Shown here: positions 1 through 32,066 of the stretch, one piece after another
How the letters are laid out: every line of letters begins with the position of its first letter
How positions within the stretch are numbered: position 1 is the first letter of the stretch
Assembly (NCBI GenBank): GCA_965214095.1
Contig: CBDCAZ010000001.1
Span: forward strand, 1 to 32,066
Reading direction: 5' to 3'
Length of the DNA stretch: 32,066 nt
From: Candidatus Poribacteria bacterium
Lineage (GTDB): Bacteria; Poribacteria; WGA-4E; WGA-3G
Made by a program: the position numbers and the translations under genes
Notes under the pieces: generated by a model
Told to the model about the DNA's origin: nothing
Seen by the model: the letters and a program-made list of their open reading frames with translations, nothing else
The model's database searches: none

Positions 1-120
1 ACCGAAAGCTGCATGTGAGAGATTTGCGATTGCCAAAAATGCGCAATTTTCGGTTGCCATTGACAGCGGGCTAGCGGCAACAATAAACGCCCCGAGGCCA
101 ACCCCGGGGCGTCGCTGAAC

Positions 121-159
121 AGAAATAGAAAAAGCCCCGGAACCCGAAGGCTCCGGGGC
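121..159 (-). terminator. Rho-independent terminator downstream of ssb
   Basis: Minus strand reads GCCCCGGAGCC-TTCG-GGTTCCGGGGC (11-bp stem with one G-U pair, cUUCGg loop) followed by TTTTTCTATTTCT, 14 nt after the ssb stop. Confidence 0.9.
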
Positions 160-173
160 GGGCGGACAATCGC

Positions 174-581
174 TCAGGCGGCGAGGTCCATGTCGTATGC
201 TTCCGCGGGCGGCGCCGGCGGCCGGTCCTGCTCCGGCCTGGGGTCGAGGAAGTTGATGGAACCGCGCGGGCCGACCACGATCTCGGTCGTGTAGCGGTCA
301 TTGCCGGCACGGTCCTGCCATTTGCGTGTGCGCAGCTTGCCGGTGATGTGGACCTGGCGGCCCTTCGCGGCGTGCTTGCGCAGCATGGCGACCAGGCCGT
401 CCTGGAAGACGACAATCCGGTGCCACTCCGTGGACTTCTTGTATTCGCCGCTCTGGCGGTCCTTGTAGACCTCGCTGGTGGCGATGGAGAAATTGGCGAC
501 GTCACCGCCGCTCTGCATGGTGCGGAACTCGGGGTCCCCGCCCAGATTGCCGATCAGGTCGACGCGATTGAGGCCGTTCAT
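174..581 (-). CDS. ssb: Single-stranded DNA-binding protein (mobile-element type)
   Basis: MNGLNRVDLIGNLGGDPE...FSIATSE...TEWHRIVVF...GKLRTRKWQD...RYTTEIVV is a canonical SSB OB-fold. Start moved to the ATG at 581, which has a GCAGGGAG RBS upstream. Short tail ends YDMDLAA rather than DDIPF. Confidence 0.96.
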   Translation of the reverse strand: MNGLNRVDLIGNLGGDPEFRTMQSGGDVANFSIATSEVYKDRQSGEYKKSTEWHRIVVFQDGLVAMLRKHAAKGRQVHITGKLRTRKWQDRAGNDRYTTEIVVGPRGSINFLDPRPEQDRPPAPPAEAYDMDLAA

Positions 582-625
582 GGTACTTGCTCCCTGCAAG
601 AGGTTGGTTGCGAGTTGCTCGAACT

Positions 626-669
626 CACCCCGAACAACCCCTTCCCAGCCTTCGCGGCGTGGATGCCGC
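626..669 (-). promoter_or_regulatory. Conserved upstream motif, copy A (before ssb)
   Basis: Plus strand CACCCCGAACAACCCCTTCCCAGCCTTC followed by a GCGGC-N6-GCCGC hairpin; matches the copies at 1076 and 2461. Confidence 0.7.
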
Positions 670-712
670 AAAGGCCGGAGAAGGGGAAGACAGACGGGGA
701 TGCAGGGAGGAC

Positions 713-1015
713 CTATCGCTGCCGCAACATATGACCCCAGACGGCATAGACGCCCCAGTACTGGACGCCGGAGTCCGGCTTCTTCTCGCAGCGGCAGATG
801 AGGATCTCGTTGCGCGCCGGGCGCAGGTCCCGCACCGTGGCCCGCGACAGGGTCAGCGGATGGCCCTTTCGGCCCGGCAGGCGGCGGATGTCGCCGTCGA
901 TGGTGGTGCGGTAGCGCTCGACCACATAGGTCTTGTCCTCGAGGCCGCGCCCGAAGAGGTGGGTGAGGAAGGTATTCGCATCGGGGCGAAGGAAGGAAGC
1001 CGTCATGCCGGTCAT
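713..1015 (-). CDS. Hypothetical protein (100 aa)
   Basis: Part of ORF 713..1198. The ATG at 1015 has a GGAGAT RBS and the same 5' leader as the gene starting at 2396. No family recognised. Confidence 0.7.
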   Translation of the reverse strand: MTGMTASFLRPDANTFLTHLFGRGLEDKTYVVERYRTTIDGDIRRLPGRKGHPLTLSRATVRDLRPARNEILICRCEKKPDSGVQYWGVYAVWGHMLRQR

Positions 1016-1120
1016 GGGGGATATCTCCGCTTGGGGAAGGACGCGGGCGCCGGTCGGACGGCAGACCCGTATCGATACCCCGACAAACCCCTTCCCGACC
1101 TTCAGCAGCGTTGCGGCTGC
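1013..1120 (-). repeat. Conserved upstream leader/motif, copy B
   Basis: CATGGGGGATATCTCC...GCGGG.GCCGGTCGGACGG...ACCCCGACAAACCCCTTCCCGACCTTC aligns with 2394..2487; GCAGC-N6-GCTGC hairpin at 1105-1120. Confidence 0.8.
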
Positions 1121-1151
1121 CGGGGACCGGGAAGGGGGGCGACGGGCCGCG

Positions 1152-2396
1152 CTACCGGCCTGCGGCCATGGGCGCGGCGTCGGTGATGATCTCGACATCG
1201 TCGATCGTGAGCTTGGCGTAGGCCAGCGCGCCCGCGACCTCCATGGGCGTCTCCCAGGTGCCGTGGTCGGTGCCGGTGGCGATCTCGATCACGGTGTAGC
1301 GGGTGGGCAGGTCCGGCATGCCGCGATACTCGTAGCCGCGCTGGCGGTCGAGGCAGGGGCGGCACTCCCGCATGAGGGGTTCCGGGGGCCGCTGGCCGCA
1401 GCGGGGACAGAGGCCGGCCGACTGGCGCTCGCATGTTACGCGGTGGTAACGGCGTCGGGCGCTTGCGAGGCGCGCCTCACGGCACGGGGCGCAGGATCCG
1501 GACTCACCGACCGGGGCGCGCTTTCCGCAATAGACACACATGCCCCGGGCGCGGGCGTCGGCGACCCTGCGGTGCCACCTCGCGCGCTCGCCGGCGCGGT
1601 GGCTGTCCCGGCAGGGCTCGCACGCGGTGAACCCGGCTTCCGGGGGCTCTTTTCCACACCGGATGCAAAGGTCTTGCGTGACGCGGGCGAGGACCCTGCG
1701 GTTGTACCGGTCCAGCCAGACGGCAAGGCAGGCCTCGCAGGCGGTTCGACCGCGAACGGCCGATGCCTGTCCGCAGACCAGGCACAAACCGACGGCGCGG
1801 CGGGCTTCCCGGCGGCGTCTGGCGGCCTCCCTGTCCCGTTTGGCGGTGAGCGGCTGGCAGTCGGCACAGCGGCGGCGTCCCGGGGCGGGGGGCGCCTTGC
1901 CGCATTCGATACAGAGCGACCGGTCGGCCTGCCGGCGCTGGCGCTCGGTGCGGTCGCGATGGGCCTGGCGCCGGGCCTCGAGGCAGTCCTCGCAACTGGT
2001 CTTGCCGTCTGCGGGCCTGTTCTCCCCGCAGCGCAGGCACAGGCCGGCCTTGTGCCGTTCATCACGCAGGCGCTGCTTGCGGGCACGGTTTGCCGCGCGT
2101 TCGTTCTCCCGGCAGGCGTCGCAGCGGCGGGGGCCGGGTTTCGGGATGGCGGTTTGGCAGTCGCGGCAAAGGCCGAGATTGTACAGAAGGAGGCGGCGCT
2201 TGCGTTCCGACTTGCGGGAACTGGCGCGGCGGCGCTCTATGCAGCCGGCGCAGTATTTCGCGCGCTCCGCGGGAACCTTGCCACAATGGCAAAGGCCCTG
2301 CGCGGGAGGCGCGGCGTCGGTGGAAGTGCCGGCGCGGCAGCAATGACAGCCCGCTTCGGCAGGCGGATGCGGATGACAGGGGGCGGAAGCCGGCAT
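1152..2396 (-). CDS. Tandem Cys4 zinc-finger repeat protein (8 repeats, Arg-rich linkers)
   Basis: Eight ~42-aa units of the form (G)LCxxC-x~11-CxxC plus an Arg-rich helix, then a ~55-aa non-repetitive C-terminal domain. GGAGAT RBS upstream. Confidence 0.85.
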   Translation of the reverse strand: MPASAPCHPHPPAEAGCHCCRAGTSTDAAPPAQGLCHCGKVPAERAKYCAGCIERRRASSRKSERKRRLLLYNLGLCRDCQTAIPKPGPRRCDACRENERAANRARKQRLRDERHKAGLCLRCGENRPADGKTSCEDCLEARRQAHRDRTERQRRQADRSLCIECGKAPPAPGRRRCADCQPLTAKRDREAARRRREARRAVGLCLVCGQASAVRGRTACEACLAVWLDRYNRRVLARVTQDLCIRCGKEPPEAGFTACEPCRDSHRAGERARWHRRVADARARGMCVYCGKRAPVGESGSCAPCREARLASARRRYHRVTCERQSAGLCPRCGQRPPEPLMRECRPCLDRQRGYEYRGMPDLPTRYTVIEIATGTDHGTWETPMEVAGALAYAKLTIDDVEIITDAAPMAAGR

Positions 2397-2507
2397 GGGG
2401 GATATCTCCTGCTGGACGAACGGGCGCGGGAGCCGGTCGGACGGGCGTCCCCGCGGAAATCACCCCGACAACCCCTTCCAAACCTTCGGACGGGCCGCGG
2501 CGGCGGC
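2394..2507 (-). repeat. Conserved upstream leader/motif, copy C
   Basis: Aligns with 1013..1103; core CACCCCGACAACCCCTTCCAAACCTTC at 2461-2487; GCCGC/GCGGC stem at 2494-2507. Confidence 0.8.
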
Positions 2508-2714
2508 ATCCGGCCAGTCGGGCGCGCAGGCGAGCGCCGCGACAACCCGGATCGGGGAAAATGGAGAGGCGGAAACCGGGCCGCCGGTTTTTCGGCTGTG
2601 CCCGGACGCCTTCCATGGTGTTACCGGGGTGGGACTTCAGCAGCCGGGCGCCGTTTTCGACCGCCGCCGGCAGGATGGCGGCCGGCGTCACGCCCTGGTG
2701 GTGGCGCCGGGCCA

Positions 2715-2846
2715 AGCCTGGCGATCACCGCGGCCGAGGCCGGGAGGCGCGTCTATTACGCCACGCTCGCGGGGCTGATCGACTCCCTCACCGAGGCGAA
2801 GACCGCCGGCAACCTGTCCCACCGCCTGCGCGTGCTCACCCACCCC
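2715..2846 (+). pseudogene. istB: IS21-family IstB ATPase internal fragment
   Basis: SLAITAAEAGRRVYYATLAGLIDSLTEAKTAGNLSHRLRVLTHP resembles the IstB segment between Walker A and Walker B; both Walker motifs are missing. Confidence 0.8.
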
Positions 2847-2880
2847 GGCATCGAGCCTGGGGGGACGACCCCACGCCCCA

Positions 2881-2932
2881 GGTGGGAACTTTTGGATCAC
2901 ATGAAATGAGAACTTTTCGGTCCCAATTGACA
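2881..2932. mobile_element. IS21-family terminal repeat (right end)
   Basis: Two copies of TG(G/A)GAACTTTT 24 bp apart (2883, 2907), ending in ...TTGACA. Multiple subterminal repeats and a terminal CA are typical of IS21 ends, and the istB fragment is adjacent. Confidence 0.7.
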
Positions 2933-2949
2933 CCGTCGCCGACAGGACG

Positions 2950-3040
2950 GCGGCCGGGGGTGCCGCGCCTTGTGTCACCGCTTAAATTGCAGGGGGTGCG
3001 CTTTGATTTCGCGGATTGGAGACCTTAACGGTGCTCCCGG
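2950..3040. repeat. ~90-bp direct repeat, copy 1 (oriT candidate)
   Basis: Aligns with 5648..5737; exact 33-bp shared core TTGCAGGGGGTGCGCTTTGATTTCGCGGATTGG (2987-3019). Confidence 0.9.
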
Positions 3041-3044
3041 ATAG

Positions 3045-3253
3045 GCGGACGCGGCGTTTCGCGCCTACTTCGGGCTGGAGCCACCGGCGCAGCAGCAGGA
3101 CCTTGCGGCGCTCACGCCCGGGGGTTTCGCCGTGGTGCGCCGCGAGGCCGAAATCCTGGACCTGCTCGACGAGCCGGAGGAGCTTGCCCGGATGCTCCAC
3201 GAGGAATGCGAGGCAAGCCGGGGCACCCGCAGGTCGTGGGCTTGCGGGCATGA
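3045..3253 (+). pseudogene. C-terminal fragment of an AAA+ ATPase
   Basis: AAFRAYFGLEPP...LTPGGFAVVRREAEIL...LHEECEA, then after a frameshift KPGHPQVVGLRA-stop; resembles the LTPGDFAVV...ECEAK...IGF tail of proteobacterial AAA ATPases. In-frame TAG at 3042 and no N-terminus. Confidence 0.55.
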
Positions 3254-3326
3254 GGTTTGCCGGGCCGGGCGCGCCGGCTATGGTGCTTCCGGCAAAGGCC
3301 GTCGGCAGAGAGGGGGAAGAGTCCGG

Positions 3327-3431
3327 ATGCGCTACGAACGCGCACAGCAGCTTGTCGCTCTGGCAATCCGTCTCCAGGGCTCGCCTTCCGGCCTTACGCC
3401 TGACGATATCCGGTCGGAGCTTTCCGTCTCC
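3327..3431 (+). pseudogene. N-terminal winged-HTH fragment of a WYL-domain (DriD/PafBC-like) regulator
   Basis: MRYERAQQLVALAIRLQGSPSGLTPDDIRSELSVS after a purine-rich RBS; similarity stops where the RTxxR recognition helix should follow. Confidence 0.65.
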
Positions 3432-3704
3432 CCGATCCTTCGGCGCCATTCAAGGTCGGGCGGCACGATGACGTTTCTCTCCTGTTTGCGGCGAGTCGAC
3501 GGCGCGGTGCCTAGCCGAACGGTTCGCGCGCCAGGCATCAGGCCTCTCATCCGAACGATATCAGATCAACAGTATTGTCATGGTCAGGGCGCCAAACGAG
3601 AATGTGGCCAGCCTATCTCGTAGTGTGAACTTGCCACCCACCGTCCCGACAGACCAACGCGGCTGTCGGAACACCGGACGACCGACCAAGGAGACGATGG
3701 CACG

Positions 3705-5402
3705 ATGGAATACATCCCGATACGGGTCAGCGACATTGTGAAACACGTGAACCATGACTGGTATCTTCCGGCAATTCAGCGTGAACTCGAATGGAATACG
3801 GTCAGAATAGAACGTCTCTTCGATTCCATCTTGTCCGATTTCCCCATAGGTTCATTCCTATTTTGGAACTTGGAGGAGAAGAACAAGAGCGAATGGCCTA
3901 TTTATGAATTCATTCGCGACTACGATGAAGACAAGCCTCACAACGTCTTGGCTAACATCCATGGGATTCGGAAGGATCTTACGCTGGTTCTCGATGGGCA
4001 ACAAAGAATTACATCTCTGTATATCGGCCTGATGGGATCTTATCGCTTTTTCTATTATCGTTGGCGTATGACGCGATTATACCTCAATTTGCTCAAGCCA
4101 CCAGTCCCGAATGAAGAAAATCCGGAGGAACTTGCCCACGAGTTCTCGTTTCGCGAGAATGGCCACGCGACCAACGACCTAGAAAAGTTGTGGTATCCAG
4201 TTGGTCGAATACTCGACTTTAACGACGCTGAAGATGCCAAGGCAGATATGAAGCAAACACTGTCCAGATTTCCTGAAGACGCACAGGAAAACGCCAATAA
4301 GCTTATCGGACGACTGCACAATCGTATCCACACCACGTTGATCGGAAACTATTATCTCGAAAAATCCCAAGACTATGACAAGGTTCTACAGATCTTCGTT
4401 CGCTCCAATTCTGCCGGGCAGCCATTGGCGTATTCCGACTTGCTGCTTGCAACGGCAACGGCGAAGTGGGACACCCTTGACGCTCGTAGCGAGATTCACA
4501 ATTTTACCGATTTGCTCAACGAAACCGGTACCGGCTACAAGTTCGGCAAAGATTTTGTGCTAAAGGCCTGCCTCTATCTCTGCGAATCTCTGCCAATACA
4601 GTACAAGGTCAAGAATTTTTCGAAGTCCAACCTCCTGACCATCGAATCCAACTGGGAGTCCATCAAGGATACGCTTGCTGTGACGGTGCGCTTGATTTCC
4701 CGTTTCGGCTTCCAAGCGAAAAACGTCGTGGCACCACTGGCCCTGCTCCCGATTGCCTTTTACCTGCAGAAGCGGGGCGATCCGAACTTCGACAAGTCAT
4801 CGAGCGTCGAAGACGCGGAAGCTCAGATCGCCATTCGAAAATGGTTTGTGTTTGCGACCCTCAAGAATGCATTTGGCGGCTCCTCAGATACGACGTTGAC
4901 ACGTCTTCGCCAGATACTGACGAAAGCTGGTTCGGCATTCCCTGCGGAAGAAATGTACAGATCTCTTCAGATCGAGCCGTCGTTGAGCGACGCGGAAGTG
5001 GATCGGATGTTGGAATATCAATACCAGGGCCGTTACACTAATTTGATTCTGTCGTTGTTGTATCCCGATAGAGACTGGAAAGATGCGGTGTTTCATGAGG
5101 ACCATATATTCCCGCAATCTGAATTCAAGGTAACGTTGTTGAGGGGACGATGTTATGATGATACCAAAATCCAGTCGTATATGTCGCGGTTCAACACGCT
5201 GCCGAACCTTCAGCTTCTGACCGATTCCGAGAATATGTCGAAGGGTGCTACACCTTTCGACAAATGGCTAAAGACCAGGGACGCGAAGTACCGATGTCGC
5301 CATCTAGTCCCGGGTTTGACAGATTATTCTTTCGACAACTTCGAAGAGTTTTTTAACGCCAGACGGCAATTGATAGTGGCGGCACTCAAGGCACTTTCCT
5401 GA
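3705..5402 (+). CDS. DUF262 + C-terminal HNH (DUF1524-like) protein, GmrSD-family putative modification-dependent restriction nuclease
   Basis: LPAIQRE, LFDS..PIGS..W, VLDGQQRITSL and IFVRSNSAG (DUF262/ParB-like NTPase); HEDHIFP...NTLPNLQLL...EN (HNH). Visibly lower GC than the flanks. Confidence 0.88.
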   Translation: MEYIPIRVSDIVKHVNHDWYLPAIQRELEWNTVRIERLFDSILSDFPIGSFLFWNLEEKNKSEWPIYEFIRDYDEDKPHNVLANIHGIRKDLTLVLDGQQRITSLYIGLMGSYRFFYYRWRMTRLYLNLLKPPVPNEENPEELAHEFSFRENGHATNDLEKLWYPVGRILDFNDAEDAKADMKQTLSRFPEDAQENANKLIGRLHNRIHTTLIGNYYLEKSQDYDKVLQIFVRSNSAGQPLAYSDLLLATATAKWDTLDARSEIHNFTDLLNETGTGYKFGKDFVLKACLYLCESLPIQYKVKNFSKSNLLTIESNWESIKDTLAVTVRLISRFGFQAKNVVAPLALLPIAFYLQKRGDPNFDKSSSVEDAEAQIAIRKWFVFATLKNAFGGSSDTTLTRLRQILTKAGSAFPAEEMYRSLQIEPSLSDAEVDRMLEYQYQGRYTNLILSLLYPDRDWKDAVFHEDHIFPQSEFKVTLLRGRCYDDTKIQSYMSRFNTLPNLQLLTDSENMSKGATPFDKWLKTRDAKYRCRHLVPGLTDYSFDNFEEFFNARRQLIVAALKALS

Positions 5403-5647
5403 CACCTCGGTGGCGGCGCGTTCGTCGAGCTAGGTGGATTCGTTAGGCCGCCGCCCCACTCTGGGCTAGCGGTCTTCTCTCGGCAGTGGGAAGCGGGCGG
5501 CAATCATCCGGAAGAAATAGCACGATGCGCGCCCGGTCGGCCCCCTGTAGTAGCCCAAGGTCAATGTGTTGCCGCGTCGATTAGCGCCGAGCCGCACGGG
5601 CAGGACTCGTTGCGGCCCACCTCGTGTCCAAAAGCCGGGAGACCTTC

Positions 5648-5737
5648 GCGGCCGTGGGTGCCGTGCCTCGTGTCGCCGCTTCGTTTGCAGGGGGTGCGCT
5701 TTGATTTCGCGGATTGGGGATCCTATGGTGCTCCCGG
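5648..5737. repeat. ~90-bp direct repeat, copy 2 (oriT candidate, upstream of MobC-like gene)
   Basis: Exact 33-bp core at 5685-5717; lies ~85 bp before the RHH relaxosome-type gene. Confidence 0.9.
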
Positions 5738-5822
5738 GGATTGGCCGGGGAGGCCGTGGCTGACAACGGGACTATCCCCGGGGGGCGCGACGTGACCATG
5801 GATACGCCATGGATGATGCCCC

Positions 5823-6197
5823 ATGGCGGCACCGGGAAACGCGCGTTCTGTCACCGTGTTCCCCGGGAGGAGGAACGGTTTGGCCGGGGATGATGGCAGG
5901 AAGAGGCCGCGCTCGGTGATGGCGACCGACAGCGAGTGGCGCCTCGTGCGCGACCGGGCGGCAAAGGCGGGGCTGTCGGCTTCGGAGTTCCTGCTGTCGC
6001 GCGGGCTTGCGCCTGCGGAGCCGGCGGTCGGGGGTGGCGGGCTGCCGCCCGCGGCGCAGCGGCGCCTTGCGGTCGATCTGCGCCTTCTGGCGCTGGCGGA
6101 GCGCCTGCGGCTGGCGCAGGAGGGCCGGGAGGGCGTCTGGCGCCGTCTGGTGGAGGAAGCGGAAGCCTCGGTGGCCGATGACGAGAGGGAGGGCTGA
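5823..6197 (+). CDS. Ribbon-helix-helix relaxosome accessory protein (MobC/NikA-like)
   Basis: RPRSVMATDSEWRLVRDRAAKAGLSASEFLLSRGL is an RHH mobilisation-protein pattern, and the gene lies near a relaxase. Start codon uncertain. Confidence 0.72.
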   Translation: MAAPGNARSVTVFPGRRNGLAGDDGRKRPRSVMATDSEWRLVRDRAAKAGLSASEFLLSRGLAPAEPAVGGGGLPPAAQRRLAVDLRLLALAERLRLAQEGREGVWRRLVEEAEASVADDEREG

Positions 6198-6203
6198 GCG
6201 GCC
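6124..6203. repeat. 80-bp direct repeat, copy 1 (3' end of MobC-like gene)
   Basis: 78 of 80 positions identical to 7919..7998; includes the TGA stop. Confidence 0.95.
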
Positions 6204-6207
6204 CGGC

Positions 6208-6372
6208 CACAAGGTCGTCCTGCACGAGATGATCGTGGCGGAGACGCAGTGCTGCGAGCAGGTGGCGCGACTGGATCAGGCAATCGAAGGCGCTCTCCTC
6301 GACTGGCCACTCGCGCCGGTGATGGAGCCCCTTCAAGCGCTGCGCGGAGTCAGACTCATCGCTGCGGTTACC
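6208..6372 (+). pseudogene. IS110-family transposase internal fragment
   Basis: HKVVLHEMIVAE...VARLDQAIEGALLDWPLAPVMEPLQALRGVRLIAAVT resembles the coiled-coil/HhH linker region of IS110 transposases. Confidence 0.7.
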
Positions 6373-6389
6373 GGTGACGCCGTGAGACC

Positions 6390-6587
6390 AGCATTGAGGA
6401 TGCGTTCGATCTCCGTCCGCCCTTCGCGTCCCATGCGCTGCCGCTCGGCGAGACCTTGCCGCTCGTCAGCAAAGTGCTCGGGCACGGCGATATCGAGACG
6501 ATGGCACGCTACGCCAATCTGGCGCTGGGCTCGATCCATGCAATGGTCGGGCGCGTTACCGAGGGCATTGCGGTAGATATACTGTAG
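6390..6587 (+). pseudogene. Tyrosine recombinase/integrase C-terminal fragment, degenerate
   Basis: Not in the ORF track. FDLRPPFASHAL..GETLPLVSKVLGHGDIETMARYANL...DIL-stop is a decayed HDLRH(S/T)FAS...LGH...T.RY box II. Confidence 0.85.
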
Positions 6588-6687
6588 GCGACACCACATC
6601 GCTCGGAGAGCCAAGTATTGCCAGGCTCCACAATCCCTCACAAACGGATAGTGCAGAAACAACCACTCACAACGACCGGAGACCTTA

Positions 6688-7914
6688 TTGCGCCTGAACC
6701 TTTCGTTTGAACCCGATCTCTTCGTGGCCCAACTGGGTCACGAAATAGCCGCAGGTGGCCTGACAGTCGTCGATGCAGTTGAGAGGTTTCTCTCAGATTG
6801 GCTGGAGAATGCCATCACCGGATGCCTCGGCGATAGAATCGTCAAGGCTCCCAACTCAATTGTGAATCCTACATACTACGTCAATCGATTCCAAAACCTT
6901 GCCGCACTCAGTCATGCCGGATATTCCACTTGGTATCCGGAAGTGCGTTTTTCCACGGGCAAGGGTGATGATGTAGACATTACTCAGTTGAGTGCGTCTG
7001 GCATTGAGCTCCGTAGCATTAGGTATGGCGGCGACGTTGAACGCCATTACGCCCACAAAATGAAGGAACTCAAGACGCAAGTAAACCATTCAATTCGTCT
7101 AAACGAAGTAAGAATATCTCCGGATCTCTTCATTCAAGTTATACAGGTATTGGCAAATCACCGTAAACTTTCGCAACCCCATATAGCCAACTTAACTGTG
7201 GGCATCGAACGATTTGTCGACGACAGAATTGAAGGATTCAGGACGGTCGCCTTTGACCATGTCGTTACCGGCGAGCGGCACTTCTGTTCATGCCACTCTG
7301 ACGCGCATGAGGCAATGCTCATGGATGCCAGAGAACGGCTTCCAAGTTTTGTCTCGGGTTCCTGGCCACATCGCGTCGTTTCTTTGCTTCAAGGCGCTCG
7401 ATATACGGACGACATTTGCCATTTCTGCGTTGCAGAACAGCACGGGAAGAACGCTCACGTAGAATGGTACGGCAGTCAGATTCGAAAGCATTATCAACCA
7501 TATGTTGATCTGCTTGTTCGCGGTAAGGTCATGGATCGCCGAACAGCGCGCGCAGAAACGATGCGTCGTCTTTCGATCAGCCGGTGGGTACGCGAGGACG
7601 AGCTATACGCAGTAATTCACAAGCTCTTTCCTGACCGTAAGATTCGCCGTGAGGCTTCCCCAACTTGGCTGGGTCAGCAGCGCCTGGACATCTATCTTCC
7701 CGAACTTGCCCTTGCGATCGAACACCAGGGAGAACAACACTTCTTTCCCATTGAAGCGTTTGGCGGACAAAGCGCATTGGAGAAGACGCGGGAGCGCGAC
7801 CGGCGCAAACGGGCACTGTGCAATGAGAACGGCGTTACGGTCATTGATGTGCGTTTCGATGACCCGATAACGACATCTAGTCTTAGAAGCCGCCTTAAGC
7901 GCTGGCTCTGCTGA
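6688..7914 (+). CDS. Unknown N-terminal region + Cys/His Zn-binding cluster + C-terminal Vsr/DUF559-like PD-(D/E)XK endonuclease
   Basis: TTG start with GGAG RBS; HFCSCH...CHFC; WLGQQRLDIYLPELALAIEHQGEQHF...RDRRKRALC. Lower GC than the flanks. Confidence 0.78.
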   Translation: MRLNLSFEPDLFVAQLGHEIAAGGLTVVDAVERFLSDWLENAITGCLGDRIVKAPNSIVNPTYYVNRFQNLAALSHAGYSTWYPEVRFSTGKGDDVDITQLSASGIELRSIRYGGDVERHYAHKMKELKTQVNHSIRLNEVRISPDLFIQVIQVLANHRKLSQPHIANLTVGIERFVDDRIEGFRTVAFDHVVTGERHFCSCHSDAHEAMLMDARERLPSFVSGSWPHRVVSLLQGARYTDDICHFCVAEQHGKNAHVEWYGSQIRKHYQPYVDLLVRGKVMDRRTARAETMRRLSISRWVREDELYAVIHKLFPDRKIRREASPTWLGQQRLDIYLPELALAIEHQGEQHFFPIEAFGGQSALEKTRERDRRKRALCNENGVTVIDVRFDDPITTSSLRSRLKRWLC

Positions 7915-7918
7915 AGTA

Positions 7919-7998
7919 GCCGTGAGGGCGTCTGGCGCCGTCTGGTGGAGGAAGCGGAAGCCTCGGTGGCCGATGACGAGAGGGAAGGCTGAGCGGCC
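7919..7998. repeat. 80-bp direct repeat, copy 2 (orphan copy of the MobC-like 3' end)
   Basis: 78 of 80 identical to 6124..6203; begins 4 bp after the stop of ORF 6688..7914. Confidence 0.95.
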
Positions 7999-8058
7999 GC
8001 GGATTCGGTATGGCGCCAGTGCTCCCGGATCGCCTGTGCGCGGCTGCTGCTTGCGCCG

Positions 8059-11000
8059 TCAGTATGAGAGGCCGTATCCCCTGGTGAGTTCCTGGCGCCG
8101 CGCGTAGACCTCGCCCATGTGCCGCCAGCATTCCCCGGAGAGGTTCTCGAAGCTCCGGGCGAGGTCGGCGGGCAGGGCCTGTGCCAGCCCGGACAGGGAG
8201 AGCCTGTCGTCGGGATCGATGGCCTCGCGGATATGGTGGCGGAAAGCGGCAAGGGTCTCTTCGGGCCAGGCGCGGTTCCTGCGGGCGAGTTCGACCAGCG
8301 CGTCACGGTCGCGGTCGTCTTCGGGCCTTGTGACGGCGCACATCAGCATGTCGAGGCGGCCGGGGTCGTGGCGCTGGTCGCCGGCGGCGAACGCGCCGGC
8401 GTCCGGCAGTTCGATCCGGCGGGGCCCCGCCTCGGGATCGCGCGCGGCGCGGCGGATCGCCTCGATCTCGGCAACGAGGTCGGCCATGTCGATCCAGCGG
8501 CGGTCGACATGGTCGCTCTGGGTGGGGTTGCCGGAGGCGCGCCAGTTCCGGAAGGTCTTGACGAACTGCTCGGCCCGGACGTCCCACCTGCGGTAATCCG
8601 GATCGACGTCGTTGAGGGCCCGGGGCGGGGGTTCGGGCGCCGGGGGGATGTCGTCTTCGGCCCGGAACAGCCCGAGGGCGCGGCCGATGAGCCCCGGACG
8701 GGCGGCCTCCTCCTCCGGGGCGGGCGGTTCCGGGGCAAGGGCGCGGTCGAGAATGGCGGGATATGTCTCCAGATGGGCCCGGGCCCGCCTGATTGCGTTC
8801 CGGATCGTGTCGCGGACACGGATTTCGCTGTCGATCACGGCCTGGAACTGCTCAAGGTAGCGGCGGTCCCTGTCGGAGAGCCCGGGGGTTGCGAGCAGCC
8901 GCGCGGCCTCGGCGCGCAGCGGCTCGATGCCGGGCTGGTAGATGATGGCGCTCTCGCCGGCGGCGGCGTCGGCCTCGTCAACGGCATCGCGGATGCGCCG
9001 GCAGCCGCGGGCAGCCTCCGCCTCCCGCTGCGCCCCGGCCCTGCCGGCGGCCGCCTTCGCCTCCTCCCGCAGCGTCTGGCCCGCGCCCTCCATGAGCGCC
9101 TCCGCCGCTTCCGCCGCCGCACGCCATGCCGCCGCATCCTGCGGGACGGCCATCCGGATCTGCGCTTCCAGATCGTCCAGCGCCCGCAGCGTGCCTCTTG
9201 TCGTCACCGCCCGTTCCCGGTGCCGCTCCGCCCGGTCGCGCCATTCGGCCGCCGCCCGGGGAGACCCGTCTTCCAGGGCATCCGCGACCGTCCCGGCGAT
9301 GGCGGACGCGCCGCCATGCGCCGACATCCGCTGCTGCCGCAGTTGCCGCCATGCCTGCACATCCGCCACAGTCAGTGGCGCCATCTCCCGCTCCGCTCGC
9401 GCCGCCTCGGAGATCCGGCGCCCGACCAGCCTGTAGATCCAGCGTTGCACCTCCACATCGAGCGCCCGTTGCCGCGCCCGGGCGTCGCGCGCCACCGCCG
9501 CCTCGCCCGCCACCAGCGCCCTGTCGGCCAGAACGCCGAAGGCCATCGCCGCCTCCCGGGCGGCCGCGCCATGGCGCTCTATAGAGGCCGTGTCGATATC
9601 CCTGTCGGAGAGGGCCCCGGCAGGCGCCAGACGCTCCGAGGCCGCGTCCGCCGCCGCCAGCGCCACGTTCAGAATACGGTAGGCCCGAAGCCGCGCCTGC
9701 ATCCCGGATCCGTTCGTCCTCGCCGCCCCGATACCGTCCCCGTCGGGCGCATGGCCGGCGGCAGCCGCCGCTTCCGTGAACGCCTCGGCGACGGCGGCCG
9801 CCGCGTCCCGCACCCGTTCGACCGCTGCCATCCGCGCCCGCAGCGCCTGCCTGTCCTCCAGCCCGCCCGCCGGCAGGGCGGCGAAGGCGCGTTCGGCCTC
9901 CTCCGCACGGGCCCGCGCCGACGAAAGCGCCGCCTCCGCCTCCACCAGCCGGTGCCGGGCCTCCCCCTGGTACCGCCGATCCGCCCGCAGGCCGTCCAGG
10001 AACTGAGCCGCTATCTCCGCGCGGATGGTGGATTTCGCCGGGACCGCCGTGTCCACCTCGCCGATCGCCTCCAGCGCCGTCAGCCGCGCGCCCGTGTTCG
10101 CCTCCAGCGTCTCCACAAGCTGCTCGCGATTGTCGGTCAGCACCACAGCCTGCTCGCGCGCCCGGCCCAGCTGCACATAGAGCGTCTGCTGGTTCACCAG
10201 CGGCCCGGCGCCCGTGTCCAGCACCGCGATCACCCGGTCATGCGTCTGCCCCTGCGCCGCATGCACCGTGGAGGCATAGGCGTAGGCCAGGTGGCGCAGC
10301 TGCGGGTCGTTCCGCGCGAAGCTCAACTCCCGCCCGTCGGGGAGCCCCATCCACAGCACCCCCTTGCCGATCTCCAGCACGTCGGCCCGGTCGCCATTGG
10401 CAAGGCCGCGCTCCCGGTCGTTGCGGGTCCAGCGCAGCCGCTCGCCTTCCCTGATCCGCAGCGTCTTCGCCTCGAACAGGTCGAGCCGGTAGCGCAGCTC
10501 GCTGCCCGGCTTCAGGTGGCGCGGCCGGCCGTCATCATGGGCAAGCCTGACACGGTCCTCCTCCACCGCCATCACCGTGCAGGCATCGTCCCTGGCGATG
10601 CGGTAATGCTTCATGTCGCGGTTGAAGAGCGCGATATCGCCCTCGCGCCAGTTGCGGGGATCGCCGGTCTCGGCGCGTGTGAGGTTGAGCGGCACCAGGG
10701 TCTCGATCTCCATGGCGCGCCCGCGCAAGGCTCCCTCGGCCTCAAGACCCTCGCGCACCGCCTCCTCGACCCCGGCCCTGAGCGCGCGCGTCGGCACCAG
10801 CAGCGCCGTTGCCGCCCGCGCCTCCGCCGAGAGCCTGAGCCAGAGACCGGCCGCCACACCCGCGATCTCCTCGGCCGGGACTTCCTGCAGATTGCCCCCC
10901 AGATGCGCGAGCGCCGCGCCCGGCTCGCCCTCGATCATCTCCGCGACCGCCGCCCTCAGGTCCGGATCGCGCTGCCGGCGCAACTCGTCCATCTCCACAA

Positions 11001-12783
11001 CGCCCATGCCCGCCTGCTGCATCTGCCGGAAGGGCTGGCCCGCCTCCACGCCCCGCAACTGCCGCTTGTCGCCCACAAGCACGAGGCGCGCCACCTCCAG
11101 ACGCTCCGCAATCCTGAGCAGCGACCGCGCCTGCGCCGTGCCCGCCAGCGACATCTCGTCGACTACCACCACCGCGCCGCCATAGCGTTCTTTCAGGCGA
11201 GCGAGCGTCTCGGCATCCGCGACCCCGTCCGCCACCTCCCGGCAGCGTGTGAGGAACCATTGCAGCGTCCGGCAGGCGAGGCCCGTCTCGCGCGAGAGCG
11301 TCCGCGCCGCAGACGCCGACGGCGCCAGGCCCAGCACAGGCCGCCCGCCCAGGCACGACACGGCCCGGCGCAGCATGACCGTCTTGCCGCTGCCCGCATG
11401 GCCCTGTACGCCCAGCACCCGGTCGCGGCTCTCCAGGATCGAGCGCACCGCCTCGCGCTGGCCTTCGCTCAACCCCGCCAGCGCCTCTTCCGGAACGGCA
11501 TGCGCCGCGAGTGGGCGCACCGCGCCGATGCCGGCCTTCATGCGGGCCAGAACCTCGCGCTCGGCCTTCACCGCCCGCGCCGTCGTCCACGCCGCGCCCA
11601 CCCCGCGCCGGATCGCCGGCAGCAGATGCCTGTCACGCTGCAGTTCGGCAAAGGCGCCCTCGATCTCCTCCAGACGGTAAAGCCCCGGCCTGTGCGCCAG
11701 AGCCAGCGCCAGCGCCTCCCTCTCCGGGAACACGCTCGCCCGCTCCTCCAGCTGCTCCAGAACCCGCCAGGCGATCTCCAGCGCCGTCGGCGGCTCCGGG
11801 TGGCGCGCGCCGATCTTCCTGAGCGTCCGCTTGGCGAGACCGCGCTCCTCCGCGAAATCCCGCCACAGCGCCTCCAGCTCCGCACGCCGCGGCTCGTTCT
11901 TGCGCGCCCTTGTGGCCAGCGTCGCCATCTGCGCCGTGCGCGCATCGTAGCGCCAGCCCTTCTCCCGGATGAAGTCGAGGATCTGCCGCCGCCGGCTCGA
12001 GAACGCCTCCAGAGCCGCCCGCGGCCAGCCCGATATCTCGAACCCCGGCACACGCCCGATCATCGACGGCCTGAGCGCGAACCCCGCCTTCCTCAGCCCG
12101 TGCGCCAGTTCGTTGCGGTAGAAGGCCCCGACCAGCTTCTCCGACCGGCGCAGCAGGCCGATCTCGGCACTCCGCCACTGTCCGCCATCGCGGGTCATGT
12201 TGGCGATCACGCAATGGGTGTGAAGCTGCGGGTCGTTGTTGCGGCTGGTGATGTGCCGGAAGGTTGCCGCCACCAGCATGGGTGCGTTCACCTGCACCGA
12301 GCGCCGCTCCTCCGGGCTCCAGCGCCGCGTCCGCAAGAGCCGCGTCTCGATGAACGCCAGCGTCGCGCGCACCGCCGCGTCATGCGCGCGCATCGCCCGC
12401 GCGGAGCCCGGACCGCCGAGCAGCGCCTCCAGCGATACCGACTTCGGCGCCGACAGCGTGATGTCCACACCCGGGCGGTGCTCGTGTTCACCGTCGCGCA
12501 GCCGCCCCAGGCGAATGTCCGTGCCCGGCACATGGCCCTGAAGCACGCGGCGGAACTCTCCCGGCTCCACATGGCCGCTCAGCCCCAGCGCCGCCGCCCC
12601 GCTGCCCCGCCACCGGCTCGCCTTGCGGTGCTCGTCATCGCGGCGGGCGTAATAGTCCTCGCGCTCATTAGCCTGCCCCGGGCTCGATCCGGGGGTCGCC
12701 GGCGCGCCCAGCCCGTGGCCCTCGCGGCGGAAATAATGCACCGTCGAGGAGGCCGAGGTGAGGCTGACCACCGTCGCTACCAT
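8059..12783 (-). CDS. trwC: MOBF conjugative relaxase-helicase (TrwC/TraI family) with long C-terminal extension
   Basis: N-terminal YF...DYY, DITLSAPKSVS, HITSRNNDPQLHTH (HUH), FSSRR; RecD-like helicase motifs GHAGSGKT, VVVDEMS, LVGDKRQL, YASTVHAAQGQT, LYVQLGRAR. Confidence 0.95.
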   Translation of the reverse strand: MVATVVSLTSASSTVHYFRREGHGLGAPATPGSSPGQANEREDYYARRDDEHRKASRWRGSGAAALGLSGHVEPGEFRRVLQGHVPGTDIRLGRLRDGEHEHRPGVDITLSAPKSVSLEALLGGPGSARAMRAHDAAVRATLAFIETRLLRTRRWSPEERRSVQVNAPMLVAATFRHITSRNNDPQLHTHCVIANMTRDGGQWRSAEIGLLRRSEKLVGAFYRNELAHGLRKAGFALRPSMIGRVPGFEISGWPRAALEAFSSRRRQILDFIREKGWRYDARTAQMATLATRARKNEPRRAELEALWRDFAEERGLAKRTLRKIGARHPEPPTALEIAWRVLEQLEERASVFPEREALALALAHRPGLYRLEEIEGAFAELQRDRHLLPAIRRGVGAAWTTARAVKAEREVLARMKAGIGAVRPLAAHAVPEEALAGLSEGQREAVRSILESRDRVLGVQGHAGSGKTVMLRRAVSCLGGRPVLGLAPSASAARTLSRETGLACRTLQWFLTRCREVADGVADAETLARLKERYGGAVVVVDEMSLAGTAQARSLLRIAERLEVARLVLVGDKRQLRGVEAGQPFRQMQQAGMGVVEMDELRRQRDPDLRAAVAEMIEGEPGAALAHLGGNLQEVPAEEIAGVAAGLWLRLSAEARAATALLVPTRALRAGVEEAVREGLEAEGALRGRAMEIETLVPLNLTRAETGDPRNWREGDIALFNRDMKHYRIARDDACTVMAVEEDRVRLAHDDGRPRHLKPGSELRYRLDLFEAKTLRIREGERLRWTRNDRERGLANGDRADVLEIGKGVLWMGLPDGRELSFARNDPQLRHLAYAYASTVHAAQGQTHDRVIAVLDTGAGPLVNQQTLYVQLGRAREQAVVLTDNREQLVETLEANTGARLTALEAIGEVDTAVPAKSTIRAEIAAQFLDGLRADRRYQGEARHRLVEAEAALSSARARAEEAERAFAALPAGGLEDRQALRARMAAVERVRDAAAAVAEAFTEAAAAAGHAPDGDGIGAARTNGSGMQARLRAYRILNVALAAADAASERLAPAGALSDRDIDTASIERHGAAAREAAMAFGVLADRALVAGEAAVARDARARQRALDVEVQRWIYRLVGRRISEAARAEREMAPLTVADVQAWRQLRQQRMSAHGGASAIAGTVADALEDGSPRAAAEWRDRAERHRERAVTTRGTLRALDDLEAQIRMAVPQDAAAWRAAAEAAEALMEGAGQTLREEAKAAAGRAGAQREAEAARGCRRIRDAVDEADAAAGESAIIYQPGIEPLRAEAARLLATPGLSDRDRRYLEQFQAVIDSEIRVRDTIRNAIRRARAHLETYPAILDRALAPEPPAPEEEAARPGLIGRALGLFRAEDDIPPAPEPPPRALNDVDPDYRRWDVRAEQFVKTFRNWRASGNPTQSDHVDRRWIDMADLVAEIEAIRRAARDPEAGPRRIELPDAGAFAAGDQRHDPGRLDMLMCAVTRPEDDRDRDALVELARRNRAWPEETLAAFRHHIREAIDPDDRLSLSGLAQALPADLARSFENLSGECWRHMGEVYARRQELTRGYGLSY

Positions 12784-13076
12784 GAGCAGAGCCTAGCCCA
12801 TTGCGCAGGGCGGCGCATGCACGGACCTGCTCCCGATACCGGTCGGTATTGTCGGGACTTCGCGTTCGGGGGCCACACGAACGTCAGGGCATCGGGAGGA
12901 TTCCGTTGGCGGCGGAATCATGGCAGGATGGCGCACATTCACGGATCGCGTTCCGGGCCAGACCGGTATCGGAGGGACAGGCCATGACACCAATGCTTGC
13001 GAAGGTCGGGACGGCAGCATCGGCCCTGTTCATGGGCCGGCTGGCGGTTTCGGGGTTGACAGGCGGAGACACCGAC

Positions 13077-16000
13077 ATGGCTACAATTAAGCCGAGCCGA
13101 GCCGAGCCGAGCCGAGCCGAGCCGCTCTTCCTGCGTCTTCATGGTGGCGCCGCCTAGGGCGCTCCGCCTCCCGGCCTGAGCTTTCTTCCGCTAGCGGGCG
13201 TTCCGACAGCCGCCGGCCCGCTTCCTCCTCCGACAGCTTCGCTCCCTCTCCCACCCGCGCCGCCGCGGGCGTTGGTCCTACCGTTCGCCGTCCCCGGCGC
13301 GGCCTGCTGCCCGCCCTGTTTGTCCTGCCGCTGCTCCTCGGGCTGGCAACCGAAGCCGCAGCGCAGAGCCAGAGCGTGCCGACGCTCAAGGTCGAGATAC
13401 CGACCGTCACCGAAGGCGAGACCGGCACCATCAAGCTCACCCTGAGCCAGGAGTCGAGCCAGTCGATAGATACTCAGGTTAGCGCCTTCTCTATAGTTTG
13501 CGGCAGTGGCGTTACCTGCCCGCAAGGCACGACCGCAGCGGGCGCCAGCGACTATTCCTTAACCAGCGTGACGATAACCTTCGCTCCTAGCGAGACGACC
13601 AAGACCGTCTCCTTCACCACGACCGACGACAGCACGTCCGAGTCGACCGAGGTGTTCCAGCTTGCGGTTACCGGTCTCGCTGCCTCCGAAGCCACCATCG
13701 ACCCCAGCACGCCGGCAGACGGCCAAGGTTTTGGACAACCATACTGGTTAGTCCGCATCCAGGACAACGACAATCCGGGGAACCCGAACGTCACGATTAC
13801 CCCCGGCACGTCGCCGGTGACGGAGGGGACGGCTGCGACCTTCACGGTGACGGCGACGCCGGCGCCCACTGCGGCGACGACGGTCTCGGTGGCGGTGACG
13901 GAGGAGACGAGCGGCAGCCAGGATTTCGTGGCTTCGAGCAACGAGACCACGCACACGGTGACCATTCCGGCGTCGGGAAGCCCGAACGCGGGCACGGCCA
14001 CGCTCACCATCCCGACGGTGGGCGACACCAACCAGGAGCCGCATGGCGCGGTGACGGCGGCGGTGAACACCGGCACCGGCTATACGGTGGGCAATCCGTC
14101 ATCGGCGACCGTGACGGTGCTGGACGACGACGGCACGTCGGCGCCTCCGGAGGTGTCAGTGCGGTTGATGACCGGCGAGGGCGAGAACCGCAACTCCGAC
14201 GGCGAGGTGGAGAAGCCCGAGTCCGACGGCACGGTGTCGTTCCCTCTATCGCTGGACGCGCAACCGTCGGCGGCGCTGACAGTGTGCGTCCGAGTGACCG
14301 AGTCGGGCGATGTCGACCGGGTCGCATTGGCCGATGAAGGTATCAAGACGGTGAGTTTCAACTCCGGCGTGCAGACGGGGTCAATCGACGTGGCGTGGAC
14401 CGACACAGATGCGGACGACCTGGACAGCGTCATCACCGTTACGGCAGTCCCGTCCAACACCGTGGGCTGCAGCAGCACGGACGTGTACACGGTGTCGAGC
14501 ACCACCGGCTCAGACAAGGTGAAGGTCTCGGATGACGAAGTGACCGCATTGTCGTTGGCTTCTTCGGACACGGAGATGGGTGAAGGCGACGCTTCGAACA
14601 CGGCGGTGATAACGGTGTCTCTGGGTCGTGCGCTGATCAGCGGTGAGTCGGTGGTGGCGCCGATCACGCTCGCTACCGACAACGGCGCACGACTGCCCGG
14701 CCACGCGACACCGGACTTTGCGGTGGCCGCAATGGGCACCGGCGTGGCGCTGAGCAACGCGACGTCCGCGACGCCCCGACTGACGTTCACCGGCTCCGAC
14801 TCAAGCACCGTGCAGGAAGCGACGGTGACGCTGACTCCAGTGGCGAACCGGGACGACGGTGACACGGACAATGAGACGATCACCGCAACGCTTTCCCTGC
14901 TGACCGGCACGGGTTCGGGCACTGTGGTGACCGGCGGCGGCGTGGCAGTCGTACAGGCATCTTCGGTGGCGACCCTGACGCTGGAGGACGACGAGGCCGC
15001 GCCGCCGGCGTGCCCTGCCCAGAACAACAGCCTCAGCGTTGGCAGCATTCGCATTCTCGAAAACGGCGAAACGACCTATTGCGTGCGGCTTCCCACCGCG
15101 CCTTCCGGTGGCAACACCACCGTCACCATCGGCAAGGCGGGCAGATATCAGGGGGCCGCGAACGCAAGCACAACAACACTCACCTTCACGGCATCGAACT
15201 ACATGAACCCGCAGCCGGTAACGGTGACCGGCGTGGACCAGCCGAACCTCCATCTCAACCGCACACTGTCATTGACCCACGCGGCCAACGGCGGCGGCTA
15301 CTCGAACCAGGGACTGGGCTGGGTTTCGGTGACGGTGGACGACGCGCCCGAGCTTGAGGTGTTTGATCTGGCGGTAATGAACGCCAATGACTACGCTGCC
15401 AAACAGCGCCCGAACACCGTCAAGGCGACGCGGGGGTTCAGGTATTTCCAGAATGACATGGTGCCAATTCTGCCGCTGCGTTACCTGCTGCGCCTGTCGA
15501 ACCGCCCGGCGACCGGCGAAACGGTGACGGTGACGGCAACATCGAGCGACTTCGCCAAGTTCGGCCTGTCTCGGACCCCGGGCGGCACGCCGCAGCCGTC
15601 GCTGACGGTGACCTTCGAGGACCGCGATGCCGACCGGGTCTGTTTCAATGGGGGTCACGGCTCTCCTGATGGAGCTAACACGCCGAACCCGGACATGTCC
15701 TGGGCGTGCAATCGCCGGATCTGGGTCATCAGCACGCAGAATGACAAAGCGACCTACCGGAAGGGCTGTGCCGACATCACCCACACGGCCTCGGGCGGCG
15801 GCCTGCGCGGCACGGCTATCGGGACGATCCGCGCCCACGCCGTTGCTGCCGGCAACCACCGTGCCCCCTCCAACGCCCCGGGCCGCGGATGCGCCCTCAT
15901 CACCAGCGAACTGCGCGGCCGCTCCGCACCCGCCCTTGCCGCCCCGGCGCCCACCGAGGCAGTCTCCAACCTGCAGGTGACGGCGGTGGACGACACCAGC

Positions 16001-19000
16001 GCCAGCGTCACCTGGGACGCGGTGGAGCATGCCACCTCCTATGACGTGTCGTGGAGCGCCGAGAGCAGCGACGCGCTGAACGCTTCCGCCGGTGACTTGC
16101 CCGGTGTGACGGGCACCACGACCACCATCGACCACGGCGCCCCGGTGCCGATGACGCTGACGGTCACGGTCACGCCGGAATATGTCGACAAGAACGGCGA
16201 CACACAGCAGCTGGCGAGCCTCGCCGGCACGGCAACGCTGGCGGTGGGGCCGGGCAGCGACGCGCTGAGCGCCAGTGCCGAGAGCACTGACAGCCAGACA
16301 CCGGCCTGCGTCTCCGACGCCCTGCTGGCCGAAGCCCAGCTGGCTGCGAGCGAGACCTGGCGGACTTCGGGCCATGTCGAGCGCTGGAGCCGGGTGCTTG
16401 CCGCCTTCGGGGAGAGCAACGCCTGGAGCAACAACCCGATGACCGTCGCGGAGGCGCAGGCGCAGGCGGATCGCGGCCTGAAGCGCTGGGCGCCGGTAGC
16501 GCCGGCGCTGGAATGCCTGGAGAAGAAGCCGGCGCAGGCGGAGGCGCAAGCAGAGGCGCAACAGGCGGTTCCCGCGATCACCGTGACCGCCGGAGCGGGG
16601 GTGACGGAAGGCACGGCGGCGGGCTTCACGCTCAAGGCCGACCCGGTGCCGGCGGAAGAGCTCGCGGTGACGGTGACGGTCGCAGAGACCGGCGCCATCG
16701 CCGACGCCTCGGCGCTGGGCGAGCGCATTGTGACGATCCCGGCCGGGAAGGCGGAGGCGGCCTTCATGGTGGCGACGCTGGCCGACGAGGCCGACGAGCC
16801 GGCAGGCGCTGTGGTGGCGACGGTGAGCGACGGCGCCGGCTACACGGTGGACGATGAGGGCAAGAGCGCAAGCGTGGCGGTGGCGGACGACGACGCCACA
16901 GGGGTGGTGCTGACAGCGCCGGCGGGCGACCTGCCCGAGGCCTCGGGTAGCAAGACGCTGACGCTGACGCTCGGGCGCGCGCTGGTCGAGGGCGAGAGCC
17001 TCGCGGTGCCGCTGGCCTTTGCCGGCACGGCGACGCTCGGGACCGACTATACGCTTGCCGCGCCGGAGACGGCGCCCGCGGGCGTGACATATGCCAACCT
17101 TGCGGGAACCGATCCCAAGAGCCCGCCGACGGTGACCTTCGCCGGCGCGGCGGGGCGCAATTCGGCGACCGTGGCGACGCTGGTGCTGGCGACGGCCCCG
17201 ACCTTCTCGGTCGGCGACGAGACCGCCAATGAGGATGTCGGGCTGATGTATTTCACGGTGAGGCTCGACCGGGCCGTGAAGCGGACGGTGAAGGTGACCC
17301 TCACGGCGCGCGAGGCGAGCCCGGTCTCGGCCCGGTATGGCGAGGACTATTACTGGTGGTGGCCGGACGGGCTCGCGCTCACCTTCCATCCGGGCCAGAC
17401 CGAGAAGAAGATGTGGGTCTATGTCTACAACGACAACCACGACGAGGACCCGGAGACCTTCGAGGTGGCGCTGTCGCGGCCGACGGGGGGTGCGGTGATC
17501 GGCGACGGTGTTGCGGTGGGCACGATCGTCAACAACGACCCGATGCCGGCGGCGTGGCTGGCGCGGTTCGGTCGCACGGCGGCGGAGCAGGCTCTGGACG
17601 GCATTGCCGGGCGCATTGCGGCCTCGCGCACTGCCGGGATGCAGGGCTCGATCGCCGGGCAGGCGCTGAACCTCGATCCCGGATCCACCGGATCGAAGTC
17701 CGGGGGTGGGTCCGATCAGTCGGGCGCCGCGTCCGGCAATGACCTGCTGGCGCAGTCCGATGTCGCGCGCGCTTTCGGCGCTTCCACCGGCCATTTCGGC
17801 ACCAGTGGAACCGGCCATGACGCCTATGGCTTCGGCTTCGGCCAGGATCGTTTCGGCAGTAACGGCGCGCAGGCATACTCCATGACGGCGCGCGAGGCGC
17901 TGCTCGGCAGCAGCTTCACGGCAACGGGTGAGAAGGACGGCACGGGCGGCAGCCTGGCCTTCTGGGGCCGGGCGGCGCAGTCGAGCTTCGACGGAAGGGA
18001 GGGCGCCTTCTCGCTCGACGGCGAGGCGACCACGGCGATGCTGGGCGCCGACTATGCGCGCGGCAACTGGCTGCTCGGCATGGCGCTGATGCAGAGCAGC
18101 GGCGAGGGCGGTTACCGGGATACGAAGCCTGAATCCCGCGCCGTGTCGCAGATCTGCGCGGATGCCGAAAACGGCACCGAAAACGGCGGTTCGCAACCGG
18201 TGACCCATCTGTGCAACGGCGCTGTGCGGGCTGGCAATGGCGAGGTCGAGGCGACGCTGACGGCGGCGGTGCCCTATGCCGCATTGCAGGCGTCCGAGCG
18301 GATGAAGCTCTGGGGCGCGCTCGGCCATGGCACCGGCGAGGTGACGCTCAGGCCGGAGACGTCGGAGACGAGCAGGCCGCTCACGGCGGACATCTCCTGG
18401 ACGATGGCGGCGATGGGCCTGCGCGGCGATGTGGTCGCGCCGCAGGGCAGCGGTCCGGCGCTGGCGGTGACCTCGGATGCGCTCTGGGCGCGGACCAGCT
18501 CGGACAAGACGCATGAGCTGGCGGCGTCCGATTCCGACGTGACGCGCTTGCGGCTCGGTCTGGAGGGAAGCTGGAAGGTAGCCCTGGAGGGTAACGGCAG
18601 TGTCACGCCCAAGCTGGAAATAGGCGCGCGCCATGACGGCGGCGATGCGGAGACCGGCTTCGGGGTGGAGCTTGGCGGCGGGCTGGCCTGGATCGACCCG
18701 ACGCTTGGCCTGTCGTTCGACCTGTCGGGCCGCACGCTGGTCGCGCATGGCTCGGACGATCTGGAGGACCGGGGCTTTGCCGCCTCGCTCGCCTTCGATC
18801 CCGACCCGGCGACGAAGCGCGGTCCGTCGCTCACCCTCGCCCAGGACTGGGGCGGACAGGCCAAAGGCGGCCTCGACGCGCTGTTCACGCCGGAGACGCT
18901 CGACCGGCGCGGCGGCAGCGGCGCGGCCACCGCCCGCTGGCGGGCCGAGGCGGCATATGGCTTCCCGGCCTTCTCGGGGCGCTTCACCGGCAGCCCGCAT

Positions 19001-19168
19001 ATGGGGCTGGGGCTCGCCACCGGCGCACGCGACTACAGCATCGGCTGGAGACTGACGCCCTCGAAGAATGCGCCTGATGTCTCTTTCGGCATCCGGGCAA
19101 CCCGCAGGGAAAGCGACGCGGCCGCACCGGAGCATACCCTCGGGCTCGAAATCAACACGCGGTGGTGA
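13077..19168 (+). CDS. Large secreted/outer-membrane adhesin-like protein (Calx-beta/Ig-like repeats, FN3-like domain, C-terminal autotransporter-like beta-barrel); frameshifted at the (AGCCG)7 tract
   Basis: ORF 13376..19168 has VTEG...TVTVLDDD Calx-beta-type repeats, an FN3-like NLQVTAV..SVTWDAVEHATSYDVSW segment, and an amphipathic beta C-terminus ending in Trp. The frame stays open back to 13091 and encodes a signal peptide (RRPRRGLLPALFVLPLLLGLATEAAA/QS), but the ATGs with an RBS (13077, 12984) are in another frame. Confidence 0.85.
13090..13124 (+). repeat. Pentanucleotide microsatellite (AGCCG)7, putative phase-variation tract
   Basis: Seven perfect AGCCG units starting 13 nt after the first base of ATG 13077. 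Confidence 0.97.
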
Positions 19169-19311
19169 GGCACGGTGGTTGCCGATCGCGCGGCGGGGCA
19201 GCGATATCTGCCACTGCCGGGGCTGCCCGAACAGGCGCCTCCGGCCCGGTCGTTCCAGGACGCACTCGTTCGTTCGTCATGGCCTCTGGCTCCGATGCCC
19301 GTCAGGGGCGA

Positions 19312-20055
19312 TCATGAGCCGGCAACCGTCCTCCCCCGGAGGGCCTTGAGATGCTCGCATGCCGGACAGGCCTTCTCCACCGCTCGTCGGACTTCCCCGA
19401 CGCCGCACGCAACCGCGATCCTCTGCAGGCTCCTCAAGCCGATGCTCTTCTTCCCGGCGGGAAGGAACCTCTCCGCGACAACAAAGAACCGCCATTGGGC
19501 AGCGTCTCGATGGTCGGCATGTTCGTCGCCTTTCCCGTGCCAGCCGAATACATAAACATCCGCCGGGCGGCCCGGATCAGCAACCCAGGGGCCTCCATCC
19601 TCAGGCCAGTATCCCTTCCGCGGCCTGATGTCGAAGCTTGGATTGCGGCGCGGCACATTCGACTCGTGGTCCCAGCTTTGCCGTGCTGCCGACTGCTTGA
19701 TCTCCAGCCTCGCCTTCGATGCAGTATGCTCGCAGTCCCAGGCCGCCCAGTCCCAGCCTTTTTCCGATGTGAGCCGCCAGCCTGCACCCAGTGCGGTCGC
19801 AATCATGCATTCCAAGTATTCGCCGCGCTGCACGTTGTTCATGATGCGCCGGTCGTACCGAGCAACGAGCATCTTGAGAATGCGCCTGTGCACCATGTCT
19901 TCCCCGGATGCGATCGCTGGTCCTGAACTGTCAGCCTGCGGCGAAACGCACCCCGCACACGATCCCGGAGTCGATTTTCTCGTTCCGCTTCGCCCGACCG
20001 GCTGAAGGCGATTTCCGCCCCCATGGCAATTGCTGCCGTCGAGATCGGCCATCAT
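19312..20055 (-). CDS. Putative PD-(D/E)XK nuclease
   Basis: RGEYLECMIATAL...WD...RLEIKQSAARQSW...ADVYVF fits a restriction-endonuclease fold. Start is either the ATG at 20055 (ATGA overlap with the upstream stop) or the ATG at 19896. Confidence 0.65.
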   Translation of the reverse strand: MMADLDGSNCHGGGNRLQPVGRSGTRKSTPGSCAGCVSPQADSSGPAIASGEDMVHRRILKMLVARYDRRIMNNVQRGEYLECMIATALGAGWRLTSEKGWDWAAWDCEHTASKARLEIKQSAARQSWDHESNVPRRNPSFDIRPRKGYWPEDGGPWVADPGRPADVYVFGWHGKGDEHADHRDAAQWRFFVVAERFLPAGKKSIGLRSLQRIAVACGVGEVRRAVEKACPACEHLKALRGRTVAGS

Positions 20056-20804
20056 TCGCTCGAAACGGCGCGCATCAGCTCTCCGGTACCTCTCCAGCGT
20101 TCCACGAACCGCTCGATCCTGCATTCCATTTCAGGGTCCGGATTGATGACAAGGAACGTCCGATTGCTCCACCGCCGCCAGTACCAGGCAAGGGCGTAGC
20201 CCTGAATATGTGACATCCACTCGTTGATCTCCGCGATATGGCCCCCCTTCCGCCTTCCATTGTGGTGATAGACGATGGCGCATCGGCCTGCCGCGAGCTG
20301 CATCACCTCGGAGACCGGGATCCGTTTCGCACTCTCCTTTCTTCGGGGGTTGAGCCGTTCGTCCGTGCAGAGACCGTTGTCCGGGTCGACGAAAACGAGG
20401 TCGCAGGCGTAGAGCCGATCCAGCACACCGTCGAACCACTGTCGCCGCCAATTCTCGCGCTCGCGAACCGGCACCCGGGCATCGATCGGTTCCCTGGCAA
20501 ACGCGGCATCGACCGGTTTCTCGGCAAACGCGGCATCGCCCAAAATGCCGGACTTCCGTATTGCCGAGACCGATCGCCGGTTTTCGTCAACCAGACCCTT
20601 CAGCGTATCGAACAAATCGCAATCGAGACGCCTCCACTGCCCGGGGTCCCGGAGGTAGCCGGTATGGCGCCCATCGCCCGTGCCGGGCTTCTCGGGGTTG
20701 GCGCAGAGATACCACGCGACTCCCAAACGCCGTCCTTCGCCAACCGCCCGAAGCAGCCCGTATTTGGCGAAGTCCCCAATGTCTCCAACATACTTGTCGC
20801 GCAT
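20052..20804 (-). CDS. Conserved hypothetical protein, possible SAM-dependent methyltransferase-like fold
   Basis: MRDKYVGDIGDFAKYGLLR N-terminus and DLVFVDPDNG motif, reminiscent of RlmJ-like GxxxDxxK and hhhDPP patterns. Function is inference. Confidence 0.6.
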   Translation of the reverse strand: MRDKYVGDIGDFAKYGLLRAVGEGRRLGVAWYLCANPEKPGTGDGRHTGYLRDPGQWRRLDCDLFDTLKGLVDENRRSVSAIRKSGILGDAAFAEKPVDAAFAREPIDARVPVRERENWRRQWFDGVLDRLYACDLVFVDPDNGLCTDERLNPRRKESAKRIPVSEVMQLAAGRCAIVYHHNGRRKGGHIAEINEWMSHIQGYALAWYWRRWSNRTFLVINPDPEMECRIERFVERWRGTGELMRAVSSE

Positions 20805-20927
20805 TGTGGCCCTACCCGACTGCGGATTACCAAGGACGGTGACTGAACCTTACTCGCACTGGCCAGAGCCTGACGACTGCTTGGGCAACCGGAGCGGCCC
20901 ATTGGGCTCCCCCGCATTGTTGAAGCT

Positions 20928-21923
20928 CTATTCCCGGCCAGCCTCCGGGAGTCGAACCTTCTCGACCAGGAAGCGTTTGATCCGGTCGAGTACGGCATCA
21001 AGCTTATCGCCACCTGCATTAACCTTGTGCAAATCGCTCAGAGCGTCGACCGCTTCCCGTTCGTTGAGGCTCGGGAAATGCTCCGCGAAGGTTGCTGGGC
21101 TGACTTCAAAATACAACTGGCCGCCGTTGTCGCCGGCCGAGGGGTACGCGTAGATCAGCATCTTCGTGCCTTTGTCCGGCGGCGCGATCGTTACCGATAA
21201 CTTGTTAGGCTTTACCCGGAGACCAGCCGCTTCCGCGATGCTCACAAAGCGGTCGAACTGCTCGCCCACATCCGCGTCTACGGCCCGGCGACGGACCGCT
21301 TCGACTGAGAATTGGCGAGGGGGAGATGATGGCCTGGTCGGTTCGTCGACCACCTCACGGATCAACAGCTGCGGGCCGCCATCCAACTCGAACACCTCGA
21401 AGCTGACGACACCGATCGGGACAGCGAAGCGGCCGAGAAACTCGTTCATTCGCTCCAGGCCGGGGTGGATCCCGGCACCGACAAGCAGCACCGCAATCTC
21501 GCGCCCCTCCTCTTCAGTCCGCAACTGCCGGTTCAGTCTTTCCGACAGTTGTACAGCGTCGCCGAATTTACAGAGGCCGGGTTCCAGCTTCTTCTTGAGT
21601 TCTTCGCCGTCGAGACGCGCAATCGAAGAGGCATAGTAGAGCCCCTGTGTCAGCGCGCCGGAGTCGAGTGTCCCGGATTTGATCTCGATCACCACCCAGC
21701 GATCCTGAGTGTCGATGGCCAGCAAATCGAGGATCCCGTCGTCGATCCTTACCTGCCGGCCGACCAGTGTCAGTCCTTCTCCGATCAGCGTCACATCGTT
21801 CACAATCCAGTCTTCGAGGTGCTTCTCCAGTCCGACGTGGGAGCGCTCGACCTTCCTCGGTGCCGACTGCCGCGCGGCATGCTCGTCGCGCTGTCGGTCT
21901 ATGGTCCACGCCGCCAATTTCAC
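20928..21923 (-). CDS. NucS/EndoMS-like (DUF91) PD-(D/E)XK endonuclease-domain protein
   Basis: LEKHLEDWI...LVGRQV...ILDLLAID...VVIEIKSG...ALTQGLYYA (E-x-K plus QxxxY). GTG start with GAGGGGAGG RBS. Confidence 0.82.
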   Translation of the reverse strand: MKLAAWTIDRQRDEHAARQSAPRKVERSHVGLEKHLEDWIVNDVTLIGEGLTLVGRQVRIDDGILDLLAIDTQDRWVVIEIKSGTLDSGALTQGLYYASSIARLDGEELKKKLEPGLCKFGDAVQLSERLNRQLRTEEEGREIAVLLVGAGIHPGLERMNEFLGRFAVPIGVVSFEVFELDGGPQLLIREVVDEPTRPSSPPRQFSVEAVRRRAVDADVGEQFDRFVSIAEAAGLRVKPNKLSVTIAPPDKGTKMLIYAYPSAGDNGGQLYFEVSPATFAEHFPSLNEREAVDALSDLHKVNAGGDKLDAVLDRIKRFLVEKVRLPEAGRE

Positions 21924-22421
21924 AACCGCAGCCTCCCCTCAACGCTCTTCCGTCGAATACAAACGTTGCAGTACGACTACAACATCCGCTCCACCCTGGT
22001 CGATGCGCAGGCTGTCGCAAGGCAGCATGCGAAGCGTCGGTAGCCCGGGAAGTCCTGCGCAGCGTAGTCCGGCTTCTGTGCTTCCCCGATTTCCTGCTGT
22101 GCCGGGAGGCGAAGGCCAGCCCTGCTTGCTGGCGGGCCGGAACCCGCATTCAATCTCGGCGATACTCCGAGCGGCTCTTCGGGAAGTTGCCATGCCTCCC
22201 CCTTATCGCACCCATGCAGGACCGGTATGCTGCGCTTGAGGGACCAGTCTGGACTGCCGGGGGCGGGATCTTGCAAGGGGCGTGGCATGAAAAGCGTCGG
22301 GGAACCATGAGCAAGGCCTTTTTCGACGGGCCTGTCGAAAATTCTTCGAAACCCTGCCTCTCGCGCATATCCCTCGTCTGGATGATCGCGCCGTCATGGC
22401 CGGCGACAGAATGGAGCGGGC

Positions 22422-22665
22422 ATGCCGGGTGAGTTCAGGTTCCTCGCGGAGCACCTGCCCCGACCCTGGGAGGCTAGGCGCGGCTTCTATGCAGCGGGAT
22501 TGTTTCTCGGGCATGGCCAGAAGGCCCGGGTCGCGCTCGGAAAGAGCGGCTGGAACCTGATTGCGACGCTCGGGTTCGAGATCGAGCGTCTCGATAACCT
22601 GACGGCCCTGCTACGGAGCTGGCATGGTCGGGGGACCCTGGCCGTGATACTGCACGAGACGGAGG
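22422..22665 (+). pseudogene. Probable gene fragment, possibly from the N-terminal region of a large Type IIG (Eco57I-like) R-M protein
   Basis: LIATLGFEIERLDNLTALLRS...LAVILHETE looks protein-like and recalls that region from memory only; no catalytic motifs present. Confidence 0.3.
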
Positions 22666-22738
22666 TACTAGGCCGGCGAAGCCCGTGTCGAGGATATCCC
22701 TCATCTCGATTGCGACGCTTGATGACGAACCGTGGCGA

Positions 22739-25708
22739 ATGACTGAATCACGTTTGCTGCAGGATACCATATTGCGTGTGCTGGACAGCGCGCCGCGCGG
22801 CCTGACGGTGGAGCGTATCCGCTCCCGGCTTACGACGGCGGGGACCGGCGTTCTCAAACACGAAGTAGTCCGGGCTCTGGCGGATATGAATGCGCGCCAG
22901 TTGGTGCAGCTGTCCGCCGGCCGGCGCTGGCAGGCCCGCGCGCGTCCCGGAAGAGCGGGGGGCGGGCCTTCGCGCACCGCTTCCGTGGACGATTATATCG
23001 TCGCCGTCCATTGTCGGGCGTTTTCCGGCGAGGCATCCGTTCCCGACCCGGAAATGCAAGAAGGCAGAATAGAGCCGAACGCCGGGCTGTTGGCGCGGCT
23101 GCTCCCGTACTACCAGGAAGCCCTGAAGGCCAATGACGGCGGGACACCCAGGGCTTTCACCGGTCAACATGGAGATTCCTTCATGTTGATCGAGCCCGAC
23201 AAACAGTGGTGGCCCACAGCCGAATGCGGGCGCACATTGACGGTCCCGCTTTCCGGAATTTCACCGGGTTTCCTGTCCCTAGTGGCGAAGCGCGACGGCG
23301 AACACCTGCTTCTCGGTTACCCGCTCCACATGATAGCGTCCCGAGACGGTGAAAACAGTGCTTTCGTCCGTCCGGTTTCTGTATTCCGCTGCCGGTACGA
23401 GCATACCGACAGTCACCTCCGCATACATGTTCCGGCTGTGGGTCCGGCCATTGTCCGGGAATGGCTGAACGATCAGGTCAAATTCAAGGGCTGGGAAACG
23501 GCCCGTCTCCTGAACTGGTTGCGCATAGAGGAAGACGACAGGGGAGCCATGCAGGACGACCTGGGCGAGGGTCCTGACTTTCTGGAAATGCCGTCCTTCA
23601 TTCGGCGGTTGGAGGCCGTCGCTGGCAAATTGCTTCAGCAAGAACTTCTTCCTGGCGCGGTTGCCTCTCGTGTCCCGCACAAGGGCGAAACCGGCTACTA
23701 CAACGGTCTAGCCCTGTTCGTGGAAGCCTCGGGAATGTACACACGTTCGGCGATCCGGGACTATGACGAACTCTGCCGACTGAGACCGGAGACGCTTGCG
23801 TCCACGGCACTTGGCCCCCTGTTCGGCTCGCCCGTGTCTCATCTCTCGACCCCGCCGCTCATGCACCCCTTCCCGTTGGGCGAAGCGCAATTGCTGGCAG
23901 CGCGAACTGCCCTGACGGGTCCCCTCAGCGTTGTCACCGGCCCGCCGGGAACGGGCAAATCGCAGGTCATAGCCGCCATCATGCTCAGCGCGGCGGCAAG
24001 TGGCCGATCGGTGCTGCTGGCGGCCCGCCTGCACCGCGCCATTGACGCCGTTCAGGAGCGCCTGGAAGCCTTGGCCGGAGACCGCGCGGTGCTCGTGCGC
24101 GCGAATGAACAGGACGGGTTTGCGAGGTTCACATTCGCCGACGCACTTCAGGCCCTGCTTGTTCGGGCTGGCGACGCCGATGCCGCGGCACATTTTGACC
24201 GGATGATGCCGATACTTTCGGAAGCGGACTCGCATCGTTGGGCGCTTCTGGAGAAATGGCGGAGCCTGAAGGCGCTGGGGGAAGAGCATGGCGCCCTGCT
24301 TGCCGAGGTCGAGAAGGTCGTGGTTGAGCGGAGGAAGTTCGCGAGTGCTGACCGGCCTCCCGGCACCACGGTCCGCGAGCCTGGCACCATCAAACGCTGG
24401 CTGTTGAAGCTGGCGCGCCTTCTTGGTCTGCTTGACCGTCCCCTCCGAACATCCTTGGGCTCGGAGTTTCGTCATGCGCATTTCGATCGGGAAGAGACGC
24501 GGCTGAAGGCGCGCCTGCGCGACAATGAGAACGCCATCCGCTCGCTGCAGGCCGAGCTGGACGACCAGACGGATACGCCCGTCGGTCTGGGGGAGAAGAT
24601 AGAGAAACTGAGTGCGGATCTGCTGCCGCGCCTACTCTCCCGGCTCGACGGCGTCGAGCAGAGCGACCGGCAGGCGTTGAGCGCCATTGCCGGCGACGCA
24701 GCCGTTCTGGTCCGTCACGGCGGTGAGGCGGAATCCCATGCCCTTGTTCTGAAACACATGCCCCTGTGGGCCGTGACCACGCTGGCTGCCGGTAGCAGGA
24801 TTCCTCTTGAGCCAAGGTTGTTCGACTATGTTGTGTTCGACGAGGCGGCCGCGACGGATATCGCTTCAGCGATCCCGCTTCTGTTCAGGGCCAAGGCGGC
24901 GGTTGTTGTCGGCGACCCGATGCAGCTCGGATTGATCTCCAGAATGGATCCCCGCGAGGAGGGGCGGATCTTGAGCCTGTTCAACTTGAAAAGGCCTGGT
25001 ATCGGCGGCTTTCTGCAAAGCCGGACCAGCCTCTTCCAATTGGCGGCATCGGCTGTCGACGAGCCCCCGATGCTGTTGAACGAACATTATCGATGCCATC
25101 CCGACATAGCCGCGTATTTCAACGAAGCCTTTTACGGCAACCGGCTGGCCGCCCTGACCGACACAAGCCGGTTGCGTGTCCCGCAAGGCTTCAGGCCGGG
25201 GCTCCACTGGACCGATGTCGAGGGACCCGTATCTTCGGGGCGTGCTCTCGGAATGGCCGGGTCCGCCTATTCCGACCCAGAGGCCGAAGCTGTCGTTCGA
25301 CAGCTCGGAGAGCTTCGCGAGCGCGAATTCGAAGGGTCGGTCGGCGTCGTGACCTTCTTCGCGCCTCAAGCCAAGCGCATCAACGAACTCGCGGCCCGGG
25401 AACTGGGCTCCGCCGCGTTGGACAAGCTGCAGGTCAAGGTGTTTACCGCCAACAGGTTCCAGGGAGACGAACGGGACGTGATGCTCCTGTCGTTGTGCTT
25501 GGCTGCCGACATGCCGCCCGGGGCGCGGAACTTCCTGAAGAAGGAAAAGCGCCTGCTGAATGTCGCTGTCAGCCGGGCACGGGCGGTCTGCCACATCTTC
25601 GGCAACAGGACCCATGCGGCGCAGTGCGGCATTGGGGACAACGGGCCGCAAGATCCGGCAAGCTCAAGAGGCGTATCGAAAGAACGCGGCACTGGTTACC
25701 GCACTTGA
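22739..25708 (+). CDS. SF1 helicase, UPF1/DNA2-like (AAA_11/AAA_12), with N-terminal wHTH; C-terminus possibly truncated
   Basis: TGPPGTGKSQ, FDEAA, VGDPMQL, EHYRCHPDI, FQGDERD, LNVAVSRAR; coiled-coil insert between motifs I and II. ATG 22739 preferred over GTG 22685. Confidence 0.92.
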   Translation: MTESRLLQDTILRVLDSAPRGLTVERIRSRLTTAGTGVLKHEVVRALADMNARQLVQLSAGRRWQARARPGRAGGGPSRTASVDDYIVAVHCRAFSGEASVPDPEMQEGRIEPNAGLLARLLPYYQEALKANDGGTPRAFTGQHGDSFMLIEPDKQWWPTAECGRTLTVPLSGISPGFLSLVAKRDGEHLLLGYPLHMIASRDGENSAFVRPVSVFRCRYEHTDSHLRIHVPAVGPAIVREWLNDQVKFKGWETARLLNWLRIEEDDRGAMQDDLGEGPDFLEMPSFIRRLEAVAGKLLQQELLPGAVASRVPHKGETGYYNGLALFVEASGMYTRSAIRDYDELCRLRPETLASTALGPLFGSPVSHLSTPPLMHPFPLGEAQLLAARTALTGPLSVVTGPPGTGKSQVIAAIMLSAAASGRSVLLAARLHRAIDAVQERLEALAGDRAVLVRANEQDGFARFTFADALQALLVRAGDADAAAHFDRMMPILSEADSHRWALLEKWRSLKALGEEHGALLAEVEKVVVERRKFASADRPPGTTVREPGTIKRWLLKLARLLGLLDRPLRTSLGSEFRHAHFDREETRLKARLRDNENAIRSLQAELDDQTDTPVGLGEKIEKLSADLLPRLLSRLDGVEQSDRQALSAIAGDAAVLVRHGGEAESHALVLKHMPLWAVTTLAAGSRIPLEPRLFDYVVFDEAAATDIASAIPLLFRAKAAVVVGDPMQLGLISRMDPREEGRILSLFNLKRPGIGGFLQSRTSLFQLAASAVDEPPMLLNEHYRCHPDIAAYFNEAFYGNRLAALTDTSRLRVPQGFRPGLHWTDVEGPVSSGRALGMAGSAYSDPEAEAVVRQLGELREREFEGSVGVVTFFAPQAKRINELAARELGSAALDKLQVKVFTANRFQGDERDVMLLSLCLAADMPPGARNFLKKEKRLLNVAVSRARAVCHIFGNRTHAAQCGIGDNGPQDPASSRGVSKERGTGYRT

Positions 25709-26216
25709 GGGAACGGTATCGGGGCTTACGGCCGAGGAGGCCGAGCTCAGGGCCCGTATTCCTTCCTTGGAGGCGCGGCGGGACTCTGCTGCGAACCACC
25801 TCGTCGATCTCGAGAAACGTCTGATGTCGGTTCGCCGGCAAGCCACCGAAGCGGAACAAGAACTTGCGGCAGCGCATAAGGCTATTCAGGAAGCAGAGTT
25901 GCAAAAGAGCGCCGAGATCAACGCCATGGAGAACGCGGTCAAGGAACTCAGAGTTGCTGAGTCAGCTCTGATGAAGCGCATTTCGGTTCTGGAAGCGAAG
26001 CGCGACACGATCGCCAGCAGCGTAAGCGACCTTGATGAGCGCCGGACGGAACGGAACCGTCTGGCGGCGGAAGCTGCGTCGTTGAAGGATGCAGTGGCGG
26101 CGCTCCGCTCTGCGAAAGCACAACTGCGTTCAGGGGATACGACGCCGGCGTTGCCATCGCCTGCGAAAGTCGCACCGAGACTTCCTCATCCGGATGCAGA
26201 AGGGGTTCCGCAATGA
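25560..26216 (+). CDS. Coiled-coil protein (CnuA-like), probably missing its N-terminus
   Basis: Continuous heptad-rich helix from ~25640; stop overlaps the next ATG (ATGA); 5' part overlaps the helicase and has no convincing start. Confidence 0.65.
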   Translation: MSLSAGHGRSATSSATGPMRRSAALGTTGRKIRQAQEAYRKNAALVTALEGTVSGLTAEEAELRARIPSLEARRDSAANHLVDLEKRLMSVRRQATEAEQELAAAHKAIQEAELQKSAEINAMENAVKELRVAESALMKRISVLEAKRDTIASSVSDLDERRTERNRLAAEAASLKDAVAALRSAKAQLRSGDTTPALPSPAKVAPRLPHPDAEGVPQ

Positions 26217-28303
26217 GTTGGCTCAGGACCCCGGAGGGTGTCTTCTTCCTGATGGCCCTAGTGACCATGACCGTCGTCTTCGGTTTGGCCTGCTACTACA
26301 CTCTCCGTTTCTACATGGCTCGGGAACGGCTGCCTTACGCGACGCGCAACGCGGAGTTGGAAACCCTTGTTCCGCGACGTGAAGCCGAGCTTCTCGAATG
26401 CGAACAGCGTCTGGTGGATGTCAACAACCTCATCCGCGAAGGTGAGGCGAAGCTTTCTGAACGCGATCGATGGGAAGCGGAAGCGGAGTTCTGGCGCTCC
26501 CAAGTCGAGAGCCTCAAGGCTGAATACGCAGGCATGGAATTGCTTCGCACAGAGATCGAAGAGGTTCAGGAACGCTATAGACAGGAACTCGAAAAGCTCG
26601 CGGATACCGAGCAAAAGGCGCGAGAAGCACAAGGCGCTTGGGAGGACTCGCGCTTGCGTGTCGCCGAGGCCGAGCGCCGATTGGCGCAAGTTGCGGAGGA
26701 GGAGGGCCGTCTTCACGAAGCCCGCGAAACCGCCGAGCAGGAGATCGCGGAAACGAGGGCCGGTCTCGCCACCTCTAGGGCAGAGTTGCGTGCTGCAAGG
26801 GAGGACATGGAACGCGCTCAGGACCGCGTCGACCGCCTCACGCGCGAAGCGGAGACTCTGGAGAGCCGCTCGAAGGAACTGAGGGACTCGATTCCGAACC
26901 GGGAAGACGAGTTCAGCAGGTTGCGCGCAGATTTGAACGATCTAGAACCGAAGCGCCAAGAACTCGGCCAGGTGAGGCAGGCACTCTCTTTGGAGTCACG
27001 GGAATTGGACGCCTTGCGCGAGACGATGACAGAACTTCGGGATGAGGAAGCGCTGCTGAATGCCCATATCGCACAAAAGCGTGCACATTTGGGGCCCACG
27101 AACAGCGATCCATTCGAAGACCTGCGTGCGCTACCGAGTTTCCTTGCCGACAACAAGCTCTCAACGCCTCTGGAGAATGAGACCGAAGCCGATGCTCTCA
27201 ACCGGGTCCGAAGGCACCTGGAGGCCAGCAATCTCCAATTTCACCGCCGCACGATCGACGCCTTCCACACGAGCCTCAAGACTGGTGCCATTTCCCCGCT
27301 CACGGTGCTGGCGGGGGTAAGCGGTACCGGCAAGAGCCAGTTGCCGCGGCTGTATGCGGAGGCCATGGGCATACATTTCCTAAAGCTTGCAGTTCAGCCC
27401 CGCTGGGATGGACCGCAGGACCTTCTGGGCTTCTACAACTACATCGAACAACGGTACAAGGCGACAGAGTTTGCGCGCGCCCTGGTACATATGGATGTCC
27501 ACAATTGGCTGAAGCAGGCAGAACCGTATCGGGACCATATGCTGTTGGTCCTTCTCGATGAAATGAATTTGGCCCGTGTCGAGTACTACTTTTCGGAGTT
27601 CCTGAGTCGTCTGGAGGGTCGGCCTGTAGCTGGAAGAGATATAGATCCTGAGTCCCGCCTTCCGGCCGAAATTCCATTGGAAGCTGCAGGGCAAAACAAT
27701 AACGACCACCAAGGTCGCATTTATGTTGGTCACAATATCCTCTTCGTCGGTACGATGAACGACGATGAGTCGACATTAGCTTTATCAAGCAAAGTGTTGG
27801 ACCGGTCCAATGTGTTACACTTTCCAAAGCCGCCCGAGTTGAAACCGGAGTTGCCAGCCGCGAACACGCAACATGTGGCGAGCGGTTATCTGGCGCGCTC
27901 CTGCTGGATCGACCGTTGGATGCGGAGCACAAAAACGATGGAACCGGCCGCCTTTCGACGGGCGGCGGAGATCGTTGATAGGATAAACGGCGTCATGGAT
28001 GACATGGAGCATCCGTTCGGTCATCGCATGAGTCAAGCTATCCTCCATTATGTGGTCAATTATCCTCAGGGAGCCAACACCCAAGCAGTCGCAAATATGG
28101 CGCTCGCAGATCAGATTGAGTTTCGCATTCTTCCTCGACTGCGTGGAATGAATCTGGAGGAGAAAACGAAGCCGCTGAATGAGCTTGTAAGTGTTGTCAA
28201 AGGAGAGCTCGGGGACCAAGCGCTGGCCAGGGAGATAGAGCAGGCAGCGAAACGCGTGGATACAGGCGGTTTCTTCGTTTGGCGCGGTTTGGTCCGAAAT
28301 TAG
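26213..28303 (+). CDS. McrB-family AAA+ GTPase with N-terminal TM helix and long coiled coil (CnuB-like)
   Basis: VFFLMALVTMTVVFGLACYY (TM); ~250-aa coiled coil; GVSGTGKS, VQPRW...LLG, LLDEMNLARVEYYFS, GTMNDDES (NxD signature), KVLDRS. Confidence 0.92.
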   Translation: MSWLRTPEGVFFLMALVTMTVVFGLACYYTLRFYMARERLPYATRNAELETLVPRREAELLECEQRLVDVNNLIREGEAKLSERDRWEAEAEFWRSQVESLKAEYAGMELLRTEIEEVQERYRQELEKLADTEQKAREAQGAWEDSRLRVAEAERRLAQVAEEEGRLHEARETAEQEIAETRAGLATSRAELRAAREDMERAQDRVDRLTREAETLESRSKELRDSIPNREDEFSRLRADLNDLEPKRQELGQVRQALSLESRELDALRETMTELRDEEALLNAHIAQKRAHLGPTNSDPFEDLRALPSFLADNKLSTPLENETEADALNRVRRHLEASNLQFHRRTIDAFHTSLKTGAISPLTVLAGVSGTGKSQLPRLYAEAMGIHFLKLAVQPRWDGPQDLLGFYNYIEQRYKATEFARALVHMDVHNWLKQAEPYRDHMLLVLLDEMNLARVEYYFSEFLSRLEGRPVAGRDIDPESRLPAEIPLEAAGQNNNDHQGRIYVGHNILFVGTMNDDESTLALSSKVLDRSNVLHFPKPPELKPELPAANTQHVASGYLARSCWIDRWMRSTKTMEPAAFRRAAEIVDRINGVMDDMEHPFGHRMSQAILHYVVNYPQGANTQAVANMALADQIEFRILPRLRGMNLEEKTKPLNELVSVVKGELGDQALAREIEQAAKRVDTGGFFVWRGLVRN

Positions 28304-28319
28304 AAGGCAAGCGTGAACC

Positions 28320-29939
28320 ATGGCCACCCCGGACCTCATTTTGCTCGAGCGGCCGTGGGACCTGATCGGCCGACAGTACAAGCCCCTAGGCGGGCCGGAT
28401 ATTGACGATGTGAGGTACGGTGGGCGTATCGTACCCCTGTTGTTCAGCCGCAATGAGGACCTTGTGGAGGTTGACGGTGACAGCCAACAAGCGGAGGCGT
28501 TCGTCAATATACGAACGAGGGCGCATGAGAAGCAGGTTGTCTGGAGTATTCCGGTTCCCCTGAACCGGGATGACGAGCAGACCGTGTGCTTCCACGAGTG
28601 GGACACTGAAACGCGCCTTATGCGCGACTACAGGATTGGCCGCCCACCGCACGCAAGTTCGAGAGTTTCGAACGTTGGCGGCGAAAGGGAAGGTCGGGAA
28701 ACAGAAACGCTCGTGATTCGTTTCCTGCAGGCGATAGCGGCGCGAATGCACGACTTTGAAACCAGGGACACAACGGAGTTGGATCTCTGGGACAGGGTAA
28801 TCGACCTCTGGCTCGATCCCGAAAAACGACGCGACCCGACAATGGACGTCATCGTCAGGCATGCCCGCGAATACCGCCGCAGATGGGAGGACATCGCCAA
28901 ACACCCCAGGCGCCTTCTGAACCGGACCCGCGAACTGGTGCCCCTGCCCCGTGTCCAGGAATTGGACGTGGCATGTGTGCGGTGGCTGTCGCGCCAACCC
29001 GGCGGTGCTGTTGCGGAGCGGGCTGGCAGCCGCCAGCGTATTCTAGCGCTAGCTCGCCATGAGAACCGCAACACCTTGGAAAACAGGGTCTTTCGCGATC
29101 TCCTGCGCCGCAGCCAGCAGGCGGCGCGCGACTACTTGCGCGCAAACGAAAACTTTGGCGCTACATCAAGGACGCACGAAGTCCGACGCTACGGGAAAAA
29201 CTGCGACGACCTGGACAGGGAACTTGGCGATCAAGGCGTGACCCGGCTGATCGGCCAAGTCCAGGCGAATTATGTCCTGCTCCACGACGAACGCTACCGC
29301 AATGTCTGGATTGCCTGGCAGGACATGATCCGCCGCGAAAGGGCCCAGGACAATCTGTGGCGCTGGCAGCACAGGTCCTGGGAGGAGTTCTGCAAGGCAG
29401 TTGTCGCCGGCGCTCTTCGCTGGATCGATGGCGTTGAGCGATATTTTGCCTCGCCGTTGTTGGTACGCGGTGAACACCGGCGCGGACATTGGCTTATCCA
29501 TGACGACCCGATGGTAGTTGTCGCTCATTGGGACAAGGATTGGGTCACCGAGCTTCTGTCCGGAAATTCGGACGATGTGTCCAAGGACCTCCGTGAATTG
29601 TGCGCGTCTTTCTGGCTTCGCTGCGCCGATCTGAAGGGGGGCGACTATGTCTATATGCCGGTATGGGCGGTCCATGCTCTGGATGGCGAGCCGAAGCTCG
29701 GGGAGCTCGTAAATTCTGCTGCGGGCGCCTTGGAGAGGATGCGGCAGCGGCATTCGAATCTGTCGAACGGGATCGTTCTGGCTTCGCATATCGACCCGAA
29801 CTCGAAGAACGCAAGAGAAGACGGAGCGCGAGTGGTCGGCTATGCGTTCGGTCCGTATGACGAGCATCTGTCCGGCGCCTTCGAGACATTGGGAGATGTC
29901 CTCCAGAACCGGATCGAGAGGGCTGTATGCGATCGCTGA
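28320..29939 (+). CDS. DUF2357 / McrC-like partner protein
   Basis: Directly downstream of McrB; NTLENRVFRDLL, NYVLLHDERYRNVW, WEEFC. No clear PD-(D/E)XK catalytic motif in the C-terminus. Confidence 0.8.
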   Translation: MATPDLILLERPWDLIGRQYKPLGGPDIDDVRYGGRIVPLLFSRNEDLVEVDGDSQQAEAFVNIRTRAHEKQVVWSIPVPLNRDDEQTVCFHEWDTETRLMRDYRIGRPPHASSRVSNVGGEREGRETETLVIRFLQAIAARMHDFETRDTTELDLWDRVIDLWLDPEKRRDPTMDVIVRHAREYRRRWEDIAKHPRRLLNRTRELVPLPRVQELDVACVRWLSRQPGGAVAERAGSRQRILALARHENRNTLENRVFRDLLRRSQQAARDYLRANENFGATSRTHEVRRYGKNCDDLDRELGDQGVTRLIGQVQANYVLLHDERYRNVWIAWQDMIRRERAQDNLWRWQHRSWEEFCKAVVAGALRWIDGVERYFASPLLVRGEHRRGHWLIHDDPMVVVAHWDKDWVTELLSGNSDDVSKDLRELCASFWLRCADLKGGDYVYMPVWAVHALDGEPKLGELVNSAAGALERMRQRHSNLSNGIVLASHIDPNSKNAREDGARVVGYAFGPYDEHLSGAFETLGDVLQNRIERAVCDR

Positions 29940-32066
29940 TCGGAGTCGACCTGAACGGAGTGCATGACTGGCTCGCGCGGTTCGACGACACCGATAGGGA
30001 TACCTCAAAGGACGAAATCATCGACCTTGGCCTCCGGAGCGCAATGATCCGTCTCCAGGAGCAACGCGGGCGATGGGTCGCCGACAAGCAGGCCGAGACC
30101 GCTCCGCATGGCCGCGGTCCCGGTTGGGGCGAGATCGGGAAATCGGGGAACCGCCTGCCGGTTCTCGAGATGCTGGACGGCCTGTGTTGCGAGAATGCCG
30201 ACCGGCGTACCAGGGAGGCCGTCGTATCGTCCCTGCCCGGAATTGTGGGGGACACCGACCGGGCGGTCTTTGCGGTCCCGGACATTCCAGCTTACGGGGA
30301 GGCGTTTCAGGACCGCCTTATCGATTTGCTTGCGCCCGCAATGGGACGGCGCCCTTTACTGCTCTGGCGACCGGTTGCCGCGCTGCTTGGATATATCCGG
30401 CAGCGCGGCAGCAACCTCCAACCCGGCGCCAATGTCGCAATTCTCTCCCTGATGGCGGATGGTCTCCATCTGTCCACGCTATCGCTGGACCGGGACCGGC
30501 ATGACGGGCAACTCGTGCCGGAACGCCGCAAATCCGGCGAATCTGCAGGTACGGCGTTCTGCGGGATCCAGCTCGTGAAGAATGCGCAGAGACATCTGGC
30601 TGAAAATTCCCCAATGAAACTCGAGGAAATCGAAGCTGCCGCCATAACGCCCTGGCGTTCCGCCATCGGCGCGGGACAGCAGACACAGGAGCTGGCTCGT
30701 CTAGCCACCAATCGCGGCTGGATCAAGTTCCCGAAGCTTACACTTCGCTTCTCGTCACCTGGCAGCGCCAGCACCTTTCCCGTTGCCTTCATGCAACAGT
30801 TGAGCGAAGCCAAGATCATACTCATCGAAGGACCGTTCGCCGACAATGTCGAGTGGCGCCAAGAAGTCGAGAATGCTCTGCGCGATAGCGCGAATCTTCG
30901 GGGAACCGTCCAGACGCTGGACAGCGCGACCGTTGCCCTCGGATGTCTGGAGGCGGCGCAGCGTGAACGCGATGGCCAATCGATCTATTTCGACTTCCTG
31001 CCTCAGCTCGAAATCAACGCCTCCGTGAATAATGCCCCGCAATTCGTAAATCTGATCGTGCCCGGCGCCCGCTGCCGAGGTGGCGATACCTTCAGAGGCT
31101 ATGCTCCTGGCAACTTTTTCATTCAGCGAGGAGCGACACGGCCGGATTTCTGGCTTTTCAAGGAAGGGTTTGCCCAAGGCCGCCGAGCTGCGGTCTCCTT
31201 TGATGTGAATGTAGATCGACAATGCTCCCTCGTTGTCTCGGTAGAGCAGACACCGGGACAAGGCTCCGCCGTAGTTCAGATTTCATCTCCCGATCTTGAG
31301 GAAATCGGGCAAACTCCCATCATTCTCAATTGGAATGCCATGGAAATTGTCGAAGACTCACGAGACGCAATTCTGGAGCATTTGCAAAATCGTTCACCAA
31401 GCGGGCGCCACTACCCCAACACCCACGTTAAACAAGGCCACGCAGGCTTGTGGTTCTCAAACCACCCTAAAGGCAGCCTTGTTCGAGAGCTTGAACTCTT
31501 CTGTGAGATTCCGCTTGTTCAACGTAGAAGAGTTAATGAACGTGCGTGGAATCAGCTTCGGGTTCTAAGGAATCGCTTCAGTAAACCTGAATCAGTTAAG
31601 TTTCTTTTTCAGAAGCTAAATATACAGATTGAAACCGGAGGTAATTTTCATGCACTCAACGCTGATGGGACTCTTCCGCGGCAAGAAATAAACCTTCCCA
31701 TTCCGATCGGGGCGAGCGAAGTTATAGATAAGGCGTTGTCAAAGTGTGCTCGTGATTTTATTATCCTTCATAAGCGCGTCGGAAACGATATAGACCCCAA
31801 GCTCTTGGGTGATATAGTGGGTTTTGCCAGCTGGTGCTTTTGGAGGTGTCCTGAAGAGATAATTGAATTCATTTTGGAGGCATACGAGGATAGGCTTTAT
31901 CGCAAAGTACATCGCACTTTGATACGCCAAGGTGTAGCAAGGGTAATCTACAAACGAGAGCACCTAGAACGATACTTTTATGCTTTGGAGGGAGAGATGT
32001 CAAAAGGAAAAAATATCGCTGCAGCAAATTATGCAGGTCTTTCCCGGGTACTTGGGACAATAGAGT
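29927..32066 (+). CDS. Divergent Hsp70/actin-fold (ASKHA) protein, >713 aa, incomplete at the window end
   Basis: Absent from the ORF track because it has no stop in the window. ATG 29927 overlaps the upstream stop. Motifs MRSLIGVDLNG, VFAVPD, LLWRPVAALLGY, IILIEGP and VALGCLEAA parallel Hsp70 IGIDLG, VITVPA, NEPTAAALAY, ILVGG and VALGAA. Confidence 0.8.
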   Translation, partial: MRSLIGVDLNGVHDWLARFDDTDRDTSKDEIIDLGLRSAMIRLQEQRGRWVADKQAETAPHGRGPGWGEIGKSGNRLPVLEMLDGLCCENADRRTREAVVSSLPGIVGDTDRAVFAVPDIPAYGEAFQDRLIDLLAPAMGRRPLLLWRPVAALLGYIRQRGSNLQPGANVAILSLMADGLHLSTLSLDRDRHDGQLVPERRKSGESAGTAFCGIQLVKNAQRHLAENSPMKLEEIEAAAITPWRSAIGAGQQTQELARLATNRGWIKFPKLTLRFSSPGSASTFPVAFMQQLSEAKIILIEGPFADNVEWRQEVENALRDSANLRGTVQTLDSATVALGCLEAAQRERDGQSIYFDFLPQLEINASVNNAPQFVNLIVPGARCRGGDTFRGYAPGNFFIQRGATRPDFWLFKEGFAQGRRAAVSFDVNVDRQCSLVVSVEQTPGQGSAVVQISSPDLEEIGQTPIILNWNAMEIVEDSRDAILEHLQNRSPSGRHYPNTHVKQGHAGLWFSNHPKGSLVRELELFCEIPLVQRRRVNERAWNQLRVLRNRFSKPESVKFLFQKLNIQIETGGNFHALNADGTLPRQEINLPIPIGASEVIDKALSKCARDFIILHKRVGNDIDPKLLGDIVGFASWCFWRCPEEIIEFILEAYEDRLYRKVHRTLIRQGVARVIYKREHLERYFYALEGEMSKGKNIAAANYAGLSRVLGTIE

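Follow-up and report, generated by a model that had tools for sequence, protein, structure and literature searches.

Introduction

The Frpo/ssi single-stranded DNA promoters were reportedly described by Masai and Arai in 1997, and the Frpo stem-loop is long and re-forms the −35 and −10 hexamers of sigma-70. The IncN (pKM101) CUP elements are conserved upstream repeats before several leading-region genes, much longer than the signal analysed here and with ordinary promoters inside. PeSL cassettes of T4-like phages are said to have been reported by Arbiol et al. in 2010. The portion of a later account that concerns them presents PeSLs as a repeated stem-loop with an early promoter, placed between small ORFs of a plastic region and serving as exchange points (Comeau et al., 2014; PMC4122927). 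In the relevant part of Samuel et al., 2024 (PMC11541004), Frpo/ssi elements of F-like and IncI plasmids lie upstream of early genes including ssb. Excerpts from Val-Calvo et al., 2018 (PMC6294495) describe the Reg576 regulon of Bacillus plasmid p576, whose establishment genes share a short upstream motif, with four ordinary promoters, a known ribbon-helix-helix repressor and transient expression after transfer. For the ArdK regulon of IncW R388, the pertinent section of Fernandez-Lopez et al., 2014 (PMC3937220) has one element-encoded repressor controlling promoters for maintenance and establishment: PardC, Porf7, Porf12, Porf14 and Pssb.

Set against what these accounts cover, the locus analysed here (in a window that is the whole stretch of 32,066 nucleotides) resembles p576 in repeating a short motif upstream of several establishment genes, with three copies in this window and as many as 12 in a single array. 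Unlike p576, it has up to 12 copies of an unrelated sequence, many of them in a long hairpin, and no canonical promoter or regulator was found in the sequences and proteins scanned. With R388 it shares a TrwC-type relaxase and an upstream motif common to establishment genes including ssb, whereas the motif itself, the hosts (Alphaproteobacteria, with chromosomal elements) and the hairpin architecture differ. As with the PeSLs in the part described, a stem-loop with a T-rich tail is repeated between small genes and homology breaks at the cassette edges; unlike them, it belongs to a conjugative element, shows no recognisable promoter in the sequence scanned, and has a conserved core that is itself one stem arm. 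Conserved repeats upstream of several genes are also a likeness to the IncN CUP elements as these are generally described.

Results

Three copies of one block precede three genes in the window

Three matches to the core pattern GAAGG-N3-GGAAGGGGTT-N3-CGGGGT (up to 3 mismatches) lie on the minus strand of the window, at 627-653, 1077-1103 and 2461-2487, against a mean of 0.00 in 100 dinucleotide-preserving shuffles. The distances from core to ATG are 45 nt (ssb), 61 nt (a 100-aa gene) and 64-65 nt (a Cys-rich gene), which confirms an earlier note on this DNA that had placed core copies 45, 61 and 65 nt before these start codons. The same three copies were recovered by a sequence-only covariance model (E 2.9e-9 to 1.7e-8; next-best match E 0.072) built from 122 copies, the window's own three included. 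No further exact core copy occurs in the whole assembly (4 contigs, 5,245,196 bases), and a looser scan (up to 4 substitutions) added 5 weak matches on contig C1 with 3-4 substitutions each. Rfam at gathering thresholds gave 0 matches over the whole window, and the contig ends, tested for a circular contig, do not overlap. The features of the region are:

86..159, minus strand: two canonical terminator-like hairpins with T runs, closing the array after ssb (terminator scan)
174..581, minus strand: ssb gene, 135 aa (Pfam SSB, E 8.1e-30)
582..621, minus strand: ssb-specific leader with ribosome-binding site (read from the sequences)
622..653, minus strand: copy A of the conserved ~32-nt block, before ssb; first A of AAGG at 652 (covariance model E 4.2e-9)
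632..691, minus strand: long two-part hairpin of copy A, inner helix GCGGC/GCCGC, tail TTGTTC (structural model R2, 73.1 bits)
713..1015, minus strand: 100-aa gene, family F3, without Pfam, NCBIfam or PHROGs match
1016..1071, minus strand: leader of the 100-aa gene, homologous to the copy C leader down to the ribosome-binding site; repeat family D4
1072..1103, minus strand: copy B of the block, before the 100-aa gene (covariance model E 1.7e-8)
1082..1142, minus strand: long two-part hairpin of copy B, CCCCTTCCCG arm with CGGGAAGGGG, inner helix GCAGC/GCTGC (R2, 72.8 bits)
1152..2396, minus strand: Cys-rich, Arg-rich protein of 414 aa with repeated CxxC pairs, family F1 (translation; without Pfam or NCBIfam family)
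2397..2455, minus strand: leader of the Cys-rich gene, same type as the copy B leader (leader alignment)
2456..2487, minus strand: copy C of the block, first of the array, before the Cys-rich gene (covariance model E 2.9e-9); upstream hairpin not significant
2568..2585, minus strand: terminator-like hairpin ~80 nt upstream of copy C (terminator scan)
8059..12783, minus strand: TrwC-family relaxase-helicase gene, co-oriented with the array (Pfam TrwC, E 2.3e-73)

After the core, the leaders of copies B and C agree at 50 aligned positions over 61 and 64 nt (shuffles: mean 37.6, maximum 42), as expected from their earlier description as shared. The copy A leader is unrelated to either, with 29-30 identical positions, the shuffle level. 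Each leader family has its own small hairpin directly after the block; that of ssb (GAGTT..AACTC) is kept in other ssb leaders via U-A to U-G changes. As RNA, the window leaders fold no better than shuffles (z −1.8, −0.6 and +0.7). An attenuator, in which the copy A tail would pair with the leader instead of the arm, was rejected because that pairing is absent from other ssb leaders. Copy C stands after a likely transcription stop, given the terminator-like hairpin ~80 nt upstream of it.

Of the 138 motif copies with a called gene, 24 are followed by the Cys-rich family. For the 100-aa protein, tblastn found matches in two relatives (4 and 26) and none in 72,556 PLSDB plasmids. One of five AF2 models was confident, and the model gave no Foldseek match to the PDB at E ≤0.001, no Atlas match and no DNA-binding fold. 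The sole HMMER match to the PDB below E 0.001 (7ong_A, a designed protein; E 0.00025) was judged meaningless.

The block recurs in arrays of an establishment kit

The three window copies are a short form of a larger, lineage-specific repeated cis element. Its carriers are two alphaproteobacterial MAGs, ~10 of 37 genomes from the same order as these, and metagenome contigs; the ~32-nt block (consensus aAAGGTsGGGAAGGGGyTkTyCGGGnnGAnTC) precedes each of up to 12 co-oriented genes per array. In 138 of 141 non-redundant copies a ribosome-binding site and the start codon of a GC3-rich ORF follow 31-99 nt downstream (median 59); 143 of 154 block matches share the strand of their own array. At least 17 gene families stand behind the block, in arrays of up to 12 copies, bearing out the proposal that a repeated, oriented leader marks each gene of an ssb-containing establishment block. 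They include ssb, a DUF7146-Toprim primase-like gene, a DnaN-like clamp gene, a ParB-like gene and many small unknowns, and this gene set is an establishment kit.

The edge of conservation is abrupt at position −1/0 (the first A), from which it extends to about +30, and the 141-copy alignment holds no conserved sequence upstream of the block. Positions left free in the search pattern are also conserved (T at +4 in 125 of 141 copies, G at +6 in 136 of 141). The first copy of every array and solo copies (L026:19685, L028 and L047:2287, with unrelated upstream DNA) keep the block and lack the hairpin arm described below; the block thus works without the hairpin. AAGG and GGGAAGGGG are positions inside the conserved block. 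Two AAGG units occur in the core at a distance of 9 nt, a loose reminder of the dual heptamer of p576 as far as the excerpted account describes it.

In genomes G001 and G002, all the matches listed at 0-1 mismatch fall in a few clusters rather than chromosome-wide, and in most other genomes the match counts equal the control counts; clustering and control-level counts elsewhere rule out genome-wide palindromes of the REP/BIME type, with hundreds of scattered copies. A 401-genome sample of the class contained no multi-copy element except in G002. More distant G002 elements carry the 100-aa gene at 38-42% identity and, before ssb, no more than a degenerate core-like stretch, and no repeated 12-mer was found in them. 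A blastn search of PLSDB plasmids with positions 1-3100 was limited to a match to the ssb coding part (~70% identity), and viral contigs gave 0 pattern matches. A full-text search for the core string, in which the matches listed were unrelated to judge by their titles, and topic searches found no description of the element.

In about two fifths of copies the core is one arm of a long hairpin

The core itself makes up the 3′ arm of such a hairpin in 56-61 of 141 copies (~40%), and 80-85 of 141 are without one. The stem of 15-21 bp consists of the 15-nt core and an inner 5-bp helix, with arms CCCCTTCCCGG and CCGGGAAGGGG. In 52 of 141 copies, 13 or more of the 15 core positions find a partner upstream; with shuffled upstream sequence the figure is 1 of 141. 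Paired cells reach 84.7% in the structure count versus 43-63% for slid partners. Co-variation was counted on a model-guided alignment in place of a plain MAFFT alignment, on which register shifts had limited RNAalifold to part of the stem. Two-sided changes numbered 21 cells versus 11.2 in shuffles, a value reached by 1 of 500 shuffles; these statistics are modest, and the alignment is fitted to the structural model. Most of the co-variation links the outer arm to the core: the core variant GGGAAAGGG accompanies the arm CCCTTTCCC (at that pair T-A 7, C-A 0), and the +4 pair is G-U in 41 copies, A-U in 5 and G-C in 4.

The earlier note had proposed a covarying GC hairpin just 5′ of the core at each of the three copies. 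The three GC stems do exist in the sequence, and at copies A and B they form the inner helix of the long hairpin. The copy A hairpin, in which a 5′ pyrimidine arm pairs with the core, reaches −43.9 kcal/mol as RNA (z −8.3) and −19.4 kcal/mol as template-strand DNA (z −5.3); the values for copy B are −36.7 kcal/mol (z −4.7) and −18.0 kcal/mol (z −3.4), and in both cases 0 of 200 shuffles were as good as the RNA fold. The proposal fails at copy C, where folding stays at shuffle level (z +0.8; 159 of 200 shuffles as good) and the stem is not kept in the closest homologues, its 3′ half being absent in L029 and replaced in L028. Nor is the proposed hairpin a separate unit, the core being the 3′ arm in so many copies, and two-sided changes in the inner GC stem are limited to 2 cells.

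The stems end at GGGG, followed by TTGTTC, CTTGTC, TTTTTC and similar tails. Over the 8 nt after the stem, hairpin-type copies average 3.93 T versus 3.31 in hairpin-less ones. The T-rich tail is conserved in copies without a hairpin as well. The terminator scan flags both hairpins after ssb and misses those of copies A and B, because of their long loops and only 4 T in the tail.

The cassette edges are breakpoints of homology

Gene content differs between elements. Between junctions that have just one neighbour in common, homology breaks at about −40 and about +20 to +30, as read from ungapped identity profiles of at least 28 junction pairs. Since the same 60-70 nt recurs between genes, the cassette appears to be a site of gene-content exchange between elements.

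A dedicated machinery might account for this pattern, the repeat being the site of a site-specific recombinase that moves gene cassettes, an analogue of integron attC with the hairpin as folded substrate. The arrangement is indeed like a cassette array, with small co-oriented genes between imperfect inverted repeats that have conserved arms and variable centres, and L023 has a gene for a large serine recombinase 1.6 kb upstream of its array. We nevertheless hold this to be highly improbable. Homologous recombination between repeats of 60-70 nt suffices to explain the breakpoints and needs no enzyme of its own, inverted repeats do not accompany the core in that part of the array whose gene order is fixed, and the strict start-codon spacing points to expression. 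An integron attC site as such was rejected: the hairpin arms are unlike attC core sites as commonly given, and the proteins scanned include that one large serine recombinase as their sole recombinase and no integron-type tyrosine integrase.

A possible RNA-level role

The array genes are tightly packed, co-oriented and operon-like, and the block could act within one long transcript, in processing, stabilisation, antitermination or translational control, with the hairpins as stabilisers and not terminators. As RNA the hairpins are extremely stable (−30 to −46 kcal/mol), the sense strand being stabler in 33 of 51 and the antisense strand in 17 of 51. The many G-U pairs at +4, the small hairpin of each leader family and two Shine-Dalgarno-like purine runs read from the core sequence would suit such a role too. 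We consider it unlikely. The first gene of every array has the block too, as do solo genes, the spacing from block to start codon ranges between 31 and 99 nt, and the window as a whole has no Rfam match and leaders that fold at shuffle level. Moreover, the core would be fully paired in the RNA of hairpin-type copies and free in the others, which is hard to fit to one mode of RNA recognition, whereas recognition on duplex DNA would be indifferent to the difference.

Possible initiation on single-stranded DNA

A further possibility is an initiation signal active on single-stranded DNA that would be like Frpo/ssi in function, not in sequence, and would give early mRNA, primers for the complementary strand, or both. 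On the transferred strand the hairpin would rebuild a duplex core beside a single-stranded conserved flank, where either the host's RNA polymerase or the Toprim primase-like protein of the element would begin RNA synthesis. Several observations are in keeping with this: the hairpins of copies A and B fold well on the template strand under DNA parameters, the arms co-vary with the core, 15 of 21 ssb copies have the hairpin, and the regulon takes in primase-like, SSB and clamp genes. In 9 of 9 loci with a match, a long array sits immediately upstream of the TrwC gene and in the same orientation, and between the two are a terminator, two ~90-nt direct repeats and an AT-rich patch that may be oriT. 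The polarity of F and R388 gives a basis for telling which strand is transferred; if it applies here, the transferred strand would be the template of the array genes. Leading-region genes likewise have the transferred strand as template in the section of Samuel et al., 2024 (PMC11541004) that treats them.

The earlier comparison with Frpo extends to repeated structured elements before ssb and other early genes and, for the long arrays only and by the argument just given, to the transferred strand as template, as far as Frpo is covered in that section. It fails on architecture: the stem of 15-21 bp spans the core only, not a full promoter, and contains no sigma-70 −35 or −10 hexamers, and the hairpin is missing in most copies. 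The 80-85 hairpin-less copies include all the genes nearest the putative oriT, which would be the first to enter. G-T and C-A classes are both frequent, and wobble and mismatch counts, like strand stability, give a mixed answer as to which strand folds and do not single out the template. The window-type array, finally, lies downstream of the relaxase gene (in close relatives directly after TrwC), which counts against this reading and leaves a leading-region position no more than putative for the window itself. Initiation on single-stranded DNA is on this evidence quite unlikely.

A bolder form of the same idea, which we think quite improbable, takes the hairpin-type copies as a new class of single-stranded DNA initiation site, unrelated to Frpo, and adds a two-step timing. 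The pyrimidine arm would fold onto the core on the incoming strand and so form a duplex recognition element beside a pre-melted template flank, which would allow transcription of ssb and the variable establishment genes, or priming of the strand (perhaps by the Toprim protein), while a complementary strand is still lacking. Hairpin-less copies would fire only once the DNA is double-stranded.

A candidate promoter or operator with a terminator-like companion

The mechanisms first listed for the motif (promoter, operator, structured RNA or recombination handle) were too broad to refute and are narrowed here. The reading we favour, whose probability we put a little short of even, is a composite of a terminator-like hairpin and a non-canonical promoter or operator that defines the establishment regulon and doubles as a joint for shuffling. 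In these TrwC-type conjugative elements every establishment gene has its own ~32-nt block, after which comes a 5′ leader specific to its gene family. The block would be a non-canonical promoter with operator that is recognised in double-stranded DNA. The genes would thereby make up a single regulon firing together, for example upon arrival in a new cell, while an element-encoded repressor has yet to accumulate. Transcription would start at the block, at a guess near the conserved purines at +26/+27, and a protein would presumably bind there. At ~40% of junctions, where the 3′ end of the preceding gene carries the pyrimidine arm complementary to the core, the upstream gene's transcript could end in a very stable hairpin with a T-rich tail, resembling an intrinsic terminator. 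If the hairpin does terminate transcription, the unit would be a composite terminator-plus-promoter cassette.

Two null results count against a promoter or operator. A search for a sigma-70-like −35/−10 pair found 0 promoter-like sites in positions 1-3200, and no candidate regulator was identified among the proteins scanned, in which NikA-like ribbon-helix-helix matches stayed under the Pfam cut-off (24.6 versus 27 bits).

Known promoter classes were also compared with the block. None of the sigma-70, ECF and sigma-32 readings fits the familiar consensus sequences. A sigma-54 promoter was rejected as well: GG at +2/+3 is invariant and the GG-N10 spacing is partly there, but T occupies the C position in 102 of 141 copies, with C in 37 of 141, the flanking letters mismatch the consensus, and there is no conserved upstream activator site.

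Discussion

How establishment genes of conjugative elements are switched outside the enterobacterial model plasmids is a largely unknown field. The block is a sharply defined and easily searchable cis signal in chromosomal TrwC-type elements of Alphaproteobacteria, where it delimits an establishment regulon of up to 12 genes, most of them without a known family, and so yields a list of candidate early or anti-defence genes. It is also a candidate promoter or operator of unusual sequence that can be tested, and the coexistence of hairpin and hairpin-less forms of one core amounts to a natural experiment on transcription from single-stranded DNA. The data show that a repeated regulatory cassette can act as a gene-shuffling joint in a conjugative element, a role that PeSLs have in T4-like phages according to the part of that work summarised above. 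Were the single-stranded DNA reading true, one core would give these elements a built-in, two-step timing programme.

A conserved core precedes each of three consecutive genes

An earlier note had claimed, for three consecutive genes of the window, a shared leader motif with a covarying GC hairpin, and we list these genes with their core copies (A, B and C) and the relaxase gene.

Genes and core copies in the window
174-581, minus: ssb (Pfam SSB, E 8.1e-30)
627-653, minus: core copy A, ahead of ssb
713-1015, minus: 100-aa gene, consecutive with ssb and the Cys-rich gene
1077-1103, minus: core copy B, ahead of the 100-aa gene
1152-2396, minus: Cys-rich gene (414 aa), consecutive with the 100-aa gene
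2461-2487, minus: core copy C, ahead of the Cys-rich gene
8059-12783, minus: TrwC relaxase-helicase gene, upstream of the array on the same strand

The core before each gene was borne out (three pattern matches in the window; mean of 0.00 in 100 shuffles), and its claimed distances to the start codons agree with the sequence. A covariance model of sequence alone, trained on 122 copies with the window's own three among them, scored the cores at E 2.9e-9 to 1.7e-8 and the next best window match at E 0.072. The conserved block is ~32 nt long (consensus aAAGGTsGGGAAGGGGyTkTyCGGGnnGAnTC); conservation sets in sharply at the A that precedes AAGG, with none upstream of the block, and includes positions that the search pattern did not fix. 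Downstream of the block lies a leader specific to each gene family. Likeness between leaders holds only in part: B and C have homologous leaders (50 identical positions in the alignment, against at most 42 in shuffles), because the Cys-rich and 100-aa families have one leader type in common, whereas that of A is unrelated. Two canonical terminator-like hairpins follow ssb.

Copy A also contains GTTC, seven bases and GTTC (621-635, minus), the pattern of LexA (SOS) boxes in Alphaproteobacteria. It is kept with one mismatch in other ssb leaders and is absent from other gene families; it may be a chance product of tail and leader hairpin, or ssb-specific SOS control. The Cys-rich protein (family F1) carries many CxxC...CxxC units with Arg-rich linkers between them, and its C-terminal domain is acidic and conserved. 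The protein matches none of the Pfam, NCBIfam or PHROGs families, is found in almost every array, at times twice, and is a candidate nucleic-acid binder.

The window carries a short version of a larger array system

An exact scan for the core pattern, using one genome per species, returned nine loci, of which three, in two alphaproteobacterial MAGs, are true relatives. On our reading, the remaining six sit in unrelated, apparently coding sequence. Motif clusters stood well above the reversed-pattern control in about 10 of 37 genomes from the order of one related MAG, and in a sample of 401 genomes from the class this MAG (G002) alone had more than one exact hit. Across the window and 25 loci, allowing at most two mismatches, we counted 154 hits (143 on the strand of their array; 141 non-redundant), with up to 12 copies per array spaced 250-1700 nt apart. 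In 138 of the 141 copies a GC3-rich ORF with a ribosome-binding site began 31-99 nt downstream (median 59), and the 138 downstream proteins fell into 17 families. The window's three copies thus represent a larger system in its short form.

Protein families behind the motif (number of copies)
Cys-rich: 24
SSB: 21
100-aa: 18
Membrane coiled-coil: 18
58-aa: 12
DUF7146-Toprim: 10
85-aa: 10
Others: several small families, a DnaN-like clamp and a ParB-like protein

Metagenome contigs supplied independent instances of the same arrays, with 10 same-strand copies each in L058 and L061, and the motif was found in none of the viral contigs searched. The 100-aa family is highly multi-copy in G002 (26 tblastn matches: 9 close and 17 at ~40% identity). 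The ~40%-identity copies occur in elements with the genes likewise ordered 100-aa, Cys-rich, ssb, and these elements (G002; loci L048-L050) are without the repeated core, save for a degenerate look-alike before ssb. Separately, two other 17-mers, which resemble the core by chance, recur identically in more than 20 places in another genome (G012) and in at least 15 in G002; they are probably parts of insertion sequences or of some other family of repeats, with no relation to the arrays.

A co-varying hairpin defines two classes of copy

An upstream arm complementary to the core at 9 or more of 11 positions was present in 56 of 141 copies (6 of 141 in the downstream control), and 52 of 141 paired 13 or more of the 15 core positions with upstream sequence (1 of 141 with shuffled upstream sequence). 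The outer stem joins a pyrimidine arm to the core AAGGTsGGGAAGGGG through as many as 15 pairs and encloses an inner 5-bp GC helix with a 6-nt loop, the two-part hairpin folding at -30 to -46 kcal/mol. With a structural model, 56 hairpins reached E 1e-10 or lower, those of window copies A and B among them. In the model-guided alignment, 84.7% of cells were paired, as against 43-63% with slid partners, and 21 cells were changed on both sides, as against 11.2 in shuffles (1 of 500 shuffles reached 21). Co-variation was clearest at variable core positions, both the G/A-variant one (C-G 25, T-G 11, T-A 7, G-C 3) and the free one (G-C 29, C-G 5, A-T 1). The GC stem of the earlier note exists as the inner helix, but only 2 of its cells were changed on both sides, and the hairpin it placed at copy C gave no significant structure (z +0.8), with the stem missing from the closest homologues.

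Hairpin-type junctions lie within the variable part of the arrays, distal to the putative oriT; the genes they precede are ssb, the 100-aa gene and those of families F8, F10 and F13. No arm accompanies the core in the first copy of any array, nor anywhere in the fixed-order part proximal to the putative oriT, which consists of an 88-aa membrane coiled-coil gene (grouped with F4) followed by F5, F6, F7 and F9. Solo genes beside unrelated DNA retain the block right from its first bases. These armless copies all keep the core, which thus has a function independent of the hairpin.

Long arrays occupy a possible leading region of relaxase-bearing elements

Long arrays end in a canonical terminator, after which come two ~90-nt direct repeats, an AT-rich patch and a TrwC gene of the same orientation; every one of the 9 loci that gave a relaxase hit shows this arrangement. 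This is leading-region geometry. In elements of the window type (L024, L026, L031) the three-gene array is downstream of the relaxase gene, and the leading position would apply to long arrays only.

Junction of array and relaxase genes in locus L023
14977-15600: perfect 11-bp terminator stem, repeats and AT-rich patch (likely oriT), in the interval from the final array gene to the relaxase genes
About 15030-15120 and 15340-15430: direct repeats, ~90 nt each
After the AT-rich patch: two TrwC-domain ORFs (418 aa and 1003 aa)

Upstream of trwC in the window (~13090-13130, minus), a pentanucleotide occurs six times in tandem, followed by an AT-richer patch; this candidate oriT region lies ~300 nt before the relaxase start codon and is conserved in the close relative L026.

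The window is probably foreign to the main genome and carries apparent insertions

The window is an entire contig (32,066 bp) of 64% G+C, compared with 41% for the 5.2-Mb main contig, and therefore probably lies outside that organism's chromosome. The contig, whose ends do not overlap, is probably foreign through contamination, mis-binning or a co-resident organism; related alphaproteobacterial loci have 63-73% G+C. Between relaxase gene and array are what look like two insertions, each flanked by direct repeats of ~80 nt.

Apparent insertions in the window
2950-3027 and 5648-5725: direct repeats (78 nt, 87% identical) flanking a 2.7-kb stretch of 50-60% G+C
3705-5402, strand opposite to the array: GmrSD-type restriction endonuclease gene, inside the 2.7-kb low-G+C stretch
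5823-6197: NikA-like gene, its 3' end overlapped by the first 80-nt repeat
6124-6203 and 7919-7998: direct repeats (80 nt, 98% identical) flanking the 408-aa ORF
6688-7914: 408-aa ORF, 53% G+C, no Pfam family

The far contig end (20928-32065) encodes a NucS_C-domain protein, a 1007-aa superfamily-1 helicase, coiled-coil and AAA-like ORFs and a DUF2357 protein, and may be a defence-type island.

A proposed promoter with operator fits the block best

Our reading, which we hold tentatively as possible rather than probable, combines a terminator-like hairpin, a non-canonical promoter/operator and a shuffling joint. Transcription would start at the block, and the hairpin with its T-rich tail would form a terminator-like end for the preceding gene (3.93 T per 8-nt tail in the hairpin type and 3.31 in the other, the copies not being independent). 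A promoter with operator fits best because the block has a fixed orientation, a sharp 5' conservation edge and a length of ~32 nt, because at least 31 nt remain before the start codon, and because first and solo genes carry it. The block is also indifferent to possible core pairing in RNA, which favours the promoter/operator. Among the rival readings, an element acting at the RNA level is unlikely and an initiation site active on single-stranded DNA distinctly unlikely. Against a promoter count the lack of sigma-70 hexamers at the block, the lack of fit to any known alternative promoter consensus and the failure to find a regulator. Between arrays with differing neighbours, homology breaks at both edges of the cassette, so the repeated cassette would also be a shuffling joint; that the block is itself a recombination site is very improbable.

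A full-text literature search, with the supplementary Frpo candidates of Samuel et al. 2024 outside its scope, found no earlier description of the element. The three nearest systems by logic are the Reg576 regulon of p576 (PMC6294495), the ArdK regulon of the TrwC plasmid R388, Pssb included (PMC3937220), and the Frpo/ssi elements of F-like plasmids (PMC11541004), which have in common with ours repetition ahead of establishment genes. The present element differs from them in sequence, hosts and copy number and in being without a recognisable promoter. The PeSLs of T4-like phages (PMC4122927) are likewise described as a repeated cassette serving as a shuffling joint. From Reg576, ArdK and Frpo/ssi the present element is further set apart by a conserved core that doubles as one arm of a co-varying hairpin.

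Follow-up and report, generated by a model that had tools for sequence, protein, structure and literature searches.

An array of Cys4 knuckles with a conserved acidic C-terminal domain, encoded close to c2 and ssb at loci linked to mobile elements

The 32,066 nucleotide stretch of Candidatus Poribacteria DNA analysed here (the window; contig CBDCAZ010000001.1) raises the question of what a bacterial protein made of eight Cys4 units does when it is encoded close to an ssb gene. To our knowledge, long Cys4 arrays are rare among bacteria. A first-pass annotation, made from the letters of the DNA, had proposed a modular rod that binds nucleic acid and coats or reads incoming transferred DNA, or acts in anti-defence. 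The zinc-repeat protein probably handles element DNA.

The gene lies at positions 1152..2396 on the minus strand and encodes 414 aa plus a stop codon, as the annotation gave it. A 658-aa open reading frame on the opposite strand competes with it, and GC3 is 0.83 in the zinc-repeat frame versus 0.72 in the competitor. When close copies are compared, third codon positions account for about half of the differences. In an alignment of 27 family members with 35–65% identity, four units keep all of their 16 Cys columns unchanged. Thus the invariant Cys columns, GC3 and the codon-position pattern show that the open reading frame is real, neither a chance frame nor an antisense artefact.

Three segments can be distinguished. 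The N-terminal 33 aa (2298..2396, minus strand) are Cys/His-rich with 4 Cys, and are predicted to be disordered (pLDDT <50 for aa 1–32). The repeat region, aa 34–356 (1329..2297, minus strand), consists of eight units, each a Cys4 knuckle with an Arg-rich helix. All eight units quoted in the annotation occur in the translation. Seven have the exact CxxC-x11-CxxC form, starting at aa 77, 120, 162, 205, 244, 287 and 330; unit 1 (aa 36–52) is degenerate, with C-H-C (CxC) in place of CxxC, and the homologue P0002, at 58% identity, lacks one Cys in the second knuckle of its unit 1. The whole protein contains 37 Cys and 72 Arg. The third segment is the acidic C-terminal domain (CTD), aa 357–414 (1155..1328, minus strand), the most conserved part of the family.

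The AF2 model has a mean pLDDT of 81.9 and places helices of 20–25 residues after units 1–7, in agreement with the Arg-rich helices described earlier, and a beta-beta-alpha-beta domain at aa 367–405. The pTM is 0.39, so the placement of the units relative to each other is uncertain and the proposed rod is not established. The repeat region has a pI of 10.1 and a net charge of +42, and the C-terminal 58 aa have a pI of 4.35 and a net charge of −5, which agrees with the acidic domain of the annotation. Pairwise identity among units averages 35% (range 24–48%), and at the DNA level Tandem Repeats Finder detects no repeat in the gene; the units are thus diverged, and the annotation's statement that they do not stem from a recent DNA duplication holds. 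Binding of zinc and of nucleic acid is predicted from the composition and from the likeness to uncharacterised phage zinc-ribbon proteins and HNH-endonuclease arms. The metal could be iron rather than zinc, as the CxxCG knuckles resemble rubredoxin.

The protein is not covered by any family in Pfam, NCBIfam, PADLOC or the PDB, and no characterised family in these collections matches it over its full length, which is in line with the view of a modular array outside curated families. PADLOC yields 0 families at E ≤ 0.001. The whole-chain fold gives 0 matches at E ≤ 0.001 against the PDB (the best is HORMA2, E = 0.2, TM 0.10), and sequence and profile searches of the PDB find sub-threshold zinc ribbons only. 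The BFVD search shows 11 structural matches at E ≤ 0.001, among them small tandem zinc-ribbon proteins of phages and HNH endonucleases of phages or giant viruses; the label 'CTCF' on a BFVD match is an automatic name. The best phage zinc-ribbon match, a local one, has a target-normalised TM of 0.86 and an rmsd of 1.8 A over 92 columns with 37% identity. In the ESM atlas the top match (0.92) is probably the protein's own cluster and the others are mere leads.

Phage 'double zinc ribbon' proteins (Pfam DZR_2/DZR-like; for example BFVD A0A8S5SEH9, A0A8S5SE21, A0A8S5SE27, A0A8S5SE92) share the repeated unit of Cys4 knuckle and helix and are likewise encoded by mobile genetic elements; phage tandem zinc-ribbon proteins are also feature neighbours in the ESM atlas (0.85–0.87). 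However, the double zinc ribbon proteins are shorter (93–287 aa), their names are automatic and they are uncharacterised, as is every structural analogue found here. The window protein has the paired CxxC...CxxC knuckles of the DZR type but gives no Pfam DZR_2/DZR match at E ≤ 1 (gathering cut-off 27 bits). Among family members P0026 scores 26.1 bits, just below 27, and P0030 17.4. Ribosomal eL37 and bL32 are likewise basic, with a single CxxC...CxxC ribbon and an Arg/Lys-rich extension that binds RNA; they have one unit and an unrelated context, and their matches are sub-threshold (E = 0.003–0.05), so that the likeness is an analogy only. A C2H2 array of the CTCF type was rejected: the ligands are Cys4, and PDB matches to CTCF/ZBTB have a probability of 0.01. 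Pfam shows no match at E ≤ 1 to the DksA/TraR C4 zinc finger (PF01258), and none to the DnaG zinc-binding domain (zf-CHC2); the ligands here are Cys4 at x11 spacing.

HNH/Endo VII endonucleases of phages and giant viruses have N-terminal arms (BFVD ranks 9, 14, 16–18, 22) that are arrays with the same knuckle-helix fold, and the N-terminus of the PDB HNH endonuclease 4h9d is matched at E = 0.017. One family member, P0029, joins zinc-repeat units to an HNH-like tail (phrog_589, E = 7.2e-4). These matches, with the many frameshifted open reading frames of the family, would fit a leftover of a homing HNH endonuclease, namely its DNA-binding arm, which persists after loss of the nuclease and has little present function. 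This is extremely unlikely. The window protein has no HNH motif in Pfam or PHROGs, P0029 alone having one; in place of a nuclease domain it ends in the acidic beta-beta-alpha-beta domain. That domain is under strong purifying selection (omega 0–0.16) and is conserved across phyla along with fixed neighbours.

The family is rare, with 28 clusters in a word search and 308 clusters in a profile search of the core. Members have 1–8 units, and all of them keep a core made of the last unit and the CTD. The 35 related loci come from 20 assemblies of uncultured genomes, and a single chromosome can carry as many as 4 copies. Frameshifted or chimeric open reading frames are common among the family hits, so some copies may be decaying. 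Apparent fusions of the CTD to a DDE transposase, the C-terminus of a Sno helicase, RepC and an integrase (P0035, P0104, P0027, P0034) were not accepted as genuine architectures, since the N-terminal domain is truncated in each and out-of-frame sequence is present in many other hits; no longer fused forms were found, a weak negative. Tblastn searches of 72,556 PLSDB plasmids gave no match to the zinc-repeat family or to c2. Among phage genomes there is one weak zinc-repeat match, in the unannotated record MT835745.1 (E = 6e-4, 19% coverage).

The CTD is highly conserved across Alphaproteobacteria, Gammaproteobacteria and Nitrospinota. At locus L009 identity is 84% for the CTD, 36% for the repeats, 78% for c2 and 74% for ssb. 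Omega is 0.40–0.45 in the repeats and below 1 throughout. The array also shows a raised dS, which may reflect recombination between units or between paralogues. Thus the CTD is slow-evolving and under strong purifying selection, and the repeat array is fast-evolving. As the array evolves fastest and keeps only its Cys/Arg pattern, the earlier suggestion that it reads DNA in a sequence-specific way is unlikely. The slow CTD and the fast, length-variable array give a testable prediction of which part holds specificity.

Neighbouring genes were surveyed at the 35 loci, as the annotation had proposed. The gene c2 (713..1015, minus strand) adjoins the zinc-repeat gene at 33 and ssb lies nearby at 30. 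In the window, c2 sits between ssb and the zinc-repeat gene, so that the placement "beside ssb" holds as linkage (even at about 35% identity) and fails as direct adjacency. The ssb gene (174..581, minus strand; 135 aa) matches Pfam SSB at 1.4e-29 and also NCBIfam; its most probable start codon is the ATG at 581 rather than the TTG at 671. c2 encodes a conserved partner of about 100 aa of no known family. Its relatives form 129 clusters, which are called 'hypothetical' wherever they are named. The c2 product is basic (pI 10.2) with an AF2 pLDDT of 78.7; its fold has no PDB match (best E 0.049, TM 0.28) and no usable match in the ESM atlas, and PADLOC gives 0 families at E ≤ 0.001. The partner gene, and the location of constraint in the CTD and not in the array, are observations beyond the first-pass annotation.

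One or more mobility markers (relaxase, NikA-like gene, recombinase or primase) occur at 34 of the 35 loci, and the predicted link of homologues to mobile elements is borne out. A primase-like gene with DUF7146 and Toprim domains occurs at 26 of the loci, YAcAr at 16, a NikA-like gene at 13, TrwC at 11, a tyrosine integrase at 13 and a serine recombinase at 10. The zinc-repeat gene lies in a co-directional set with the conjugative-type Toprim primase-like gene, near the NikA-like gene and the TrwC relaxase. The window backbone reads ssb, c2, zinc-repeat gene, NikA, TrwC. It includes a NikA-like relaxosome accessory gene (5823..6197, plus strand), also present at L001, with a Pfam NikA-like score of 2.9e-5 that is below cut-off, and a relaxase-helicase of TrwC type (8059..12783, minus strand; Pfam TrwC 2.3e-73, AAA_30 2.9e-46). 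The HEC-05/GmrSD gene of the window is an insertion that is missing from L001. The array defines an unannotated family in which the zinc-repeat protein occurs with a fixed partner gene, c2, in a fixed SSB/primase context in mobile elements. In all likelihood these elements are islands, mobilizable or conjugative, that reside in uncultured Proteobacteria and in members of a few other phyla. T4SS genes were not seen among the 23 open reading frames scanned in the window, nor among 100 from 7 loci, so we infer transfer from the relaxase alone.

According to the available part of PMC11541004, plasmid leading regions typically hold SSB genes, and SSB is paired there with anti-defence genes. PsiB, ArdA, ArdC and KlcA are similarly placed, next to ssb and near the relaxase region (PMC11541004, available part), but have no sequence or fold similarity to the zinc-repeat protein. 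The set of zinc-repeat gene, c2 and ssb is divergent from the NikA-like gene in the window and co-directional with it at most loci. As this orientation varies, a 'leading region' placement relative to oriT is withheld. In F-like plasmids psiB is encoded next to ssb, a precedent for the anti-defence role that the annotation had offered: the array could tether the protein to incoming ssDNA, leaving the CTD to block a host protein that is itself conserved, such as one in an ssDNA-triggered response, in the manner of PsiB. In its favor are the linkage to ssb, the pairing of SSB with anti-defence genes, and a CTD that stays highly conserved in Alphaproteobacteria, Gammaproteobacteria and Nitrospinota although the array changes rapidly. 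Such host interference is nevertheless unlikely: no known defence or anti-defence model in Pfam or PADLOC is matched, the omega values do not demonstrate an arms race, and the orientation relative to the NikA-like gene differs between the window and most loci. The main text of PMC11541004 does not contain 'zinc', the available part of PMC5512222 contains neither 'zinc ribbon' nor 'ZnR', and a narrow literature search found no description of zinc-ribbon arrays linked to conjugative leading regions.

DnaG primases require a zinc-binding domain, and the frequent Toprim gene suggests that the array might supply in trans a zinc- or template-binding function missing from a zinc-less Toprim primase. 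A CxxC/H motif pair is lacking in all five Toprim proteins that were inspected. Toprim_2/3/4 proteins are described as active DnaG-like primases of conjugative elements, Toprim_3 included, and primases of such elements are carried over into the recipient, where they prime replication (PMC5512222, available part). Set against a role as primase accessory, which is very unlikely, are the nine loci with no Toprim gene within 10 kb, which include the closest relatives of the window (L001–L004), and the failure to find a fused form of zinc-repeat protein and primase, again a weak negative. Proteins with DUF7146 and Toprim are also widespread without a zinc-repeat partner.

A motif, GGAAGGGGTT(N)GTCGGG, precedes the zinc-repeat gene, c2 and ssb. 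With up to 3 mismatches there are 6 matches against 0.49 expected, and loci in the clade of the window have 3–9 copies each, on the coding strand. As c2 and the zinc-repeat gene also head a co-directional array at most loci, the protein could be a multi-finger transcriptional regulator of the module that binds this repeated motif. The copy upstream of the zinc-repeat gene is at 2442..2486 (minus strand). The other two accompany hairpins, one between the zinc-repeat stop codon and the c2 start (1059..1146, minus strand; inverted repeat 1079–1109/1116–1146) and one between the c2 stop codon and the ssb start (608..700, minus strand; DNA fold z = −4.8). Two of the three copies in the window thus form the 3′ arm of a hairpin that comes after the previous stop codon and before a short T-run, and the intergenic hairpin looks like a terminator or stabiliser. 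Moreover nhmmer does not find the motif at any of the 24 more distant loci, and 1–8 units in a poorly conserved array fit a sequence-specific reader badly. A regulatory role is therefore quite unlikely. A structured RNA leader was also considered and rejected, as the folds are no more stable than shuffles (z = +0.63, −0.66, −0.99); Rfam returned a single match, at E = 0.26.

The reading we prefer, tentatively, is that the zinc-repeat protein is a core factor with which integrated mobilizable elements process their DNA or become established; the array would bind nucleic acid non-specifically and the CTD would dock a partner. The gene would then be a core, non-cargo gene of integrated elements that carry a relaxase of TrwC/MOBF type. 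The basic array would bind nucleic acid irrespective of its sequence, the most plausible ligand being the ssDNA made during transfer, and the CTD would dock a conserved partner, for which c2, SSB, the Toprim primase and a host protein are candidates. Array binding and CTD docking, both proposed, would allow joint action with SSB and usually the primase, in which the transferred strand is protected or processed and the element is established. We infer both the partner of the CTD and the stage, donor or recipient, at which the protein acts. If the transferred strand is bound, this would be a new protein class beside SSB, PsiB, ArdC and primases on conjugative ssDNA, and, if the reading is true, it would open a way to learn how islands with only a relaxase become established.

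A more specific form is quite improbable, namely that array, c2 and SSB make up a hitherto undescribed establishment complex on the transferred single strand, with the array as a non-specific ssDNA-binding chain of tunable length and the CTD recruiting the zinc-less Toprim primase or blocking a host protein that senses ssDNA. Such a complex would replace the functions of PsiB-type or ArdC-type proteins, or of primases with their own zinc domain. A complex prediction for the core (last unit plus CTD) with c2 scored 0.01 (mark 0.32), which, having no controls, is uninformative either way. In Agrobacterium, VirE2 coats ssDNA and has a small partner gene, virE1, upstream. The pair of zinc-repeat protein and c2 recalls this arrangement by analogy only, with no homology, and c2 is basic, unlike the acidic VirE1.

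The zinc-repeat protein (ZnF) is encoded at 1152..2396 on the minus strand by an open reading frame of 414 aa. A pattern scan shows seven units that fit CxxC-x11-CxxC exactly and begin at aa positions 77, 120, 162, 205, 244, 287, and 330. All eight motif pairs quoted in the first-pass annotation are present in the translation, the first unit (aa 36–52) being degenerate, with C-H-C as its first knuckle. The chain contains 37 Cys and 72 Arg residues. The repeat region, or array, is strongly basic (net +42, pI 10.1) and the C-terminal 58 aa are acidic (net −5, pI 4.35). Pairwise identity among the units averages only 35% (range 24–48%) and Tandem Repeats Finder finds no DNA repeat in the gene, thus the array is old and the earlier statement that no recent DNA duplication is involved holds. 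The frame is coding. This is seen from GC3 (0.83 vs 0.72 in an opposite-strand 658 aa open reading frame), from third codon positions, at which roughly half of the changes relative to four close copies occur, and from 16 invariant Cys columns in an alignment of 27 homologues (35–65% identity). The AlphaFold2 model from a 27-homologue alignment (mean pLDDT 81.9) predicts a helix of 20–25 residues after each knuckle and a beta-beta-alpha-beta domain (aa 367–405) at the end of the chain; the pTM is only 0.39, so the model does not fix the mutual arrangement of the units.

ZnF is outside every curated family searched. The best match in a Pfam scan is DUF7569, at E = 0.15 only, NCBIfam and PADLOC give no match, and PHROGs gives none below E = 0.059. 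Among 5.8 billion clusters, a word-indexed search picked out 28 relatives, either unnamed or termed 'hypothetical protein'. Their lengths are stepwise (269, 339, 382, 413–420, and 463 aa) and represent 4–8 units. Natural forms of 111–112 aa, consisting of a single unit plus the acidic C-terminal domain (CTD), are encoded at related loci. When 1.84 billion representatives were searched with a profile of the last unit plus CTD (the core), 308 clusters matched at E ≤ 0.001; the E-value was ≤ 1e-10 for 138 of these and ≤ 1e-30 for 34. In several matches the core seems to be fused to another protein (a transposase, a helicase C-terminus, RepC, or an integrase), always with a truncated N-terminal domain, and many other matches contain out-of-frame text. 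The apparent fusions are read as probable read-through or frameshift chimeras and not as true architectures; a search for longer fused ZnF forms found none, which is weak evidence. ZnF is an undescribed family, a module of known kind in a context of known kind.

A PDB fold search with ZnF gave nothing significant. A PDB sequence search gave only sub-threshold similarities, to ribosomal proteins eL37 and bL32 with their C4 zinc ribbons (E ≥ 0.003) and to the N-terminus of an HNH endonuclease (E = 0.017). The viral library BFVD gave 11 matches to the ZnF model at E ≤ 0.001. Among these are small phage proteins composed of the same knuckle-helix units, as well as HNH or Endo VII endonucleases encoded by actinophages and giant viruses. 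Locally, the closest fit reaches a target-normalised TM of 0.86 and an rmsd of 1.8 Å over 92 columns with 37% identity. ESM atlas feature neighbours are phage 'double zinc ribbon' clusters (0.85–0.87), taken as leads only. Against Pfam DZR_2, one member of the family (P0026) reaches 26.1 bits, under the 27-bit cut-off, and another (P0029) combines units similar to those of ZnF with an HNH-like tail (phrog_589, E = 7.2e-4). Thus the unit is a zinc-ribbon-helix module, belonging to mobile elements and found elsewhere beside nucleases. This resemblance is the main support, albeit indirect, for nucleic acid binding by ZnF. The same matches bear on a reading of ZnF as a decayed HNH arm, which is highly improbable.

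In one scan of species-representative genomes, 53 stretches gave a match and 37 of them encode a relative; these represent 35 distinct loci in 20 assemblies. All 20 are uncultured genomes: Alphaproteobacteria for the most part, a single Gammaproteobacteria and a single Nitrospinota assembly, and several whose only label is 'bacterium'. There are up to four ZnF loci per chromosome, and in several assemblies the whole module is found in 2–4 dispersed copies. All six-frame open reading frames 60 aa or longer in the window and the 35 loci were clustered, the clusters were named with Pfam, and neighbours were counted within ±10 kb of ZnF. A partner gene of ~100 aa, c2, is present at 33/35 loci (19/20 assemblies), ssb at 30, a DUF7146+Toprim_3 primase-like gene at 26, YAcAr/SLOG at 16, a tyrosine integrase at 13, TrwC at 11, a large serine recombinase at 10, and DUF4326 at 9. 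A NikA-like gene is found at 13 or more of the 35, a lower bound, as the copy in locus L001 was detected by Pfam alone. At least one mobility marker is near ZnF at 34/35 loci; in the sole exception, L024, the contig stops 0.7 kb past the gene. This survey of repeat number and neighbours bears out the tie of homologues to mobile elements proposed earlier. The usual gene order, on a single strand, is c2, ZnF, ssb, Toprim, DUF4326, YAcAr, NikA-like; in the window's clade ZnF comes first, then c2. Two tandem ZnF paralogues with c2 between them are found in L005 (2724–3902 and ~4714–5793), L007 (8370–9365 and 9914–11152), and L008 (9989–11230 and 11787–12974). NCBI locus tags OXL41_08400 and OXL41_08405 are independent evidence that c2 adjoins ZnF. 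Frame-plot calling gave 134 open reading frames in seven loci, of which 100 were scanned (the 34 omitted being ZnF, c2, neighbours already scanned, and some short frames). No T4SS components are among these 100, and the flanks carry IS elements and defence cargo, e.g. a XamI restriction-modification system and a DruA-like fragment. Thus ZnF-bearing elements are integrated and relaxase-bearing.

In the window, c2 (713..1015, minus strand) is directly downstream of ZnF on the same strand, with ssb (174..581, minus strand; Pfam SSB 1.4e-29) beyond it. ZnF had been described as beside ssb; the two are indeed near and on one strand, but the conserved c2, overlooked there, intervenes. Relatives of c2 form 129 clusters, all of about 100–110 aa, all unnamed or 'hypothetical', and all from environmental assemblies; c2 is absent from PLSDB plasmids. 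The AF2 model of c2 is beta-rich (pLDDT 78.7, pTM 0.69), with no match among PDB folds (best E = 0.049) and no usable match in the ESM atlas. SSB tails in the window's clade are non-canonical (...EAYDMDLAA, ...EAYEDFSA), and SSBs of more distant loci carry the usual (D/E)IPF tip.

Comparison across loci shows conservation to be highest in the CTD and lowest in the array. In L009, identities are 84% for the CTD, 78% for c2, 74% for ssb, and 36% for the repeats. Against the four closest copies (L001–L004), omega is 0.40–0.45 for the repeats and 0–0.16 for the CTD, which is the constrained part of ZnF. No part compared among these copies reaches omega > 1, so constraint on the array is relaxed and composition-preserving, and this is not a demonstration of positive selection. 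dS is about 0.20 for the repeats and 0.03–0.13 for the CTD, c2, and ssb; array dS is 2–7 times that of these adjacent segments, which suggests recombination or mosaicism inside the array.

The data establish the anatomy of ZnF, its family, its context, and its evolutionary rates; its function, metal, ligand, and partner, and whether it acts in donor or recipient, are inferred. In the best-supported reading, held tentatively, ZnF would be a core factor of its elements for DNA processing or establishment. The basic array would bind nucleic acid without specificity, with the transferred single strand as its most plausible ligand, and the CTD, being conserved, would dock a partner. ZnF would work together with SSB and also, since most of the elements encode one, with a Toprim primase of conjugative type. 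The first-pass observation stands with small corrections, and its interpretation, a rod that coats or reads incoming transferred DNA or acts in anti-defence, is supported in part. A host-interference factor, whose CTD would block a conserved host protein, is a doubtful alternative. In the literature, Pfam Toprim_2/3/4 proteins are described as DnaG-like primases, active and belonging to conjugative elements; TraC1 and SogL pass into the recipient and prime replication there (PMC5512222), and leading regions carry SSB and anti-defence genes in T-strand orientation (PMC11541004). ZnF might instead supply a zinc module in trans to a zinc-less primase: a CxxC/H pair is absent from all five Toprim proteins inspected, but the Toprim gene is missing from 9/35 loci, and this reading is quite unlikely.

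The L001 backbone is 90–96% identical to that of the window. Upstream of ZnF are a NikA-like gene (5823..6197, plus strand) and a TrwC relaxase-helicase (8059..12783, minus strand; TrwC 2.3e-73). The latter is 1574 aa long, with Pfam domains stopping near aa 881 and ~690 C-terminal residues giving no family match; the L035 homologue has 986 aa. Compared with L001, window 3040–5648 is an insertion containing a low GC (~50%) GmrSD-type gene (3705–5402; PADLOC HEC-05, 1.3e-182). This segment lies between the ZnF and NikA-like genes and is bracketed by a 78 nt direct repeat (2950–3027 and 5648–5725, 87% identical). A second insertion, ~6206–7919, is low in GC (53%), and its 408 aa open reading frame (6688–7914, plus strand) has no Pfam or PADLOC match. 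From this comparison and the insertions, the window backbone is ssb, c2, ZnF, NikA-like, TrwC. The remainder is cargo, a giant Calx-beta protein and a series of candidate defence genes. The 1930 aa Calx-beta open reading frame (13376–19168, plus strand) is inside the element; an opposite-strand 1288 aa frame (15269–19135) without family match is probably spurious, a product of high GC content. The candidate defence genes are grouped at 20928–32065: a NucS_C/PDC-S11-like gene (20928–21923), an SF1 helicase with MkoA-like matches (22685–25708), a PDC-M26A-like gene (26213–28303), a DUF2357 protein (28320–29939), and an open-ended 713 aa frame with no match.

A motif, GGAAGGGGTT(N)GTCGGG, is found upstream of ZnF, c2, and ssb on the minus strand (copies at 2442–2486, 1059–1146, and 608–700). 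With ≤ 3 mismatches there are 6 matches vs 0.49 expected, and 6 was reached in 0/100 shuffles. CCGTCCGACCGG and GGAGATATCCCCC-ATG are also common to the ZnF and c2 copies. ZnF could be a regulator that binds this repeated motif, an unlikely reading. In the c2 and ssb copies the motif forms the 3′ arm of a long hairpin directly after the preceding stop codon, followed by a short T-run; the ZnF-upstream copy is without the 5′ arm. RNA folds of the motif regions are not unusual and Rfam has no family for the motif. As DNA, the ssb copy gives z = −4.8 and −3.8, with 0/200 shuffles equally stable. An nhmmer search found 68 copies, confined to the window, L001–L010, and L029; each locus has 3–9, and every copy is on the coding strand.

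Follow-up and report, generated by a model that had tools for sequence, protein, structure and literature searches.

Hotspots of variable DNA that hold defence genes are a feature of SXT/R391 ICEs. Element e14 and phage 21 insert at the 3′ end of their target gene, icd, and bring with them a substitute for the end that they displace. Among conjugative relaxases, TrwC of plasmid R388 can recombine two oriTs in direct repeat and can also insert incoming DNA at a resident oriT; in excerpts of the same report, a 17-bp target is enough for this reaction, which the RHH protein TrwA enhances (PMC3264647). According to those excerpts F TraI does not catalyse oriT recombination (PMC3264647), so that MOBF relaxases do not all share this activity. 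Among restriction enzymes, the HEC-05 family has been equated with BrxU in an excerpt of a further source (10.1101/2024.01.29.577857).

The stretch of DNA analysed here (the window, 32,066 nt) carries two cargo segments around an RHH gene, each lying between one complete and one partial copy of a backbone module. The first segment is bracketed by two copies of a non-coding repeat, R1, and the second by two copies of the 3′ end of the RHH gene, R2. As in the SXT/R391 ICE hotspots, the backbone is conserved while cargo, much of it defence genes, occupies fixed intergenic positions and varies in content among relatives; the locus differs in that its cargo is bracketed by partial duplicates of a backbone module, and in that a search of the plasmid collection found nothing matching the element family. 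The R2 bracket recalls e14 and phage 21, being an 80-nt duplicate of a gene 3′ end that leaves the gene intact and has a recombinase fragment beside it, but only a 60-codon recombinase remnant is left, and R1 is non-coding and adjoins no recombinase. With R388 the locus shares a TrwC-type relaxase and an RHH partner gene, and a DNA segment lies between direct repeats of an element close to the mob genes, as in the product that TrwC makes from two oriTs (excerpts of PMC3264647). It departs from R388 in that R1 has neither an IR2-like hairpin nor a nic match above chance, the relaxase gene is convergent to the RHH gene whereas that of R388 lies in a trwABC-like operon, the apparent exchange point would fall outside the repeat core, and a second bracket consists of coding sequence. 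The cargo enzyme resembles HEC-05 and the structure 7p9k over its full length; its gene stands alone, with no BREX genes alongside.

The R1 Repeat and the Enclosed Cassette

The features of the first bracket are as follows.

2950-3040, forward strand: R1a, the upstream repeat copy, core intact
2987-3019 (R1a) and 5685-5717 (R1b), forward strand: exact 33-nt core, the same 33 nt being present in the cassette-free relative L001
3041-5647, forward strand: segment missing from L001, made up of about 520 nt of high-GC DNA in which no gene was recognised, a low-GC defence gene and a high-GC tail of about 245 nt
3705-5402, forward strand: BrxU/GmrSD-family type IV restriction enzyme, 565 aa, intact
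5648-5737, forward strand: R1b, the natively placed copy, with 142 nt between its end and the RHH start

An earlier note on this DNA had described two direct repeats of about 90 bp with an exact 33-bp core around an intact DUF262-HNH gene of lower GC content, the second copy lying just upstream of the RHH gene, and this description holds. R1a and R1b are direct repeats with a start-to-start spacing of 2698 nt and are 86.8% identical over 91 nt (blastn within the window, E = 1e-25), with 12-13 differences in 92-93 aligned positions. Placing 11-13 differences at random in 91-92 nt gave a perfect run of at least 33 nt in 2.6-5.8% of simulations (n = 200,000), which makes the core by itself only slightly unusual. 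R1a has changes, to the right of the core, in motifs conserved across the family, including a GGGGAT-type motif and a TATGGT hexamer. R1b would be the working copy and R1a the redundant one. The promoter and operator of the RHH gene probably lie within R1b, which is possibly also part of the element’s oriT; the candidate promoter, TTGATT-N17-TATGGT, fits the consensus at 8 of 12 positions and was not reported by the promoter scan, and the promoter reading of R1b is a weak one. R1 was ruled out as a tRNA-type att site because a tRNA search found none. A search of the whole window against Rfam (E up to 1) gave no match in 2900-8100.

The R1 copies enclose 2.6 kb with one intact ORF, of 565 aa. 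Its product matches Pfam GmrSD_N (E = 2.8e-29), PADLOC HEC-05 over the full length (E = 1.3e-182) and, with residues 13-562, PDB 7p9k (E = 1.9e-89), while GmrSD_C scored 16.6 bits, under its 23-bit cut-off. The chain is predicted to join an N-terminal DUF262 domain to a C-terminal DUF1524 (His-Me finger) domain, which is the arrangement of GmrSD/BrxU type IV enzymes, and its translation contains DGQQR and DHIFP, which we take to be motifs of BrxU/GmrSD-family enzymes. The GC content of the gene is 0.485 versus about 0.70 in the flanks, and a promoter-like site of its own lies at 3575-3603. The stretch 3052-3470 had been considered as remnants of an AAA ATPase and a WYL regulator, an idea that was dropped since nothing supports it; the stretch has no Pfam match at E up to 10 and no longer homologue. 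Domain and homology searches of the R1-bracketed segment found no recombinase gene or remnant, and the best in-window match to a leader or RHH remnant beside R1a (38 nt, 76%, E = 0.26) was not accepted.

A Relative Without Cargo

The single-repeat empty allele that the earlier note had called for was found in L001. Three blocks of the window align with this relative: 85-3040 with 6973-9857 (90.5% identity), 5648-6206 with 9768-10327 (96.1%) and 7919-12894 with 10245-15202 (95.7%). L001 therefore has the same backbone with one R1 and one R2 at this locus and neither cargo segment. The distance between the ends of the RHH and relaxase genes is 1.86 kb in the window and 70 nt in L001. The BrxU cassette is an insertion/deletion polymorphism, that is, an insertion in the window’s lineage or a deletion in that of L001.

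R1b is 95.6% identical to the R1 of L001, with 4 differences, versus 12 between R1b and R1a. This closeness fits a foreign origin of R1a and a faster decay of the redundant copy equally. Compared with L001, sites 2957 and 2966 are R1a-like, and sites 2971, 2977 and 2984-2986, together with the sites to the right of the core, are R1b-like, which would put a switch from R1a-like to R1b-like sequence between 2966 and 2971, upstream of the core, only two sites supporting any switch.

The RHH Gene and the Second Cassette

The following features lie to the right of R1b.

5880-6197, forward strand: NikA-like RHH protein, 105 aa, a conserved family for which 60 homologues were found
6124-6203, forward strand: R2a, the last 74 nt of the RHH gene including the stop codon, plus 6 nt
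6204-7918, forward strand: second segment missing from L001, holding the three features listed next
6217-6372: fragment of an IS110-family transposase gene
6405-6587: C-terminal fragment of a tyrosine recombinase, a 60-codon remnant about 200 nt from R2a
6688-7914: low-GC ORF of 408 aa
7919-7998, forward strand: R2b, the second R2 copy, running on into native sequence before the relaxase stop codon

The RHH start was placed at the TTG at 5880 by aligning 30 homologues. The two R2 copies are 98% identical over 80 nt, with 2 mismatches and a perfect block of 61 nt, and the window thus has two brackets of similar size, 90-91 nt (R1) and 80 nt (R2), within 5 kb. About 13 nt past the R2a junction the IS110 fragment begins in mid-gene. 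The recombinase fragment matches positions 131-168 of 172 of the Pfam model (E = 0.017) and, by tblastn, has 39% identity to a stretch of L012 within an ORF that carries a Phage_integrase domain (1.6e-23 for the domain); it is not similar to the recombinases found between the RHH and relaxase genes of L009 or L012. The 408-aa ORF has no Pfam, NCBIfam or PADLOC family and in the Atlas falls into unnamed clusters only. Both inserts are patchy, consisting of high-GC DNA of unrecognised content or gene fragments around one low-GC gene, and neither shows transposon ends or an intact recombinase.

The Relaxase, the Backbone and the Element Family

The backbone genes on either side are as follows.

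174-671, reverse strand: SSB gene, left of R1a
1152-2396, reverse strand: Cys-rich repeat protein, 414 aa, left of R1a
8059-12783, reverse strand: MOBF (TrwC-type) relaxase fused to an SF1 helicase, 1574 aa, convergent with the RHH gene

An ORF at 933-2909 on the forward strand is taken as a high-GC artefact over the Cys-rich gene on the opposite strand. That a TrwC-type relaxase is encoded nearby, as stated before, was confirmed by matches to Pfam TrwC (E = 2.3e-73) and PDB 1omh (E = 2.9e-45); the protein also matches AAA_30 (E = 2.9e-46) and scores 250.7 bits against NCBIfam MobF (cut-off 100). Its translation contains an HxH histidine pair (LHTHC) and N-terminal tyrosines, presumably the HUH motif and the catalytic tyrosines, respectively. 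The predicted order of domains, a TrwC relaxase and then an SF1 helicase, is that of MOBF proteins, whose relaxase domain bears a histidine triad.

The RHH gene belongs to the left end of a family of chromosomally integrated elements that carry a convergent MOBF relaxase-helicase and are probably mobilisable. The left boundary of the family is sharp, with the same first 8 bases in 18 of 20 loci at unrelated chromosomal sites, and the terminus bears a hairpin; the left-end profile and these first 8 bases find no element end in the window. In the plasmid collection, megablast of window 1-13000, tblastn of the RHH protein and blastn of the left end plus RHH gene of L005 gave no match, and matches to the relaxase N-terminus were all below 60% identity (36-43% among the 15 matches listed). 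Among the long ORFs scanned in the window and in 8 loci, none carried a recognisable domain of a type IV coupling protein. Upstream of the relaxase gene only about 30 nt are conserved in the 6 sequences compared, and an oriT at that position was rejected on this ground.

Conservation of R1 and Tests for an Origin of Transfer

Conservation of the repeat next to homologous mob genes, another point raised by the earlier note, could be followed in 20 loci, where R1 was found near the RHH gene in 5 by blastn and in 7 by profile. The repeat falls on family-wide conserved blocks upstream of the RHH gene, within the sole conserved non-coding stretch found near the two mob genes; these blocks align in most of the 19 loci compared and poorly in L007 and L012. 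The profile detects 15 copies in the 7 loci and 2 in the window, all 17 on the RHH strand. Seven relatives have two to four copies each, four in the case of L001, and the units multiplied consist of R1 plus a leader motif.

The core had been thought to resemble the F nic region, a likeness that did not exceed chance. With the F strand verified on the record (reverse complement of L021 645-675), R1b shares 11 positions of the F 13-mer and R1a 10; at up to 2 mismatches the window has 2 matches versus 0.94 expected, a number reached in 24 of 100 shuffles, and of the two copies only R1b passes, R1a needing 3. With the F sequence as reference, R1 has no match above chance to a known nic or binding site. 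When both strands of R1a, R1b, the L001 R1 and the corresponding stretch of L005 were folded as single-stranded DNA, no hairpin exceeded those of shuffled sequences (z from -1.09 to +0.88); a MOBF-type oriT would have an inverted repeat directly 5′ of nic on the transferred strand. In R1 the F-like motif is found on the coding strand of the RHH gene, and in F the motif is antisense to traM, an orientation that lets the mob genes enter last; the comparison is valid only if the F-like motif of R1 marks the nic site. As expected of an oriT, R1b adjoins relaxase and accessory genes. Overall, no positive support emerged for R1 as an oriT acted on by the relaxase.

Origin of the Brackets

R1 appears to be the control region before the RHH gene and R2 is its 3′ end, both being pieces of one conserved module. 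On the reading that we favour, at about even odds, the DNA flanking the RHH gene serves as a cargo hotspot and the brackets stem from homology-driven recombination or from duplicated pieces of the module. A fragment of a sister element that still bore a module piece may have integrated by a single crossover of the Campbell type; alternatively, the module may have been duplicated in tandem and the redundant copy then replaced. Either route would need no cassette-specific enzyme, and the perfect blocks (33 nt in R1, 61 nt in R2) would allow the cassettes to be lost again by homologous recombination, giving an arrangement like that of L001. Since neither a donor of either cassette nor a leader or RHH remnant beside R1a was found, the recombination route is one that we infer.

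The earlier note had proposed that the local relaxase could excise, mobilise or have integrated the cassette. R1 would then be the oriT of the MOBF relaxase, an R1-bearing circle having been joined to the resident R1 by oriT-specific strand transfer and being open to re-excision, with the extra R1 copies in relatives as scars. Several observations speak for this proposal: the cassette is polymorphic, with an empty allele in L001; R1 adjoins the RHH gene in a conserved non-coding stretch near the mob genes; all 17 copies found are direct repeats; and the relaxase is TrwC-like in structure-based comparison, TrwC itself providing, in the excerpts cited, the precedent for recombination and integration at oriTs (PMC3264647). 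However, nothing ties R1 specifically to nicking: its resemblance to F nic is at chance level, with R1b alone passing at 2 mismatches, and neither strand forms a significant hairpin. Its F-like motif has the opposite strand orientation to that in F, the relaxase gene shares no operon with the convergent RHH gene, and the five informative sites at 2971-2986 would put any exchange upstream of the core that holds this motif. The cassette has no replicon, no coupling protein domain was seen on the scanned ORFs, and F TraI lacks the activity according to the excerpts (PMC3264647). The R2 bracket is left unexplained; because it is RHH coding sequence, brackets form at this locus without any oriT. 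We consider relaxase-driven integration at R1 unlikely, and homology-driven recombination explains the bracketing better. Less likely again, to the point of being a long shot, is that R1 and the hairpin-bearing left terminus form an oriT of an unrecognised family, at which the MOBF relaxase would stitch in R1-bearing cargo circles, leave R1 arrays as scars and perhaps set the left boundary.

Site-specific integration of another kind would make the brackets attL and attR of small tyrosine-recombinase islands that brought a copy of their target sequence and whose recombinase genes later degenerated or disappeared. An identical core between diverged arms, as R1 has, is typical of att sites; R2 is the 3′ end of a target gene that stays intact, the recombinase fragment lies near R2a, and in L009 and L012 the gap between the RHH and relaxase genes contains intact tyrosine-recombinase genes. 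Against such islands, a recombinase gene inside the bracket by an att site is missing from R1 altogether and represented in R2 by the C-terminal fragment only, which starts after the mid-gene IS110 fragment, with no intact island end between, and is unlike the recombinases of L009 and L012; nor does the SNP pattern relative to L001 place the exchange in the R1 core. This origin is likewise unlikely. The similar bracket lengths, the near-identity of the R2 copies and the look of both inserts as arbitrary fragments would also suit long target-site duplications, formed by fill-in of staggered breaks 80-90 nt apart with end-joining of a foreign fragment, or by some other duplicative mechanism. To our knowledge no bacterial system makes duplications of this length, and the 12-13 differences between R1a and R1b, with R1b closer to L001, would require fast decay of R1a; we regard this as very unlikely. 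The similar lengths could nonetheless point to one dedicated duplicative mechanism, a possibility that weighs against homology-driven events.

If homology-driven exchange of module pieces is correct, the locus would be a clear natural example of defence genes gained and lost on a mobile-element backbone, one of two related genomes having the cassette and the other lacking it, with junctions that can still be read. Should the relaxase instead prove to capture or integrate cargo, this would be a natural case of a process known mainly from engineered R388 assays. A role of the relaxase as a natural cassette integrase is now directly testable, as R1, the left-end hairpin and the relaxase domain are defined and occupied and empty alleles are in hand.

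Cargo Slots Among Relatives

The locus points to a family of integrated elements in uncultured Alphaproteobacteria that share a defined left end, the RHH gene and a MOBF relaxase in convergent orientation, with nothing alike in the plasmid collection searched. The two cargo slots of the family collect restriction and other defence genes. The gap between the RHH and relaxase genes ranges from 70 nt (L001) to about 4.6 kb (L009), and its content differs: L005 has a cold-shock-domain protein there, L009 a tyrosine recombinase and L017 a second NikA-like ORF, so that two such ORFs precede the relaxase in L017. In L012 the whole left end with the RHH gene is present as two inverted copies, and in L003 SSB and Cys-rich genes follow the RHH gene in place of the relaxase.

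Two Bracketed Segments and Their Empty Allele

The earlier note had described two direct repeats of about 90 bp with an exact 33-bp core, flanking an intact lower-GC DUF262-HNH gene, the second copy sitting just upstream of the small NikA-like mobilisation gene (RHH). All of this was confirmed. The left copy, R1a (2950-3040), and the right copy, R1b (5648-5737), are spaced 2698 nt start to start and 86.8% identical over 91 nt (in-window blastn, E = 1e-25), with 142 nt between the end of R1b and the start of RHH. The core (2987-3019 = 5685-5717) taken alone is only mildly remarkable, since 2.6-5.8% of random placements of the same number of differences give a perfect run at least as long. The DNA between the copies (3041-5647) has three parts, listed here with the other features of the window:

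174-671, minus strand: SSB gene, left of R1a
1152-2396, minus strand: Cys-rich repeat protein, 414 aa, left of R1a
3041-5647, left part, about 520 nt: high-GC stretch (GC 0.68)
3705-5402: intact restriction gene, 565 aa, GC 0.485
3041-5647, right part, about 245 nt: high-GC tail
5880-6197: RHH gene, 105 aa, start TTG at 5880
6217-6372: IS110-family transposase fragment, in the R2 bracket
6405-6587: tyrosine-recombinase C-terminal fragment (Pfam E = 0.017)
In the R2 bracket: 408-aa ORF, low GC
8059-12783, strand opposite to RHH, convergent: TrwC-type relaxase-helicase, 1574 aa
20928-21923, minus strand: NucS-like, PADLOC PDC-S11
22685-25708: SF1 helicase, MkoA-like
26213-28303: coiled-coil ATPase, PDC-M26A-like
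28320-29939: DUF2357 protein
Within 19300-32066: open ORF, 713 aa

No gene was recognisable in the high-GC stretch of about 520 nt. To judge from its matches to Pfam GmrSD_N (E = 2.8e-29), PADLOC HEC-05 (E = 1.3e-182, full length) and PDB 7p9k (E = 1.9e-89), the product of 3705-5402 belongs to the BrxU/GmrSD family of type IV restriction enzymes; HEC-05 is equated with BrxU in passages of a preprint (10.1101/2024.01.29.577857).

A second direct repeat, R2 (R2a, 6124-6203; R2b, 7919-7998), is almost equal in size to R1 (80 nt, 2 mismatches, 98% identical) and consists of the 3'-terminal 74 nt of the RHH reading frame, including the stop codon, plus 6 nt. Its copies enclose 1.7 kb, where the 408-aa ORF matched no family and the recombinase fragment (6405-6587) is homologous to a stretch of locus L012 within an ORF bearing a Phage_integrase domain.

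Both segments are missing from L001, a related locus, which otherwise has the window's backbone: window 85-3040 corresponds to L001 6973-9857 (90.5%), 5648-6206 to 9768-10327 (96.1%) and 7919-12894 to 10245-15202 (95.7%). L001 therefore has one R1 and one R2 at the matching backbone, and only about 70 nt from the RHH stop codon to that of the relaxase. An empty single-repeat allele, for which the earlier note had suggested looking, thus exists for both brackets alike. That integrated mobile elements have cargo hotspots with defence genes is well established; what is added here is a readable pair of occupied and empty alleles, and an element family without a match in the plasmid collection searched.

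An Integrated Element Family

The RHH protein scores slightly below the cut-off for Pfam NikA-like (E = 2.9e-5); a search found 60 homologues, and the TTG start was fixed by a 30-sequence alignment. A genome scan using the RHH alignment gave 20 loci, all in metagenome-assembled genomes, 18 titled Alphaproteobacteria, one Gemmatimonadetes (L010) and one Defluviicoccus (L011). Twelve more distant loci were aligned over a longer upstream stretch, and in 11 of them homology sets in abruptly at one shared run of 8 bases, GGTGTGCC. By this motif and a left-end profile, the left terminus was located in 18 of 20 loci (L001-L006, L008-L015, L017-L020), once per locus except for two inverted copies in L012, and was absent from L007, L016 and the window. 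DNA left of it is unrelated between loci and carries genes of an ordinary kind: L003 has a peroxiredoxin there, L005 a metallo-beta-lactamase-fold protein, L009 a P450, L017 a solute-binding protein and L001 a truncated phage portal gene. The abrupt shared start and unrelated left flanks show that RHH and R1 mark the left extremity of a mobile element that has integrated, with no right end seen; the R1 of simple members is some 100-190 nt in from this terminus. The terminus itself (e.g., L005 9665-9776; L001 5203-5313) comprises the 8 shared bases, then an inverted repeat and a block of conserved sequence, abutted by unrelated chromosomal genes.

The relaxase, whose closest solved structure is TrwC (1omh, E = 2.9e-45), is not in a downstream operon with RHH. 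Of the 11 loci with at least 2.5 kb right of RHH, seven (L001, L005, L007, L008, L009, L017, L018) have a relaxase convergent to it, and L003, L012, L015 and L016 lack one; the intervening gap is as short as 70 nt and as long as about 4.6 kb, its gene content differing by locus. The element looks mobilisable, not self-transmissible, because the long ORFs searched in the window and eight loci showed no recognisable type IV coupling protein domain.

Conservation and Multiplication of R1

The earlier note had made its model depend on R1 being conserved beside homologous mob genes, and such conservation ahead of RHH was indeed seen. By blastn it is present in 5 of 20 loci, and by profile in 7 of 20 (15 copies); with the window's two copies, 17/17 lie on the RHH strand. 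When the 300 nt upstream of RHH were aligned for 19 loci and the window (the upstream sequence of L016 being too short), R1 fell on blocks conserved across the family, after which comes a leader in which a CATGGAT-type motif recurs. In the six sequences compared upstream of the relaxase gene, conservation extends over at most about 30 nt. R1b probably acts as the functional promoter and operator region of RHH, and possibly as part of the oriT; R1a has lost family-conserved motifs right of the core. By profile, L001 carries four R1 units, and L002, L003, L004, L013 and L019 two each; the multiplied units carry the leader too.

Three tandem R1-plus-leader units directly follow the left terminus in both clades (L001 5300-5982; L003 9170-9845), and the third in L001 precedes an ORF of 63-64-nt tandem repeats (6150-6973), not RHH.

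Origin of the Brackets

The brackets may have been made by homology-driven recombination or duplication of pieces of the RHH module, which we regard as having roughly an even chance of being correct. It is the simplest account because two equal-sized brackets consist of one module's pieces, and it also accounts for the extra R1 units and RHH copies of relatives, for inserts that are patchworks and for cargo that varies on either side of RHH. Fragments of sister elements could have entered by Campbell-type integration, or the module could have been tandemly duplicated and its redundant copy replaced by cargo; recombination between the repeats would lose the cassette and regenerate an L001-type allele. 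Decayed integrase-made islands, a better fit to R2 than to R1, seem improbable, and long target duplications arising at insertion very improbable. The R1 copies differ at 12-13 positions, so an assembly artefact is an unlikely source of that pair.

Relaxase-mediated recombination at R1 acting as oriT, the model of the earlier note, is mechanistically legitimate: passages of one study state that TrwC, aided by its RHH partner, recombines directly repeated oriTs and inserts DNA into a resident one, whereas F TraI does not catalyse such recombination (PMC3264647). However, nothing specific in the window or its relatives supports the model, and it cannot account for R2. The proposed resemblance of the core to the F nic region proved to be at chance level (2 matches vs. 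0.94 expected, equalled by 24 of 100 shuffles). In the F oriT record the nic-strand motif is real and antisense to traM, whereas the F-like motif of R1 lies on the RHH coding strand, and R1 folded no better than shuffled sequence on either strand. With L001 taken as the unoccupied state, sites 2957 and 2966 follow R1a (two sites, too few to prove exchange), and 2971, 2977, 2984-2986 and the sites right of the core all follow R1b, so that an exchange, if there was one, occurred upstream of the 33-nt core. Such recombination at R1 is accordingly doubtful, and it is highly doubtful that the relaxase is the integrase of the cassette or of the element.

Other Features of the Window and Its Relatives

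A 26-nt direct repeat (2660-2685 and 2932-2957, 88% identical) overlaps with its second copy the first 8 nt of R1a; its first copy is at the end of the window's homology with L003. In L012, inverted copies of left end, R1 and RHH (9464-10318, plus; 16454-15596, minus) enclose about 7 kb holding tyrosine-recombinase genes, with no flanking target duplication seen. L008 appears to have its relaxase gene broken into two ORFs (11205-15519, minus), and that of L007 appears truncated (12557-14359, minus); L003 has none within 10 kb. The Cys-rich protein adjoining SSB has many CxxC...CxxC repeats and no family match, and is kept in L001 (85% identity) and L003 (66%). L003 has both genes right of RHH (10718-15296), left in the window, with a group II intron reverse transcriptase (12207-13913) between them. 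Divergent from the window's relaxase gene is a 1930-aa Calx-beta and fn3 repeat protein (13376-19168, plus), in whose place L001 has a related protein preceded by IS66, and 19300-32066 holds a run of defence-type genes.

Follow-up and report, generated by a model that had tools for sequence, protein, structure and literature searches.

A nuclease gene between 80-bp repeats at the 3' end of a mobilisation gene: probable remnant of a small integrative island

The 32,066-nucleotide stretch of DNA that we analysed (the window) carries, at the 3' end of a mobilisation gene (mob), a 1,715-bp insert (6204-7918) that is best read as the eroded remnant of a small integrative island. The insert consists of a fragment of an IS110-family transposase gene, the C-terminal stub of a tyrosine integrase and one intact gene, ORF408, and lies between two copies of an 80-bp direct repeat derived from mob. 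We consider it probable that Campbell-type recombination, driven by an integrase, placed an island at the 3' end of mob, and that an IS insertion and deletions later destroyed the integrase gene.

The target gene (5823-6197, forward strand; 124 aa) was labelled MobC-like in the original prediction, which had been made from the letters of the DNA. Pfam gives NikA-like (ribbon-helix-helix type) instead (E 2.9e-5; 24.6 bits, below the 27-bit cut-off), and the NCBIfam model MobA matched at E 0.024 (15.1 bits against a cut-off of 80). The assignment as a NikA/MobA-type ribbon-helix-helix relaxosome accessory gene fits the TrwC relaxase gene alongside and the conservation of mob, whose DNA has matches in 17 of the 37 genomes of the order of the closest relative, L003. 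The relaxase gene (8059-12783, reverse strand) is convergent with mob and encodes a 1574-aa TrwC-family relaxase-helicase (Pfam TrwC, E 2.3e-73; AAA_30, E 2.9e-46). The mob protein is 97% and the relaxase 94% identical in L003. The GC content of both genes is 0.73-0.74 (backbone ~73%). No tRNA genes were found in the window or near the integrases of the loci L016, L019 and L020, which are discussed below.

The left copy of the 80-bp repeat (6124-6203, forward strand; attL-like) comprises the final 74 nt of mob, including the stop codon, and the 6 nt downstream at which the homology of the copies stops. The right copy (7919-7998, forward strand; attR-like) is a pseudo-3' end of mob that has been displaced from the gene and adjoins the native downstream flank, so that target-derived direct repeats stand at both ends of the insert. 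The copies are identical at 78 of 80 positions, including all of the inner 59 nt, and start 1795 bp apart; among 100 dinucleotide-preserving shuffles not even one yielded a match of this kind. The left copy has G at 6128 and 6191, as in L003, and the right copy has T at 7923 and A at 7986. Both differences are silent and lie in third positions of the mob frame (CGG>CGT and GAG>GAA). Silent differences are expected if an incoming copy must encode the same C-terminus, although the argument is weak: silent substitutions make up 73 of the 240 possible, and the chance that both differences would be silent is 0.09. Either copy may be the native one, as the A allele of the right copy is native in a metagenomic relative, L051, whereas the left copy matches L003. 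Only two long direct-repeat pairs are present in the window, this one and a neighbouring pair of ~91 bp, detected at 2950-3027 and 5648-5725; two further repeat families are short (40-45 nt) and 63-71% alike. The four contigs of the window's own assembly contain no further occurrence of the insert or of the repeat.

L003 has a single copy of the 80-bp repeat and no insert. Window segments 5648-6206 and 7919-12894 both map to one L003 interval, 14765-14847, the identity of the flanks being 96.1% and 95.7%. In L003 the stop codons of mob and of the relaxase gene lie 66 bp from each other; in the window, 66 nt separate the pseudo-stop of mob (7990-7992) from the relaxase stop (8059-8061), against ~60 bp estimated earlier for the locus with the insert removed. 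This unoccupied site indicates that the insert is a real insertion polymorphism, although it could alternatively have arisen by precise deletion between the repeats and not represent the ancestral state. The repeat was reproduced in position, identity and spacing as first described, and the proposal of an insertion bounded by the duplicated 3' end of its target, for which an empty site in a homologous locus was to be sought, is borne out by L003. In a metagenome scan with the mob protein, tblastn confirmed 3 of 599 pattern-matching stretches, and the only close relative among them was L051, which diverges ~5 bp past the right-hand end of the repeat and whose contig stops 530 bp further on, too short for a second copy. 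In all, a single relative with the empty site and a single occupied locus were found. By eye, the downstream flanks of L051 and L003 share a 12-nt match in inverted orientation, which may be due to chance. After the relaxase gene, relatives carry other cargo: an SPFH gene with an integrase in L004, L007 and L009, and another GmrSD gene in L008.

The left part of the insert is made of mobility-gene scraps. Positions 6204-6377 (forward strand) are a non-functional internal fragment of an IS110-family transposase gene: blastn with 6217-6372 matched annotated IS110 transposase genes in four of the six matching plasmid records (71-77% identity, E down to 4e-18), and NCBIfam transpos_IS110 matched at E 6.4e-4 over profile positions 167-234 of 343. 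The match spans only ~156-174 nt, and a complete element with a DEDD transposase and ends was not found. These IS110 genes were the sole blastn matches in the plasmid database, where megablast with 5400-9500 gave none. Positions 6378-6587 (forward strand) hold the last ~58-70 codons of a P4-type tyrosine integrase, including the LGH...Y segment. By tblastn, 6408-6581 corresponds to residues 334-391 of the 392-aa integrase of L016 (65.5% identity, E 4e-15), in which Pfam finds Arm-DNA-bind_3, SAM_3, Phage_int_M and Phage_integrase domains; the stub itself matches Pfam Phage_integrase weakly (E 0.16) and follows an in-frame stop (6375-6377). The tandem integrase-like matches at L016, L019 and L020 were first taken for a recombinase-in-trio element, and this was dropped after the Pfam analysis of L016, which points to P4-type integrases. 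No functional site-specific recombinase is encoded by the insert, and no tyrosine recombinase other than the stub was found on the 32-kb contig. A Pfam scan of the insert ORFs found no relaxase or mob domain, and the insert lacks the relaxase of its own that an integrative mobilisable element (IME) would carry; the sole intact ORF is the nuclease gene. All three components named in the original prediction were recovered, the IS110 scrap by blastn and NCBIfam, the recombinase C-terminus by tblastn and the intact lower-GC nuclease gene by GC content and homologues, whereas the proposal of a satellite, in the sense of one active today, is not supported: the recombinase trace is 58 codons long, and no other was found on the contig.

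ORF408 (6688-7914, forward strand; 408 aa) has a GC content of 0.517, against 0.73-0.74 in the flanking mob and relaxase genes. A search returned 262 homologues at E<=1e-3; homologues align over the full length with a shared N-terminus, indicating that the gene is intact. The 120 relatives listed are 48-90% identical and come from distant hosts, and none of them has a Pfam domain. Ten residues are invariant in 25 sequences (C200, C202, H207, C244, H245, C247, D334, E345, Q347 and H351), the Cys/His cluster among them. In the structure model (pLDDT 84.7) residues ~293-408 adopt a predicted Vsr/DUF559-like PD-(D/E)xK nuclease fold, which superposes on Vsr (1cw0_A; Z 10.5, rmsd 2.5, 107 residues), NGO0050 (3hrl_A; Z 10.0) and I-Bth0305I (3r3p_B; Z 9.6); Foldseek gave a probability of 1.00 but an E of 4.4e-3. 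ORF408 differs from this Vsr/DUF559/EDxHD branch in having Gln (the invariant Q347) in place of the acidic residue at the E-x-D/Q position, and in its fusion to a 290-residue N-terminal region. When the N-terminal 292 residues were folded alone (pLDDT 76), the best structural match reached only Z 5.4, below the noise level of the tool. ORF408 matched no Pfam family at threshold, no PDB entry by sequence profile at E<=1 and no PADLOC defence family at E<=0.1, and no homologue was found at E<=1e-20 in 401 sampled genomes of L003's class. A protein atlas placed it in unnamed clusters, the nearest named one being a DUF559 lead (score 0.86). PHROG families matched at E 1.5e-26 to 1e-4, mostly over residues ~295-405, with one match extending back to residue 187. 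In viral contigs 311 of 454 stretches were confirmed, and 79 of the 80 loci kept match the C-terminal domain alone. The neighbours of the one full-length relative there, L054 (39%), include an MvaT-like gene and a MobA/VirD2 relaxase gene, a single anecdote. The ORF408 family is large, well conserved and located on mobile DNA, and makes a plausible candidate for a defence or selfish nuclease of a new kind.

A second insert lies upstream of mob. Its cargo is a GmrSD-type (HEC-05) defence nuclease gene (3705-5402, forward strand; Pfam GmrSD_N, E 2.8e-29; PADLOC HEC-05, E 1.3e-182) with a GC content of 0.485, and it is bounded by the ~91-bp repeats (2950-3041 and 5648-5738, both forward strand), the left of which is sequence conserved upstream of mob genes. 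L003 lacks this insert and has one copy of the 91-bp repeat. The original prediction had placed two adjacent defence slots around mob; this stands for the repeat-bounded GmrSD insert, whereas ORF408 matches no PADLOC model. The 91-bp copies are reciprocal chimeras: the left copy resembles L003 over positions 1-17 and carries foreign sequence from position 22 onwards, the right copy shows the opposite pattern, and a 32-nt core is invariant in all three sequences. Judged from these sequences, the chimerism is the signature of a reciprocal crossover between diverged homologous sites.

Metagenome contigs bear on the integrity of the locus. In two runs, X5 and X7, a 1775-nt contig covers 6174-7948 with 0 differences, and in a run from another study, X2, a 388-nt contig crosses the left junction (5885-6272) with 6 mismatches; these contigs argue that the insert is not an artefact of one assembly. 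A 3527-nt contig from an unrelated run, X1, matches 6365-7922 at ~92.6% identity (115 differences in 1558), indicating that the integrase 3' end and ORF408 are linked elsewhere too. The shared stretch ends at most 4 nt from the right end of the insert and ~10 nt from the IS110/integrase junction. Beyond the right end the X1 sequence is not mob-like, so this relative shows no mob-like att on that side. No circle junction, excision product or empty-site joint was found among the X5 and X7 contigs, though assembled contigs drop rare forms. The source contig has a GC content of 64%, lies outside the assembly's 41%-GC main chromosome and shows no terminal overlap that would indicate circularity.

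The reading of the insert as an integrase island rests on several of these observations together: the geometry of the repeats and the unoccupied site that L003 has at exactly this junction; the last 58 residues of an integrase of the P4 type, the class of enzyme that builds such islands; the foreign GC content of ORF408; the X1 contig, in which the integrase 3' end and ORF408 are linked and the match ends at the right end of the insert; and the neighbouring GmrSD island of the same architecture. That an integrase made the insertion, and the order in which the unit decayed, we infer. Since the 32-kb contig carries no functional integrase, the enzyme is deduced from the 58-codon stub. The ancestral island would have carried a P4-type tyrosine integrase gene next to the ORF408 nuclease gene, and its circular form would have entered the 3' end of the NikA-like mob gene by a Campbell-type crossover; the recipient would have been a conjugative or mobilisable element of a high-GC alphaproteobacterium. 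Because the island came with a duplicate of the final ~75 nt of mob, the gene would have stayed whole, with the two copies flanking the insert as attL- and attR-like repeats. Later, an IS110 element may have inserted into the integrase gene, and two or more deletions may have stripped most of both genes. The left repeat abuts the IS110 fragment and not a recognisable att arm, suggesting that the original left end of the island was lost. The remaining unit, recombinase-less and with ORF408 as its sole intact gene, could move at present only by homologous recombination of the 80-bp repeats, with a related integrase acting in trans, or passively with its host element.

The alternative that survives best, though we think it unlikely, is that the insert and one repeat copy circulate as a recombinase-less 1,795-bp circle among related conjugative elements, leaving and entering by host homologous recombination or with an enzyme in trans at backbone-derived blocks of 80-91 bp; the two units around mob would then be slots for exchangeable cargo instead of relics of autonomous islands. 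A working recombinase is missing from both islands, and the backbone sequence at their borders is of much the same length in the two cases (80 and ~91 bp). In the ~91-bp pair, two versions of a sequence that lies upstream of mob in relatives, 87% identical to each other, are combined reciprocally, suggesting that the incoming DNA bore a diverged copy of the same backbone site, and in L008 a 91-bp-type sequence stands beside another, 23%-identical GmrSD gene. In the same samples, related backbones that lack the insert are also far more abundant than the insert itself, which has a depth of 4.6/8.5 against summed depths of 160-1400 in the flanks. However, cassette exchange leaves the origin of the first duplication unexplained, and 80 bp with mismatches is a poor substrate for RecA. 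Neither the assembled contigs nor the mob scan revealed a circle junction, an empty-site joint or a second cargo at the 80-bp-repeat junction, and the integrase stub within the insert is more simply taken as the original agent.

A relaxase-mediated or illegitimate insertion, by TrwC-type strand transfer, template switching or a mechanism of another kind that duplicates ~80 bp, seems improbable to us. A TrwC-family relaxase gene is adjacent, TrwC is reported to integrate DNA at oriT copies (PMC3264647), and the two neighbouring inserts have duplications of similar length. The 80-bp repeat, however, is coding sequence from the distal end of mob and not part of the conserved upstream block, the inferred crossover in the 91-bp pair (repeat positions 17-22) lies outside the invariant 32-nt core, and none of the tools used identified a nic site.

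We give very little credence to homing, in which ORF408, as a free-standing endonuclease of the homing type, would cut mob-relaxase junctions that lack the insert and be copied into them when the break is repaired, with the IS110 and integrase scraps as hitch-hiking debris. The resemblance of its C-terminal domain to the catalytic domain of the homing endonuclease I-Bth0305I, the PHROG families annotated as homing, HNH or intron-encoded nucleases (E 2.7e-16 to 1e-4), the strong conservation of the family over distant hosts and the abundance of the C-terminal domain alone in phage contigs are compatible with such an enzyme. Homing, however, creates no 80-bp target duplication, the unit carries 480 bp of unrelated scraps, and the conserved N-terminal region with its Cys/His cluster fits a regulated or defence nuclease at least equally; the family, moreover, was not found in the sampled genomes of L003's class. 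Equally far-fetched is an assembly artefact, in which a unitig of low depth with a collapsed repeat at its ends was threaded into a high-depth backbone while the real molecule is a free circle or lies elsewhere: it would account for the difference in depth, for the ends of the insert contig exactly 30 nt inside each repeat, like a graph node, for the G at position 8000 in every contig covering it, where the window has C, and for the foreign GC content of the source contig, but the X2 contig of an independent study runs from mob into the insert, the two differences between the repeat copies show that they were not collapsed, the precise empty site in L003 shows that the flanks belong together, and the G at 8000 is explained by contigs dropping rare variants by construction.

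On the integrase-island reading the mechanism is ordinary and the target unusual. Integrative islands and prophages in the 3' ends of protein genes bring a replacement 3' end, as do e14 and phage 21 in icd of Escherichia coli and islands with P4-type integrases. Like these elements, the insert is flanked by repeats of the last tens of nucleotides of its target, leaves the gene intact and has a homology that ends just past the stop; the silent differences between the copies, the trace of a P4-type integrase inside and the foreign-GC cargo are further likenesses. It differs in that the integrase is cut to 58 codons, the unit is non-autonomous and only 1.7 kb long, and in place of a housekeeping or tRNA gene it occupies an accessory gene of the relaxosome on a mobile element.

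Two other groups of elements offer parallels in location or cargo. IME_oriTs, a group of integrative mobilisable elements from Firmicutes, insert at the oriT of the ICEs that serve as their hosts, with a working integrase, a Rep-Trans relaxase of their own, and excision and transfer demonstrated (PMC7563843). The likeness is that of a small, host-exploiting element inside the transfer-initiation locus of a conjugative element, whereas our insert is without a relaxase, a working integrase or demonstrated excision, its host is alphaproteobacterial, the relaxase is of the TrwC (MOBF) type and the insertion point is the 3' end of mob instead of oriT. Variable regions that are hotspots for defence genes are described in conjugative elements, for example hotspot 5 of SXT ICEs (bioRxiv 10.1101/2020.12.16.423150) and in Pseudomonas islands (PMC12629846). 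They share with our locus a backbone that is conserved while low-GC cargo, nuclease or defence genes, can be swapped at set junctions, and differ in that backbone duplications of 80-90 bp are not described as their bounds, though such duplications may exist there all the same.

Unlikely, in our judgement, is a wider reading in which mob is bracketed by two docking sequences in this alphaproteobacterial element family (~91 bp upstream and 80 bp at the 3' end), where small, recombinase-less nuclease or defence cassettes would pass as circles between related elements by Campbell-type recombination. This would amount to an integron-like exchange of cargo on backbone homology at a relaxosome locus, and the 91-bp chimerism would be the footprint of a swap with a diverged sister. 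If such exchange were true, defence genes would have a way to move between elements without carrying any recombinase.

The window and L003 form a clean before-and-after pair for two adjacent insertions, and the analysis flags an uncharacterised 408-aa family on mobile DNA that combines a Cys/His cluster with a predicted Vsr-like nuclease domain. The conjugative transfer-initiation locus can host smaller islands in Alphaproteobacteria, as already described for the ICEs of Firmicutes.

The 3' end of the mob gene (a NikA-like mobilisation accessory gene, 5823-6197) is duplicated. Direct repeats of 80 bp at 6124-6203 and 7919-7998 are 78/80 identical, lie 1795 bp apart (start to start) and share an inner 59 nt without any difference; no match arose in 100 dinucleotide-preserving shuffles of the window. 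The window has two long direct-repeat pairs, the present one and 2950-3027/5648-5725; two further repeat families listed for it are short and 63-71% alike. The mob ORF ends at 6197, inside the left copy, so the repeat consists of the last 74 nt of mob, stop included, and 6 nt downstream. Coordinates, identity and shuffles thus agree with the att-like duplication claimed in the original prediction. Its statement that the mob and relaxase stops would be ~60 bp apart without the insert also holds: the displaced mob pseudo-stop (7990-7992) is 66 nt from the stop (8059-8061) of the convergent TrwC-family relaxase gene. The two differences within the pair, 6128/7923 (G/T) and 6191/7986 (G/A), both fall on third codon positions of mob and are silent, an outcome with a chance of 0.09 (73/240 possible substitutions are silent). 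The silent changes and the end of the homology 6 nt past the mob stop are consistent with an island bringing a replacement 3' end. The left copy equals L003, the closest related locus, at both variable positions, and the A of the right copy is the native allele in L051, a metagenome contig with a close mob gene; judged from these alleles either copy could be the native one and either the island-borne one. A 38-nt piece of the repeat (6137-6174 / 7932-7969), 95% identical, also occurs alone at L134 6019-6056 (G001:C1:447718-447755), in an unrelated chromosomal region of the L003 genome, and the same context was found in contigs of two sequencing runs, X5 and X7.

A relaxase scan of one genome per species returned eight loci. 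L003 lies in the 3.9-Mb chromosome of an alphaproteobacterial MAG, where the backbone thus behaves like a conjugative or mobilisable element in its integrated state. It is matched by window segments 85-3040 (90.5%), 5648-6206 (96.1%) and 7919-12894 (95.7%). The second and third of these share the single L003 interval 14765-14847, meaning that L003 has one 80-mer and that mob is followed directly by the native flank and the end of the relaxase gene; an empty site in a homologous mob-relaxase locus was thereby found. The first two overlap on L003 15235-15324, so that the neighbouring GmrSD island is also absent from L003, with one repeat copy there.

In L012, L013, L017, L022, L026-L029, L136 and other distant loci, mob overlaps a second small gene downstream, stop with start (TGAGATG...), and the product of that gene begins M-x-R-Q-Y-C-I-T-C-P. 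The window, L003 and L051 instead have TGAGCGGCC in common after mob, and L051 departs from L003 five bases later. Since the second small gene is missing after mob in these three, the convergent mob-relaxase layout appears to be a derived rearrangement with its breakpoint just past the stop. Immediately past the relaxase stop, L004, L007 and L009 have an SPFH gene with a XerC-like integrase, L008 has another GmrSD gene beside a copy of the 91-bp sequence (the repeat that bounds the GmrSD island of the window), and L010 has an Arm-DNA-binding protein; the region is clearly a variable zone. Different cargo at the same junction had also been envisaged, and no second cargo within the same 80-bp repeat was found in the relatives. 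L136 (G006:C1:1789000-1800500) carries inverted mob genes (2618-3038 and 8313-8624) 5.3 kb apart, with two small ORFs, an Arm-DNA-binding-domain protein and a XerC-like integrase between them. At L010 202-1035 and L136 4204-5232, an integrase-type Arm DNA-binding domain without a catalytic integrase domain stands beside relaxase/mob genes. The L051 contig, whose mob is 94% identical, ends (6061-6181) in an 8-nt unit (CGCCGGAT) repeated ~15 times in tandem, preceded by a low-GC non-coding stretch.

The insert (6204-7918, 1,715 bp) begins with an internal fragment of an IS110-family transposase gene (6204-6377). The IS110 scrap of the original prediction was recovered by blastn, in which 6217-6372 matched rhizobial plasmid genes for IS110 transposase (71-77% identity, E down to 4e-18; six plasmid records, IS110 transposase annotated in 4/6), and by the NCBIfam profile transpos_IS110 (E 6.4e-4, positions 167-234 of 343). 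A tyrosine integrase C-terminal stub, preceded by an in-frame stop, follows at 6378-6587. Positions 6408-6581 correspond to residues 334-391 of the 392-aa integrase of the related locus L016 (65.5% identity, E 4e-15), whose domains (Arm-DNA-bind_3, SAM_3, Phage_int_M and Phage_integrase) are the P4-type set; this match agrees with the decayed tyrosine-recombinase C-terminus that had been described, and Pfam was weak on the stub (E 0.16). Four recombinase-type queries gave no match on the contig besides this stub. Traces of the insert in other runs rest on assembled contigs of four of them (X1, X2, X5 and X7). In X1, a 3527-nt contig matches 6365-7922 with 115 differences, from the IS110/integrase boundary to 4 nt into the right repeat, beyond which it is unrelated. 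These limits suggest that the integrase 3' end and the cargo gene, ORF408, form an older linked unit with the same right end as the insert. By this comparison, the IS110 piece is probably a later addition on the left.

On balance, we favour an integrase-borne island as the most economical account. Site-specific recombination of the Campbell type would have placed a small island, encoding a P4-type integrase and ORF408, in the 3' end of mob; because the island carried a copy of the gene's end, mob would have been kept whole and the ends duplicated. An IS110 element would then have inserted into the integrase gene. At least two deletions would have followed, one starting at the left att arm and ending within the IS, the other starting in the IS and ending at integrase codon ~330. 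Textbook cases of islands and prophages whose carried 3' end restores the target gene are e14 and phage 21, in icd. The satellite that had been proposed was not supported as an active one: having neither a working recombinase nor a relaxase, the insert falls outside autonomous islands and IMEs, and is like a fossil of one or the other. Small elements inside the transfer-initiation locus of a conjugative element are described in Firmicutes, the IME_oriTs, of which 53/64 lie in the oriT of ICEs and which excise and transfer with their own relaxase, as presented in PMC7563843.

The GmrSD island is a 2.6-kb insert that contains a GmrSD/HEC-05 gene (3705-5402) and is flanked by direct repeats of ~91 bp (2950-3041 and 5648-5738). 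The left copy has the L003 base at diagnostic positions 8 and 17 and foreign sequence at 22, 28, 35-37, 71, 74, a 1-nt insertion and 79; the right copy has the opposite pattern, with one misfit position (76). The pair bears the footprint of a reciprocal crossover, within repeat positions 17-22, between two diverged versions of one site, and the incoming DNA therefore brought a copy of this backbone sequence with it. An exchange of cassettes between sister elements, driven by homology, would account for this chimeric pair and for the lack of recombinases in both islands; however, it leaves the origin of the duplications unexplained, and we entertain it only tentatively. A 32-nt core of the 91-bp sequence is invariant in the three closest copies. 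The sequence (window 5685-5738; L003 15217-15324 and 19106-19162; also L022, L013, L049 and L008) recurs upstream of mob genes in relatives. L003 has two copies, 3.9 kb apart, that enclose SSB and two unknown genes; the sequence may be an oriT or an operator. The left part of the island (3042-3704, 66% GC) holds a 163-codon ORF (3132-3623) with no match in Pfam, PHROG or NCBIfam, the middle of which, by eye, may be like the N-terminus of HTH/WYL-type regulators, which are often found ahead of defence genes. Integration catalysed by TrwC at oriT copies has been documented (PMC3264647), and relaxase-mediated or other illegitimate insertion at mob is, in our view, unlikely.

ORF408 (6688-7914) is intact, with 408 codons and 51.7% GC vs 73-74% in mob and relaxase. 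Among 8000 candidates examined, 262 proteins were homologous at E<=1e-3; the best 120 of these are 48-90% identical and mostly ~408 aa, none of the 120 matches listed has a precomputed Pfam domain, and the few names given are hypothetical. Residues C200, C202, H207, C244, H245, C247, D334, E345, Q347 and H351 are invariant in a 25-member alignment. In the AlphaFold model (mean pLDDT 84.7), residues 293-408 superimpose on the Vsr endonuclease 1cw0_A (Z 10.5, rmsd 2.5, 107 residues), the DUF559-type protein 3hrl_A (Z 10.0) and the I-Bth0305I homing endonuclease domain 3r3p_B (Z 9.6). Foldseek also placed Vsr at the top of its matches, at a probability of 1.00 although with an E of 4.4e-3. The 292 N-terminal residues folded alone (pLDDT 76) gave structural matches all at or below Z 5.4, and whole ORF408 had no convincing match in Pfam, NCBIfam or PADLOC. 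PHROG matches (E 1.5e-26 to 1e-4) cover mainly the C-terminal domain, one family extending back to residue 187; some are annotated as homing, HNH or intron-encoded nucleases, and nuclease homing is a highly improbable origin of the insert. Of the predicted intact lower-GC nuclease gene, intactness and composition were verified, and the modelled fold supports the nuclease label for the C-terminal domain. Defence hotspots are described in conjugative elements (bioRxiv 10.1101/2020.12.16.423150; PMC12629846). For the two defence slots proposed around mob, both are repeat-bounded and one holds GmrSD/HEC-05; PADLOC gave nothing convincing for ORF408 as a defence gene. Among the viral-contig loci kept, the sole full-length relative (L054 5926-7185, 39% identical) adjoins an MvaT-like silencer gene, with a MobA/VirD2-type relaxase 2.3 kb off, again beside a mobilisation module.

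X5 and X7, from one study, each yielded a 1775-nt contig identical to 6174-7948 (depth 4.6 and 8.5), a 388-nt contig of X2 (another study; X1 is from a third) spans the left junction over 5885-6272 with 6 mismatches, and an assembly artefact is scarcely credible. Flank depth in X5/X7 sums to 160-1400, from many variant contigs, and the insert-bearing backbone is far rarer there than related backbones. Neither an insert-skipping joint nor a circle junction was listed in the four runs, whose contigs are uninformative for either form. The window is a whole contig (32,066 bp, no terminal overlap) and has 64% GC vs 41% in the 5.2-Mb main contig, which places it outside the main organism's chromosome. 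All its close relatives are high-GC alphaproteobacterial MAGs, and the contig seems to come from another organism present in the sample rather than to be a replicon of the main one. It encodes SSB, the TrwC-family relaxase-helicase (1574 aa, TrwC E 2.3e-73), the NikA-like accessory protein and the GmrSD/HEC-05 nuclease. Its right half (13376-19168, 20928-21923, 22685-25708 and 28320-29939) encodes a Calx-beta protein (1930 aa), a NucS-like protein (NucS-C-like nuclease), an SF1 helicase (AAA_11/AAA_12) and a DUF2357 protein, a set reminiscent of defence islands.

Overall, the observation was confirmed, with partial support for its interpretation. An ordinary mechanism is combined with an unusual target; we do not claim the mob 3' end as an unreported target. 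The ORF408 family is uncharacterised and merits testing.

Follow-up and report, generated by a model that had tools for sequence, protein, structure and literature searches.

The locus examined here raises the question of how a gene for a giant surface protein is expressed when its signal peptide lacks a start codon and lies behind a pentanucleotide repeat. It is situated in the window, by which we mean the whole stretch of DNA analysed (32,066 nucleotides). A preliminary description had read the repeat, (AGCCG)7, as a slipped-strand switch holding the gene in the OFF frame. The repeat is present as described: Tandem Repeats Finder placed it at 13090-13124 with a period of 5, 7.0 copies of the unit AGCCG, 100% matches and a score of 70. 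It is a perfect tandem repeat of 7 x 5 nt, and the length of its unit is not divisible by 3. The features of the locus are as follows.

8059-12783, minus strand: divergent gene for a TrwC/MobF relaxase-helicase, 1574 aa (PF08751, E 2.3e-73; AAA_30, E 2.9e-46).
12971-12976, plus strand: Shine-Dalgarno motif GGAGGG, 7 nt 5' of ATG 12984.
12984-13089, plus strand: coding part of the N-peptide, 35 codons (MTPMLAKVGTAASALFMGRLAVSGLTGGDTDMATI followed by K), stretching from the probable true start to the repeat.
13056-13061 and 13082-13087, plus strand: hexamers TTGACA and TACAAT, 20 nt apart, inside the N-peptide frame.
13065-13079, plus strand: GGAG (13065-13068) and, 8 nt downstream, a second in-frame ATG at 13077.
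13088-13090, plus strand: TAA that shuts the gene frame immediately 5' of the repeat.
13090-13124, plus strand: putative slippage tract (AGCCG)7, giving the cyclic peptide PSRAE when translated.
13125-13285, plus strand: leader rich in Arg, Ser and Pro, read in the gene frame and conserved in relatives; its DNA is C-rich (45% C, 6% A).
13155-13157, plus strand: TAG, the end of the predicted 57-aa OFF product of the 7-unit allele.
13177-13179, plus strand: TGA closing the third frame, the predicted end of an 8-unit allele.
13286-13363, plus strand: signal-peptide core, judged by eye, made up of RRPRRG, hydrophobic LLPALFVLPLLLGL and ATEAAA, with cleavage expected before Q 13364.
13376-19168, plus strand: annotated open reading frame of 1930 aa (P0004) with a GTG start and no signal peptide; Calx-beta, weak fn3 and a C-terminal barrel.
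18020-19165, plus strand: C-terminal outer-membrane beta-barrel domain, autotransporter-like (PF03797, AF2, Foldseek).

The arrangement of frames agrees with the preliminary description. ATG 12984 and ATG 13077 share one frame, which is read through the tract as ...MATIKPSRAEPSRAEPLFLRLHGGAA and ends at TAG 13155-13157. The frame of the big gene, shut by the TAA at 13088, is open from 13091 to the TGA at 19166-19168; it runs through the signal peptide, which in the 7-unit allele has no start codon of its own, and its first ATG, GTG or TTG is GTG 13376. The database entry for P0004 begins at this GTG, 3' of the signal peptide, so that the annotated protein lacks one, as had been pointed out. 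Counted by the position of codon starts modulo 3, the ATG frame is 0 and the gene frame 2; therefore 6 or 9 units join the two, while 7 units lead to TAG 13155 and 8 units to TGA 13177. The choice of start codon needs revision: ATG 13077, first taken as the start, is in the correct frame, but the start homologous to that of the relatives, which carry GGAGA 8 nt ahead of it, is ATG 12984, and this is likely the start codon in use.

These frames suggest the following mechanism. Translation would begin at ATG 12984 with its Shine-Dalgarno motif and run for about 35 codons, after which the ribosome would translate (AGCCG)n into the cyclic peptide PSRAE whatever the frame. Where n is a multiple of 3 (6, 9 and so on), reading would continue through about 55 codons of positively charged leader, then into a Sec signal peptide, with its hydrophobic core and AXA cleavage site, and from there into the Calx-beta and C-terminal barrel protein. 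At 7 units, as assembled, the ribosome would halt at TAG 13155 after 57 residues, and because the body with its signal peptide lacks a start codon of its own, the gene would be OFF. Slipped-strand mispairing, by adding or removing units, would turn this arrangement into an ON/OFF switch, with tract length presumably changing at a high rate in the population.

Homologues that carry the same pentamer bear on the predicted ON states. Three database proteins, P0123 (1858 aa), P0124 and P0125 (1856 aa), start with the N-peptide of the window at 81-87% identity and continue in frame through the PSRAE repeat, P0124 at 6 units and P0123 and P0125 at 9, the very numbers that had been predicted and that the frame arithmetic gives. 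P0122 is out of frame, and P0126, with 28 units, is in the same OFF frame as the window. With the counts of P0122-P0126 inferred from peptides, homologous cassettes have 6, 7, 9, 9 and 28 pentamers. The site also accepts other units. P0279 is 76% identical over 328 aa to the leader, signal peptide and adhesin of the window and lies in frame behind a 7-residue periodic repeat, from which a 7-nt unit is inferred; other relatives have poly-C at the site. Thus, units of 1, 5, 8 and probably 7 nt occur, none a multiple of 3. One gene is in frame at two lengths, with a 9-unit array in P0282 (DNA) and a repeat about twice as long in P0276 (peptide only). The leader is shared across phyla (L186). A search for further (AGCCG)n tracts had been suggested; the tract of the window is the single one of at least 4 units in the assembly (5,245,196 bp, 4 contigs). 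In a metagenome scan for (AGCCG)5 that yielded at least 119 stretches, none of 80 loci had the upstream part, leader or gene of the window by blastn.

The most detailed comparison comes from 16 homologous 5' cassettes in three alphaproteobacterial MAGs, which carry (ATCGCCGG)6-29 at the position of the window tract and, together with the window, form a set of 17. G001 has 7 of them, G002 at least 8 and G003 a single one, and the array with its leader and signal peptide heads many different genes; in the family of G002 the octamer array was found in 1 of 63 genomes, G002 alone. The order is SD-ATG, about 35-65 codons, repeat, Arg-rich leader and signal peptide. In L005, L006, L009 and L017 a gene homologous to that of the window has (ATCGCCGG)n in place of (AGCCG)7, and homology to the window starts precisely at the 3' end of the tract. 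Upstream of the array, GGAGA-N8-ATG lies at a distance of 105-136 nt in 12/16 octamer cassettes; L050 has GTG in its place, whereas a different motif, AGGAGG-ATG, is present in L006 and L017. Further upstream is TTGCCT-N17-TACGGT, which resembles a promoter. The distance from the ATG to TTGACA is 72, 87, 93 or 96 nt, differences that keep the frame.

Downstream of the array, the signal-peptide frame is open back into the repeat in all 17 cassettes, and it is the single frame that links the two. The other two frames are stopped 28-64 nt past the array in the window and 14 long-leader octamer cassettes, with the exception of L050; a TAA or TAG at the site equivalent to 13155, in the same frame, is kept in 16/17 cassettes and is absent from L050. 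L177 and L178 have no long leader. In 5 octamer cassettes a TAA within TATAAT shuts the gene frame, likewise to the TAA of the window. In 12 of the 17 (window included) the hydrophobic core has no ATG, GTG or TTG at its start or ahead of it, and in L178 the array directly adjoins the core (...RRIAGS / ILFTALLLVSSPADA), so that translation must pass through it. The open reading frame from the conserved ATG continues into the gene in L052 (9 units), L009 (7) and L178 (16). All 6 resolved indels of the leader (-3, -3, -48, -3, -30 and -6) are multiples of 3.

Some observations in the same set count against a switch. GTG, TTG or ATG stands beside the signal peptide in 5/17 cassettes and in several database homologues (MWRGLL..., MQRGLL...). 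L057 and L177 have a 4-nt insertion directly before the array, which means that the frame is not kept by every indel. As assembled, 3 cassettes are ON, and the OFF ones divide into 9 in the first such frame and 5 in the second; 3/17 in frame is the chance expectation (equal thirds, chi-square p ~0.19), and with a stop-free array any gene caller would extend one open reading frame in three. Regardless, we consider it probable that the tract serves as the slippage element in a cassette for translational phase variation, and the OFF switch proposed at the outset gains support from comparison, in the one-frame-in-three design of the octamer cassettes and in the in-frame pentamer proteins. The sequences themselves show the anatomy, the frames, the design in relatives, differing unit counts and natural in-frame alleles, of 6 and 9 units as counted from peptides. 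The tract appears to be one member of a modular 5' cassette family and not a lone oddity.

One alternative, which we regard as unlikely, holds that the repeat is part of an untranslated 5' leader and adjusts transcription or the fate of the mRNA as a 'volume control', comparable to the repeats upstream of Haemophilus hmwA: TTGACA...TA(T/C)AAT would be the promoter, transcripts would start in the array and translation would begin beside the signal peptide. TTGACA and TATAAT are invariant in 16/16 octamer cassettes despite codons that are rare in the genes of the window (TTG 4-6%, ACA 6-10%, ATA 6-14%), which suggests that they act at the DNA level, perhaps as an internal promoter that would leave the array in the 5' UTR; many cassettes also have an AT-rich stretch upstream of them. 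Yet the spacing of the hexamers (20, 23 or 27 nt) falls outside what sigma-70 accepts, and a sigma-70 scan of 12600-13500 gave no site, and none at 16-18 nt hexamer spacing. Having been considered as the gene promoter, they were dropped as the main reading, since they lie inside the conserved SD-ATG frame at a non-canonical spacing. A terminator scan of 12600-13500 found no terminator, and no Rfam family matched 12700-13500 at E <= 1. Among inverted repeats in 12700-13100, one imperfect palindrome was seen at 12805-12830. The composition of the leader, C-rich and A-poor, speaks for an untranslated region: the GC of its first, second and third codon positions is 0.65/0.84/0.67 (body: 0.57/0.56/0.82), unlike ordinary coding DNA, which weakens the translated reading. 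The same is true of pN/pS near 1 (N-peptide 0.6-1.6, leader 0.57-1.01), but the signal peptide itself has 0.44-1.08, so the test has low power here. Further, GTG or TTG adjoins the signal peptide in L005, L009, L017 and L049, and differing unit lengths are described upstream of homologous adhesin genes in the hmwA precedent (PMC3309571). Against this, the GTG of L009 and L017 has no preceding Shine-Dalgarno motif, the 12 cassettes without a usable start past the array include the window, and such a start is impossible in L178. The frame-keeping indels, the conserved stops in both other frames and the conserved SD-ATG upstream of the array likewise argue for translation through the repeat.

That nothing switches at all, with the locus either a decaying pseudogene that has lost its start codon or the 7 units an assembly or consensus error for 6, seems very unlikely. 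At the position of the GTG of L009 and L017 and the CTG of L005 and L006, the window reads CCC, and its contig is a 64% GC orphan within a 41% GC assembly. Assembled contigs from four runs of one study all break at the tract, with zero depth at 13097-13123, the repeat being masked. However, the body, 5.8 kb long, is intact, with 89-91% DNA identity to full-length relatives, and neither the upstream SD-ATG frame nor either trap stop has been lost. Moreover, the assembled sequences put 14/17 cassettes out of frame, and 13 of these come from other MAG records, which makes OFF the usual state. It is more improbable still, and hardly to be credited, that the 7-unit allele makes protein by programmed slippage of RNA polymerase or ribosome, the tract setting a low constitutive level. 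Repeats can promote slippage, which is the sole support for this idea, but the type of unit varies between relatives while the design stays constant, and to our knowledge GC-rich 5-nt and 8-nt units are not slippery motifs.

Returning to the translational switch, the protein that it would control combines Calx-beta domains with an apparent C-terminal outer-membrane barrel. Calx-beta (PF03160) is above cut-off (E 1.5e-18, 67 bits vs 27). For PF03797, the 382-aa C-terminal piece gave a marginal match (E 4.8e-6, 27 bits vs a cut-off of 26), whereas a 522-aa C-terminal piece or the whole protein as query gave none; with Pfam and NCBIfam the 522-aa piece matched no family. An AF2 model of the C-terminal domain reached a pLDDT of 75.7 and has about 17 strands over 382 residues; an earlier model of the C-terminus from 6 sequences, with a pLDDT of 31, was discarded. 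The top Foldseek matches of the barrel model are all outer-membrane barrels (TM 0.23-0.46 normalised to the query) and include the beta-domains of BrkA, NalP, EspP and Hbp, the best matches being larger barrels. The barrel domain occurs in 6436 representatives, and in nearly all of the 150 listed it is C-terminal. A PDB sequence search with the C-terminal 442 aa returned a single weak, irrelevant match.

The idea that the gene resides on a mobile element is only partly upheld. The TrwC/MobF relaxase gene lies 200 bp upstream, but no terminal overlap indicating circularity was found, and the subset of open reading frames scanned contained no T4SS, coupling protein or integrase. Two 70-nt relaxase matches were all that a search of a plasmid collection returned. 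Within its own assembly, the cassette and gene are confined to this contig. Several homologues carry the names of sponge-associated taxa.

The signal peptide also deserves comment. By eye, RRPRRG-LLPALFVLPLLLGL-ATEAAA / Q resembles a typical Sec signal peptide, with an n-h-c pattern and AXA. In an ON allele the protein would have to be exported with a hydrophobic core about 85-125 residues from the N-terminus, and no Sec signal peptide with so long an n-region is known to us. The net charge ahead of the core, +5 to +12 in 6 natural in-frame alleles, fits a cytoplasmic n-region. The ESPR of large autotransporters and TpsA proteins offers a parallel, as it places extra N-terminal charged, weakly hydrophobic segments ahead of a normal n-h-c signal peptide, and the N-peptide here has a weak hydrophobic stretch such as VRALCAALAAIA. 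In contrast to the ESPR, the extension here is 85-125 residues long with a variable repeat inside, and Pfam on the in-frame N-termini of L052 and L009 and on the N-peptide of the window gave 0 families at E <= 10, so that the ESPR model is not matched. Classical (type Va) autotransporters would share the putative N-terminal signal peptide (by eye), the long repetitive passenger and the predicted C-terminal barrel, which here ends in ...RW; they differ in having 12 strands against the approximately 17 modelled here, where the match to PF03797 is marginal.

The closest known switch is that of Neisseria opa, described as CTCTT coding repeats in the leader-peptide region of a multigene family with a separate array in every member (PMC3960869). 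As in opa, a 5-nt repeat lies between the start codon and the mature protein, within the part coding for the signal peptide, where slipped-strand mispairing would shift the frame, and the relatives form a multigene family with 7-8 or more cassettes per genome, most out of frame. Unlike in opa, the unit is GC-rich, encodes a hydrophilic n-region and not the hydrophobic core, is followed by a leader of about 55 codons, and is replaced in relatives by 8-nt, 1-nt and probably 7-nt repeats. The proteins are Calx-beta proteins of 1000-2100 aa instead of 8-stranded Opa barrels, and the hosts are uncultured marine MAG lineages instead of human pathogens. In H. influenzae hmw1A/hmw2A, the octanucleotide GCATCATC is described in 12-15 copies in biogroup aegyptius, other strains having 7-bp units; these repeats are situated in the putative promoter region and act on transcription (PMC3309571). 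Differing units at one site by lineage and a large adhesin gene are common to both systems; the evidence here, unlike there, favours a translated repeat. The proposed switch would be a variant form of Opa-type phase variation.

Repeat-driven ON/OFF surface proteins are textbook knowledge for a handful of human pathogens, where they are read as means of immune escape and adhesion variation. Our searches of full-text literature found nothing relevant on phase variation in sponge symbionts and no paper joining sponge symbiont, Calx-beta and autotransporter. The locus may extend the same logic to uncultured GC-rich marine MAG lineages, as a reusable 5' module before giant Calx-beta, LRR and Ig-like proteins. 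In its widest form, to which we give an even chance, the proposal is a modular, horizontally exchanged 'phase-variable secretion leader' made up of promoter, SD-ATG, short N-peptide, hypermutable repeat, charged leader and signal-peptide core. Its repeat unit would be interchangeable (1, 5, 8 and probably 7 nt), and the cassette would be shared among uncultured bacteria that occur together and belong to two or more phyla (Alphaproteobacteria, Dehalococcoidia MAGs) and would head about 7-13 genes for giant surface or secreted proteins per genome, a contingency-locus repertoire as in human pathogens, in marine, probably host-associated symbionts. If this is true, the many 'start-less' or 'signal-peptide-less' giant genes of such MAGs (P0008, P0039, P0046, P0063 and that of the window) would represent OFF alleles rather than pseudogenes or errors of annotation, and a Sec signal would be functional with an n-region of about 100 residues. 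Symbiont populations would then stochastically vary their surface towards the invertebrate host, phages or grazers.

The (AGCCG)7 tract that precedes the gene for the 1930-aa adhesin is probably a translational switch. The tract and the other features of the window discussed here are as follows.

3624-5402: candidate defence gene
8059-12783, minus strand: TrwC/MobF relaxase-helicase gene, neighbour of the adhesin gene on the opposite strand
13090-13124: (AGCCG)7 tract, 100% matches
14173-14230, within the adhesin gene: 27-nt tandem repeat, 2.1 copies
20478-20538: 27-nt tandem repeat, 2.3 copies
20928-21938, minus strand: candidate defence gene
22598-25708: candidate defence gene
26039-28303: candidate defence gene

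All factual statements of the preliminary description hold. As it had claimed, the frame of ATG 13077 (GGAG 8 nt 5') enters the tract and ends at TAG 13155, and ATG 12984 (GGAGGG 7 nt 5') lies in the same frame. The frame of the adhesin gene is shut by TAA 13088, is open from 13091 and has no start of its own, with no ATG, GTG or TTG between 13091 and GTG 13376; this interval encodes an Arg/Ser/Pro-rich stretch followed by the signal-peptide core RRPRRG-LLPALFVLPLLLGL-ATEAAA/Q (slash, expected cleavage). Frame reading further confirms that 6 or 9 units fuse the ATG frame to that of the signal peptide. The search it had proposed for other (AGCCG)n tracts in the genome returned none, 13090-13124 being the sole such tract in the assembly. 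Metagenome contigs with (AGCCG)5-19 (L058-L137) are unrelated, spanning 27-76% GC and many habitats, and none among the matches listed is related to the window's cassette. The two 27-nt repeats leave the frame unshifted because their unit is a multiple of three.

Close homologues of the adhesin (65-96% identical to it in the first 500 residues) come from MAG records titled Alphaproteobacteria, Thalassobaculaceae and Dehalococcoidia. At the alphaproteobacterial loci L005, L006, L009 and L017, (ATCGCCGG)n occupies the site of the pentamer tract, and the DNA homology of the relatives to the window begins at 13123-13130, where the tract has its 3' end. The octamer array is common to several genes and not confined to the adhesin homologue: junctions of the TATAAT-CGCCGG type number 7 in one alphaproteobacterial MAG (G001) and 6 in a second (G002), which has 2 further junctions of the TATAATGCCGG type, and a third (G003) has one array. 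Sixteen octamer cassettes were examined (the four loci named, L048-L057, L177 and L178), with arrays of 6-29 units. Fourteen carry, 3' of the array, a conserved C-rich leader of ~120-210 nt, then a signal-peptide core and very different mature proteins, while in L177 and L178 the array directly adjoins the hydrophobic core with no long leader.

Whether the repeat is translated can be judged from these 16 cassettes and that of the window. In favour of translation, the signal-peptide frame is open back into the array in 17/17. In the 15 long-leader cassettes the other two frames are closed by TAA/TAG and TGA 28-64 nt past the array, the sole exception being L050, which lacks the first of these stops. 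In 12/17 there is no ATG, GTG or TTG that precedes the hydrophobic core or lies at its beginning, and the layout of L178, with array directly next to core, leaves no room for an alternative start. Six leader indels could be resolved, of -3, -3, -48, -3, -30 and -6. Upstream of the array, GGAGA-N8-ATG is conserved in 12 of the 16 octamer cassettes, where the ATG opens a 35-43-codon peptide, MT[IL]FNE.R..IR.L...LT.AE...II; L050 has GTG at the homologous spot, and L006 and L017 have AGGAGG-ATG and a longer peptide. TTGACA, a hexamer inside the N-peptide frame, lies 72, 87, 93 or 96 nt from the ATG, and a further ~130 nt upstream, including TTGCCT-N17-TACGGT, is also conserved among the octamer cassettes. 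The ORF from the conserved ATG enters the gene in 3/17 cassettes (L052, L009 and L178) and ends at one of the two closing stops in the other 14. Against translation count the lack of coding-like GC3 in the leader, a 4-nt insertion 5' of the array in L057 and L177, and the presence, in five cassettes, of a GTG or TTG close to the signal peptide. The pN/pS ratios (N-peptide ~1, leader 0.57-1.01) are not decisive, since the signal peptide itself yields 0.44-1.08.

TTGACA and TATAAT, both inside the N-peptide frame, also count against translation, and an internal promoter there is the obvious rival. Both hexamers are invariant in 16/16 octamer cassettes despite the rare codons that they impose; they are spaced 23 or 27 nt apart, and in the window 20 nt separate TTGACA from TACAAT (13056-13087). 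The interval often holds a palindrome, and AT-rich sequence often lies 5' of the pair.

Database proteins lend direct support to the cassette of the window. The 57-aa product of the window's OFF frame matched five (P0122-P0126), which are different genes behind the same cassette rather than alleles of the window's adhesin gene, and whose unit numbers were deduced from the peptides. P0123 (1858 aa) and P0125 (1856 aa) share the N-peptide of the window at 81-83% identity and continue through PSRAE repeats equivalent to 9 units into leader, signal peptide and a large protein with the same kind of barrel end. With its 6 units P0124 shares this in-frame layout. P0122 is out of frame, ending at the TGA position, and P0126, with 28 units, continues in the window's OFF frame. 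P0279, 76% identical over 328 residues to the conceptual leader, signal peptide and adhesin of the window, is in frame behind a repeat with a 7-residue period; judged from the peptide, this fits a 7-nt unit, that is, the octamer minus one base. Many more in-frame proteins have (IAGSPDRR)n N-termini. P0282 and P0276 are the same gene in two genomes, both in frame: the DNA of the former (L052) has a 9-unit array, and the peptide of the latter shows a repeat stretch of roughly twice that length. Such in-frame ORFs are by themselves no proof of translation, because gene callers will extend about one-third of ORFs through a stop-free array by chance. Absent alternative starts and frame-keeping indels are the stronger arguments for a translated repeat.

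In the Dehalococcoidia, C14 and C20 precede the signal peptide at L007 and L008, and the two genomes (G066 and G067) each contain ~9-10 or more runs of C or G that are 12-36 nt long. Exact lengths are given little weight, since homopolymer lengths in assemblies are error-prone. Thirteen of 15 tracts examined (L179-L192 among them) lie just 5' of a signal-peptide core with an ORF open for >500 codons; an ATG of their own precedes the core in nine of the 13 and is absent from the other four. L186 has C19 and, downstream of it, a leader that is homologous to that of the alphaproteobacterial cassettes. The Dehalococcoidia-type homologues (P0010, P0012, P0020, P0021 and similar proteins, ~1120-1160 aa) stop where the alphaproteobacterial proteins go on to the barrel, and it therefore seems that an exchange between phyla took in the passenger part but not the outer-membrane anchor.

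The adhesin itself contains Calx-beta domains (E 1.5e-18), and fn3 also matches it weakly. The match of its last 382 residues (18020-19165) to the Pfam autotransporter beta-domain is marginal (E 4.8e-6; 27 bits, cut-off 26), so that this model barely picks up the barrel domain. A structural model from 29 sequences (pLDDT 75.7, ~17 strands) matched only outer-membrane barrels in the PDB, including the beta-domains of BrkA, NalP, EspP and Hbp, with modest TM-scores. The domain has 6436 representatives (E <= 0.001) in a 50%-clustered library; among the 150 listed, almost all have it at the extreme C-terminus, in proteins of 272-7300 residues. It is reasonable to regard the adhesin as a giant surface protein whose anchor resembles that of autotransporters, strict type Va membership being left aside. 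Near 17195, 477 nt (159 aa) are missing relative to the closest relatives (L005 7877-8354), hence a length of 1930-2026 aa versus ~2111 aa; the gap looks like loss of a repeated domain.

The window is the complete second contig of a four-contig assembly (32,066 bp, 64.1% GC), and the main contig has 5.2 Mb and 41.1% GC. The host of the window is therefore uncertain: the window may belong to a different organism from the same sample, or it may be a piece of a foreign plasmid or ICE. No copy of the cassette or adhesin was found elsewhere in the assembly, nor any terminal overlap of the contig. The candidate defence genes are HEC-05/GmrSD-like (E 1e-183), PDC-S11 with a NucS-like nuclease domain, Mokosh-like helicase and PDC-M26A, and this defence-rich stretch adjoins the relaxase gene.

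In the proposed mechanism, translation would start at ATG 12984 and the tract would be read as PSRAE repeats, which would contribute to a long n-region of positive charge. Six natural in-frame alleles have the start of their hydrophobic core at residue 84-127, behind a part of net charge +5 to +12. With a unit number divisible by three, the ribosome would arrive at the hydrophobic core, and the full protein, if exported with such an n-region, would be cleaved after AXA and anchored by the barrel. With 7 units, a 57-residue peptide would be made and the gene would be silent. Slippage of the 5-nt repeat would gain or lose units and alter the frame, presumably at a high rate.

The mechanism itself is of a known kind. 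The likeness to opa lies in a frame change through slippage of a 5-nt unit, as PMC3960869 describes it, and hmwA, where the unit at the same upstream site differs between lineages, offers a precedent for a unit change at one site (PMC3309571). Searches of full-text articles (main text) for sponge symbionts with phase variation found no relevant paper, and none was found for sponge, symbiont, Calx-beta and autotransporter combined. What is new is a modular cassette that heads many giant genes, with a repeat unit interchangeable at one site and a very long translated leader, set in uncultured marine MAG lineages in which one leader is common to different phyla.

Follow-up and report, generated by a model that had tools for sequence, protein, structure and literature searches.

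The window analysed here, a stretch of 32,066 bp from Candidatus Poribacteria, ends in a locus that we read, with a probability of about 80%, as a Type III-B CoCoNuT cassette of the order cnuH-cnuA-cnuB-cnuC-cnuD that has undergone an internal deletion of about 1.5 kb and is most likely unable to restrict. Type III-B CoCoNuTs, McrBC-derived defence systems resembling Type IV restriction, were described computationally in 2024 by Bell, Sahakyan, Makarova, Wolf and Koonin (eLife, PMC11090510), and the locus is probably a copy of this already described system and not a new kind of system. As the Vsr-like nuclease tail of CnuH and most of cnuA are missing, it was filed as a deletion derivative of Type III-B by descent and not as a complete member.

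Five open reading frames on the plus strand make up the locus: ORF1 (22685-25708, 1007 aa, with an ATG at 22739 as codon 19), ORF2 (25560-26216, 218 aa), ORF3 (26213-28303, 696 aa), ORF4 (28320-29939, 539 aa) and ORF5 (29927-32065, 713 aa, open at the contig end). The tight packing reported in the initial annotation, with a 4-nt overlap at 26213-26216, a gap of 16 nt at 28304-28319 and a 13-nt overlap at 29927-29939, was confirmed. A further overlap of 149 nt between ORF1 and ORF2 (25560-25708), which lie in different frames, was absent from that annotation and can be explained as the scar of the deletion. Full-length relatives of four of the five ORFs were found among 80 related loci, and none of nine long antisense or alternative-frame ORFs gave a Pfam match, indicating that the operon ORFs are real genes and not chance frames in GC-rich DNA. 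All components named initially (helicase, coiled coil, McrB, DUF2357 and Hsp70 fold) were recovered by Pfam, motif or structure matches.

The product of cnuB (26213..28303, plus strand) comprises an N-terminal membrane helix, a coiled coil and an McrB-like GTPase domain, and is matched over its full length by homologues of which some carry the name McrB family protein. The helix (aa 9-27, nt 26237-26293) corresponds to a hydrophobic stretch in all 29 sequences, and the coiled coil covers about aa 45-300, with matches to coiled-coil families up to approximately aa 340. Walker A (aa 368-375) and Walker B (aa 447-452) are invariant in the 29 sequences. Both features of CoCoNuT membership expected for this protein, a GTPase that is fused to a long coiled coil and an NxD motif that E or D usually follows, are present; the NxD signature, which had been put forward as the mark of the class, was found as N516-x-D518-E519 (nt 27758-27769) with all three named residues invariant in 29/29 aligned homologues. 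PADLOC assigned CnuB to the candidate PDC-M26A with an E-value of 6.7e-41, while the Pfam family AAA_5 scored 16.9 bits, below its cut-off of 22. The sole sequence match in the PDB was E. coli McrB at E 0.82, and in this gapless alignment the E of CnuB falls under the D of NxxD, so that an N-x-x-E reading is possible as well. When the full CnuB alignment was used for a profile search of the PDB, McrB was not among the 60 matches listed, the coiled coil having drawn myosins and SMC proteins. From this indirect evidence, CnuB is predicted to be an McrB-like GTPase.

The adjacent cnuC (28320..29939, plus strand) encodes an McrC homologue, with a Pfam DUF2357 score of 29.8 bits (cut-off 23.3). Its structural model (pLDDT 87.5) gave McrC chains as best match (Z 8.8-9.6) and could be divided into an Ig-like beta-sandwich (aa 1-104; Ig-like folds at Z of about 4), a bundle of helices corresponding to DUF2357 (about aa 123-367) and, at about aa 374-537, a domain of PD-(D/E)xK fold, the latter resembling BsaWI (Z 6.9 over aa 342-539) and PaqCI (Z 5.8). 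At the ExK position (E+2) a lysine occurs in 0/30 sequences and an arginine in four, and the domain, being without the catalytic lysine, is predicted to be inactive. The combination of Ig-like, DUF2357 and inactivated PD-(D/E)xK domains that marks Type III-B is thus present. For cnuD (29927..32066, plus strand), the model (pLDDT 88.4) showed an Hsp70-like nucleotide-binding and substrate-binding part followed by the start of a helical-repeat C-terminal domain, and Foldseek returned DnaK, BiP and Hsp110 as top matches (E 1e-15 to 1e-11, probability 1.00, 570-760 columns). A separate Hsp70-like CnuD is a further membership feature of Type III-B, and the initial remark that some CoCoNuT subtypes contain an Hsp70-like part agrees with the published description (PMC11090510). 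The helices of the C-terminal domain begin at aa 596. As the contig is covered completely by the window, this last gene of the operon is cut at the contig end; the closest complete relatives measure 818-863 aa, so that about 105-150 aa are lacking. Contigs from four sequencing runs extend 461 nt beyond nt 32066. PADLOC returned nothing for CnuC or CnuD.

The first gene, cnuH (22739..25708, plus strand), is truncated. Its likely start is the ATG at 22739, the longest frame opening at a GTG at 22685, and its product is a UPF1-like SF1 helicase matched by Pfam AAA_11 and AAA_12, with UPF1, SEN1, SMUBP-2 and DNA2 as best PDB matches in phmmer. The AAA_11 match takes up 349 residues for 247 profile positions, and a large helical insertion is predicted after Walker A. 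The Type III-B description includes a Sul7s-like wHTH at the CnuH N-terminus, an OB fold and HEAT-like repeats in CnuD (PMC11090510). A search for the wHTH in aa 1-100 of CnuH led only to a weak Pfam match to MarR_2 (E 0.097), and ESM Atlas features, in which both the wHTH and the OB fold were sought, gave DUF4011 and AAA_11 clusters with a best score of 0.77. Over aa 1-983, CnuH is 81% identical to the CnuH of the related locus L002, which runs on for another 130 aa. Here homology to the helicase stops at nt 25633 (aa 983), and nt 25634-25708 consist of 24 out-of-frame codons and a stop, derived from cnuA DNA. A tail of 119-134 aa beyond the helicase core was found in 63/65 relatives in place of these 24 residues, and all six Vsr-like tails tested matched PF18741 (REase_MTES_1575) and PF04480 (DUF559) above the cut-offs. 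The C-terminal fusion of CnuH to a Vsr-like PD-(D/E)xK endonuclease, another membership feature of Type III-B, is therefore absent from the window copy, and tblastn against all four contigs of the genome detected neither such a tail nor a second CoCoNuT elsewhere.

Comparison with L002 by blastn and tblastn places the junction at 25633..25634 on the plus strand, where the last helicase-homologous base adjoins the first cnuA-homologous bases. From helicase aa 983 to the start of cnuB there are 579 nt in the window, compared with at least 1552 nt in 65/65 relatives, corresponding to a net loss of about 1.5 kb relative to the median relative and of about 1.7 kb in L002 coordinates. The cnuA remnant (25632..26216, plus strand) comprises about 194 codons from the 3' end of a coiled-coil gene, and its open frame begins at an ATG at 25560 inside cnuH. 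Its nt 25632-25856 align with aa 448-522 of the 590 residues of L002 CnuA at 63% identity, and BLASTP matched the remnant to aa 400-585 of the same protein. From the end of helicase homology at 25633 and the onset of cnuA homology at L002 residue 448, it follows that the deletion took out the nuclease domain together with the first three quarters of cnuA. The remnant lacks the native start and the N-terminal membrane helix, and the complete coiled-coil-only CnuA located between cnuH and cnuB in Type III-B is consequently absent. A long cnuA frame (415-1067 aa) occupies this position in at least 57 of 65 relatives; among 61 relatives the median CnuA length is 553 aa, and an N-terminal transmembrane helix is predicted in 58.

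The order H-B-C-D, whose conservation elsewhere had been named as a check of the initial proposal, is kept in 62 of the 80 related loci; thirteen others are cut by contig ends and five are without D, or without both H and D. According to their record titles, the relatives are mostly alphaproteobacterial, as are the published Type III-B CoCoNuTs (PMC11090510). No flanking gene family was common to more than four of 61 loci within 5 kb on either flank, and a TerY-P triad (VWA, PP2C phosphatase and kinase) was absent by Pfam from the five genes and 15 other long ORFs of the 32-kb contig. A nuclease downstream of cnuD was considered and ruled out: since no gene is conserved behind cnuD in the relatives, the downstream sequence would yield none. 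The initial annotation had seen no intact nuclease and had called the system Type III-like. Both observations stand in that the nuclease is absent and the architecture matches Type III-B, but the absence is neither a feature of the subtype, the tail being kept in its relatives, nor an effect of the window end; it reflects the deletion.

The contig has a GC content of 64%, compared with 41% for the chromosome, and also encodes a TrwC relaxase, indicating a mobile or foreign piece of DNA; the CoCoNuT cassette is located in a defence island of this GC-rich mobile element. Just upstream of the operon, on the opposite strand, lies a NucS_C-like PDC-S11 gene (20928-21923). Megablast of nt 1-22700 against PLSDB gave no match. 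A circular contig was rejected, as joining its end to its start would add 24 aa and a stop to cnuD, a tail unlike the continuation in relatives, and the ends do not overlap. Within 21800-26400, no sigma-70 promoter-like site was detected and two terminator-like sites were found where 3.9 were expected, a scan that is uninformative for a GC-rich donor.

We found no experimental test of any Type III CoCoNuT in the literature, so that the whole mechanism of the intact relatives is one that we infer from the protein families present and from the account by Bell et al. 2024 (PMC11090510). CnuB would be tethered to the inner membrane by its N-terminal helix and carry the McrB-like GTPase ring on a stalk formed by the coiled coil (about 250 aa); the DUF2357 part of CnuC may plug into this ring as McrC does in McrBC. 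The dead PD-(D/E)xK domain of CnuC could serve in nucleic-acid binding, and the Hsp70-like CnuD in recognition of the substrate, either RNA or a nascent peptide. CnuH, with its UPF1-like 5'-3' helicase and Vsr-like endonuclease, would be the effector that translocates on the nucleic acid of the invader and cuts it, while CnuA, a second membrane-anchored coiled coil, may bundle the parts. The window copy would have lost the sole nuclease predicted to be catalytically competent, and its cnuA would be a 3' remnant without start codon or anchor. With the nuclease lost and cnuA reduced in this way, the copy is most likely unable to restrict, and the loss of the only predicted cutting enzyme suggests a broken copy; the decay appears to be recent, as the remaining four frames have stayed open.

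It might be argued that the short form still works, as a variant without a nuclease of its own, in which CnuB, CnuC and CnuD together with the bare helicase strip or stall RNA, or borrow a nearby nuclease such as the upstream PDC-S11 protein, and in which the cnuA remnant is translated from a fortuitous ATG at 25560 or 25614. This would fit the helicase part of cnuH, cnuB, cnuC and cnuD being open and complete up to the contig end, a state also compatible with continued selection, the helicase motifs that can be read in the translation, the 4-nt overlap of stop and start codons with cnuB that the remnant retains from the native arrangement, an AGGA 3 nt upstream of ATG 25614, and the presence of the NucS_C-like gene itself. 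We nevertheless consider it improbable, because the nuclease tail is present in 63/65 relatives and a long cnuA in most of them, the out-of-frame junction gives the helicase a nonsense tail, and no second locus of equally short form was detected in the genome and metagenome contig collections. Moreover, the candidate starts lie inside conserved helicase coding sequence and are thus present by chance. That the deletion allele is alive as a nuclease-free CoCoNuT, in which a CnuB-CnuC-CnuD sensor tethered to the membrane and a bare helicase would block invaders either without cleavage or by means of a nuclease borrowed from the island, and that Type III-B systems generally act at the inner membrane, is a combined proposal we would likewise make only with considerable doubt; its second part builds on the transmembrane helix that starts CnuB (29/29) and CnuA (58/61). 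As the deletion was deduced from relatives at most 81% identical, the short form may also be specific to a lineage instead of the product of a deletion. No near-identical intact allele was found in the genome and metagenome contig collections, the best matches having 81% (helicase) and 61% identity.

Very little speaks for an assembly artefact, i.e. a collapse across the repetitive coiled-coil gene with a complete cnuH-cnuA in the real DNA. Repeat collapse is possible in short-read assemblies, and cnuA is internally repetitive, as seen from several alternative BLASTP registers, but the left breakpoint falls within a part of the helicase gene that is unique and not a repeat, and a collapse could not have removed the unique Vsr-like domain. 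In addition, separately built contigs of four runs (three samples, one study) span the junction with zero differences and zero gaps; depth is flat across it, and no joints or alternative forms were reported for the run contigs. The four runs possibly include the source sample of the contig itself; they exclude an isolated error of assembly but do not provide independent biology. Just as remote is the idea that there is no CoCoNuT at all and that an unrelated McrBC-like pair lies beside a helicase by chance. The GTPase domain stays below the Pfam cut-off and PADLOC offers only a candidate for it and nothing for its two downstream neighbours; against this stand the H-B-C-D order conserved across many taxa, the invariant NxD(E) motif, domain architectures that fit the published Type III-B description and the mostly alphaproteobacterial relatives reported for that type. 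The deletion derivative of a Type III-B CoCoNuT therefore remains the preferred reading.

The finding adds little in kind, as this system type has been known computationally since 2024 and the window copy is damaged. Nevertheless, the natural deletion offers a ready-made control for tests of Type III-B, in that exactly the nuclease predicted to be the effector is lost, together with the accessory coiled coil, and the GTPase, McrC-like and Hsp70-like proteins are retained; the comparison set indicates that the five-gene cassette travels as a unit without conserved neighbours. The predicted membrane anchors of both coiled-coil proteins would bear on the cellular site of action of Type III-B systems.

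Compared with the published Type III-B (PMC11090510), gene set and order are shared, with a UPF1-like CnuH, a coiled-coil CnuA, an NxD coiled-coil CnuB, a CnuC of Ig-like, DUF2357 and dead PD-(D/E)xK domains, a separate Hsp70-like CnuD and no TerY-P. In the window copy, the CnuH-fused Vsr-like nuclease and about three quarters of cnuA are missing, and its cnuD ends with the contig; the main text of that paper makes no mention of membrane helices at the N-termini of CnuA and CnuB. Types III-C and III-A share the NxD CnuB, the UPF1-like CnuH and an Hsp70-like module with the window locus, the module being separate in III-C and fused to CnuC in III-A (PMC11090510). In Type III-C, CnuE is a protein of its own that carries two PLD nuclease domains, absent here, whereas III-A has a HEPN CnuE, TerY-P and a CnuC without PD-(D/E)xK remnant, none of which the window locus shows (PMC11090510). 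[quoted passage not shown] It belongs to the same CoCoNuT class, but being of Type II, with seven genes and another set of effectors, it has no direct bearing on Type III-B. With McrBC from E. coli and Thermococcus (PDB 6HZ4, 6UT6, 6UT7), the locus shares the GTPase with Walker A, Walker B and sensor asparagine and a partner whose model fits McrC best. It differs in the motif, which is NxxD in McrBC and NxD(E) in CnuB, in an McrC-like protein without catalytic lysine, and in three additional genes. The CnuH core resembles the helicases of Hhe, Mokosh (MkoA/MkoC) and PDC-S37 (PADLOC models, E 1e-11 to 1e-43), and the intact L002 CnuH with its tail likewise matches PDC-S37 and Hhe; these, however, are stand-alone or two-gene systems, whereas McrBC-like and Hsp70-like partners accompany the helicase in the CoCoNuT cassette.

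The window, a whole contig of 32,066 bp and one of four in the assembly, carries five plus-strand ORFs in its last 9.4 kb: ORF1 (cnuH) at 22685-25708 (1007 aa, with ATG 22739 as codon 19), ORF2 at 25560-26216 (218 aa), ORF3 (cnuB) at 26213-28303 (696 aa), ORF4 (cnuC) at 28320-29939 (539 aa) and ORF5 (cnuD) at 29927-32065 (713 aa, still open where the contig stops). The ORF listing bore out the tight packing noted in the initial annotation, with overlaps at 26213-26216 and 29927-29939 and a 16-nt gap at 28304-28319; ORF1 and ORF2 also share 149 nt, which they read in different frames. Full-length relatives exist for four of the five, and Pfam matches were obtained for none of nine tested long antisense or alternative-frame ORFs, which are common in the GC-rich DNA of the window.

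The components had been described as a helicase, an NxD-bearing coiled-coil McrB, a DUF2357 McrC partner and an Hsp70-fold protein, and all four were recovered. CnuH matched AAA_11 and AAA_12 (Pfam) and its closest solved structures by sequence are UPF1, SEN1, SMUBP-2 and DNA2, indicating a UPF1-like SF1 helicase. CnuB starts with a strongly hydrophobic segment (aa 9-27, window 26237-26293, plus strand), followed by a coiled coil at roughly aa 45-300, as seen from coiled-coil family matches, and a C-terminal P-loop domain. [quoted passage not shown] According to the main text of Bell et al. (2024; PMC11090510), NxD followed by E defines the branch containing the CoCoNuTs; our reading of the motif follows this definition rather than a phylogeny, and a gapless alignment with E. 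coli McrB could also be read as N-x-x-E. CnuB matched the PADLOC candidate model PDC-M26A (E 6.7e-41). Sequence comparison ties it directly to McrB only weakly: Pfam AAA_5 gave 16.9 bits (cut-off 22), and E. coli McrB was the sole PDB sequence match (E 0.82). A 19-aa stretch of high hydrophobicity (mean Kyte-Doolittle value at least 1.6; actual values at least 1.84) was present at the N-terminus of CnuB in 29/29 homologues and of CnuA in 58 of 61 loci, and N-terminal transmembrane helices are predicted for both. If these hold, Type III-B CoCoNuTs would be membrane-tethered; the main text of PMC11090510 mentions transmembrane helices six times and never for Type III-B, and its supplements may hold such a statement.

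CnuC matched DUF2357 in Pfam, and its AlphaFold model (30 input sequences, pLDDT 87.5) was most similar to McrC chains from the E. coli and Thermococcus McrBC complexes (Foldseek probability 0.97-1.00), which aligned to residues 130-533 with VIA-align Z 8.8-9.6; an Ig-like sandwich occupies residues 1-104 (Z about 4). Residues 342-539 of the model resemble the restriction endonucleases BsaWI (Z 6.9) and PaqCI (Z 5.8). The conserved glutamate E411 is present and the lysine of the (D/E)xK motif is missing in 30/30 sequences, four of them having arginine, in agreement with the inactive nuclease domain reported by Bell et al. (2024). CnuD gave no match in Pfam, NCBIfam or PADLOC, and its model (pLDDT 88.4) resembles DnaK, BiP and Hsp110 (Foldseek E 1e-15 to 1e-11, probability 1.00, about 11% identity) across the nucleotide-binding and substrate-binding domains, with a helical domain from aa 596. 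Its closest complete relatives have 818-863 aa, leaving the window CnuD 105-150 aa shorter; contigs in 4/4 public sequencing runs extend 461 nt past nt 32066, which would be enough for this shortfall. The 3' third of cnuD (30998-32066) has 44-49% GC, and GC3 falls from 0.70 in the 5' part of the gene to 0.46. The related loci L002 and L003 show the same fall, which was weaker or absent in more distant loci; exchange of modules within the C-terminal helical domain may be the reason.

The initial annotation had described a Type III-like variant with no intact nuclease visible. None is indeed intact in the window; to be corrected is the cause, a deletion, which also truncated cnuA. In the closest relative, L002, CnuH has 1136 aa and CnuA 590 aa. 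The window helicase aligns to L002 CnuH with 81% identity up to residue 983 (nt 25633), where the alignment ends and L002 CnuH continues for 130 aa. Among 65 loci holding the helicase end and cnuB, the tail after this point measured 119-134 aa in 63 (the exceptions being L023 with 35 aa and L047 with 88 aa), and the distance from there to the cnuB start was never below 1552 nt (65 of 65 loci; median 2060 nt) vs 579 nt in the window. All six tails tested matched PF18741 (REase_MTES_1575) and PF04480 (DUF559) above the cut-offs, and this tail is the Vsr-like nuclease of Type III-B. L002 CnuA residues 448-522 matched window nt 25632-25856 with 63% identity in the ORF2 frame; the last helicase and the first cnuA homologous bases are therefore adjacent. 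The helicase frame enters the cnuA-derived DNA out of frame and runs for 24 codons to a stop at 25708. Judged by this alignment, ORF2 corresponds to the last quarter to third of cnuA, with ATG 25560 and ATG 25614 as fortuitous starts since both lie within helicase coding sequence; the native 4-nt cnuA/cnuB overlap is kept. Compared with the median relative, the locus is short by about 1.5 kb net; counted in L002 coordinates the figure is about 1.7 kb, and a length difference in the repetitive cnuA 3' part compensates for some of it. A search of all four contigs revealed no Vsr-like sequence elsewhere in the genome. Other copies look damaged too: the cnuD of L002 is broken into two ORFs, of 705 and 185 aa (L002 15700-16265), and together with the short tails of L023 and L047 this may mean that decay of Type III-B cassettes is fairly common.

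The junction was checked in four public runs (three samples, one study), each holding this stretch completely. In every run a contig bridged nt 25633 without a gap or a differing base, for example contigs of 9,269 bases (covering 23259-32066), 10,443 bases (22085-32066), 8,260 bases (22521-30780) and 10,409 bases (22119-32066), and no joints or alternative forms at the junction were reported in the contigs of the four runs. A one-off misassembly is thereby ruled out; as the runs may include the assembly's own source and contigs conceal rare variants, a minority intact allele alongside the deleted form would be compatible with the contigs. At the 5' border of the operon, the 41 nt of window 22004-22044 were carried in runs X2 and X4, two of the four, by a short contig of 135 nt with about tenfold depth (about 120-128 vs 11.7 for the rest), and several single-base variants were found at 22074-22263, upstream of cnuH, which suggests a repeated element and strain variation (22004-22263).

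With 64.1% GC (0.49 to 0.77 per kb) vs 41.1% for the 5.2-Mb main contig, the window is compositionally foreign to its assigned genome. A TrwC-type relaxase fused to an AAA_30/UvrD_C_2 helicase (8059-12783, minus strand, 1574 aa, Pfam E 2.3e-73) indicates that it is part of a conjugative plasmid or ICE, and a GmrSD-like GmrSD_N/PADLOC HEC-05 protein (3705-5402, plus strand, E 1e-182; gene 48.5% GC) and a NucS_C/PDC-S11-like protein (20928-21923, minus strand, E 1e-26) place the CoCoNuT in a small defence island. Taken together, these genes mark the window as a piece of a conjugative element that bears a defence island. Between these genes lies a 1930-aa protein (13376-19168, plus strand) in which two Calx-beta domains are the only features recognised, overlapped by a 1288-aa antisense ORF without a match. 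As to origin, the window could be a mis-binned contig or contaminant, a recently acquired element or foreign plasmid, or could belong to the low-GC organism; a search of PLSDB with nt 1-22700 gave no near match.

No experimental demonstration of a Type III CoCoNuT mechanism was found in the literature searched; according to a 2026 preprint, a Type II-like locus of seven genes gives Pseudomonas protection from one DNA phage and two RNA phages. Reasoning from McrBC structures and following Bell et al. (2024), we would expect CnuB of an intact III-B system to assemble as a GTPase ring engaged by CnuC, and CnuD to recognise RNA or peptide; CnuH would, through its Vsr-like domain, be the sole catalytically competent nuclease. 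As the Vsr-like domain is gone and the CnuC nuclease fold is dead, no predicted nuclease is left and this copy is most likely unable to restrict. We give this reading, a decayed Type III-B copy that has lost its nuclease, a probability of about 0.8. The loss is probably recent because the remaining frames are intact; that the remainder of the operon still does something useful is unlikely.

Gene order argues for the same class. Scanning GTDB with one genome for each species gave 460 stretches with relatives of CnuB, and among the best 80, which were fetched, 62 showed helicase-CnuB-CnuC-CnuD in the same order and strand, so that the conserved order on which the initial annotation had staked its reading holds. 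A further 13 were interrupted by contig ends with a compatible order, CnuD was undetected in three, and two lacked both the upstream helicase and CnuD. Labelled taxa of these best 80 were mostly alphaproteobacterial groups, besides Binatia, Gammaproteobacteria, Planctomycetota and Desulfobacterota. No gene family in the 5-kb flanks was common to more than 4 of 61 loci, indicating that the five genes are the entire conserved unit and that nothing conserved follows cnuD. In the main text of PMC11090510, Type III-B is found mainly in Alphaproteobacteria and comprises a CnuH with N-terminal wHTH, OB fold, helical insertion and a Vsr-like PD-(D/E)xK nuclease fused to it directly, a CnuA that is all coiled coil, CnuB, a CnuC keeping a dead nuclease domain and a separate Hsp70-like CnuD, without TerY-P genes. 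The window corresponds to this set one gene for one. The initial interpretation as a CoCoNuT operon is supported, and the locus is a decayed member of this known, computationally described kind.
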